Shown here piece after piece: positions 1-64,000 of a stretch of 64,000 nt of DNA. Position numbers and translations under genes: made by a program. The notes under the pieces were generated by a model. That model did not search any database, was not told the origin of the DNA, and saw only the letters and a program-made list of their open reading frames with translations. How positions within the stretch are numbered: the stretch's first letter is position 1; each line of letters starts with the position of its first letter. The DNA comes from Neocallimastix sp. 'constans' (lineage: Eukaryota): positions 372,001 through 436,000 of the forward strand of contig JBODTK010000129.1 in NCBI GenBank assembly GCA_050613775.1. Reading direction: 5' to 3'.

Positions 1-3588
<3,588 letters not shown>

Positions 3589-3657
3589 AAATTTATCTTT
3601 ATTTTAAATTTTTTATTCCGTATTCATTTAAATGATATTTTACAGAAGATTAAGTTA

Positions 3658-3689
<32 letters not shown>

Positions 3690-3811
3690 AAATAGTAGAA
3701 TTTTAATGAAGTAAAATAATTTTAAGCTTTTTTTTTAATAAAAAAAGTTACGAAGTATTATTATTTATTTATTTTTATTATTTGTATCCTACAGTAAGTT
3801 CTAATAAAATT

Positions 3812-3845
<34 letters not shown>

Positions 3846-6800
3846 AAAATTATTTTACTTTATTAAAATTCTACTATTTATTTATTTATTTTATTTATTT
3901 ATTTATTTATTTATTTTTTTTTTTTAAATTTTATTAAAATTTACTGGAGGATATAAATAATAAAAATAAATAAATAATAATACTTTTGTAACTTTTTTTA
4001 TTGTATAAATTTATATACTTATCCTTTTTATATACATATAAAGTTTTATCATTATTTTAAATTTATATATATAGTTAAGAAGAAAAAGATTAAAAATTTA
4101 ATATAAAAATATATTCAGTATAAATAATTGTACACAATATATTGATTTTTTATACTAATGAAAAAAAAAAAAAAAAATAAACTATATTTTAAATAATTAT
4201 GTTTAATAGTATTTTTGGGGAAATGATTTTTAATAAAATAAATAAATATAATCAAAAACAGAATATAATTTATGGAAATTAACAAAATAGCAAAATTTTG
4301 AATAAAATAAATATAATAAAATTAAATATTTATAGTATTAAAAATTTATATTTGAAATAAGGTATAATGATGATACGTGACCACTATTAATATGGTATTT
4401 AGGTAGATTCTTTAGGTTTAATAAATACTTAAATACTATTGGTCAGTAATAATTTTATAATAGTATATATAATTTTTGAATAATAATTATTAAACGGAGA
4501 ATTCTTTTATTTATAAGTTTATACTTATGATAAATTAATTCACATATATAGCTAATTTTATATTTTAGTTTAGTATAGTTAAAGAGAGAGAAAATATATA
4601 AATATTTGAGATAATTAATTATAATATTTATATATAAGAGTAATAATAATAATTGATGTAATAATTAATAATTAATAATAAATAAAGAGAATATTAAAAA
4701 AAGATATATTTATTGCTTTATTTTGTGTTATTTCTATTTAATATTAGAATATATTATTTTGTCATAATTTCCTATTGTCATTGCCCATAAATAAATATTA
4801 ATTTAGATACATAAATAAAATATCATAACAATGGTAGTATAGCACTGTAAATTTATAATAATAATATTTAATCTTTATTTTATATATAAAATTAAAAACA
4901 AAAACATTGAATAATTAATTTAATATTAAATAATTAAAGTTTTTTCTTTTTTTTTTTTTTTTTAATTTATTATTATTTCTGTGAATTTTGAATTTTTTTA
5001 ATATAATTAAATAATAATAATAAAATAGTAAAAAAGAAACAAATTTAATAAAAATTTAATTTTTATATATAATAAAATTTGTATATATTATATATTTTTA
5101 TAATACATTTTTATATTTTACATAATATATGTATATATAAAAAAAAGGAGATTTTTTAAATAAACTTTATGTAATTTACATTTAATAAATTTTAAATTTT
5201 ATATAATTATTTATATAGAAAATTTATTTGGATATTTAAATGTGTTAGATAGTAATGTAAAAATTTCAAATAATTATTATATGTAAATTTAATATTTTTA
5301 TAAAAAAAAAATTATATTTACAACCATTTATATTATATATAAAATGTGAAATATGTAATTTATATTTTTAATTTATATATATATATATTTTATTTATAAA
5401 ATTTAATGTCTAATTTATAAAAGAATCTTTTTCAATGTAGAGTTAGGTTCGGTATTTGATATGTATATAAATATATCATTGATGCTTTTTATTCTGAAGT
5501 TGCCATTTTAATACTTACTAAAAGATTTTTCTTTTGGTTGATTATTTCCTTATATAGGTTACTATCCTTGATATTTGATAAGATTTTTTTTATAACAATA
5601 ATTAGTAAAATTACTTTTTTTTTTTATTTAAATTTACAAATATCATTGATATATAAGTATTATGAGTCTGTTTTATTTTTATTTTTTTTTTTTTTATTAT
5701 GTTATTAATCGTATGAACTTTTTTTATCTTCTATTATTAAGCTTTTTATTGTTAATATTTTTAAAAATTAAAAAAAAGGACCAATGAGAAACATTTTTAT
5801 TGAATGAACAATACTTTATTTAAATTCGTTATCTTGTATAAAAAAGTATAAAAAAAAAGAAAAAAGAGATAAAAACAATAAAAATTATATATTTTTTCAT
5901 TATTCATTGTTCATAATTATATATATTTATTATTTAAAACTTTTTTTTTTATTATTTATTTTTGAAAATATTTATTTTAATATTTCATTATTTTAATATT
6001 TCATTATTTTTAAATTTTAAATTTTTAATTATTACTTATGATTAATTTTAAAATTAATTAAATATAGTTTATTATTAATTATATAATAATTTTATTTTTT
6101 TATATTAATAATATAAAATTTTCTTTTTTATATAATTAAATAAAAATAAACTTTTATTTTATTTTTATTTAATTTTATTTTTTATATATTAATATTTAAT
6201 ATAAATATTGATAAAAAAAGTTAATTAATTCTTATATTTTTGTATATTAGAGATTTCCTAACTAAAATCTAATATTATTTGTTCATAGATACGTTCTTAA
6301 AAGTAAATTAATAATTACTTTAATAAATATCATTCTTTTTAATAAATATAAAACTTTAAATAAACTTATTTTTTTTTTTTTTTTAATATTTAATATATTA
6401 TATGAATTTTTATTTTATCCATAATTAAAATATTTAAATAATTTAAAAATTTAATTATTTGAATATATATATATAAATATATTAAATATATTATAATATG
6501 TCATATAATATTAGTAGGTATTATATAATGATAAATATTTCAATTAATATCAAATATTCAAAGTATATATTCATTAGTTATTATGTTATTATAGTGTATT
6601 AAATAATTATAAATATTTCATTTTTATTTTTAATAATTAAAAAAAAAAAAAAAATTAATTTAAAATTATTTTCATTATATATTATTGTAAAATTAAAAAG
6701 TTTAATTGGTAGTATTTTTAAACCATAGTTTTTTATAATATCTATATTATTAAAATAAAAAAGAAAAAAAAAAAAAACGGCTTTTTTTTTTATCTTTATA

Positions 6801-7237
6801 AATACTATTATTTCCTTTTTTATTTTTAATATTTTTATCTTTATTCTTTTATTTTTAAAAAAGATATAAGAATAAAAATCAACATACTATTTTTTTTTTT
6901 TTTATTGTTTAAAAATATATTAAATTAATTATAAATCATTTTTATTTATTTATTTTTATTTAAAAATTAAATAACATACTATTATTATTATTATAATTAT
7001 TATTATTATTATTATTATTATATTTTTGTTATATTTTTGATGCTCTATTGATATGAACAGTTAAAAAAAATTATTCTATTAAAATTATATGTATATAAAA
7101 GAGAATTAATATTAAATTTAAATTATTAAAAAAAAAATAAAGAAAATTTACATTTTAAATTATAAATTGAAATTAGAAATTTTAATAATAAAACAAAAAA
7201 TAGAAACAGAAAAGAAATTTATTAAAGGCTTTATAAT

Positions 7238-9418
7238 ATGTATGTATTAAAATATATAAGAATGAATAAATTATTAGTATTGGCCTTTGTAATACAATAT
7301 TTGAAATTATATATTTATGCTAATGCAATATATACTCCCCCAAGAGTTCACAAAATTTATGAAGAAATTGCTATTTCAAATGAACATAATTTTGTAAATT
7401 CGATACATACATTAATAAATGATACAGATTTACAAAAAGAACAGTTTAAACAAATAAAGGAAAATAATTTATCAAATAATATATTTTCAAGAATTATAAA
7501 TAAATTTATAAGGAATAGTTCTTCAAAAAATATCATAGCGACACAAAATATTGCTTCACCAAATGACTATAAAGAAATAGCTATAAATCATTTAATAAAT
7601 GAAGTTGGTATTACAAGAGAAGAACTTATTATAAAAGATATTATTACTGATGGTGGTCTTGTTAATATTCATTTTCGCCAAGTTATTGGTGGTAAAGAAA
7701 TATCAAATGTTGCAGCTAATGTCAATATTCATAGAAAAACAGGAAATATTATTTCATATGGTAGTACATTAATACCAACAATTATGAAAGATACTTCTCA
7801 AGCTGGAATTAATATGAATATGAATATTGTTCCGGTTTTATCAATTGAAAAAATATATAATTCTAAATTTGTTTATGGTAATGAAGGAACAAAATTAAGT
7901 ATAAATGACGTTATATTAAAATTTTCTACTATTCTTGGTTATAATGTTGATGTTAATCAATTAGAAATGGTAGAAAATGGACGTCCAGATATAATTACAA
8001 TAAAAGGTGTTGGTTATACTTATGATGATACTATCGATGTTGCAGAAAAAGTTATTCCTTTAAATGTTGATTCATTTGACAATGTTTATGAATTAAATGT
8101 TGAATTGGAAGATCATTATTTGGTAGCTGATATTTCAACAACAACTGGAGAATTATATGATATTTATGATTTAGCTAGAAGTGCAACATTTCGTGCTGTT
8201 CCATGGTATAATTTCGATATTAGCCAAGGAAGTGAACTTTTCATTGATCCAGAAAATAAAAGAGCTTCTCCAGTAGGATGGAATAGAGATGGTAAATATC
8301 TTTATTATTATACCAATGGTAATAATGTTAAAGCAGTACTAGATCGAGATGCTACTCTATCTTATTCTGAAAATACGAAATTCATTGCTACTTCCACAAA
8401 GAAAGAATTAATTTTTGATTACTATTATAATAGCTCTGCAGTCAAAGCTAGAGATAATTATCAAGCAGCTGTTACAAACGCATTCTATATTGCTAATATT
8501 TTGCATGATTTTTATTATATGTATGGTTTTACAGAAAAATTTGGTAATTTTCAAACCAACAATTGGGATAAAGGTGGTGAAAGTAATGACCAATTAATTA
8601 TTCTAATTCAAAATTCAACTGGTAATAATAATGCATATATGATTACTGGAGCTGATGGTAAAAATCCAAGAATGAAGATTTTAGTATATAATAGAATAAA
8701 GGGGTATGAAAGAGATTCAGCTTTTTCTAATCAAGTTATTGTTCATGAATATACCCATGGAGTTACTGCAAGATTAGTAGGGGGACCATCACAAACTGGT
8801 TGTTTTAAAGATCCTGAAGCTGATTGTATTAATGAAGGTTTATCTGATTTTTTCTCACTTCTGTTAACCATTAAAGAAGGTGAAAATCGTAGTAAAGAAG
8901 TTACTTGGGCTGAATGGCTTTCCAATGGTACCTCCAGAAAATATAAATATTCTATGAACCAGAATGTAAATCCATTAACTTATAAAAATTTATCACATTC
9001 TAAAGGAAGTGAAATTGAAGCTCATTATGGTGGTCAACTTTGGGCTTCTATAATGTATGATATTATATGGGAAGTCATTGATGAATATGGTTTTTCAAAT
9101 AATATTTTATTAAATTCAAATGGTCGTGATCAAGTTTACAGTTTAGAAGTTAATTCTGCAAATTTACCAGGAAATATTCGTTTAGCAAAAATTGTTGTTG
9201 ATGCTTTAAAACTTATGCCATGTAATCCGACCTTTTTAGAAGCTAGGGATTCAATATTTTTAGCTCAACGACAATTCTCCAATTTTAAAAGAATGAGATG
9301 TTCACTTTGGAGAGGTTTTGCTGCACGTGGATTAGGTGTTAATGCTAAAGGACCTTCCATTGATTCTTCAGGAAATGTTGAATATATTAATAATTATGAT
9401 ATCCCAAGTGATTGCTAA
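7238..9418 (+). CDS. Fungalysin (peptidase family M36) extracellular zinc metalloprotease, intronless, 726 aa
   Basis: Signal-peptide-like N-terminus. FTP-like propeptide (NIHFRQVIGGKEISNVAANVNI). M36 motifs HDFYYMYGFTEKFGNFQ, HEYTHG (HExxH), NEGLSDF (third Zn ligand), HYGGQLWA, PCNPTFLEARD, WRGFAARGLG. True start may be the second Met at 7262. Confidence 0.95.
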   Translation: MYVLKYIRMNKLLVLAFVIQYLKLYIYANAIYTPPRVHKIYEEIAISNEHNFVNSIHTLINDTDLQKEQFKQIKENNLSNNIFSRIINKFIRNSSSKNIIATQNIASPNDYKEIAINHLINEVGITREELIIKDIITDGGLVNIHFRQVIGGKEISNVAANVNIHRKTGNIISYGSTLIPTIMKDTSQAGINMNMNIVPVLSIEKIYNSKFVYGNEGTKLSINDVILKFSTILGYNVDVNQLEMVENGRPDIITIKGVGYTYDDTIDVAEKVIPLNVDSFDNVYELNVELEDHYLVADISTTTGELYDIYDLARSATFRAVPWYNFDISQGSELFIDPENKRASPVGWNRDGKYLYYYTNGNNVKAVLDRDATLSYSENTKFIATSTKKELIFDYYYNSSAVKARDNYQAAVTNAFYIANILHDFYYMYGFTEKFGNFQTNNWDKGGESNDQLIILIQNSTGNNNAYMITGADGKNPRMKILVYNRIKGYERDSAFSNQVIVHEYTHGVTARLVGGPSQTGCFKDPEADCINEGLSDFFSLLLTIKEGENRSKEVTWAEWLSNGTSRKYKYSMNQNVNPLTYKNLSHSKGSEIEAHYGGQLWASIMYDIIWEVIDEYGFSNNILLNSNGRDQVYSLEVNSANLPGNIRLAKIVVDALKLMPCNPTFLEARDSIFLAQRQFSNFKRMRCSLWRGFAARGLGVNAKGPSIDSSGNVEYINNYDIPSDC

Positions 9419-9491
9419 ATTAAAATTTAAATAAATAAAAAAAAAAATTTTTTAATATAAAAATTTTAAATTTCTAATTAAAATATTACCC

Positions 9492-9525
<34 letters not shown>

Positions 9526-9855
9526 AATGAGCATAACAATTAGAAAAAAAAAAAAATAATTATAATAATTTAAAAAGTATATCCATAATTTATTTTTCTA
9601 TATCTATAAAATTTTGTTATTTTCATCATATATATCAATTTATCATTTATTATAATATCATTTATTTTATTGATTTTTCATATCTATTGTAGATATAATT
9701 ATTAAAAATCTTTTATTTTATTTTTTATTTTTTCATTATTATTATTATTATAATAATTATAATAAAAATAAATAAATAAAAAAATAATATTATAGAAAAA
9801 AAAATATTATAAACTTAAAATAGTGTAATAATATTAATTAAAGTTTATTTTTATT

Positions 9856-9898
<43 letters not shown>

Positions 9899-11492
9899 CA
9901 ATTAAATAATAAATTAAGATAATATAAATAGTTGTAAATATAAATATAAAATAAAATAAAATAAATAGTAGAAATATAAATATAAAAAGAAGTACAGATT
10001 GAACAAAATAGATTAAAAAAATAGTAGAAATATAAATATAAGTACAGATTGAATAGAATAAAATAAAATAAATAATAAAAATATTAAATACAGATTTGAA
10101 TTAATTAAAATAAAATTAAAAAAAAAATAAAAATAAAAATAAAATGAATAAATAAATAAAGAAATAAAGAAAAAGAAATATAAAATTAAATATAAAATTA
10201 AATTTGATAAACAATTACAAAGTAAACAACTTATTAAATAATTTTTTTTTTTTTAAATTATTATCAAAACAATTTATTAAAATTTATAATAAATTAATTA
10301 AAATTTATTAATTTAATATGAAAATTTTTTTTAAACTATTATATTATAAAGTTTTTAAATTGATATAAATATAATTAATTATAAATTACTATAATTATAT
10401 TATTTATTATTTGTTTGGTATTTATAATAATTAAAATTTTAACTTTTTAAATTAAAATTAATATTCCATAAAATACATTTATATTTATTTATCCGCTATT
10501 TTTAAATTTAATTTTTTTTTTATTTTTTTTTATTTTTTTTATTTTTTTTTTTAAATATAATTTATCATTAGTGAAAAATGATAATCATATATTTGAGTAT
10601 AATATTATATTAGTTAAGTATTTACTATATTTTCAAAAGAAAGAATGAGTCATATATAAAATAAAAAAAAAATAAAATAAAATTTTTTAACATTTTTCTT
10701 TTATAAATATTAAATATTAAATATTCATGTTTAGAAATTAATAAAAATAATATATAAAAAATAAAAATAATAAAATAAATAGTTTATATTTATTTATTTG
10801 TATAAATATACTAATAATAGCTAATTGTATGTAATTTTTATTATTATAATTAAACATTAAAACTATGAACTTATCATATAAATCAAATTAATAAATTTAT
10901 GTTAAATTTTTTTATTTTTTTTTTTATTTTTTAATCAATGAATAAAAAAACAAAAATATCTTATATATATATATTTAAGATATTTTTTTAAAATTAATTT
11001 TCTATTCATATAATTTTTTCTATCAATAAAATTTTAGAAATTTTAAATACTATAAATAAATTTATTATCTTCATATTTATACAGCTTATTTTCTTAATTT
11101 TGTTGATTTTATTTTTTAACTTCTTATAATAATTATTATTTTCTTAATACTTTAAGTATAATAGTTAAATTTTTAATTATACCAAAATTTTATTTCTTAA
11201 TATTAGAAAATTAATTTTAGTAACACCAGAATTTCATTCCTTCATAAAAAAAAATTACTATATAAATTACTAAAATATTAAACTATTAAACTATTAAAGT
11301 ATTAAACTTATCTCATTATAGTTATATAACATTTTTTTTCTGCAGTAATAAAATCTCAAAAAAAATTTTATTATTATATAAAAAATCTAATCAATATCTA
11401 AATAATTTAAATGTTAATATATTAAAAATTTTTATTTTCACTTCAGGATTACAATTATGTTGTATGCTTTAACTTGGATCAAAAATGAAAAA

Positions 11493-11591
<99 letters not shown>

Positions 11592-12968
11592 ATATATATA
11601 TATATATAAATAAATAAATTAACAAACAAACAAACAAATATATAAACAAACAAACAAATAGATAGATAAATAAATAAGAAGTTAATATTTTTTGTATAAT
11701 CAAAGAAAAATAAAGTAAAATAAAATAAAAAGAAATAATCATAATGATACATATATTTATAAATTAAACTAATGATAATAATAAATAGATTAAAAATATA
11801 TACAATATATAAAATAATAATAAAAAAATAATTAATATTTAGATAATATAGTTGTATAGTAAAACATGGGATATTCAATTAAATATTTTACCATATAAAT
11901 TTAACATATTGAATGATTTAGTGATAAAATCCATAAAAATAAAAATATAAATAAAAAATACACTATATAGATATAAATTTTCATTTATTTATTTTTATAT
12001 ATTATATATATAATATATATAGTTTAATTATATTTTTATTTCAATTTTCATTTATTAAAAAATTACATTTATAAAATAAAACTATTTAAGTTATATGATA
12101 AATGCAATATAAAGGTAATTAATTTATAATCTATCTTTTTATTATTAATTTATTATAAAAAATAAAATAATAGTTAAAATATAGATTAAAATTTTAAAAT
12201 ATATACCCCAAAATTTAAAATTTTATCTTCTCAATAAAGTATTTAATTTAAAAATAAAAATAAATGAAATTTATATAGATTTTTAATAATTTTTTTAATG
12301 GTGTCTTGATTTTGATTAATTCGTAAAAATCATTTTAATAATATGATACAAAATAAAAAATTTTTAAATAAAGTTACATTAGCCTGAGATATTGTATATT
12401 TATGATAAATTTAAAATTAAAATTAATTAATAAAATAATATTAACATAATAATGTATAATTTTAAGTAACTAAATTATAAAAAACTATAATATTTTATTA
12501 ACCTTAATAATTATAATTAGTAACAAAATTGATCAATTTCAATTGTTATTCTTTAATAATTCCTTTATTTAATGACTTCGTTATAAAAAATGTCTTTTTT
12601 AATTAAAAAAGACAATGTTAAAAGATATAATATAGAATTACATTATATAAACGTATTTCTTTTTGTTATATGCCACATTATATGATATACTATTATATTA
12701 ATCTTATTACACTAATATTAATTATATATTTATAATTATATATAAAACTAATATCAAATATATTTAAATTGCTTATTTTTATTTAATAATATTAAATTTT
12801 GCTTCTAACAATTTTTTAAAAAATTTTATTAGATTTAATAAAAGAAAATAAAAAAATTTAATTAAAAAATATTAATTTTTTTTAATTTAATGTTTAAATT
12901 TTTTTATTATTTTAAAATTATGTAAAATTTTATATTATCTGTTAAAAATAAAATCATATTAAATTAAA

Positions 12969-13014
<46 letters not shown>

Positions 13015-13211
13015 ATTTTAATAAATAGTAATTATTAGTATTAGAAAACTAACAATAATATTAATATTAATATTAATTATAATAATTGTAATAATATTAA
13101 GAATAAATAGTACTAATTAATTATAATAATTAAAATAATAATTATACTTAAAAAATTTATTATTACTTATATTATTATTCATTAATGACGATTATTAATT
13201 ATAATTTTAGT

Positions 13212-13861
13212 TGTTAACTTCAATAAAATTACATCATAAATAAATATAAAATAATTATTAAAAAATGTATTTATAAATATGTATTATGTTAATTAATTAA
13301 TACGTTTATTTTATGTTTATTTTATATTGCAAATATTTTGCGAAACTTGTATATATGTAACAAATGTATTCGGGTGATATATATTCACTATATAATATTA
13401 TGAATGGACTATCCATTTAATTCAGATTAAGAGTCTTATTTAATTTTATTATTAAATCTAATAAAATTTTTTTTAAAAACCAAGTCGTCTCAAGAGACTT
13501 CTTTAGCTAAAGACCAAAGCCATCACAGAAAGTCAAACTTCAACAAGTGGAAGTTTCTTATTTCAAATGCTGCCAAAACTTATGGTATTAAGGAACTTTT
13601 GAAAGCCGATATTATTGGTCATTTAAATAATGAATTTCTTTATATACGTTTTTATAAATGGTAATGATGCAACCAACAGGCACCGAAAACAATAAGAGAA
13701 GAAATCATTAAATTATTTAGAAAATTCAAGAGACTATAGTAATTATAATAATAAAACTACTTTAAAATACGTCAGAAGTGAAGACTACTCTGATAATGTC
13801 AGCAATTATGATGAAAACTTTGATTTTAATTTTGTTTTTGAAGATGCTAGATCTCTAATGT

Positions 13862-13892
<31 letters not shown>

Positions 13893-14790
13893 TAAAATAA
13901 TAAATGTACTGGAGGTTATTCCATATAATAATAAATATACTTATGATTATAATGAAATTAACAATGAATCAATCGATTATATAAATCATAATAAAGTAAT
14001 AACAAATAATGTTCATGGTTTTATGATACAGGTTCAGGCGAGCATGTGACAAATGATAAATCTTTACTTATTGAAAAATTATGTTGTGCAAATGATTCGA
14101 TTAGCCAATTTGAAGAAAATGGGACATATGAATGTTTCATAAATAAACAATTCAATAAGTTTGAAAAAGTTTTATTTTCTAAAAATGTTCACAACAATCT
14201 TATTAGTGATAGAGAACTTGCAAAATCAGGATTTATATCATTAATTGACTCTTCTGATGGGAAAAAAAGCAAGATTAAAATTATGGGATAAGAATAAAAT
14301 TAATTTAGATACTTTCTTATCATCTAAATATAATCAATTTCCTATCAAAACATAAAGTTTCAATACTATAAAAACAATAAGAAATGATAATAATACATAT
14401 AGAATAAATAAGATGATAGAAGCTATGAAATATGGCGTAGAAAATTAGGCCATTTTTAACCGAAGTAATTGACCTAAATACCGAGACTTAACATAATATT
14501 AAAACTCCTCCATGCATTGACTGCAAAATTTCTAATATTAGGAGGGTATCTCACAAAGGCTAAAGAACCCCTGGAAATAAACCATTCAGATATTTTTTGG
14601 CCCATATAATTTATTTATTAATCATAAGAAATACTTCCTTACGATGATGGATTGCTTTTGAAGAAAGTCTGGATATTTACAATTAAACTGAAGGCTGAAG
14701 CTCCAGATGTAATAATAATTTTCTTTACTTACTTAAAAAATTAATTCAGAATTATACAATGAAAATATTTAAATTTGATGAAGGAAAATA
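13212..14790 (+). mobile_element. Degenerate Ty1/copia LTR retrotransposon, 5' part (putative LTR, PBS, protease, integrase)
   Basis: ..TTCA at 13424 followed by PBS GATTAAGAGTCT (13425-13436). Protease motif WFYDTGSGEHVT from 14016. KVLFSKNVHNNLIS. IWRRKLGHF and CIDCK (integrase HHCC) near 14430-14530. PLEI.HSDIFGP and KVWIFTIK (rve core) with frameshifts and stops. LTR start at 13212 (TGTTAA) is a guess. Confidence 0.85.
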
Positions 14791-15518
14791 ATTAAATAAA
14801 AATAAAAATAACTTAACTTAAATATTAATATTAATAATAAGATTATTAATAATTATTTTTATTATCATACGAAAAACTAATATTAATTTATTAATTATAT
14901 AAATAATAATTAATTAATAATTAAAATAATAAAAATTTAGTAGTTATTAATATTTCATTAAAATAGTTGTCTAGTAAAATAGTAATGCGATAATAGAAAT
15001 AATATAATAATGTAATAACATATAATAAGATAATTGGAAGTAATAATAAGATAATTAATAAGAATAATAATATTCATATAATAAAATAATTAATAGTAGT
15101 AATAAACACTAATAAAAATTTAAATTATACTAAATAGAAAATAGTGATAATGATATAATTAAGAGCAATAGTAATAATTAATAATAATATATCAGCTATA
15201 ATAGGAGTACTTATAATTTAATAGTTATAGTAATAATTTATAATAACAAAATAACTACTAATGATTAATGAAAATAATATCTATTATTACCTGGTTATAT
15301 GTCATATACATAATAAAATTATGTGTTCATAAATAAGATATACTCTTGAATTTAAATTAATTTTTAAATACTAAATTATTATATTTATTCTTTTATTTTA
15401 TTTTATTTTATTTTATTATTTATTGTTTGTTTAATTACTAATAGCTAATGCAATTACTTTTATTATGTATTTGAATAATTATTTCTTAATATAAAAAAAT
15501 CTATATAATTTGAAATAT

Positions 15519-16038
15519 TTATTTAATATCTTCTATATCCACAATTTTAATTTTTTTATTATTTCCCTTTTTTGACTGATCAACAACAAGTTGACCACAC
15601 GCTCCTGCAATATCATTTCCTTTACTTTGACGTATCGTAGAAGGAATATTATATTCTTTTAATATTTCTTTAAATTTTAATATATCCTCTAAAAGTGGAC
15701 TTTTATAATCTATATTTGGACTTTCTATTGAATTCCAAGGAATTAAATTCACTGTACATTTTATATTATTTAATAATTCACCTAATTCACGAGCTTCCTT
15801 TTCGGTGTCATTAACTTTATGTAATAATAAATATTCTATAAAAATTGAATTTTTTGTTTTTTCTTGATATTGTTTTATGGTATTCATTAATTTATCTAAT
15901 TTATAAGCTTTTTTTTTTTTTTTTTTTTTTTTAATAAAAATAATATAATTTAAATAATATAGTTGAGATATAAATGAATAAATATTAGAAAAAAAATATT
16001 TTATTATAATAAAAACATAATAATAAACAATAATTAGT

Positions 16039-16080
<42 letters not shown>

Positions 16081-17409
16081 TATATACATTATTATTAAAT
16101 ATAAAATATTATATATATAGTTAAAAAAAAAAAATAAAACAAAAAAAAATTTAAAACTTTATAGATTATTTATTTATTTAATTCTATTAAATACCTTTTG
16201 CTGTTGGAATAAGTTTTCTTCTTAATTCCTGATTTGGTGCATGTAAAGATAAAGCTAAATTACATTTTGGAAAATCATTAGCAAATGTCATTATTCTCGG
16301 AATTACACCAACTGTAGATAATGTAATATGTGAATTTTGTAATGCAAAAAATCTCGAATCTGTTAACTTTTTTTTTTTTTTTTTTTTTAATTTATAGATA
16401 TAAATAATTAAATTTCATTATAAAATTTAAGTTATTATAATAATTATAAAATATTAATGAGAGATTAAATTAATAAATGTTAATTATTATTTTAATTAAA
16501 GTTCATGATTAATTTAATAATATATTTAAAAAATTAAATTATACCATCTTTATAGCTGCCTTAATATTATTATAATTATTTAAAGGTTCACCCATACCCA
16601 TAAATACAATATTAGAAATGTCTGCAATATCTAATGCATGAACAAATTGCTCTATAATTTCACCTTCTGTTAAACTACCTTTCAATCCCATCGTGCCTGT
16701 TGCACAAAACGTACATGCCATTTGACATCCAATCTGCAATAATGTGGTATTATTTATAAAAACATAAAAAAAAAAAAAAGAATTGAAATTAAAATTATTA
16801 TTTTTTAATTAAATTAGATTTCTAATTTTTTTTTTTTTAATTATTAAATTAATTCATTATTTTGTTTAAGCATCTATTAATAATGTATATATATTTTTTC
16901 AATGATAATTATGATAATGTTCAAAATAAAAAGAAAATGAAAATGAAAAAAAAAAAAAAAATCAAATTTCATTATTTTATTAGAGCATTTAAGATTAATA
17001 TAAAGATTAAATATTAGATTAAATAGATTAATACCTGGCACGAAACACAAAGAGTAGCTCTTCTTCTTCCTGTTCCTTTTTCATCATTTCTAGTATCATA
17101 AAACATAATTACTTCCTCTATTTGACTTCCATCTTGTAATTCTATTAAAAGTTTTGTAGTACCATCTTCAGCTTTTTGAGCTCCTAATACTCTTGAAGTA
17201 CAAAATACAAAATTTTCATTTAATAAATTCATTGCTGCTTTTGGAAAATCTTTTATTTTTTCCCATGATTTTTGCTTTATATTCTTTGCTAAATATTTAT
17301 ATAATACATCTACATGAATTGGTTTTATATCATTCTTATTAAATAAGTCTTCCACTTTAGTTCTATCCCATATTGAATTTTGCTCTAACTTTCTTTTACG
17401 AGAAGACAT
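15519..17409 (-). CDS. rlmN: RlmN/Cfr-family radical-SAM RNA C2-methyltransferase (RlmN-like), 4 exons, 374 aa
   Basis: Exons 17409-17035, 16733-16545, 16366-16195 and 15907-15519 join in frame through GT-AG introns. Motifs: [24 protein letters not shown] (resolving Cys plus CxxxCxxC), [41 protein letters not shown] (methyl-accepting Cys). Confidence 0.95.
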
Positions 17410-18829
17410 TTTTTTAACTATTACTATAGATTAATAATATTATTGAACTAATATAAAATAATTTTTTTTTTTTTTTTGTTTCCAATAATTTTAATAATAA
17501 ATAATAGAATAATATATTATTAATAATTGAATAATATATTTTTAATAATATTAATAAAATTTAATATTATAATATATATTCTTTGAGAAATACAAATTAT
17601 AATACATTATGTATTTTATCTACATTAACATAATACGTATTTTTTATACATTTTATTATATTTAATCAAATAAGCTTTTTGTTTTTCTGATACAAAAAAA
17701 ATAAATATTAAATTATTAATATATAAGATTTTATTGGAATCACGTATTTTAATAATTAAATAAATTTATCTAAATATATTTTTAAAATAATGTACAATAT
17801 ATTTTATATTTTATGCGGCGATCATAGGTTAATGTTAACTAATTTTTTGTAGTAGTTGTTAACTAAAGTTGTTTTTTTTTTCTACCATATATTATTTATT
17901 CATAATTTTCAAATTATATCACAGCTAATAATAAAATATATATATTTTTATTTATTTTACTTTATTTTATTTTATTTTATTTTATAAATCAGATAATTTT
18001 ATTTAAAATATAAAATTTTATTATTTAGAAAATAATTAATTATAATATTATATTATTTTACTTAAAATTTTTTAAAAAATTAAAAAAAAAAAAAACGAAA
18101 AAAACAAAAAAAAAAAAAAACATAAAGCAAAAAAAAAACTTAATTATGAAAATATTTAAAAACATTAATAATAATATATATATATAAATTTTAATATTCA
18201 TTACAATATTTTTCCACTATTAATTAATTAATATTTATTTTTCTAATTTTTTTTTTTTTTTTGAAAATTTGAAAATTTGAAATTATTTTAATTCACTATT
18301 TTTTTTTTAACATGTATATATAGATTTGAATTTCTTAATATAAAGTTAAAAGTAGAAATAAATAAAAACTTTATTTTATAATAAAATGATCTGTTTTAAA
18401 TATTTTTCCTTATTTCAAAATAAAATAAAAATAATAAATAAAGTAAAACAAACTTTATATTTGTAAACACTAAAATCAAAATGTAATATAATATATATAT
18501 ATTTTGTACAATAATATATTATATATATAATAGGATATATATTATTTCATATAATGCTATAAATGAATATATTAAAATTTAATAAAATAATTTCATAATA
18601 AAAATTCCATATCATAGAATTATTATACATGAATGGATTACCATACCCTGATTGGGTTAATCAATAATTTTTTTAAACTTATTGGATTAATAAAGTTTGA
18701 TTGTATTATTAATATATATTATATACTAAAAATTGATTATGGAAAAAAATATATAAACTCATCTTTTATCCTTCTGTTTTAATTCTTTGCTCTATTATTA
18801 TATAATTTATTAATAAAATAGAATTAAAA

Positions 18830-20634
18830 ATGGTTTACAAAGTTGGTTAGTATTAGAGTTACAATAGAAAAGATATAAAAAGAATAATTATATTAAAATG
18901 TTAAAAGTACTTTATTTATATAAAGATTAGAACAGGAAATCAATAGAATAAAATAGTGAGAGTATATGTTCGATGATATAGTTCAATATATAAAGCATTT
19001 AAAATTTAAGGAATAAATTATTATAAATTGATTATTATGATGTTTTTATTAAATATAAATAGATACATACTAAAAATTACGGATATCTCTGAAGAATACA
19101 TATTTAGTTGAAATATTTTAGGCAAAAAATTTTGAAAGAAAAATAATAAAAATAAAACAAAAGTATATATAAAAATATACTTTTGTTTTTATATTAATAA
19201 AATATATATTATTTAATTCATTAAATATACACAATTACTAAATATTTTCAATAAACAATATATAAAGGATATAACTTTACTAATTATTAAAATTTAACAT
19301 ATATATATATATATATTGTTATTATTTTATTTATAATAAATTTAAAATATTATTTAGCTGATATCAATCTTGCCGATTTCGGTCGTAAGGAACTTGACAT
19401 TGCTGAAAATGAAATGCCAGGTCTCATGACTCTTCGTAAGAAGTACGGTCCATCTCAACCACTTAAGGGTGCTCGTATTTGCGGTTGTCTTCACATGACT
19501 ATCCAAACTGCTATGCTTATTGAAACTCTTACTGCTCTTGGTGCTGAAGTCGCCTGGAGTTCCTGTAACATTTTCTCCACCCAAGATCACGCTGCTGCTG
19601 CTATTGCTGCTACTGGTGTTCCAGTTTTTGCTTGGAAGGGTGAAACTGATGAAGAATATATCTGGTGTATTGAACAAACATTATTTGCCTTCAAGGATAA
19701 TAAGCCATTAAACATGATTCTTGATGATGGTGGTGATCTTACTGCTCTCGTTCATGAAAAGCACCCAGAACTTCTTGCTGGTATTAATGGTCTTTCTGAA
19801 GAAACTACCACTGGTGTTCACAAGTTATACAGAATGTTCAATGAAGGTAGACTTAAGATTCCAGCTATTAATGTTAATGATTCTGTTACTAAGAGTAAGT
19901 TCGATAACTTATATGGTTGCCGTGAATCTTTAATTGATGGTATTAAGCGTGCTACTGACGTTATGATCGCTGGTAAGATCTGTGTTGTCGCTGGTTACGG
20001 TGATGTCGGTAAGGGATGTGCTGCTGCTCTTAGAGGTATGGGCGCTCGTGTTCTTATCACTGAAGTTGATCCAATTAACGCTCTTCAAGCTGCTATGGAA
20101 GGTTATGAAGTTACTACTATGGAAGAAGCTTCTTCCCAAGGTAACATCTTTGTTACTACTACTGGTGATTGTGAAATTATTACTGGTAAGCACTTCCCAA
20201 ATATGAAGGATGATGCTATTGTTTGTAATATTGGTCACTTTGATTGTGAAATTGATGTTGCTTGGTTAAAGGCCAATGCTGTTAGTGTTGTCAATGTTAA
20301 GCCACAAGTTGATCGTTTCACTTTATCTAACGGCCGTAGAATTATCCTTCTTGCTGAAGGTCGTCTTGTTAACCTTGGTTGTGCCACTGGTCACCCATCA
20401 TTCGTTATGTCTAACTCTTTCTCTAATCAAGTTCTTGCTCAAATTGCTCTTTGGACCGATATCAAGAGTTACCCACTTGGTGTCCATATGCTTCCAAAGA
20501 AGTTAGATGAAGAAGTTGCCGCTGCTCACTTAGAAAAGTTAGGTGTTAAGCTTACTAAGCTTACTCAACAACAAAGTGATTACCTTGGTATTCCAATTGA
20601 TGGTCCATTCAAGCCAAACCACTACCGTTACTAG
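18830..20634 (+). CDS. SAH1: S-adenosyl-L-homocysteine hydrolase (adenosylhomocysteinase), 2 exons
   Basis: Micro-exon 18830-18845 (MVYKV+G), intron 18846-19357 (GTTAGT..TAG), exon 19358-20634 give [28 protein letters not shown]. Signatures [66 protein letters not shown]. Strongly biased, high-expression codon usage. Confidence 0.98.
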
Positions 20635-21719
20635 ATTACTTTACTAAATTTATCATTTAATGATTCTATTTATATCATTTTAATTTAATTTTTCTTAATT
20701 ATTTTTCATTTATGAAAAAAAAAAAAAAAAAAGAATGAAGTAAAATACAATAATTTATTTATTTTTAGAAAAACAATAAAAAATGAAAAAAGAAAAAGAA
20801 GGAAGAAAAAAATAAAGTATTAATAAATAATAATAAATATAATAATAGAAATAATAATAGATGAAGTCAAATGTTAAAAAAGATTTGACTTAATTAAAGA
20901 AATATGCATTCATATTAACAATAAAAAAAGTTACATATAAAGTGAGATTTTAATAAAACATCTGTATAAAATAATAGAAATAAAAATAAAAATCATAAAA
21001 ATCATAAAAATCATAAAAAAAGAAATCAATTTTAGTAACGTTATTAACAAATTAAATAATAAATATTTAAAAAAAATTTATTTATGGTGTTTTTATTTAT
21101 ATTGGACGATGCATTTATTATTAAATATATATGTATAAATTAAGTAATATATGCGTTAAATATATATCATTTTATTTTTATCTAAGTTCACTTAATGTTA
21201 AGTGATTTATTTTATTTCTTTAATTTTTCATTGTAAAAAAAAAAAAAAAATAAACATTTATTTATACTAAATACGAACAAAGGAAAATATAATTTAATTT
21301 AAAAGTACATTTTTATAAAATAATACAGGGAACAAAGGAAAAAATAATTTAATTTTAAAGGAGATTTTTATAAAATAATACAAGAAGTACATAGTTTTTT
21401 TTTTTTTATCTATAATGATATAATGATACCTTTTATTAAATTTAATTAAACTTTTTTTTTTTTTTTTTGGTAATTATTGTGTAACTTAGTACCAAAAAAT
21501 ATATATAATATAATATATTAAAAAAATTTTTTATTAATTTTTTTTAATTTTAATAATTTAAAAAAAAAAAATATATATATATATATATATTATATATTAT
21601 ATTAATACTAATTTTATTAATTGATTTGAAACTCCGATTTAATAAAAATTATAAAAGTGTCATGAATTTAGAAACTATAAATATGACAACTTTATTTATA
21701 TATTTTATGATAAAAAGGG

Positions 21720-21968
21720 AGAAACGACGTTGAAAATGCCGTAAGATAGGCCAGCAGGGACAATTACTCTGAAGAAGAACATCATCATAATTTCTTTCAG
21801 ATAGTCAATTCAAACCCTAATTCGGAATAAGTAATATGGAGGTGAGGTTTGTTGGATATGAACTTTTTTCTTCTGAATTTATTTATAGATTTTATTTTGA
21901 ATATTACTCTTTATTTCACATTACTATATAGAATGTTATTATGTTCTAATTGGATAAATAACATTTAT

Positions 21969-22015
<47 letters not shown>

Positions 22016-22085
22016 GAATATTCATGTAATTAATAATTGTGTAAATAAATAAGTTAAATTTTGCAATATTTGCGGCTGTAAAATA
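21720..22085. repeat. Dispersed ~370-bp repeat, copy 1 (unclassified transposon fragment)
   Basis: Colinear similarity to 37625-37997, e.g. CATAATTTCTTTCA(A)GATAGTCAATTCAAACCCT, ATAAGTAATATGGAGGT, ATTCATGTAATTAATAA, GGCTGTAAAA. Confidence 0.85.
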
Positions 22086-22199
22086 TTGTGGTAAAGAATT
22101 ACTAAAACTTAATTATTTTAAATTAAATACTTTTATACTATATTGTGGCTTGTAAAATTTATATTACTATATGATTCAAAGCATTTGAAGCTTACTTTT

Positions 22200-23290
22200 C
22201 ATGCATTTCTCATTCTAGCATTCCCCCTTAAACCTACTTATTCTATTATGAATAAATTGGTTTAATGGTGAATATGTGTATATTAAATTATTTTATTTGA
22301 TTATATTAATTTGATATTTTTAAATTATTAGTTTTTTTTTATATTATTTCTTTAATTCTATTTAAATATTGTAAAAATAATTTTTTAAATATATTCGTAA
22401 TCTAATAGTTTCCCCTTCTAAAACTAAGTATTTAATATTATTAAATCATTAATATTGAATGTACCAAAGACATCTCTTCTAACATTTATATAATGGAAAC
22501 TTTTCTCATGAAGGATGGATATTTTACTATCTCAATTTGTGTGAATATCTTTTATATAATGAGTTTTACATCACTTTTAATTGTAATCTGCATTGAAGAT
22601 TAGCATTAACTTTTATAAAATATACTCTTTTTAGTTTTAGAGATAACTATTAAAATAAATTGTTAATTATATATCGGTATACTTGATAAATCATAGTTTT
22701 TAGGAATTAAAATTGATTACATTTATAACTAACCATATTATTCCCATCATATAAACTTATTAATAAATAATGCAAATGGTTTCGTTATTTATTTAGATTC
22801 AATATTTCAGTAAATTTCTTCTTGTAGGATAATATTTGCTAATTTTTTCTATTGATGCTATTTTTGTTCATTTCCAAAAATAAGTATGATTTTTTAAATA
22901 ATCATCACAAAGAATCAGTTAAGTTAACTTTCATAAATATTGTATGTTCTTTATTTTACTATGCCTCTTTCCCCTTAAAATCTAGATTTAAAAGAATTTT
23001 ATATATTTAAATTTTCTCATTATTAAAATATTAATAATAGAAGTTTAATAATCATAACTTCTTAAATACTTTGAAATTAATATGTATAGTTTATTAGTTT
23101 GTGGATGGATAAACGTCATTTATTTGTATATAACTCATGATTATACCTATTATTTTATTATACATTTCATCACGAAGGGGTATAGGATTATACTAAATTA
23201 GTTATTATCTAAATCCATTTCATGCTAGGTTTAATAATGCTATTATTTTTGAATACACCCATTTCATGCTAGGATTTACTATTCTATTTC
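22200..23290 (-). mobile_element. Highly decayed Ty1/copia RT-RNase H relic with polypurine tract and 3' LTR start
   Basis: Minus strand reads MKWVYS (RT KWV motif, ~23250-23270), a ..GYIQ-like fragment (~23130) and NADY (RNase H DAD-like, ~22590). It ends in TTAAGGGGGAA|TGCTAGAAT (PPT, then TG LTR start at 22220). No intact frame. Confidence 0.55.
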
Positions 23291-23683
23291 CATTGAATAT
23301 TTGTGATATTATATTTTAAATTATTTTTGTACGTGATCTCTGACTTATAGTCTCCTCCTCTATTGTTGTTAATATATTTATACAAGTCGATATATATAAA
23401 TATGTATTAAAATAACTATCTTTTTAAGTAATGCATATTGTTAAATTGAGTTTTGCATATTTATGGGGTGGAAATATTTTATCATAGAGTAGATTTCTTT
23501 TTGTATAAATATAGTACATTATTAATAGTATGAGATAATTCTCTTCTATCAATTATTTTATATTTTTATGCGGTTTTTTTTTGCAATCTTGATCATTTTA
23601 AATGTCCAGTTTTATTAGGCTTCCCTTAAATTGACATAATGAGAAACTTTTATCATAATTTAAATGACTTTTGGAATTAATAA

Positions 23684-24510
23684 GTGTGCTACTCTTGTTG
23701 TACAAATTACGAAGATCTATCTTTATTTATTGGTCGAAACAAATTACCTATAACTGACAACTATACTTATCTTGGTATTCCTTTTGATGAATCTTTATCA
23801 TTGAAACCTATACAATCCAAATTAAACAGTAATTTAAATGTCAAGTTAAATTCGTACTTTCGATTTCTTATTAATAAAACTATTCCTCTCCCATTGAAGA
23901 AATATGTTTTAATTTTATTTATTCTTAGTCTTGTTTTATATTATGCACCTCTCTTTGGTTAAAATAAGAGCAGATGCTCTAAAGATCAAAAAAATTATTA
24001 GCAGAGGACTTTGTCGGAGTTATGGATTTAAATCTCACAATTCTTATGTTCGTTTCTATGATATTACTCGTGAATTGAGAATACCCTCCTCTTTCAACTG
24101 TATGTGCTATATCTCAATTACGCTGCTTTAGAAAATGGAAAAACTCATCATGTATTATTAATCATCTCACTAATATTATTCCTACTATGTCACATTACTC
24201 ATGGACTAAAGAATTAAGGACTTTGGATAAGAAATTAAATGGTAATAAAAACAAGTGAAATAAAAAGGTTTTATTGGGAAAGGAATGTCTTCAAACCCTC
24301 AAAAGCTAAGAAAGCAATTATTTACAAGGAGAATGATTTTGGATTTATTTCATAAATCAAAAACTTAACATTTCAATATCCTAAGTATCAATTGGGATTC
24401 TTTTGGATTTTTCGAATTAGGTGTGGCTTTAAATTTGACATTAGTATTTCCATTAAAAGAAAAATAGTCTCAGAAGATTGCCCTAAATGGTGTCCTTGTT
24501 GTGGTGTATA
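23684..24510 (+). mobile_element. Non-LTR retrotransposon (LINE-like) relic: RT C-terminal region and Cys-rich tail
   Basis: LPITDNYTYLGIPFD (RT YLG motif), FILSLVLYYAPLFG, then FWIFRIRCG..CPKWCPCCG at 24400-24505. Broken by frameshifts and stops. Confidence 0.75.
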
Positions 24511-24664
24511 GAGTTTTTACATTTATTTATATGTATTATTAGTATACATTATTTATTTATTAATATTATAATTTATATTTCCTATTAAATAAAGTATATA
24601 TTTAATTTATGAGTTTAATTTATCATTACTAATAACAATAAACAACAATTATAAAATTTGTAAT

Positions 24665-24725
<61 letters not shown>

Positions 24726-24747
24726 TTGTATTTTTAATAATAATAAT

Positions 24748-26852
24748 TATTAAATATTGTTTTTTTATGTGTTTAATTACATAGCATATTATACAATAAT
24801 ATTAAATGTAAAATATTTCTATTCAATATTATCATACAGTGTAATATTAAATATTATTAATAATGCTAAATTAATATAAAAAAATGATTATAAATAAATG
24901 ATATATTCTTAAATGAATAGGTCTTTCTTAAGAGCAATAAAATAAATAAATAAACACATAATAAAATATAAATATCATTTCTGATTTTAGGTATTATGTT
25001 TTTAACAGATTAAGTGACTCACAGACTCAATAATTCAATAACAAGCATTAATATCAAAATTCAATATATAAAATACTCAACACTCACTAAATATTATAAT
25101 AAAGAAATATTAACAGTTAAATTTAAAATGACTAAACTAGACAATTCAACAACTACAGGAAGTTTCTTCAAAAACTTCAACAAATACAACAAATACAGCA
25201 AAGACAACAGATACATCAAGCTCAACATTGAATGAGGCACCTGTTGAAGTAGAACCTTCAAATATTCAAGCAAATACAATTACTAATTTTTATATTCAAA
25301 ATTTTAAAATTATAAAGGAAAACTTTCACAAATGGTATTCAAATATGAAATTATTCCTTGATTCTGAAGAATTAGGTAATTATATACATTAAAAAATATT
25401 TAAGATAGAAACACCAATAAAAAAACACTTATTGTATGATAGTACCGTCAGGATTATAATATCGAACACCTTCAACAAATATACGAAAATTCTTTTAAAT
25501 AAATAATCGCACAAGTCTATATCTAATGATAAAAGAATTAAAAAAAAAAAAAAAAAAAAAAAAGATTTTCAGAAACAGGCCCATAAAGACTATTTGAAAT
25601 GGAATTAAAGATAAAGAAATTAAAAATTGAAAAAAGATGACTTTAACCTATATTTAGATAATCTTAACTCCTTATTTAGAGTATATAATAATAAGGAAAA
25701 ATTATAAAATAAATCGGAAGTGAATGAAGAAACTATTGTCATAAAAATAGGTGTACTACAGATACCTGCTTTTTTTTTTTTTTTTTTTTTTTTCAACCCA
25801 TCAATTTCACCATAGAATAACTATAGGGGAGAAAAGAAAAATAGTAATAATAAATCAAGAAATAAAAATAAAAATTAAAGTACATCTTTAAGTAAGAAAT
25901 TTAGTATAAGAAACTTCAAATAATATAACCTTAATTATGAAGAACAAAACAATTCAGATTTCATATTTAGATCCATCATTCGACTTCTGCTTAAATATGA
26001 CAACTAGTATTATAGAAGACAATAACAATTTATTAACTCCTAGAAAAATTAAAGCAAATAAATGCTGAAATAGGAAAAGATGAAAATTATGATAAAAAAG
26101 ATAATAACAAAGAATCATGAATCATTGATAGTAGAACAAGAATAAACTTATCAAAAAATACAAAATCACAATCAAACGTTTAAAAAGTTTCTAATAGATA
26201 AATTATATATCCAATACAATCCGATAGAATTTACAAGAAGGATAAGTACAAAGGAATATGTAAAAATAATTTTTCTATTAGAGAAGTGTTTTACGCTATA
26301 AATATATAAAAAAAATTTAATTTTTCACTTATTATCTCTGTAAAAAAAGGGCTTTAAATTAGTAATGGAAACATGTAGCAAAAAAAAAAAAAAAAAAACT
26401 ACTCTAAATATTTAAAAAACAATAAATTAATTAAAATAAAATTAAATTAATGCTCATTGGTTCTAACTTAATGATGGCAGATCCATTAAACCAAAAGTAT
26501 TTCTGGATCCAGGCTCAAATACTATTTGGATTTCATCATGAAAATATTGAAAAATGCCAAAATTAGGGAAAACGTTAAATATTGCAGTTATGTGCTTAAT
26601 TACATCGTACATTATATTATTTAATGCAAAATATTTCTATTAGGTAGGATTATGCAGTGTAATGTTAAATGTTATCAATAATGTTAGACTATTTTTTTTT
26701 TTTTTTTAAAAAAAAAATAAAAATAAAAAAAAAAAAAAAAAAAGATTATAAATAACATGTAATGATAAATTCTTAAATGAATGGGTCTTTCTTAAATAAT
26801 AAAATAAATAAAATAAACACGTAATAAAATATAAAATTTAAATATCATTTGA
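24748..26852 (+). mobile_element. Internally deleted Ty1/copia element with paired diverged LTRs
   Basis: Direct repeats ~24748-25007 and ~26573-26852 (shared TTAATTACAT, AAAATATTTCTATT, TTCTTAAATGAAT(A/G)GGTCTTTCTTAA). LTR ends AACA, then a PBS variant GATTAAGTGACTCA (25008-25021). Gag NFHKWYSNMKLFLDSEEL at 25321. Decayed protease *IIDS near 26120. RNase H tail MMADPL near 26470. PPT-like AGGGAAAA precedes the 3' LTR. Confidence 0.85.
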
Positions 26853-26950
26853 CAATTATAATAATAATAATTTGTATTTGTAATAATAATATTAATAATG
26901 AGTGTTTTTATTTTTAATAATAATAATAATAGTGATGATAGTTTGTATTT

Positions 26951-27295
<345 letters not shown>

Positions 27296-27430
27296 GTGCT
27301 AATAATAGTAGCTGTTGATGTTGTATTAGTAGTAATAATAATAAAAATAATATTGTTTATTATCCAAATACATTAAAAAATAATTTTGAATGAGTATTTA
27401 TATATTAATTAAAAAGTAATAATTACAAAC

Positions 27431-28123
27431 GAGTGTGTGTCATTTCGCAAAAATTCATTTCGGAAAAGTTTCATTTCGCAAAATTTTAATAAATAGATAA
27501 ATAAATAATAAAATAAATAAATAAATAAATAATAAAAAAATAAAAAAAAAAGAATTATAAAATATAAAATAAAAAATATAAAATAAAAAATAAAAAATAA
27601 AAAAAAAAAAATATAAAACACAAAATATAAAATATAAAATAAAAAAAAAATATATATATATATAAAATAAAAAATAAAAAAAATAAAAAATATAAAATAT
27701 AAAATATAAAATAAAAATAAAAAATAAAAAAATATATATATATATATATATAATAAATATATATATAAAATAAAAAATTAAAAATAAAAAATATAAAATA
27801 AAAAATAAAAAAAAAATAAAAAAAATATAAAAAATAAAAAATAAAAATAAAAAATATAAAATAAAAAATAAAAAAAAATAAAAAAAAATATAAAAAATAT
27901 AAAATAAAAATATAAGATATAAAATAAAAATAAAAAAATATAAAATAAAAAATAAAAATAAATAAATAAAAATATAAAAAATATAAAATAAAAATATAAA
28001 ATATAAAATATAAAATATAAAATATAAAATATAAAATATAAAATATAAAATAAAAAAATAGATACCACCTAAAATCATCCTAATTTTGTGCTACTTTTAA
28101 CTCCCTTTTTTATGATGTCCTCA

Positions 28124-28158
<35 letters not shown>

Positions 28159-28714
28159 GAATTATTTATAAATATTTCTTTTATTAAAAAAATTTATTAG
28201 CAATTTAAGATTTTTAAAATACTGCGCAAGGACTTAAAAGGTGTAAAATGATCAATTAATTATTTAAATATTATTTTCTAATATTTTTTTTAATAATTAT
28301 TTTTAAATTTAACAATTATATTTTAAATTATTATCCTTTACATCTTTTAAATTATTAATACTTATTTTTTTTATATATATAAAATTCTTATATATATTTT
28401 AAAAAATTATAAAACGTTTAAAACATATGATAAAATATTTTATTTTTTTAAAGCGTTAATTCTAATGAATATTTATTATTATATAATGTATATTTGATAT
28501 ATATATGTCCATATATATATGTATATTTTTTTAAAAAAATTTAATTTTAAAATTTATTTATTTATTATAGTTTTATATATTTATTTTTATTTATTTAGTT
28601 TTTTATTTAAATTTTATATATTATTTATTTATTTTATTATTAATTTATTTATTTATTAAAAATTTTGCGAAATGAAACTTTCCTAAATGAAATTTTGCGA
28701 AATGCTCCTCCCCC
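27431..28714. mobile_element. Non-autonomous Mutator-like (MULE) DNA transposon with long imperfect TIRs and a 9-bp TSD
   Basis: ATTACAAAC at 27422-27430 and 28715-28723 flanks a G...C element. CATTTCGCAAAAATTCATTTCGGAAAAGTTTCATTTCGCAAAATT (27441-27485) is the inverted copy of 28661-28704. The interior is low-complexity and non-coding. Confidence 0.88.
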
Positions 28715-28772
28715 ATTACAAACAATTATTAATAATAATTTATTTTTTTTTTTTTTTTTCTCTTATTATTAT

Positions 28773-28803
<31 letters not shown>

Positions 28804-29263
28804 GTTCTGTTTTATTTTTAAGTTTTGAAATGAAACCATTTTATAATTATTATTTTTCATTTATTATATTATATAAAAAACAATTTATTTATTTTCTTTT
28901 TTTTTTTTTTAAAAAAAAAAATAAAGACAAAAACAAAAACCATTAATTAAAAAATTAAAAAATTAAAAAATTCTTGCCTATAGAATTTATTTATTCTAAT
29001 AAAAGAAGAGAGGTGTTTAAAACTTAGAATTAAATATACTTTATATATATATATATATATATAAAATAGATTAAACAAATAAAGCATTTAGAAAATATTT
29101 AGAATATAATGATATTTTAGACGCTTTAACCAAAGGTAATAACAATTAATACTAGAAATCATTCTTTCTCTTAATATACAAAATGAAAGATATATATTTT
29201 ATGTCTTAATGTATTAATGAATAGTATATATTATATTTTATTATATTATTTAATTAATACAAC

Positions 29264-29300
<37 letters not shown>

Positions 29301-30243
29301 ATTATATATATATTAAACATAAAAATAATTTTAGTTGATTTAAATGAAGAATCTGAAAATTAATGGAACAGAAATACATTATTTAATAAAAGTCAAAATT
29401 ATAAAATAACCCAATTTTAAATCCAATTTTATATATATATATTAAAATAAATTTATAAAATAAAACAAAAAAGACTTAGACTTTATTAAAATTTATTAAT
29501 ATTATTTATTTATGTCTAGAAAATTTATTAATTATAAAAAAAACTTGTATATTTATATTCATTAAATATCTAAAAAAAATTAAAAAAAAAAAAAAAAAAT
29601 AAAATAAAATAAAAAGGAAATGATATTTATTTCCAAAAAAAAAAAGAATACTCTACACATATATAGTCATTCCCATTTATACATATATATATGCAATTAA
29701 TAAATATGCATTTATTTAGAAGAAGTATAAATTAACCGTCATTATGAATATAAATACTTTCATTTCTTTCATTTCATTTCATTTCAATTTTTTTTTTAAT
29801 TATATTTATTATAGTCTTCCAAATTAAACTTAATAATTGAATATATATTTTAAATAATTTTATAATATATATATCTTTAAATTTGATTATTTATTATTTT
29901 AATACTTATTTTAATTTTTATTAAAAAATTAATTTTTAAATATGTCTTTTAAATATGTTTCTTAAAACAAAACTATGAAGTAAAAAAAAAAAAAAATAAT
30001 AATAAATAAATATAAATAAAATAGTATGAAATATCTAGGGTATAATTTTTTTTTAGATGACTTTTAATAATAATAAGCTTTTTTTTTTTTTTTTTTAAAA
30101 AAAAATAAAATATATATACGCTTATTCAATTTACTTATAATAATTATTAATTGAAATTGCTTTCTATATATATATATATTTTATGCAATATGTAATATCA
30201 TAAAAAATTGAAAGATAAAAAAAAAAAAAAAAAAAAAAAAAAA

Positions 30244-30587
30244 TTACTTTTTAGTTCTTTTTCTTTTTTGGGTGACATTATCTTTATTTATAGGTTTTTT
30301 AGTTCCTTTTGAATTGATTTTATGATGACTTGTTGATGGTAATGATAAATCTTTTTGAGGTACTGGAATATTATTTGAACTGCTACTTGAAACTTCGGAA
30401 AAATCTCTTTTACGATGTAGAAAATCTACAATAGTTTTCTTTCCTTTGTTCTTTAAAAATTGAATTATAATAATGATAATATTAATAATAATAGAAAAGT
30501 GAATATTATTATTTATTTTTAATAGGAATTTGTTAATTAATTAAAAAGAAATAGAAAAATACATTTAATAATAATAATAATAATAAC

Positions 30588-30642
<55 letters not shown>

Positions 30643-31107
30643 ATAAAACAAAACAAAACAAAACAAAACAAAATAAAATAAAATAAAATAAAATAAAATA
30701 AAATAAAATAAAATAAAATAAAATAAAATAAAATTGTTCATAATTACTTTAGGATTATCTAATTTTTCACGTTGTTTTACTAATTGACGCATAACAGGAT
30801 CTTCATTATCATGTTTTATAACTAAAATTTTATTGTTATTTTTTTTTTTTATATATAAATAAATATTATATTAATAGAAAAAATACATTTTAATACAAAT
30901 ATTAATACATATTCAATAGATAAATATCAAATATATATTCATGTATATATATATAATTTATAATAGAATATTTTAATAATTACATGTATATTTTTGGTTA
31001 CTGTCTTTTGGGTATACTTGTTTTAAAGGAAATCCTTTTGAAAAATTACATTCAACATTTTTAAAATTATTTTTATCTGAAACAGGAAGATTTGCCAGAT
31101 ACTCCAT
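30244..31107 (-). CDS. DDA1-like (DET1- and DDB1-associated protein 1) small protein, 3 exons, 134 aa
   Basis: Exons 31107-30984, 30821-30748 and 30450-30244 join in frame via GT-AG introns: MEYLANLPVSDKNNFKNVECNFSKGFPLKQVYPKDSNQKYTFIKHDNEDPVMRQLVKQREK...QKRKRTKK*. The N-terminus resembles DDA1 (FLKGLPVYNKSNF). The gene model is solid; the family call is from memory. Confidence 0.6.
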
Positions 31108-31799
31108 TATTAATAATAATTAATATGATTTCATAATTTTATTTGAATAAATATAACATTTGAATTTTAAAAATTGTTTTTTTTTTTTTTTTTTTTGCTA
31201 AAACTGAAATCAATTTTATTAAATATTTTACTGTTTTGTAAGAAAAAAAAAAAAAAAAATAAAAATAAATCTAGGTATTTATTATAATTTTTATATTTAT
31301 TGTATTAATTATTAATTTATTTTTGATAATGAATCGCTTATTTTATTAAAATAATAAATAAAAACAATTTATATTATTTAAAATTTTGTATAAAATTATT
31401 TTCAATTGAAAATTTCAGAATATATAATATTTCCCCTTCAAAATTTTTATTAAGAAAAAAAAAAGATATATATTAAATATACCTATTAAAGAATTTTAAA
31501 GAAAAAATAAAATCAAAAAAAAAAAAAAAGATAAATATATTAAATTGTTCTATATAATTTTATTATTAAATATAATATAAAAATTTTTTGATTTATATAT
31601 GAAAATATATTATATGTATATAAAATAATATATATTATTAAATATATAAATTCGAAAAAAAAAAATTTTTTTTATTCTAATTCATTTTTTTTAGAGCTAT
31701 ATATTATATATTATATATTAATATATAATATATAATATATAATTTTTTAATTATAATGAATTAGAAAATAATATGTAAATAGTTATATATATATTTTTT

Positions 31800-31895
31800 A
31801 ATTTCCAGTGTGTACCGCCCTTTAATCCCCCAAGACATAGGAACATTAAGGTAGTCACAACTGATCGGTATTCTTTCGCAGGGAGGATATTGAAT
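31800..31895 (-). ncRNA. Candidate structured ncRNA (GC-rich island with long hairpin), class unknown
   Basis: Isolated GC-rich island. Minus strand folds CAGUuGUGacUACC-UUAAU-g-UUCCUA / UGGGGG-AUUAA-agggc-GGUACACACUG. The G-U pairs favour the minus strand. Confidence 0.35.
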
Positions 31896-32914
31896 AGTTA
31901 TAAAAAAAAAAAAGATTGAAAAAAACGGATATCTAAATAAAAGTTGTATTATACATTTGATCAATTAAATATTAAAATATAAATTTTGATTTAAAAATAT
32001 AAATTTATATTATTATTATTTTATTGATAATAGTTAAATTTATACTTTTTTTTTTATAGTAATATAACTAAATTTATGGAGAAATATATTAACATTGTAA
32101 ACATAAAAAATATGGAAAATAAAAATTGACAACCTATACAATCAATCTAAAAATTTAGTCTTAAATTATAATCAATTATTCATTAATATTTAATAAAAAA
32201 TATTTATGATTCATTTTATATAAATATAGATATTATTTAAGTTAAGTTATCTGTAATAAATGTGGATAATTATTTATCTTAATGTATTTATTAAATATGA
32301 TACAGTTATTAAGTAATTATAATAATATTGAGAATAAAGTTATTTTATAATAATTATTAAATTAAGATATTAATTAAAATTAAAGAAAAAAAAATATAAA
32401 ATATAAAAAAATTATATTTTTTAAGTTGTATTATATAATATTATATGCATTATATGGATGATTCATTTTTAAAGGCCCTAATTAAAATAAATAATTTTAT
32501 GACATGACATTATTAATATTTATATAAATGAAATATAAATGAAATATATATTAATTATTAACCTTTTAATTATATATATATTCTTTTCTCTTTCATTTAT
32601 TTATTTATTTATTATAAATATTGTATTAATTTGAATGCTTCAAATATTAATTATTTTTGTGATGTATTAAATTATATCGTTTAATAATCATAATAATAAT
32701 TATAAATAGAATAAAAAAAAAAGTACTTCTTTTCTATAGATATAAAGTATTATGATATATGATATATTCTAAAAAATATCATTGAAATTTGATTGATTTT
32801 ATCATTTAATGTAAAATTATTAACAGGGAACAAATATATTTAAATAGTATAACATTTATTTTAATAATAATCAAAAAGAATTAAATAAAATACTCTAATA
32901 GATTATTATAATAA

Positions 32915-33062
<148 letters not shown>

Positions 33063-33372
33063 GAGAAACTATTTTTTATTGATTCATTAATAGGTGATGT
33101 AACCTTTAAAATAAAGGTTTTACCACAATAATTTATATCCAAATTTAACTATTCCCGAGAATCAAGTACATTAAAAAAAAAAAAAAAAAAAAAGAAATAA
33201 ATTAATCGGTATATTTTGAAAATAACGTTATTTATACTCTCAAAACTAAAACTTGAAAAATGAATTTATAAAAATATTATTACTATAATAAATTATTTAA
33301 ATTTTTTAAAAAAAAACTTAATATTCATTTTAGAAAGAAATTATCGATCATAACTATTTTATAGATATTAAA

Positions 33373-33435
<63 letters not shown>

Positions 33436-33489
33436 TAATAATAATAATAATAATAAAAATAATAATAATAAAAAAAAAAAAAAAAAAAA

Positions 33490-33533
<44 letters not shown>

Positions 33534-35092
33534 CCATAAATTTTTTTAATAATGATTATATAAATATAATATATATATTCATAAATAAAAATCAAATATA
33601 TGTTATAAAAAAAAAAAAAAAAAAAAAAATACACATATATATTTATATATTATATTATATTATTAATTTGATAATCATAAATTTTAATTTTTGTTGGTTA
33701 TATTGTGTCAGGAATGACCAAAAGAAATTAAATGTTTAAATATGATATTAAAAAAAAAGTTTAATACCAAAATCATTTTTTTTTTTTTTTTTTTTTCAAT
33801 AAAAAGAGCAGGGAATTAGGATATATATCTTTTTTTAAATAAGTTTTATTTCATTTATTTAATTTTTTTTTATTATATATTTATTTTTTATTATCTGTTT
33901 AAATATAATTTATTTTAAATTCAATTATTAAAGTTTTAACATAATTTCTTTCTATTATATATATATATTATTATTATTATTATTATTTTATCTTTATTTT
34001 AATGATATTTATAGATTAATTATTTAACTTTTCAAAAGTAGTTAATATATTAAAAATTTTTATTATACTAGTTTTATATTAATATATATGAGATTTTACT
34101 AAAATATGCAATGAAAGTGAAGGAAGTACATTCATAAAAAATAAAGAAAATACCTTTTTTATGAGTTTCTCAATTCTTATTAGACAGTGTAACTTTTATT
34201 ATAGTCATAGAAGGAAGTTTATAAATAATAAATAATATAATTAATTCATTGCATATATATATATATATTTTTTTTTATTATTTATTTTTAAATAAAGTAG
34301 AAAGAAACTATTTAAATATTTGATAAACTAATTAATGAAAATTCTTTTTCTGTTATATATTATGATTGATATTATCTCTTTCTGTTTAATGATTCTATTT
34401 TTTTTTTTTTTTATTTTTTTTTTTTTATTGTTTAAAAGAAAAAAAAATAATAAGTGAAAAAAAATGTAATATTATTAAATAAATAAAATATATAATAAAT
34501 TGAAGAGTTTAGGTTAACAGAACGACATAATACTTTATGTAAGAGATAAAAAAAAAATAATATATGTAAAATATTTCTACTACTACAACTACTACTAATA
34601 ATAGTAATAATAATAAAATTGTTATTTGTTATGTAAAAGTAAAAAAAAAAAATTATTTTCTTATTTAATAAATTAAAAAAATATACTTTATAATTATACC
34701 TATTTTTTTAATTTAATGCATGAAATTATTAATTAAACAAAACAAATTTACTATATATATAGTAATGATTCATTAAATATATATATATATATATATATTT
34801 TATTAATTATTTTTTATAATATTAAATAAATTTACTTTTTTTAAATAATAATAACAATTATAAGTATATTTTTTTTTAATAGGTTATATAATAATTTTTT
34901 TATTTGCATGATATATATAATTTTTTTTAAATAGTTTATATTTTTTTTTTTTTTTTCTAGAAATATATTATATTTAAATGGATAGATTAAAATAAATATG
35001 TTCATGTAATATGTAATGCGTTATAATTATTATTTAATATTGTCTAATATTTAATTATTAACTAATTATTATTCTATAGTATAAAATTAAAA

Positions 35093-36181
35093 TTAATTAG
35101 AATTATCAATACTTGGATCATAATAGAAATTTAAATTATCACACATGGGTTCCTCATATTTTATCATATCTTTACGTGGAAGAATTCCAAGAACTTGTGC
35201 CCATAAATTTAATGCTTTCTTTTGATATTGGTCAATATATTGCTTAACTTTTAGCTTTAAAGCATCAAAATCTGTATTTTTAATAATCTCTGGTAATTCT
35301 TCCCAACTATCAAAATAAACAAAGAGACCTTCAAATTCTTTATTATACCATTCAACATAATTAGTTAAACCATCAGGTATATCTTGTAAATGCTTTTCAG
35401 CAAAGTAATAACTTCCTTCTTTAATTAATTCTCTGAATAATTTTTCAGAGGGTACAATCATTGCTACACCGTATCTGAAATTTTCCATCATTTTCATAAT
35501 AGAAACTTGATAAGGTAACATCAACACTGCTTTATAAGTTGCAAGAACTAAAGGACCACCATATCTGTGGGGTAATTGTGCTAATGGAATATTAAGTTCT
35601 TTCAATTTCGGAATAGCAAGTTTTTTATCTTGGTTTGTATGTTCAATCACTGCTATTTCTTCATGCGTTTCATTATAAGTTTTTCCCATTACTTCTGGAG
35701 GAGCAAATCCAAGTGGTCTAATTAAATAATAATTAGGAATAAATACACCCTTTATACAAGCATGGAATACTTCATAAGGATTATTTTCCACAACAGTTAA
35801 ATCTTTATTTTCTACAACAGCTTTTCCTAATTTTTCGTAATAATCCACTTTATTTTCTTCCTTTACAAATATATCAAATCTTTAATTAATATTAATATAA
35901 ATAAATATATATTAATATATAATAATAATGATGATAATAAAAAAAAGAAAGTCCAATTATTTTTTTTTTTTATATTATTTTTATAAAGTATATTTACTGA
36001 TAAATCATACCTATTTGTTATCTCTAAAACTACTTTTGCACTACAAGGATTAGTAAAATATATATAAGAATCAGGTATAATATCACTTATAACAATATAA
36101 TCATATTGGGAACACTTTAATTTAACAAAAGATTTACATTTGTCTTCTTCAAAACAATCTGGCCTATTTTCAAAAGAATAC

Positions 36182-36222
<41 letters not shown>

Positions 36223-36701
36223 GTTGTTGTTGTTGTTGTTTTCATTATAATTATTATTATTATTAATGTTTTCATTATAATTATTATTATTATTATTATT
36301 ATTATTATTTTATTATTATTATTATTATAATAATAGTAATAATTCAATTAGTCCTTGTTCTAACAAAAAAATTTTTTTTTTTTTTCAACATTTAATATTA
36401 AATATATATATATATAGTATATACATATAGTACTTACTGAAGGCTTATATAAAGATACATTGAAACTTAAAAGTTCGGCAATAATTTTAAAATTTGAAAT
36501 AGTACCGTCATGTCTTGAAACATATAAAATATTTTTATTGAATTCAATTTTTTTTGTTACAGTTTTTTTATTTACTTCACTGACGATTTTGCTTTTATTT
36601 ATTTCAAAAAAATTAGAAATATTAAGTAATGTAATAAAGATTAATGTACATAATAATATTATAATTGAAAGTTTGAATATAAGATTAGTATTTTTATGCA
36701 T
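35093..36701 (-). CDS. Putative glycosyltransferase-like type II membrane protein, paralog 1 (3 exons, 406 aa)
   Basis: Exons 36701-36438, 36180-36011 and 35879-35093 are in frame. Short cytosolic N-tail plus one TM helix. SRHDGTISN motif. C-terminal YKAVLMLPYQVSIMKMMENFRYGVAMIVPS resembles a GT-B donor-binding segment (inference). Confidence 0.8.
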
Positions 36702-37624
36702 TTATATTATTATTATTACTTTAAATATGCTTTTTTTTGTATCTGTATCTGTTTATTTATTTATTTATTTATTTATTATTATTTTTTAAAAAATAATATA
36801 TTTAATTTTCTAATTTAAAGTATCCTTTGAAAATTATAAAATAGTGAAAAAAAATAAATTTGTATATAATATATTACTAAAACATTATATAAATTTAAAT
36901 AATTTAAAAAAAATATTAATGATAATAGAGTAAATAATGTTATTTTTAACTAAAATTCAAGCTTTAATTCTCAAAAATTAAATATTTTAATTTTTTATAA
37001 TAATTTAAAGAAACAATTAATGAAATAAAATAAACTTAAAACAAAAAATTATAAAATATATTAAATTTTTAAAATATTATGAATAACTTTTTTAATTTTT
37101 ACCATACAATTAACCAAAAAAATAAAAATAAAAAAAAAAAAAATTTTTTTTATTAAATATTTTCATTTAATTAAAAATAAAAATTTCATATATTAATATA
37201 TATTTTAATATATACAGTATATTTCATATGAAAAGCTTTTCTTTATCTATTCAATATATAAAAATATAAAAATTATTATATTTCCCATTAAATGAAAAAA
37301 TTTAATATATTTATATTTAATATATATATTTATATATATTTTTAATTATATTACATTTGTAATCTCTAAGTTATTATAAAAAAATTATTATGAAAAAAAA
37401 AAAAAAAGGTTTATATATAAATATTCTTTTTATATAAATTTTAGACAATTCCATTATAATATTATAACAATATTAATATCATTATATATAATAAAATTAT
37501 TTGTAAACTATATTACTTATTATAAATAACTTTCACGACAAGAGCATATCATTTTTTTATAGATACAAATATTGTAAATATTTTGTAATAATAATAAAAA
37601 TTTTATTATTAATTAAATATTTCG

Positions 37625-37997
37625 GAGCATCAACACTGAAAATGCAGTTTAGACAGGTTAGCAGGGCCAATGCCTCTGAAGGAGAAGACCATAATTTCTT
37701 TCAAGATAGTCAATTCAAACCCTTAACCGAAATAAGTAATATGGAGGTAAGGTTCGTTGCAGAGGAACTTTTTTCTGAATTTATTTATACACTTTTTATT
37801 TTAAATATTACTTTTTTTCTATTTCACATTACAATTTTAAATATTATTTTTGATCTAATTGAACAAAGTAATAGTTGTTATTTTTATTAATTCTGTGTTT
37901 TTTTTTTTTTTTTTTTTTTTTTTGAATATAATATTCATGTAATTAATAAATGAAAAAATAAATAAAGATTAAAGTTTTCAATAATTATGGCTGTAAA
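37625..37997. repeat. Dispersed ~370-bp repeat, copy 2
   Basis: Colinear with 21720-22085. Confidence 0.85.
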
Positions 37998-38367
37998 AAA
38001 AAATTAAATCTTTATAATTGTTGGTTAAATATTAAAATCTTTATAATGGTTGGTTAAATATTAAATCTTGGTAATGGTTGGTAAATTTTTTTTTTCTCAT
38101 TAAAATAAATTTAATTTATTCATCAGATTTAATTAATTTTATTATATATTTTATATATGTTAATTACACTTTAGTTTTTATTTAAAAATATAGTTTTATT
38201 TATTTATTTGTTTACTTTATTTATTTATTTTAAAGACCATTATTTTCTAATTCATAAATGGTTAGTACATTTTATATACTCAATCATGTGATTATTCATT
38301 TGTTACACAATAGAATTACATTACATATATTTATATTTATTTAATTCATTTATTTATATAATAACAA

Positions 38368-38575
38368 TATATTTTATATATTTTATATATTTTATATATT
38401 TTATATATTTTATATATTTTATATATTTTATATATTTTATATATTTTATATATTTTATATATTTTATATATTTTATATATTTTATATATTTTATATATTT
38501 TATATATTTTATATATTTTATATATTTTATATATTTTATATATTTTATATATTTTATATATTTTATATATTTTAT
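38368..38575. repeat. 9-bp tandem repeat (ATTTTATAT)n
   Basis: Perfect period-9 array, directly visible. Confidence 0.95.
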
Positions 38576-39656
38576 TTATAGTTTATATAGTATAATATTC
38601 CATACATTTTATATTTTATATTTTATATTTATATATATTTTCTATATTTAATACTTTTATTTATATTTATTTAATATTTATATTTTATATTTATATTTTA
38701 TATTTTTTATATTTCATATTATTTATTTTTTAGTTATAGATATTTAATCTTTTATTTCAACAAAAATAATAGTAATAATAATAATAATAATAATTAAAAT
38801 AAATTATAATAGTTTATATCTTGTATAAAAAATTATTGCACGCATGTATGCACTTGTATGCACTCACATAAGTATCAACAAATAATTATTAATTCGAAAT
38901 CTTTTTTTTTTTAACTTTTTTTAAAATTTTATTTTTAATTGAATTATTCAATTTTATTATTAATACTATTGGTACTATCTTAAATGTATTATATATATTT
39001 ATATATATATATTTTTTTTATTTATTTATTAAAATTTATTGCATTAAAATAAATAATATATTATATGTATATTATATTTATTATATATTTATAATATTTA
39101 TAATTTTGAAAATAATTAATTATAAATTTATTTCTTATTAGTTAAAATAATTAAAACATAGAATATTCGTTTTCTATTTTTTTTTTTTTTATAATTATTA
39201 TAATTATTATTATTAACATATTATTATTAACTAATTATTCCTTAGTTATTAACCAGGTAATATTTAATCAATAAACTAATTATTTATTTCAAAAATATTT
39301 TTTATAATAATAATATTCAATATATATATATTTAATATTAAAAAGTATTCTTAATATTTTTATTTTTAATGTATATCTAAAGAATAAGTATATACATTTG
39401 TATAATATATATTTATAAAATGAAGTTGTTGAATAATGATATATATAATTTTGATTATTTGATTATTTCTTTTCAAAAATATTCAAATTTTTAAATTACT
39501 ATTTTAATAATAACAACTATTAATAAATAGTTTATAAATAATAATAAATTAATAGTAAATTAAATAAATAAGAAATAATAGTAATTGAATGTTTATTTTT
39601 ATTAATATTATTATTGCTAAAATTTTGGAACTAATCTTTCATTTATTTACCATTAA

Positions 39657-39688
<32 letters not shown>

Positions 39689-39874
39689 AAATAAATAAAT
39701 AAGATTAAAATCAAAAATTGTTTTTGGTTTATTTCATTATAAAGAAATTTTTTTTTTTTTTTTTTTTTTTTAAATAAAAAAAATAATAAATTAAATATTA
39801 TTACGGATAAAAAATATAAATTAATTTTTTTTTAAACAATCTATAAATTTTCTAATAATTAATGATGAATATAA

Positions 39875-41402
39875 TTAATTTGATTTATAATAAAAATCTT
39901 TGTTATCACAAAGAGGATCCTTATTTTTAATCATATTTTTACGTGGAATAACATCTAACACCTGTGCCCATAAATTTAATGCTTTCTTTTGATATTGGTC
40001 AATATATTGCTTAACTTTTAGCTTTAAAGCATCAAAATCTGTATTTTTAATAATCTCTGGTAATTCTTCCCAACTATCAAAATAAACAAAGAGACCTTCA
40101 AATTCTTTATTATACCATTCAACATAATTAGTTAAACCATCAGGTATATCTTGTAAATGCTTTTCAGCAAAGTAATAACTTCCTTCTTTAATTAATTCTC
40201 TGAATAATTTTTCAGAGGGTACAATCATTGCTACACCGTATCTGAAATTTTCCATCATTTTCATAATAGAAACTTGATAAGGTAACATCAACACTGCTTT
40301 ATAAGTTGCAAGAACTAAAGGACCTCCATATCTGTGGGGTAATTGTGCTAATGGAATATTAAGTTCTTTCAATTTCGGAATAGCAAGTTTTTTATCTTGT
40401 TCTGTATGTTCAATCACTGCTATTTCTTCATGCGTTTCATCGTAAGTTTTTCCCATTACTTCTGGAGGAGCAAATCCAAGTGGTCTAATTAAATAATAAT
40501 TAGGAATAAATACACCCTTTATACAAGCATGGAATACTTCATAAGGATTATTTTCTACAACAGTTAAATCTTTATTTTCTACAACAGCTTTTCCTAATTT
40601 TTCGTAATAATCCACTTTATTTTCTTCCTTTACAAATATATCAAATCTTTAATTAATATTAATATAAATAAATATATATATTAATATATAATAATAGTGA
40701 TGATAATAAAAAAAAAAAAAGTCCAATTTATTTTTTTTATAATATTTTTATAAAACATGTTTATTGATAAATCATACCTATTTGTTATCTCTAAAACTAC
40801 TTTTGCACTACAAGGATTAGTAAAATATATATAAGAATCAGGTATAATATCACTTATAACAATATAATCGTATTGGGAACATATTAATTCAACAAAAGAT
40901 TGACATTTATCTTTTTCAAAACAATATGGTCTTTTTTCAAAGCCATACTTTTTATTATTAATTACCATTAACAACATGGTCATAGTCATTATCATTATCA
41001 ATATCATTATAATAATTATTATTATAAATATAATTAGTCTTTCTTTATTAAATTAATTTAATAAAGAAATTATTTTTCTTTATTTTTGTTATATTATTTA
41101 TTCTATATAAATTTTAACTTTAAAAATATATTACTTACAGGAGGTCTCATCAACGTAACATTGAAACTTAAACGTTGAGCAATATTTACAAAGTTTGAAA
41201 TAGTGCCATCATGCCTTGAAACATATAAAATACTTCTATTGAATTCTGATTTTCTGATTATAGTATTTTCGCTTGTTGTACTGATAACATTATTACCATG
41301 TATTTCAATAAAATTGGAATAATTAAATAAGGTAATATAAAAAAATAATAATATTGATATTAAAATAATAAATTTGTATTTAATATCAGTTTTTACTTGC
41401 AT
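39875..41402 (-). CDS. Putative glycosyltransferase-like type II membrane protein, paralog 2 (3 exons, 401 aa)
   Basis: Exons 41402-41139, 40947-40778 and 40646-39875. Exon 1 and 2 lengths (264, 170 nt) and phases match paralog 1. Confidence 0.8.
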
Positions 41403-41659
41403 TTTATTTAATTATAATTATTTTTATTATTGTTATTATTGTTATTACTGTTATTATTGTTATTATTGTTATTATTGTTATTATTTTAAATATACTTTCT
41501 GTTCCTTTTTCTGTTTATTTATTTTAACAAATAATATGTTTATTTATACATATAACAAAAAAAAAATACTAAAATAAATATGGTAAAGTAATAATTATTT
41601 AAAGTTGAGATTTAAGCTTTAATTCTATTCAAAAAAAAAAAAAAAAAAAAAAAATAAAA

Positions 41660-41690
<31 letters not shown>

Positions 41691-43069
41691 TTTTTTATTA
41701 TTAATTTGTTATAAAAAAAAATTATAAATATTTTACAAAATTAAAAAAAATATATATATATTACAAATATTAATATATAATTTATATATATACTTAGCAT
41801 ATTTTAATATATATTTCAATTTATATTTTAATTTATTTATTTCTTATTTTTAATTTAATAAATTAATAAAAAAATTGAATATTTTCGATTTTACTATATA
41901 ATTCTATAATCAAACCGATTTTACAATTTTAAAATGATAAGAATTTTTTTTTTTTATATATATATATAGATGATTATATTATTATATCAAGTTCTTTTAT
42001 AAAATAAACATCAAAGTTCATTGCTTTAGCAAAACTCTAATCATCCTTCATTATTTGTATTAGTAGATTTTGAATAGTTATAACATAGAATATACATTAT
42101 TATCAATATTATTTTATCACTAATATTTGCCACATTTATATTCATTATCACTATTTTATATATCTTATAATAATAATCTATATTATATATAATATTTTAT
42201 TTATATGAATTATAGAATATTATTAAATTATAATATTTGAATTTTTAATAAATTTTTTTGTTTTCTTAAAGTTATGTTCTTAATATTGCTATAAAAAATT
42301 TTTTTGTATAAATCTTTTGACAATTCCAGTTAATACTTTAATAATTAATATAAATATATATAATAAAACTTTTTTTATACTATTCTATATATTATAAATA
42401 ACTACCATAACAAGAACATATCATTTTTTACAGGTTTAAAAAATTTTGTAATTTAAAAAAATTTATGATAATAATAAGAATTTTATTATATATAATAAAA
42501 CTTTTAATATTTTTAAATTATAATTTATATATTAAAACTAAAATTAAAACTTGGGTCATATCCAAGAAATTATCTTATTTTTATTTAATGTGACTTTTTT
42601 TTTTCTTTTTACCGAAATAATATCATTTATTAAAAAATTAATTTATCATATTTATTTAAATTTTATTGTATATATTAAATAATTTTTAAAAACTTAAAAT
42701 ATCATATTTATATTTAATTAATTTAGAATATGGCTTGTAAATTATGTAATAACGCCACATTACTTTAACATTTTTATACACTTTACATAAATAAATAATA
42801 TAAAAATAATAAATTAAATATTCAATTTTTTAAAATATTAAAAAAAATAAAATAATTTCAAATAATAATAAATAGTTTTATAATTAAAAAAAAAAAAAAA
42901 AAAATGAATAATTAACATTAATTCAGAATAAATAATTAAATAATAAATAATTAAATAATTTAATATTTTTTATTTTTTAACTATTAAATAAAATAATTTT
43001 AAGGCATATATAATTAAATATACTTTTTAGAAAAATTAATTAAAAAATTTAATAAAAAATGTTAATAAT

Positions 43070-45201
43070 TGAAGTAAGTGGAAAAGAACAAATTATCATT
43101 AATATAAAATATTAAAAATAATTTTTCATCTAAAAAAAAAAAAAAAAAAAAAAAAAAGATAATGTAAAAGTTTATAAATATACTGAATATGAATCTTTAA
43201 ATAAATGAGAAAATCTTTCATTATTTTAAATGATAAGAATGAAATTTTAAAATATGAAAGCTTACATTATCATCTCGAAAAATAATTTGATACATCTATA
43301 TCTATAACAAGACATAAAATTAAAAAAAAAAAAAAAAAAAAATAAGAAAACATCTAATTTCTTTGGATATAAAAAATTAAAACGTATATTTAATAAAATT
43401 TCTTAAGAAATGGGTTTTATATGTCCTGAATATAGTACAATTAGATCTCAAAAAAAAAAAAAATAAAAAAAAATAAAAATAAAAATAAAAATAAAAATAA
43501 ATAAATAAATAGTTAAATCATGATATAACAATATTTGATGAAATTCCTAATGTATCAGAATATTTATAAAACAGAAAGAGGTAAGGATTTTATGATATTC
43601 AAAAATCTTAATCAAAGAAATTTTTTTAATCCCTATTCTAAGCCAAACTATTTATACATTAAAATAAAGATATATTTGCCGACGGTTCATATTTGGATGC
43701 TGCTTTATACCAAAATCAGTTCAAAACTAGTCTAAAACCAGTATCAAATAAGCTACGCATTTTGATGTGTATTTTATGCTAAAAAAAAAAAAATCTAAAA
43801 CAGCATCCAAAACAGCAGTATTTTGAGTATTTCTCTACTAAACCTAGTCCAAAATTGCATACAAGTCCAAATGCATCTGATAGCTGTTTTATATTAAAAA
43901 ACCATACAAAACTTATGTCAAAAATAATGTCTTTTTTGAGTGTAGTTTTTTTAGCATAAAACCATCCAAAAAAACTGTATCAAAACCAAATTGCATTAAG
44001 ATGAAGTTTGATACCAAAAACTAGCACAAAACATACTCCAAATTAAAAAAGCTCTTATCATCCAGTAAATATAACATAAGTAAATAATTTATTTTGCTAA
44101 CTTAAATACTGTTACAATATCATGCAATGTAAATAGCATTATGTGCATCATTGCAATAAATTAGCAATATATGATGCTATTTATTTTAAGTTAGCAAATA
44201 AGTAGAATACAGTCAGTTTGTGTTAATATATGTGTGTTATGTTGTATGTAACTAAAATACATCATAACTGCATTATGTTAGTACACTATTTTGCGTATGT
44301 AATTCATAGCAAGTTAACTTACGCAATAATGCAATTGTTGTGCGACATCCTAATATATAAGTTAACTGCATTTGTATTGCATATTCAACTTATTATCCTA
44401 GCTAGATAGGCTGATAGAGTTGCAATAAATACAAGCATTTAACATAGGTTAAGCAAATATATAACTAGCTAGGATAATGATGCTATCACCCCTATTTATT
44501 TAACTAAAAAAAAGATAGTATGTGATATAATTCATTATTTTAAATAGCTAGTTGTTAATTTATTTAATGATATTTCAGTATTTGATCTATCTGAGATGCA
44601 ATGCAATGCATTTCACAGCACTCATAACAGCGCAATTCATGCATGCTCATTCGTTCTGCATGCACATCGAGTATGTATGAAATATGCAACTATGATGATG
44701 CATATCCCCATTCATTCTATTCACAGCCTTCATAACATTGCATGTTATATGATGTGCTGTTTCATTGCATTCATGTGATACAGCTTTTATGCATTCATAT
44801 GTTGCAAATAATATCAAATACTGCAATGATATATATTGACTGATATTGTTGCGATGTATGCAACATAGACATATTATTTCTTGAATATTAGATATGATAA
44901 TCAGTAGTTAGCATATATTATGCATTGGTGAATTGTTATTCAATCATGTTTATGTTATGGATGCTATATAGGCTAACTACTTAATCTTAACTATATTGTT
45001 TATTTTATTTATAAGTATGGAGGTCATACAAATTTCACATTTGAATGCTATTTTATATCAAAATCAATCCAAAACCAGTATCAAATAAGCTATGTAATTT
45101 GATGTGTATTTTATGCTAATAAAAAAAAATATATATATATTTTTGTAATTACGTAAATTAATTTACATTATGATTTTGAAAAAGGTATATCTAATGCCTC
45201 G

Positions 45202-45234
<33 letters not shown>

Positions 45235-45290
45235 AATAATAAAAAAAAAAAAAGAAAGATTTATTTTTTTTCCCATTTAGCAATGGTTCA
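43070..45290 (+). pseudogene. Mutator (MULE) transposase pseudogene, interrupted by an insertion
   Basis: Fragments SGKEQIIINIKY, DNVKVYKYTEY, MGFICPEYSTIRSQ, FDEIPNVSEY/YKTERGKDFMIFK, DIFADGS (first catalytic D, 43669-43689). After the insert, LHYDFEKGISNA (second catalytic D, 45163-45198). Confidence 0.75.
43688..45125. mobile_element. ~1.44-kb non-coding insertion with ~100-bp terminal direct repeats; TG/CA-rich interior
   Basis: AAAACCAGTATCAAATAAGCTA..TTTGATGTGTATTTTATGCTAA occurs at ~43735-43782 and ~45071-45119. Inverted sub-repeats are present (TTTGGATGCTG vs CAGCATCCAAA at 43801). Composition differs sharply from the flanks. Confidence 0.7.
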
Positions 45291-45826
45291 AATTTTTATT
45301 AATATCAACAAAAAAAAAAAAAAAAAAAAAAAAAATTATATAGTTAATAATTTTATTCATATCCATATCCATATCCATATCAATAATAAATAAATAATTA
45401 ATGTTTTATTAACATTAATATCCATATAATATCAAATTTTTTTATTCATATCAATATTATATACTTTAAATTTTATTTATTTCACTGTATACTTCAAAAA
45501 TTTATTAATGTCAATATTAATGAATGTTATTAAAAAAACAAAAAAAAAAAAAACAAAAAAAAAAATATTATATATATAATATCTTTTAAAAATTTTTATT
45601 TATTTTTAATAAAACTCTAGTTATTAGTAATAAAATAAAATAAAAAAAAATAAATATATTTTTATTTATGTAGGATTAAATAAAAGTGTCAACTATTTAA
45701 ATTAAAAAATATTAAAATAAATAATAAATTAAAAAAAAAAAAAAAAAAAAAATAAATTTAAAACATAAATTGTATTTAGTATGTGTATTTATTTAGTACA
45801 TAATTTGGGTTTTCAAATATATAAAT

Positions 45827-45868
<42 letters not shown>

Positions 45869-46171
45869 CAATATATAATGGATAAGATGTATGAATGTAT
45901 GAATATAGATTTGTAAATAATTATAATCTTTTATATTTTAAAATTAATTTATGTATATATTATTATAAAAAAAATTTATAATAATATATTATTTAAAAAT
46001 ATATATGATTATTTAAATGTCTTTATAAATTTTATTATTATCATTATTACTATTAATGTATGTTTTTGTTAAATAATTATTAAAAATAGTATTAATTGAA
46101 TGATTGTAATTAATTTATTAATTTTTTTTTTCTTTCTTTCTTTCTTTCTTTCCTTCTTAAGGACTATAAAA

Positions 46172-47306
46172 TTAATTATTATTAATATAATTTGGGTCAT
46201 AATAAAACTCATTATCACACATAGGATTCTTATGTTTAATCATATCTTTACGTGGCGAAATATCTAGAACTTGTGCCCATAAATTCAATGCTTTCTTTTG
46301 ATATTGTTCAATATATTTCTTAACTTTCTGCTTCAAAGCATCAAAATTTGTTTTTTTAATAATCTCTGGTAATTCTTCCCAACTATCAAAATAAACAAAG
46401 AGACCCTTAAATTCCTTATTATACCATTCAACATAATTTGTAAAACCATCAGGTATATCTTGTAAATCTTTTTCAGCAAATTCATAACTCTCTTCTTGAA
46501 TTAATTCTCTGAATAATTTTTCAGAGGGTACAATCATTGCTACACCGTATCTGAAATTTTCCATCATTTTCATAATAGAAACTTGATAAGGTAACATCAA
46601 CACTGCTTTATAAGTTGCAAGAACTAAAGGACCTCCATATCTGTGGGGTAATTGTGCTAATGGAATATTAAGTTCTTTCAATTTTGGAATGGCAAGTTTT
46701 TTATCTTGATCTGTATGTTCAATTACTGCTATTTCTTCATGCGTTTCATTATAAGTTTTTCCCATTACTTCTGGAGGAGCAAATCCAAGTGGTCTAATTA
46801 AATAATAATTAGGAATAAATACACCCTTTTTACAAGCATGGAATACTTCATAAGGATTATTCTCTACAACGGTTAAATTTTTATTTTCTATAACTGCTCT
46901 TCCTAATTGCTCATAATAATCCACTTCATTTTCTTCCTTTACAAATATATCAAATCTTTAATTTATATATTATTATATAAATGAATATTAATAAATATTA
47001 ATAATACAACCAAAAATAATTAAACTAAAAAATATTAATAATAAAAATAATCCTTTTCTTTTATATATATTTATATATTATTAATAAACCCTTACCTATT
47101 TGTTATTTCTAAAATAAGTTTTGCATTACAAGGATTAGTAAAATATATGTAGGAATCAGGTATAATGTCACTTACGACAATGTAATCATATTTAGAGCAT
47201 ATCTTTTCGACAAAAGATTTACATTTATCTTCTTCAAAACAAAATGGTCTTTCTTCAAAATCATACTACTTATTTAATTATTTATTTATTATCATTATAA
47301 ATATTA

Positions 47307-47359
<53 letters not shown>

Positions 47360-47736
47360 AAATGTAATTTATCTTTATTTTAATAATAATAATAAAAAAA
47401 AAAAAAAAAAAAAAAAATTCATATTATTTATTTTATATAATAAATTTTTAATTATAAAAATATATTACTAACAGAAGGTTCCATCGTATTAACATTGAAA
47501 CTTAAAAGATCAGCAATATTTACAAAATTTGAAATAGTACCATCATGCCTTGAAATATAAAGAATTTCTTTTTTGACTATTGCTTTTTTAGCCACATTTT
47601 TTCTATCTACTCTATCTAAAATTATGGTTTTATTTATTTCAGCAAAAGTGGAATTATAAAGTAAGGCAATATATAAAATTGAAAATAATAAAATAATAAT
47701 TAAAAGTTTGTAAATAATTTGGGATTTCCTGCTCAT
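46172..47736 (-). CDS. Putative glycosyltransferase-like type II membrane protein, paralog 3 (3 exons, 405 aa)
   Basis: Exons 47736-47473, 47265-47096 and 46955-46172. Same exon structure and motifs as paralogs 1 and 2. Confidence 0.8.
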
Positions 47737-47945
47737 TTTACGTTATTAATAATATGAATATATATATATACTTTTTTTTGTTTGTTTGTTTGTTTGTTTA
47801 TATTTATTTATTTTCGAAGAAAAATATATATATATATAAATTATATAAAATATATATAATAGTATAATTTAAAAAATTAGTTTAATTAAATTTCAAACAT
47901 ATATATTCATGAATAAAATATAAAATTCTAGAAAGCAATAAATAA

Positions 47946-48015
<70 letters not shown>

Positions 48016-48232
48016 TAAAATTTTACTTTTGTTATATTTATTTTGTTTGTAATTCAATAAATCTATCAATTTAAATATATGTAATCTATCTATCAAACTA
48101 TCTAACTATAAAATATTATAATTATAAATTGTATTTAATTAATTTTTGTTTTTGTTTCTATTTTCTGTTTTTATTAATAATCCTATTGAATGCCAATATT
48201 AATTATATTAAATAATATTATATTAATAATTT

Positions 48233-48267
<35 letters not shown>

Positions 48268-48382
48268 TTTTAAATATATATTTCCAATTTTATTTATTAC
48301 TATTAATTTATTTATTATCATGATCAATATTATTTAATTTTATTATTTATTATTATTTTTGTTCTTTATAATTCTTTATTCA

Positions 48383-48575
48383 ATTATTCATTATTCATTA
48401 TTATTTATCCATTATTCATTATTATTTATTCATTATTCATTATTATTTATCCATTATTCATTATTATTTATTCATTATTAATTATTATTTATCCATTATT
48501 CATTATTATTTATTCATTATTAATTATTATTTATCCATTATTCATTATTATTTATTCATTATTCATTATTATTTA
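48383..48575. repeat. ~21-bp minisatellite (ATTATTCATTATTATTTAT[CT]C)n
   Basis: Directly visible imperfect tandem array. Confidence 0.8.
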
Positions 48576-48687
48576 TTATTTAAATATTATTTATTACTTG
48601 TTATTTATTACTTATTACTTATTATTAATATATATTTGAAATCTAATATTAATAAAATTTGATAAAAATTAACTTTTTTTTTTTTTT

Positions 48688-48770
48688 TATATATATATAA
48701 TAAATATTCAAAAATTTATGTTTGATTTTATTTTGAATACCACTATTTTCTTTGTATAAAAAAAAAATAA

Positions 48771-48804
<34 letters not shown>

Positions 48805-48920
48805 TAGTCGAAAGTAAATAAATAATAATAAAAATAATTAAAGTTAATTTTGAAAAAGATGGATATTTTTATATGAATTAAAGTTTTATTTCAATTATAA
48901 ATAATAAAAAATGTGTATGT

Positions 48921-48963
<43 letters not shown>

Positions 48964-49274
48964 TTAAAGTTAACTTACAATTATTATTTCAATATAAATA
49001 TTCCTGTTTAATATTTCTATTTGTTTTTTAAATAAAAAAAAATAAAATATTTCTTAACACATTTCATAGGTTAAATATATTTTACTTTTATATGTATATA
49101 TAAAAACTTTAGATGTATAATTATTGTTTTGTATGTTATTTCGTAATTGTATTTATCATATCATATCAAATCATATTTTAAAAATTACATTTATATATAT
49201 ATAATAAATATTCAAAAATTTATGTTTGATTTTATTTTGAATACCACTATTTTCTTTGTATAAAAAAAAAATAA

Positions 49275-49308
<34 letters not shown>

Positions 49309-49424
49309 TAGTCGAAAGTAAATAAATAATAATAAAAATAATTAAAGTTAATTTTGAAAAAGATGGATATTTTTATATGAATTAAAGTTTTATTTCAATT
49401 ATAAATAATAAAAAATGTGTATGT

Positions 49425-49467
<43 letters not shown>

Positions 49468-49695
49468 TTAAAGTTAACTTACAATTATTATTTCAATATA
49501 AATATTCCTGTTTAATATTTCTATTTGTTTTTTAAATAAAAAAAAATAAAATATTTCTTAACACATTTCATAGGTTAAATATATTTTACTTTTATATGTA
49601 TATATAAAAACTTTAGATGTATAATTATTGTTTTGTATGTTATTTCGTAATTGTATTTATCATATCATATCAAATCATATTTTAAAAATTACATT
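48688..49695. repeat. Apparently perfect 504-bp tandem duplication
   Basis: 48688-49191 is repeated at 49192-49695, including equal homopolymer lengths. Confidence 0.92.
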
Positions 49696-49859
49696 ACATA
49701 TGAAAAATTTTAATAAGATATAAAAATTTTTATCCTTGAAAAAAAAAATATATATATTCCAAAAGTACTATATGACCTTTACTAGTAAAATTCTTTAACA
49801 GACAAATTAAAAAAGCTAATTGAAATAAAGAATGAACTAACAATTCATTTGTTAAATAA

Positions 49860-49890
<31 letters not shown>

Positions 49891-49968
49891 TTTTATGCTA
49901 TTTAAAATGGTAAAATATTACTTTTAAATTAAAAAATAAAATAAAATATAATAAAATATAATAAATAA

Positions 49969-50002
<34 letters not shown>

Positions 50003-50133
50003 AAAGAAAAAAACTAAAAATAGATTTTCATTAAAAATTAAGAAATTATTTTGGTAATTTTTTTCTTTACAACTTTATGCTATTTAAAATGTAAAATATT
50101 ACTTTTAAATTAATATATATATATTAATATATA

Positions 50134-50164
<31 letters not shown>

Positions 50165-50254
50165 GGGAATAAGAAAAAAAAAAAAAAAAGAAAAAAAGAA
50201 AAAAAGAAAAAAACTAAAAATAGATTTTCATTATAAATTAAGAAATTATTTTGG
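49891..50254. repeat. Imperfect ~180-200-bp tandem duplication
   Basis: TTTATGCTATTTAAAATG..TAAAATATTACTTTTAAATTAA and AAACTAAAAATAGATTTTCATTA..AATTAAGAAATTATTTTGGT each occur twice. Confidence 0.8.
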
Positions 50255-50350
50255 TTTGGTTTAGATCTACATTTCTATATCAAACTATGTAATATAGAAA
50301 ATATATAATATCTATATACACAAATTATTTACTTTTTTTTATTTTTACTT

Positions 50351-50395
<45 letters not shown>

Positions 50396-50716
50396 AAAAA
50401 TTTTAATATTATTAAATTCTATATTTTTCAATTACATAAAACTTTATATATTATAAAAAAATAATCTCGAATCATAATCATATAAAATTGAATTATTATA
50501 AATGTTATAAAATATAGTTCTGATTAAATATCTATAGAAATACTTTTGAACTATTTGTTAAATATATTTATTTAATACTTTATATATTAATAAAGTTCAA
50601 TAATACCAACAACAACAAAAAAAAAAAAAATTTTTTTTTGCATATATAAAAGTATTAAAAGTAAAATATCTTTGGTAATTAATACCAATATTATAATAAC
50701 TTTGAATTTAGACTAA

Positions 50717-50789
<73 letters not shown>

Positions 50790-51274
50790 TTAGTAAAAAA
50801 AAATAAATTTTATTAATCTATATTATTGAAGATATTGTATATAATTTTTTTACATTTTGAAAATCTTTATATAATTCTTGGGAATTCTCAATTATATATA
50901 TATTATTATTATTATTATTATTATTATTATCCATATATTATTTATTTTAGATAATAATCTATTATTTAATTATTAATTAATAAATTTATTTTTTATAGTC
51001 AAAGTATAATAAATGAAAAATAGTAAATTTAAAAAATTAAAAATATTATCCAACTTTTCATTAATATAAATAAAAAGTTTTTTTTTTTTTTTTTTCCTAC
51101 TAAATTTAAAAATTACATAATATACTTTTCAAAAATATGTCAATTATAATTAATATTTTTTTAATAAATTAAAAACTTAAAAAAAAAAAAAAATAAATAA
51201 AAATAATACATATTTCAAAAATAATATGTCAATTATAATTAATATTTTTATTAAATATAAATATAATATAAAAG

Positions 51275-52292
51275 AAACTTTATTATATAAATATGTTACT
51301 ACGATAATGTTACATATATAAAAGAATAATATTGAATAATTCGTTATTAACATAAAACTTATTACTTCTATTGTGTTTTTATCACTTTGGAGTTTGACTT
51401 CCCTAACAGATTAAGAGTCTCAAACAAAAAGAGACTCATTTTATTAATTAAATATTATATAACGTTTTAATAATATATATATTTTAATTTTAATTTTTTA
51501 ACTTCTAAATATTTTTATTTGATGTTTCAAAGAATGGCTAAAAAAAAAAAAAAACTAGAAGATCTACTAGTGGATACATATCTTTTTTTTTGATTTTTCC
51601 TTTGGAAATAGTCCTATATCATCGGAAAATTTAATTTACAGAAAAACTGTTAGCACTATCTTACGACCGAAGCTGAGTATGTTAGAATTACCGAATATGT
51701 TAAATAAGGTATTTGGTTTAAAAATCTTATTTAAAGAAATGTTTAATAAAGAAATAAAATTTTAAAAAAAAAAAAAATTATGGTTGATAAATAAAGCGGG
51801 CATAGTAAATTGCTCAGGATACATTCTCTAAAGGAAGATGTACGCCTATAGATATACGATGCTATACAAATTTATTAATACTGAAAGTATGTTAGTTTGT
51901 CCTTTAACTAAAAGCATTTCAGGAGTCCAAATAACCAAATTTTCAAATTTACAAATTTAATTTTTCAAAAAGAATAATAATGATTAAAATAAAATAAATA
52001 TTATTTATATATTGAACAATTGTTATATAATACTTTATATAGAGGTGAATATTTGGATTAAGCAAAAAATTAAACATTGTACATTAAAGTATAAGGTATT
52101 ATAAATATTTTATAATGTTTTACTATGTAATAATTTGTATGTAACTTTATTTTATAAAATTTAAGAACAAAAGTATTATAATAATAAGATAATATTATTT
52201 AAATAAAAGAATAATATTGAATAAATATTTATTAGCATTAAATTACTTATTTCTATTATATATTTATCACTTTGGAGTTTGCCTCCATAACA
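51275..52292 (+). mobile_element. Miniature Ty1/copia derivative: LTR-PBS-RNase H remnant-PPT-LTR
   Basis: LTR 3' parts match (AAAGAATAATATTGAATAA..TTTATCACTTTGGAGTTTG..TAACA), ending at 51408 and 52292. Perfect PBS GATTAAGAGTCTCA at 51409-51422. Interior reads RRSTSGY, GNSPIS, TTEAEYV, GIWFKNL, INTESMLVCPLTKSISG (copia RNase H) with frameshifts. Purine tract AGAGGTGAA at 52041. The 5' LTR start is uncertain. Confidence 0.88.
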
Positions 52293-52620
52293 ATAAAAAA
52301 TATTAAATTATTTATTTATTAATAATATTTTTATAATCATTGTATAAATTTTTTTTTTTTTTTTTTTTTTTTGAATTCATTTATAGAATAAAATAAAATG
52401 AAAATATATTAAATATAATGGATAAATAAAAATTAAAGGATGTTATTCTACTTATATTTACTTATTATAAATTATAATGAATAATATGTAATAATCATTC
52501 ATGTTTGAAATAAAAAAAAAATTAATAAAATAAAATTAAAACCATAATAATGTGCAATTCAACAGTATTGTGTAAAAGGATTTATTTTAAAAAATAAAAT
52601 TAGTTTTGAAGTTTATTCAA

Positions 52621-52651
<31 letters not shown>

Positions 52652-55600
52652 GTAAAATAAGTAAAATAAGTAAATAAATAAGTTATATTTATTATTTCTA
52701 TGGTTAATTAAATAAATTTATATTATATGACTTTTTTTTTCATTTCTAAAATATATTTTGGTTTTAAAATATTTTCTGTTTAACACAATATATAAAAATA
52801 TTTATATTAAATCAAATTTCAAATAGATTTAAAGTTTATTTAGAAAATTTTTATTTTTTTCTTCAATTCATTTTAATATATATTTATTAATTTATTAATA
52901 TTTTATTATTATTATTACCATTTATATAACATATTTCAAGCTAGTTCAATATCAAAAAAAAAAAAAAAAAAAAATTATATTACATTAATATATATACAAC
53001 AAAAAACAAAGTATAATATGAGAAATTTTACAAATTTTTAAATTTCCCAATATGTTTGGTATTATTATTATTATTATTCATAAAAATATTGATATGCATT
53101 TATTATTATTTTCTTATTCGTTTTGGTATTTTATTTTTGCAATTAATAAATTTAAGATAAACAAATGCCTTTAAAGATTGAAGATTACCATTGTATTGAA
53201 TTCTTAAAATTATTAATACCTATTTATATATAAAACTATTTTTTAAACATTTATTATTGTCAATTATAATTTTATATTTTTATTTATTTATTTATTTATT
53301 TATTATTATTCATTTATTTATTTATTATTTATTTATTATTTATTTATTTATTATTTATTTATTTAAATTTTATTTTTTATTATACTTTTACTATTATATT
53401 TTGGTTATTATCATTTAGCAAAGTTATTGAGAGAAGGTTAATATCAAAATATAATTAAAAAAAAAAAATTAAAAAAAATATATATACATATTTATTTATT
53501 TTTGTATATATATATAAAAATATATATATAAAACTATTTAAGTATGTAATAATAAGTTTATATATAAAAATAATAAAAATAATTTTAGTATTAAAAATTT
53601 CTGTAAAAATTTTATGATAAGAAAATTTTAACCAATAAAATGCTTATGATAACAATTTTTTTTTATCTATTTTCATATTTCTTAATATCTTTAAAATTAT
53701 TAGTAAGAAAATAATTATTAGCAAAAATTAAAAAGATTAAATATTTTTTTTTTTTTTTTTTTTTTACATATTTTATTTAATTAGTTATTTGACTTGTATT
53801 AATGTTATTTGATTATTTTTTTTATATTATAGTTCTTAAATTTTATATATAATATGATAAAATAATATCAACATATTATATGTATTAATGCAATGATTAA
53901 AATATCAAAATAATAATAATAATTAATGAAAATATTTTAATGAAGACAATTATGAAGTTTAAATTTAATCAATTAGGGTACTAATTCTATAATAAAAAGT
54001 CATTAGACTAACCCTCATTAGTTAAATAATTTTAAATTATCTTAATAATATTTATATATATATATATATATATATAATTTTTTTTTCTTTCTTTCTTTAA
54101 TCTTATTGATAAATATATATATATCAATAAATGTAATATTTTTATAATAAAAATTAATCCTTTTATATGTAATATTATAATATTAATGTAGTTTAATAAA
54201 GTATTATTTTATGTATATATATATATAATGATTATTCTGTATTCATTTGTATATAGAAAAATATTAAAATTTATAAAAGCAAAAAAAGTTATAATTTGTA
54301 ATGTAATAAGGTTAACGTATATATATATATAAAATATAAATTTCATTTTTTTTTTTTTCTATTTTTATTTTTTTTAATAATATTATTAAAAAGTAATATA
54401 TTGAAAAATAAATTGCATCTTAATGTGTAAAAAAAAATATGAACATAGAGTTAAATAAGGACATTGATTAGGGTTTCATTATTTATTAAATAAATAGATA
54501 AATAAATAAGAATAAATATAATTATTAAAAGATTAACGTTATCAAAACATAAAATATTATATATATATATATATTTTTTTAAAAAAAAAAGAAAAAATAT
54601 AAAGCATGATCAAATGTTTATTTCATTATTATATATTCTTATATGTATTATACTTTTTCTATCATATATATGTTTTAAATACATAATGTATAAATACTTT
54701 TTTTTTTTTTTTTTGTTTTTTAATACTTTTTATTCTATTTTTGATATATTTATCTTATCAATTTAATTGTAAATTGTAAATATAATATTTTATTTTAAAA
54801 AAAAAAATTAATGTAATAATTATTTTATTTATTTATATGTTAATATTTTTATAAACATATATATAGAATGTTAGTTGATAAGCTAATTCTTATTGATATA
54901 CTATTTAAATTCTATATATTGATTAATATTATTCATTAATTAAAATATAAAACTAATATAAATATATAAAAAATATATAAATATATTATATTAATATGTT
55001 TGTAATATCTGATTTCTAAATGAATACTTTTTTTTATTTTTATTTTTTAAAAAATAATATTATAATATATAAATATAAAAGTTAAAAAGAAAAGATTAAA
55101 AAAGTGTTGAATTTATTTTTTTTTTAATTTAAAATTAAACTTTTTTGATATAATTTAAAGAAATGAAATTATTAAATCTCTTAAAAAATAAAATAGTTTA
55201 ATAAATATTTATAATTATGCATACTTTTTTTTTTTTTTTTAAAAAAAAAAATATATATTTTTATAAATAATTCAACTATTTAGTAAATTATTAAGAAATA
55301 TTATTTTATGTTCTATTAATTATTTTTTATATTGAAAAGTTATTAATTATTAGTACTATTAATGTAAAAAATATATATATATATAACTGATAATTCTATT
55401 ATATATATATATAATATCTATCTTGGTGGTTAATTGTTTTTCTTTTAATTAATATAAAAAAATAATTAAAATAATAATAAAATAAAATAAAAAAAAGTTT
55501 TTAAAATTAAAATGATTCTGATTAATTATTTCCATATTTAGCAATTTATATAATTAAAAATTTTAAAAAGTTAAATTATTGGCACAAAATTAATTCAAAT

Positions 55601-56808
55601 CTTAATAATAAATTTTAATTATTAAAATTTTATTTAAAAAAAAATTTTACTTGGTATTTTTTTTTTTTTTATTTTTATTTACTTATTTCGTAATTTTATT
55701 AAAAAAATAAAAAAATAAATAATAAAATAATTAAATAATTTGATAACATGAAACTCTCAAAGCATGACCATTGTCTATTATTGTCTTTTATATATATATT
55801 ATCAATTCTGGTATATTATCAATTTTTATATATAATCATTTTATATATATATAATTATTAATGTCATTGGTAATATAAAAATTTTTAATATAAACTATAA
55901 ACTATATATTATATATTATTTCTTTATTTTATTTTGATATTATAATAAATAATAAAATTTATTGTAATATCAAAAGATTTAAACTTATCAAAAAGATTAT
56001 ATATAAATAAATTCTTATTGAATCAACTTTTTTTTTTTTTTAACAATACCACAAAAAAAAAAAAAAATAGTAACATTCATTTTTTTAAAACATTTATGTC
56101 AAAATAATATTAAAATATTTCAATTATTTTAATACTGGAACTTTTTTTATAACTAAAGAAAAAATATTTAAAAAAAATTTTATTTTATCTTTTTATATTT
56201 TATAATCAATTACAATAAAATAGTTCGAATTTCAAGACTAAAAAAAAAAGTCCTATAATATGGTTACTTATAATATAAATAGAAATAACACTTTTTTTAT
56301 ATTGATATATAATGATTTATTATAATTCTACCCTTTGTGCTTTGTGAAATTAAAATAGTTTTTTTTTTTATTAGTTACATATTATATAATTTTCTTCTTT
56401 CTTATATTTAATAATTTATATAAATTTATAATAATTAAAATAATAATGAAAAAAATTAATAATTATTAAAAGCACTTTTATATTAAAGAAAATCTTTAAT
56501 TAATTAATTAATTTTTTCTATTGTTCTTATAATATTTTATTTTATTTTTTTTTTATTTTTTTTGTTGTATTTCAAGTATATTTTTATTTAAATATTTGTT
56601 TTATTTTTAATTTTAAAATAATAATAAATAATAATAATGAAAAAAAAATTTTTTTTTTTATTTAAAATTTTTTATTATTTTTTGATAATATGGTCATCAC
56701 TCAATTTTGATAATCAAAAATTTATTATTTTTTTATAGATAAATAAATTTCATATAATTAAAATATATTATTTAAATTTAAATGATTATTATATTGGTAA
56801 TACAAAAA

Positions 56809-56820
56809 ATTGATAACGTT
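56809..56820 (+). promoter_or_regulatory. Shared upstream motif ATTGATAACGTT (GATA-type core)
   Basis: Identical 12-mer at 60585-60596 upstream of the paralog, while the flanks are unalignable. Confidence 0.4.
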
Positions 56821-57169
56821 GAATTGATTATATACATAAAAATTTTTTTTGATAAAGTCCATTTAATTTTATAATATATTAAAATATATTACAATATATT
56901 ATTAGTTTGAATAGATAATTCATTGAAAATTTATAAATAGTTGAAATTTTTCTTTAAAAAAAAAAAAAAAAACAATTTTATATTCATTATTAAATATATA
57001 ACTATTTTTCTTAAAAAAAACAAAAAACATAAATAATATATTTTTTTTATAAAGTTATAAATCAAATTAAATCAATTGTTAAGATTTTTTAAAAAAAAAT
57101 TTTTTTATATATAAAAGTTTGAAATTAAAAGTTTATATAATATAATAAATTAAAATAAAATAAAAAAAA

Positions 57170-57568
57170 ATGTCTACCGCCACTACTGCTACTCATCATT
57201 ATCGTCATGCTATTCCAACCATGATGAGACTTAAAAGAGAACCTTCCTGTAAAAATATGGTTTTCAAACCACAGACCCCATTTCCAAATGCTGAAATTGT
57301 TCTTCATAAAATGAAATGTGAAGGAAATATGCATCCAAGTCCACAGGAACTTGCTAATGCCTTATTTACTGAATGTAATAAATGGTTAAAAGCGAATGGC
57401 TTTAAAGAATTTATTCCAAGTCAAAATCTTGGATGGACTTTAAAAGATGGAGTAATTTCCCGTCCAGGAGCTAAAATTCGTTTTGATGCTAAATCTATTT
57501 CAAGGCAACAATCTGCTCATAGAATTTTATCCGAAACTATTAAACATGATGATAACCAAATGAATTAA
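57170..57568 (+). CDS. Conserved small basic protein of unknown function, paralog A (132 aa)
   Basis: AAAATG start context, host-like codon usage, and a near-identical protein at 61145 with many synonymous differences. Confidence 0.9.
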   Translation: MSTATTATHHYRHAIPTMMRLKREPSCKNMVFKPQTPFPNAEIVLHKMKCEGNMHPSPQELANALFTECNKWLKANGFKEFIPSQNLGWTLKDGVISRPGAKIRFDAKSISRQQSAHRILSETIKHDDNQMN

Positions 57569-58663
57569 AAAAAAAAAAAAAAAAAAGGAATGTTTAAATA
57601 TTCCTTAAGAAAAAGGAGGAATAAATTGGTTACGATTAAAGAGAAATAGAATGAAAGTTAAAAAAAAAAAGGAAAAAAATAAAACTCTGAAAGGTTTTTC
57701 CTTAATTACTAAAATATATTTGAAGAATGGAATATATTATTTCTATAATAATATTATTATAAAAATGATTCAATTACTGTAAAAATTGAATAGATTTATA
57801 TTGTATTTATTTATGAATAATTATTATTATTAAATAATTATTCATTAATTTTAATCAAATTGTAAATATAATTAATTTAAAAAAAATTTTTTTTTATTTT
57901 TCTTTATTTTTTGTAAATATTTAATTTAATAATAGAAAAAAGAATATAGAGTTTAGAAAAAAAAAATCTGTTAAATATAATAAAGTTTAAAAAGTATTTA
58001 AAAAAAAAATTTTTTTTTTCATAGTTTTCTTTTTATTTTGTGTGTGTGTGAGTGGTATGATTGAATATAGAATCTATATCTTTTTTTTTTTTATAGTTTT
58101 TTTTTAATGATTATTACAATATTTAAAAAAAGTTTTTAATAATGAAGAGGAAAAAAATAATTTTTTTTTTTTTTTTAGATATTTTATTATAAAATTTTCA
58201 TTATTTTATTAAAATTAATACATGAAATAATGAATAAATTTCTCTTCGATTAAAAAGATTAATTATTTATTAAAACTAATTATTATTATTATTATTATTA
58301 TTTTATTATGTATATGATATTGATATTAATAATATATTAATATATCTGATTTATGGTTAAAACTTGTATATTGTAATAACTACAAATTCCTTTTTTTTTT
58401 TTTTTTTTTTTAAGAATTTTTACCCTTATGAATTTATATTCTCTAAATATAAAATATAAAATATATCATAATAAAACTAGTGAACATTTTTGAAATTTAA
58501 AAAAATTTGAATAATTTTTAGATATATTGGAAATGGTAGTAATTTTTGGAATTAAAATATTTATATTTAAAGACAACAACTATTTATTATGGATCATAAG
58601 TTTTTTATATTTTATCATTAAGAATTATCATATGAATTAATGTTAAATTATTTAGATAAAATA

Positions 58664-58751
<88 letters not shown>

Positions 58752-58896
58752 TTAGATGTCTATTTTGTTATTATTTTGTTATATCCTATCAAAAAATAAA
58801 TTTATATACTTTATTTTTTATTTGTTTAATTGAATACTCATTGAAAATGCTTAATTTAAAAATAGCAATAAAAAAAACTTTACGTTATCAAAAAAA

Positions 58897-58930
<34 letters not shown>

Positions 58931-60584
58931 TATATTAAATAAATATAGATATAGATATCAATTAAAAATATTACTTATCAAAAGTCATTCATTAATTATA
59001 TATAAAAATATAAATATATAATTTAAGGGTTTAAATTTATATTAATAAGATTAATAAGTTTTTTTTTTTTTTTGAAAAAGTTAATTTTTTTTTAATTAAA
59101 ATATATTATTATCATTGTTTTTATATGTATATATAAAGATAATTGAATAATGCAATTCATTTTCTTTAAAAGAAAATTTATTATTTATTTATTTATTTTT
59201 AGTTAAAAATTTAAAAAGTTATTATTATTATGCTAATATCAATTTATTTATAGTTAATCTTATCAATATTTTAATGTATATTGTATTGGTATATTAATAG
59301 CAAAAAAAAATATTATTAGAATCATCATTAATTAGTAACTGGAACTTATTAAGAATATTCAAATATATGTATATATAAATTTTTATTTATAAATAAAATA
59401 AAATAATAATAAAAAATTATTTTTCTAATAATTATTTAATAATTTAGTTATTAAAGAAAAAGTAATTTTTTTTTATTGTTATAATATATTATTTATATAT
59501 AAATATGAATTTTTATTTTATTTTATATTTTACATAAAGAAATACTTAATAAAAATAACAATAACAATAAAAATTTATTTATTTTATTATTATTTTTATT
59601 ATTTTTTTTTTTTAAAAAAAAAAAAGCAATTTATTAGAAAAGAAATAATGAAACTATTAAATAATTATTTAAATTTCATTAAAAATATTAAAATTGTTAG
59701 ATTTAAAAAAAATTATTAATAAAAATTATAATTTATTTTAAGGATTATAAATATAAAATTAAACATAATGAAATTTAAATTATATATAGTACCGTGTAAC
59801 TCTATTTATGTATGGTTTGTCAATAGATTTAGTCAATTAACCTCTTACTATAGCAATAATTATAAAAATTTTGTCTTACTTATCATGGGTAATATCATCT
59901 ATGATATTATATATATGTTATTGATAAGCTTAATTTTTTCATTTGAAAGAAAAAAATGAAGATATTTATTAATATATATTAAAAAAAATTACCTTAAATG
60001 ATAATTGATCTCTATATATAATTATAATTATGTAATAATTGATTATTGAAAATAATTATAAAATAACTTTATATAATTTTTAAAAGAAATACTAAAATTA
60101 AAAAAATATATATATATATATATATTAATATATTAATATATAAGTATTTTATATGAAAATAATAAATTCATTATTAGTCTTTATTTATATTATAATTTAT
60201 AGTATTGAATCATTTCTCGATGTTTTGATATAAAAATTTTTTTTATAAAAAGATTAAACTATTTTTTTTTTTTTTTTTTGCTTATGAAAAATATATTAAT
60301 TAAAGGACTATATATTGAAAATAATTAATGATTAATGAAAATATTTTTTTTTATTAAAAATGATCAATTTATTAAAATAACAATGAATATATTGTTTTTT
60401 TAATAATTAATGCTAATAAATTTGAAATATGCTCAAATAATATTTCAAATTGATAATAATAATATTTATAAATAAATATATATATATATATAAAGGATAA
60501 CACATAATATTTATATATGAATATTTTAAAGATGTTAAAATTAATAACTATTAATATTAATATTAAATAATTATATATATATAT

Positions 60585-60596
60585 ATTGATAACGTT
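60585..60596 (+). promoter_or_regulatory. Shared upstream motif ATTGATAACGTT (GATA-type core)
   Basis: Identical to 56809-56820; a second TTTGATAA follows within ~35 bp in both promoters. Confidence 0.4.
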
Positions 60597-60772
60597 TAAT
60601 GAAAAATTGGAATTTTTGATAAGAATTTTGTTTAAAGAAAGGATAATATATGATTTTAATATAGTAATTCAATATAAATATTTACATTGCTAATATATGT
60701 AATTAAATATAAATAAATTAATTTTATTTTAATAAAATTATATAAATACAAAGAAAATTTTCTGTAAAAAAA

Positions 60773-60827
<55 letters not shown>

Positions 60828-61144
60828 ATATAATAATAAATAAAATAAAAATTAATTGTAAACATTTATTGTTATTAAACTAAATTATATATACCTATTT
60901 TATTTTAATTTACTTTGTTTTTTATTTAATTTTTTTTTTTTTTTTATAATTTATAGAAAAATTTTATTAAAATATTTTTAAAAAAATTTACTTGATTAAA
61001 AATTTTATTAATTTTTTTTTAAAAAAAAAAAAAAATTAACTTGATTAAAAAAATTGTATTAATCTTCTATTCATAATTTTTCTTTTTGTTCTCTCAGTAA
61101 TAATAATAATAATTATAATAATATATTTATTAAATATATTAAAA

Positions 61145-61534
61145 ATGTCTAGTAGTACTACTCGTCAATACCGTCATGCTATTCCAACCATGATGCGTCT
61201 TAAAAGAGAACCTTCTTGTAAAAATATGGTTTTTAAACCACAGACTCCATTTCCAAATGCTGAATTGGTTCTTAAAAAGATGAAGAGTGAAGGTAATTTG
61301 AATCCTAGTGCTCAAGATCTTGCTAATGCTTTATTCACTGAAAGTAATAAATGGTTAAAAGCGAATGGCTATAAAGAATTTATTCCAAGTCAAAATCTTG
61401 GATGGACTTTAAAAGATGGGGTAGTTTCTCGTCCTGGAGCTAAAGTTCATTTTGATGCTAAATCCATTTCAAGACAACAATCCTCACAAAGAATTTTAAC
61501 TGAAACCATTAAACATAATAGTGTCCAAATATAA
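61145..61534 (+). CDS. Conserved small basic protein of unknown function, paralog B (129 aa)
   Basis: Shares YRHAIPTMMRLKREPSCKNMVFKPQTPFPNAE, KWLKANG and EFIPSQNLGWTLKDGV with paralog A. Confidence 0.9.
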   Translation: MSSSTTRQYRHAIPTMMRLKREPSCKNMVFKPQTPFPNAELVLKKMKSEGNLNPSAQDLANALFTESNKWLKANGYKEFIPSQNLGWTLKDGVVSRPGAKVHFDAKSISRQQSSQRILTETIKHNSVQI

Positions 61535-61837
61535 ATTTAAGAAATATTAATAAAATGAAAAGAAAAGAAAATAAAAAAAAAATATCTATATATATATTAT
61601 AATTATATATGTATATATATATCTTAATTTAAAATTAAAAATTACTTATTTATATACTAGAATATATGTATTTAATACCCTTTTTTTTCTTTTCATTTTA
61701 TTATTAATATCCATTAAATTAATATGATTTATGATTTATACCCTTCTTTTTATTTCTTTTTCTTTTTTTTATAATGATTTAAGAATCTTTTTTTTTTTTT
61801 TATTTTATTTCATATACAATTGTAAAGTGTTGAATTA

Positions 61838-61871
<34 letters not shown>

Positions 61872-62284
61872 ATATTGTTCTATATATCAGTTTAAGACAG
61901 AGAAATCAAAAAAAATTTTTAAAAATAATTAAAAAGATCATTATTTTGTGAAAAGATATTGTATAAATTAAAAGTTTTGAAATTCAATAATAAAAAAAAA
62001 AAAAAAAACTTTTAATATAATATTTGTATCAACCCTTTCTATATTATAATAATATTAATAAAATTAATTGAATACTAAAATAATTTAAATTTGTTTTTTC
62101 AAAAAATTAACAGAAAAAAAAAAAAAATTTATTTATTATTATTAAAATTTAAATTTAAATTATTTCCTTATATGGTAATTAACATATCTTTTTTTAAATA
62201 AAAAAAAAAACATAAAAATTAATCATAAAAAATTAATTTATTATATTTATAAATTTATTAAAAAAAGAAATTTTAAATAAAACT

Positions 62285-62549
<265 letters not shown>

Positions 62550-63265
62550 TAATCATAAATTATAATATAATTATATATATTCATTTTATTTATTTTTTTA
62601 TTATTACAAAAATTTTCATTTTTATTCATTATTAGTTATTTTTAATTTAAAATAAAAAAAAATCTCCAATTGATTTACTATAAATAATTTATGTAAATTA
62701 TTACAAATAACATTTTATCAAACCAACATTTTTTATATAATATATATTATATATGATTACTAAATACTTAAATTTTTTTTTTTTAAAAAAATAAATAAAA
62801 CAGCTGAATTGTTATTCTTTTAATAATAAATAATAATTTTCATAATATTAATGATATATAAATAGTATTAATATAAGAATTAAATCAATTATTTGCTTTG
62901 TTTGTTTATATAATTATATTATTAAATCAACCAAGAATTTAAATATAATCTTTTTAATTATAGAAAGTTTTTATTAGTTATATTTCTAGTAAACAATTAA
63001 TAATATTATAATTATTAATAAATATATATATATATATATAAATACATTGTTTTATATAATTAAAAAAATTATATTAAACAATTATTATTATTAATATATA
63101 TTTATATCTTATTATATTTGTTTTTCAAGTTTCAGAGATAAATATATCAAATGTCAAATTTTAATATAGTATTTGAAATATACACTTAGTAAATTATATA
63201 AACTAATTATAATTTAGTTTATATAATTTAATGAAATTTATTAGTATATAAGATGACTATATAAG

Positions 63266-63305
<40 letters not shown>

Positions 63306-63565
63306 GTGGATTATTATTTATAATTATAAATTATGGATATAAATTTATTTCTTTGATATAATTATATATATTATTTTCATATTATTTAAAAAAAAAAGTA
63401 TTTAATCTCTCATTGCTAATGATGAATATAAATAACTTTACTATATTTGAATATTATTTGTGAAATAATAAATACATTTAATATTAAAAAATAAATAATA
63501 TGTAGTACAAATATCAATGTAAAATGTATTTATTTAGTAATTATTAATATTTTATTATAAACCAG

Positions 63566-63608
<43 letters not shown>

Positions 63609-63790
63609 TCTTTTCTATTTTTTAATTGATTTTTGAAGTTTTATATAAAAAATTTACATTGTTTAATGTAGATATATTATTTTAATATTTATTAATAAAA
63701 TTATTATTTCATAAACCCAATTGTTTAATTGAGTTTTGTACGTTCGAGTGTTTGTTTTCTTTATTTTTATATATTAATAAATTAAATTTT

Positions 63791-64000
63791 AACAGATTAA
63801 GAGTCTCATTGACTCATTATAATTTTACTTCGTTGAAAAATCATTCAATTTCAATTTTTAAATAAGTAAATAAAAAAAAAAAAAAAATTAAAATATTTAA
63901 AATTCAAAATGAGTAAAAATACTTTAAAACGATCAACAGAAAATGCTACTTCTAGTACCATTACTACTATGGATAACAATATTCCTCAAATCAAAAGATT
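63791..64000 (+). mobile_element. 5' end of a probable Ty1/copia element (LTR end, PBS, start of putative gag ORF); continues beyond the window
   Basis: AACA (63791-63794), perfect PBS GATTAAGAGTCTCA (63795-63808), then ATG at 63909 opening MSKNTLKRSTENATSSTITTMDNNIPQIKR.. to the window end. The LTR start could not be located. Confidence 0.65.

What the first reader, a model, noticed from the sequence alone, without database searches (positions are those of the whole stretch)
51405..51422. Copia retrotransposons apparently primed by a tRNA-Lys(CUU) 5' half
Seen: GATTAAGAGTCTCA directly follows a CA end at 51409 and 63795 (perfect), 13425 (12/12, then TA) and 25008 (2 mismatches). Three of these elements carry copia coding relics, two have paired LTRs, and the four upstream sequences are unrelated. 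Known: the motif is the reverse complement of TGAGA-CTCTTAA-TC, positions 27-40 of a common eukaryotic tRNA-Lys(CUU), and it lacks the usual TGG of a CCA-end PBS. Anticodon-arm priming is known for Drosophila copia and yeast Ty5 (tRNA-iMet) and Candida Tca2 (tRNA-Arg). Inference: several families here use a tRNA-Lys half ending near nt 40, or 2'-OH priming at that position. I do not know of a described Lys(CUU) case, so novelty needs a literature check.
Basis: partly seen in the sequence, partly recalled or inferred. Interest (0 to 1): 0.88.

Follow-up and report, generated by a model that had tools for sequence, protein, structure and literature searches.

The report
Lysine half-tRNA primer in gut-fungal copia
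Copia-type jumping genes of anaerobic gut fungi carry, right after their left repeat, a nearly invariant 14-base site that mirrors the anticodon arm of a lysine tRNA, so they likely start copying from a cut half of that tRNA: a known trick with a tRNA not found described for it.

Summary
The 14-mer follows CA at four window sites (two perfect, one G-U-compatible change, one decayed); these are broken Ty1/copia copies of an anaerobic gut fungus. A search by integrase, blind to the motif, gave 80 loci. Of 16 AT-rich relatives, 13 carry the motif on the first base after the LTR (12 perfect); the other three lack the 5' LTR. None of the 64 other loci has it, and 43 have the usual TGG site. Carriers span one RT clade down to 41% identity. 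Conservation stops sharply at both ends and equals nt 27-40 of real tRNA-Lys(CUU) genes, the register of hemivirus half-tRNA priming. The host tRNA gene and the primer itself were not seen. Anticodon-arm priming is known for iMet, Arg, Ile, Tyr and Asn/Asp; ten literature searches found no Lys(CUU) case, and this scan noted a Lys(UUU) case on other DNA. Extras: a leader hairpin is predicted to cover the site in most families, and six junctions end the LTR in TA. Verdict: new variant of a known kind.

The parts
51409..51422 (+). Primer-binding site, perfect 14-mer, element 3
   Evidence: directly after LTR end TAACA
51290..51408 (+). Surviving 3' part of the 5' LTR of element 3
   Evidence: 95 of 118 identical to 52175-52292; 0 of 400 controls
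51431..51437 (+). Leader arm predicted to pair with 51415-51421 (7-bp hairpin over the PBS)
   Evidence: opening cost 10 kcal/mol, shuffle p 0.004
51554..51951 (+). Broken copia RNase H relic; the rest of gag-pol is deleted
52041..52292 (+). PPT-like tract (52041-52049) and 3' LTR of element 3 ending TAACA
   Evidence: the LTR start is inferred from the PPT
63795..63808 (+). Primer-binding site, perfect 14-mer, element 4 (after TTTTAACA); fold-back arm at 63811-63815; ATG at 63909, cut by the window end
   Evidence: copia identity not shown by protein
13425..13438 (+). Primer-binding site of element 1, C13T variant (G-U pair with tRNA G28)
   Evidence: same variant in L015; family member L006 is perfect
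13255..13424 (+). Part of the 5' LTR of element 1
   Evidence: 13255-13413 is 74% identical to the L006 LTR
13470..14808 (+). Broken gag, protease and integrase of element 1; 3'-truncated, no 3' LTR found
   Evidence: 80% nt to L006; PF22936
25008..25021 (+). Decayed primer-binding site of element 2 (2 mismatches)
   Evidence: duplex -10.0 vs -19.8 kcal/mol
24748..25007 (+). 5' LTR of element 2
   Evidence: 205 of 243 identical to the 3' LTR
25100..26560 (+). Decayed, deleted gag-pol relic of element 2, weakly like P0055
   Evidence: E 3e-4 and 1e-4
26565..26850 (+). PPT-like tract and 3' LTR of element 2 (starts 26573; its 3' end is lost)

Best explanation
The 14-mer sits on the first base after the 5' LTR throughout a clade of Ty1/copia retrotransposons of anaerobic gut fungi and is the exact complement of nt 27-40 of tRNA-Lys(CUU) genes, so it is very likely the primer-binding site, and minus-strand DNA synthesis likely starts from the 3'-OH of nt 40 of a 5' half of host tRNA-Lys(CUU). 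Shown: position, zero gap, clade-wide invariance, sharp boundaries, register. Inferred: after a cut at 40/41 the half keeps only two anticodon-stem pairs and opens easily; nt 27-40 pair with the element RNA while the D-arm stays folded; RT adds the complement of the last LTR base first. Predicted: before annealing, a short leader arm folds back on the site in most families and is displaced by the stronger tRNA duplex. The four window copies are dead, deleted remnants.
For: Protein-first scan: 13 of 16 AT-rich loci carry the motif, 12 perfect; the three without it do not reach a 5' LTR; 0 of 64 other loci have it and 43 of 64 have TGGTATCAGAGC within 1 mismatch. In 7 permuted contigs the order is RNase H stop, PPT, TG..LTR of 242-307 nt..CA or TA, motif, gag ATG; the ATG lies 19-228 nt after the motif start in all 11 distinct junctions. 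Full-length carriers have gag-PR-IN-RT order. RT tree: the AT-rich elements form one branch (100/99) with two subclades, both carrying the motif; RT identity between carriers goes down to 41% and most LTR pairs are unalignable. Across 15 junctions, 11 of 14 positions are invariant; position +15 and position -3 vary. Five tRNA-Lys(CTT) genes in 26 viral loci hold the arm; it is gene nt 27-40 in L087 and L107. The only repeated variant, C13T, keeps a G-U pair (-17.6 vs -19.8 kcal/mol). Hemiviruses prime from nt 40 (PMC1181622, passages). The window's SAHH gene uses AAG in 26 of 26 Lys codons, which suggests an abundant Lys(CUU) tRNA; 2 AAG-matching tRNA genes are reported in Anaeromyces robustus (PMC6883316 Table S3).
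Against: The host tRNA-Lys(CUU) sequence was not seen (no genome; none in the window or the 16 AT-rich loci); the matching genes are from unrelated viral contigs. The same Table S3 lists 0 tRNA genes for both AAG and AAA in its second species, which I read as a failure of annotation but which gives no support. No primer, small RNA or cDNA end was observed; all runs offered are contigs. No extended pairing with the tRNA 5' part (Fisher p 0.12-0.22, non-host tRNAs). The 25008 site has two true mismatches. The 13 loci collapse to 11 distinct junctions and about 9 families of one clade, so they are not independent origins.
Confidence: 0.72

Rival explanations
1. Same site and same tRNA, but no pre-cut host half: the element RNA invades the anticodon arm of intact tRNA-Lys(CUU), and RT primes from an internal 2'-OH at nt 40 or after a cut made inside the particle.
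For: Sequence cannot tell this from the best explanation. The 14-bp duplex is strong (-19.8 kcal/mol) and covers the whole 5' strand of the stem plus the loop.
Against: For Drosophila copia the primer is reported as a 5' tRNA half (PMC10275265 passage citing Kikuchi 1986) and for hemiviruses as the 3'-OH of nt 40.
Confidence: 0.14
2. The site binds another RNA with the same 14 bases (an unknown small RNA or a tRNA-Lys-derived repeat), not the cytoplasmic tRNA.
For: Host tRNA not seen; published tRNA counts for Lys are low or zero.
Against: Both boundaries coincide with tRNA landmarks (nt 27, start of the stem; nt 40, the known priming point); the complement reads as a canonical anticodon arm with U33 and A37-A38.
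Confidence: 0.07
3. The motif is a cis element of the element RNA or DNA itself (self-priming as in Tf1, snap-back priming from the leader hairpin, or a protein-binding site), and the tRNA match is incidental.
For: A leader arm is predicted to fold on the motif in most families; GACTCA-like words follow it at three window sites.
Against: Longest exact complement in 10 LTRs is 5-6 nt, so Tf1-type priming fails. The hairpin arm differs in register between families and is absent in L009 and L015 while the motif stays fixed, as expected if the fixed partner is external.
Confidence: 0.05
4. Chance or assembly artefact.
For: At 3 mismatches the window count (7) is no more than chance (4.8).
Against: 0 of 100 shuffles at <=1 mismatch; expected 5e-4 exact hits in the 16 AT-rich loci; the 13425 site is reproduced without a difference in contigs of runs X9 and X14.
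Confidence: 0.01

Closest known systems
Hemivirus-type priming: Drosophila copia, 1731, yeast Ty5, Volvox Osser (PMC1181622, passages)
   Same: Ty1/copia element; site complementary to the anticodon arm, ending at tRNA nt 40; no TGG.
   Different: The primer is tRNA-iMet there and Lys(CUU) here; the primer was shown biochemically for copia, not here; kinship to these elements was not tested.
[quoted passage not shown]
   Same: Fungal copia using a non-initiator tRNA with an NNU anticodon, internal region.
   Different: Different anticodon; gamma has extensive complementarity, whereas no extension beyond nt 27 was found here (non-host tRNAs).
Rust-fungal Copia and Helenus TRIMs (Kojima 2024, PMC10886601, section 3.6 read)
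   Same: Fungal copia primed at tRNA anticodon loops, with repeated primer switches (iMet, Tyr, Ile, Asn or Asp).
   Different: Lys appears there only as a 3'-end primer of animal families; here one primer site is fixed over the whole sampled clade.
Plant Bianca (1/2 tRNA-Ile) and Osser, Bryco, Gymco-II (1/2 tRNA-Met) (Neumann 2019, PMC6317226, passages)
   Same: Lineage-wide half-tRNA site in Ty1/copia.
   Different: Other tRNAs and hosts; tRNA-Lys is listed there only as a complete-tRNA primer.

Membership tests
Ty1/copia (Pseudoviridae) | gag-protease-integrase-RT(RVT_2)-RNase H order | tested here: met
   L007, L008, L020, L083; window copies keep only parts
Ty1/copia (Pseudoviridae) | Paired LTRs with PPT before the 3' LTR | tested here: met
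   Two window elements; PPT|TG in 7 relatives
Ty1/copia (Pseudoviridae) | LTR termini TG...CA | tested here: inconclusive
   CA in 9 of 15 junctions, TA in 6 of 15
Ty1/copia (Pseudoviridae) | Target-site duplication | not testable with these tools
   Outer LTR ends are decayed in the window; relatives are collapsed or cut contigs
Hemivirus-type half-tRNA priming | Site directly after the 5' LTR, complementary to an anticodon arm ending at nt 40 | tested here: met
   (against non-host tRNA-Lys(CTT) genes)
Hemivirus-type half-tRNA priming | Host encodes the matching tRNA | not testable with these tools
   No genome; only counts in PMC6883316 Table S3
Hemivirus-type half-tRNA priming | A 5' tRNA half is found attached to minus-strand DNA | not testable with these tools
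   Needs particles or raw small-RNA reads; only contigs offered
Genus Hemivirus (Ty5, copia, 1731, Osser) | Primer is the initiator tRNA-Met half, as in the named members | tested here: not met
   The site reads anticodon CUU; not filed in the genus
Genus Hemivirus (Ty5, copia, 1731, Osser) | RT groups with the named members | not tested
   No named reference RT came from any call; tree has unnamed outgroups
Full-tRNA (TGG) primed copia | Site begins TGG and matches a tRNA 3' end | tested here: not met
   0 of 16 AT-rich loci vs 43 of 64 others for the iMet 12-mer; all 13 readable junctions begin GATT
Tf1/sushi self-priming | About 11 nt in the LTR complementary to the site | tested here: not met
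   Longest exact complement 5-6 nt in 10 of 10 LTRs
Helenus TRIM (for element 3) | tRNA-like sequence in the LTR, no coding remnant | tested here: not met
   No tRNA gene in the window; RNase H relic present

The most novel reading that the evidence does not exclude
The whole copia clade of anaerobic gut fungi primes on tRNA-Lys(CUU) nt 27-40, and its RNA leader carries a tRNA-mimicking arm that clamps the primer site shut until the tRNA displaces it: a conserved switch between translation and reverse transcription, in which the element RNA itself opens intact tRNA-Lys and sets the cut or 2'-OH start at nt 40. With iMet, Arg(UCU), Ile(AAU) and Asn(GUU), it would point to t6A37-type anticodon arms as the preferred substrate of the still unidentified primer-making step (Tyr is an exception).
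Probability: 0.2. Interest if true: 0.7.

Novelty: new variant of a known kind. Interest (0 to 1): 0.42.

Why it matters
How half-tRNA primers are made is still open (my knowledge). A deep clade fixed on one abundant elongator tRNA, with sharp 27-40 boundaries, gives a clean natural test case and widens the primer list to Lys(CUU). In practice, PBS finders that look only at tRNA 3' ends, and LTR finders that require TG...CA, will miss or mis-trim many copia elements of these AT-rich, repeat-rich genomes; the 14-mer is a ready marker for their 5' ends. The mechanism itself is known, so the surprise for a specialist is moderate.

Tried and rejected
Host tRNA: no genome; ARAGORN found none in the window and only an odd tRNA-like piece in L006 among 21 loci; Rfam gave 0 hits in 17 sources; genome G001 behind L112 has no perfect match. 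Viral contigs: no protein relatives; 5 motif hits at 37-54% GC treated as chance and left out; 21 of 26 loci have no tRNA gene over the match. L112 starts inside pol and L011, L013, L016 lack the 5' LTR: uninformative. Element 2: no Pfam or database homolog and no hit of my gag HMM. No 3' LTR for element 1. Extended pairing of the leader with the tRNA D-arm: not significant. Self-priming from the LTR: rejected. The first LTR control included self-overlaps and was redone. The first hairpin metric was weak (2 of 11 sites p<0.05); the second was chosen afterwards. Contigs were laid only on element 1, so other copies of elements 2-4 in the host remain unexamined; the RNA run there does not show transcription. 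An AP-1/Gcn4-like reading of the downstream GACTCA (motif recalled) was dropped: most relatives lack it. Literature searches without a Lys anticodon-arm case; Ke et al. 1999 was not held. Subscription papers, Repbase entries and the figures and supplements of PMC10886601 and PMC6317226 were not seen and could hold a Lys case.

Full report
Setting. The window is 10-24% GC with intron-broken fungal genes. The copia homologs include one labelled Orpsp1_1 and the runs that hold the stretch are mostly animal faeces, so I read the host as an anaerobic gut fungus (Neocallimastigomycota; inference). No whole genome is held.

Observation. The motif is present as described at 13425, 25008, 51409 and 63795, each directly after CA. 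Three hits at <=1 mismatch against 0.01 expected. Element 1 (13425) is a 3'-truncated copia with gag, protease and integrase relics, 80% identical to locus L006, whose site is perfect. Contigs of runs X9 and X14 reproduce its junction without a difference; in run X1 contigs identical to the window have depth about 30 and a family contig about 490-510, which suggests roughly 16 close copies (depth is a rough guide). Element 3 (51409) is LTR, site, RNase H relic, PPT-like tract, LTR: an internal-deletion derivative. Element 2 (25008) has paired LTRs and a weak gag-pol likeness to P0055. Element 4 (63795) is cut by the window end and its copia nature is not shown by protein.

Independent test. 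I collected relatives by protein, aligned 18 and scanned metagenome contigs with an integrase motif, blind to the DNA motif: 308 stretches, 248 confirmed, best 80 kept. Sixteen loci have GC <=0.31; I drew this line after seeing the motif scan, but the RT tree supports it: 11 RT rows from these loci plus P0006, P0009 and P0012 form one branch (100/99) among 52 rows. Thirteen of the 16 carry the motif upstream of gag on the coding strand, 12 perfect and one (L015) with the same C13T as window 13425; L011, L013 and L016 do not reach a 5' LTR. None of the other 64 loci has it at <=1 mismatch of 14, while 43 of 64 have the TGG-type iMet site (motif recalled) and 0 of 16 AT-rich loci do. The 13 loci are 11 distinct junctions and about 9 families. 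In 7 permuted contigs the LTR is bracketed by PPT|TG and by the motif, is 242-307 nt long, often has terminal inverted repeats, and the motif starts with no gap. Both RT subclades carry it; RT identity among carriers is 41-86%. A quick integrase tree puts P0055, the relative of element 2, in the same clade as a third branch (SH-aLRT 95).

What it matches. Over 15 junctions (11 relatives, 4 window) 11 of the 14 positions are invariant; the exceptions are the two decayed bases of 25008 and C13T twice; conservation ends at +15. A scan for the reverse complement with the predicted stem completion gave 26 viral loci, 5 of which are ARAGORN tRNA-Lys(CTT) genes over the match; the 14-mer is gene nt 27-40 in L087 and L107, and 25-38 in L098, which has a shorter D-loop. 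So the site covers the 5' strand of the anticodon stem, the loop and nt 39-40, and its first base pairs with nt 40, from which hemiviruses are said to prime (PMC1181622, passages). C13T gives G-U with G28 and keeps all 14 pairs. These are not host tRNAs. Indirect host evidence: 26 of 26 Lys codons in the window's SAHH gene are AAG, against 4 of 43 in the M36 protease gene; PMC6883316 Table S3 (rows seen) lists 2 AAG-matching tRNA genes in A. robustus but 0 Lys tRNA genes of either kind in its second species, so published annotation is incomplete and neither confirms nor excludes the arm.

Leader hairpin. In most families the 20 nt after the site can fold back on it, in different registers. With expected paired bases as the measure, 2 of 11 sites reach p<0.05 (Fisher 0.003 for 20 nt, 0.02 for 30 nt). 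With the cost of opening the site, a measure chosen afterwards, 6 of 11 do (Fisher 2e-7; 5 of 11 and 4e-6 for 30 nt), against 0 of 11 for the upstream control. Left out of these counts: 13425 and 25008 (decayed), L012 and L059 (close to L007 and L020). L009 and L015 show no signal. Shuffles keep base composition only, the elements are related, and the idea came from the same data, so this is a prediction. A fixed site with a variable fold-back arm argues for an external fixed partner. Pairing of the leader with the tRNA 5' part was not significant, and the LTRs hold no self-primer.

Mechanism. Shown: position, invariance, register, absence of TGG. Inferred from hemivirus biology: a 5' half of tRNA-Lys(CUU) ending at nt 40 anneals by nt 27-40 and RT starts on the last LTR base (0.72). 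Priming on the intact tRNA by 2'-OH or an in-particle cut cannot be excluded by sequence (0.14). tRNAs with NNU anticodons carry t6A37 (PMC10275265, passage); iMet, Arg(UCU), Ile(AAU), Asn(GUU) and now Lys(CUU) all fit, Tyr(GUA) does not; this is a lead only.

Known systems. Half-tRNA sites are reported for Met and Ile in plants (PMC6317226, passages), Arg(UCU) and iMet in Candida (PMC4139406, passages), and iMet, Tyr, Ile and Asn or Asp in rust-fungal Copia and Helenus (PMC10886601, passages and section 3.6). PMC7175516 and PMC6875170 (passages) added nothing. Ten searches of the open library showed no Lys anticodon-arm primer and no study of gut-fungal copia primer sites; subscription papers, Repbase and unread figures and supplements could hold one. 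Earlier notes of this scan report Lys(UUU), Asn, Tyr and iMet cases on other genomes, unchecked by me; none for this genome or sequence. The elements work like hemiviruses and are Ty1/copia members; I do not file them in the genus Hemivirus, since the primer differs and kinship was not tested.

Verdict. Real, clade-wide, well supported by sequence; a new primer tRNA for a known mechanism, with a predicted site-covering hairpin and frequent TA-ended LTRs as extras. Interest 0.42; new variant of a known kind.

Noticed in passing
L007:341, L008:216, L009:2006, L010:1483, L012:3929, L015:425: The LTR ends in TA, not CA, in 6 of 11 distinct relative junctions while its 5' end is TG where seen; those placed by RT lie in one subclade, whose member L006 ends in CA. 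A non-canonical U5 end for the integrase.
   Followed up: partly
L006:4597-4671: A 75-nt tRNA-like sequence with a 4-base anticodon loop and a CCA end lies just after the T-rich tail of a non-LTR element (endonuclease + RVT_1 ORF 326-4543); possibly a SINE head.
   Followed up: partly
window 23664-24505: Broken relic of the same non-LTR family as the L006 ORF (tblastn E 4e-27).
   Followed up: partly
L016, L020, L045, L059, L082, L083: In this subclade gag and pol lie in separate overlapping frames, whereas L007 and L008 have one ORF; a possible frameshift, unusual for copia by recall.
   Followed up: no
L112 (genome G001): A gut-fungal-type copia contig sits inside an archaeal MAG, likely a binning error.
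   Followed up: partly
window 35088-36927, 39857-41494, 46167-47980 (- strand): Three tandem copies, 79-84% identical, of an intron-bearing gene with an N-terminal membrane segment and no confident Pfam family.
   Followed up: no
window 57142-57584 and 61118-61555: Two 84% identical short ORFs of about 130 aa without a credible Pfam family.
   Followed up: no
window 48686-49695: Perfect 506-bp tandem duplication; recent event or assembly artefact.
   Followed up: no
window 7226-9418, 15519-17430, 19291-20634: Ordinary host genes: M36 fungalysin protease (Pfam), an RlmN-like radical-SAM gene and S-adenosylhomocysteine hydrolase (both named from the translation by recall).
   Followed up: no
PMC6883316 Table S3: Zero Lys tRNA genes are listed for one gut fungus, which hints at tRNA genes that standard scanning misses in this group.
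   Followed up: no
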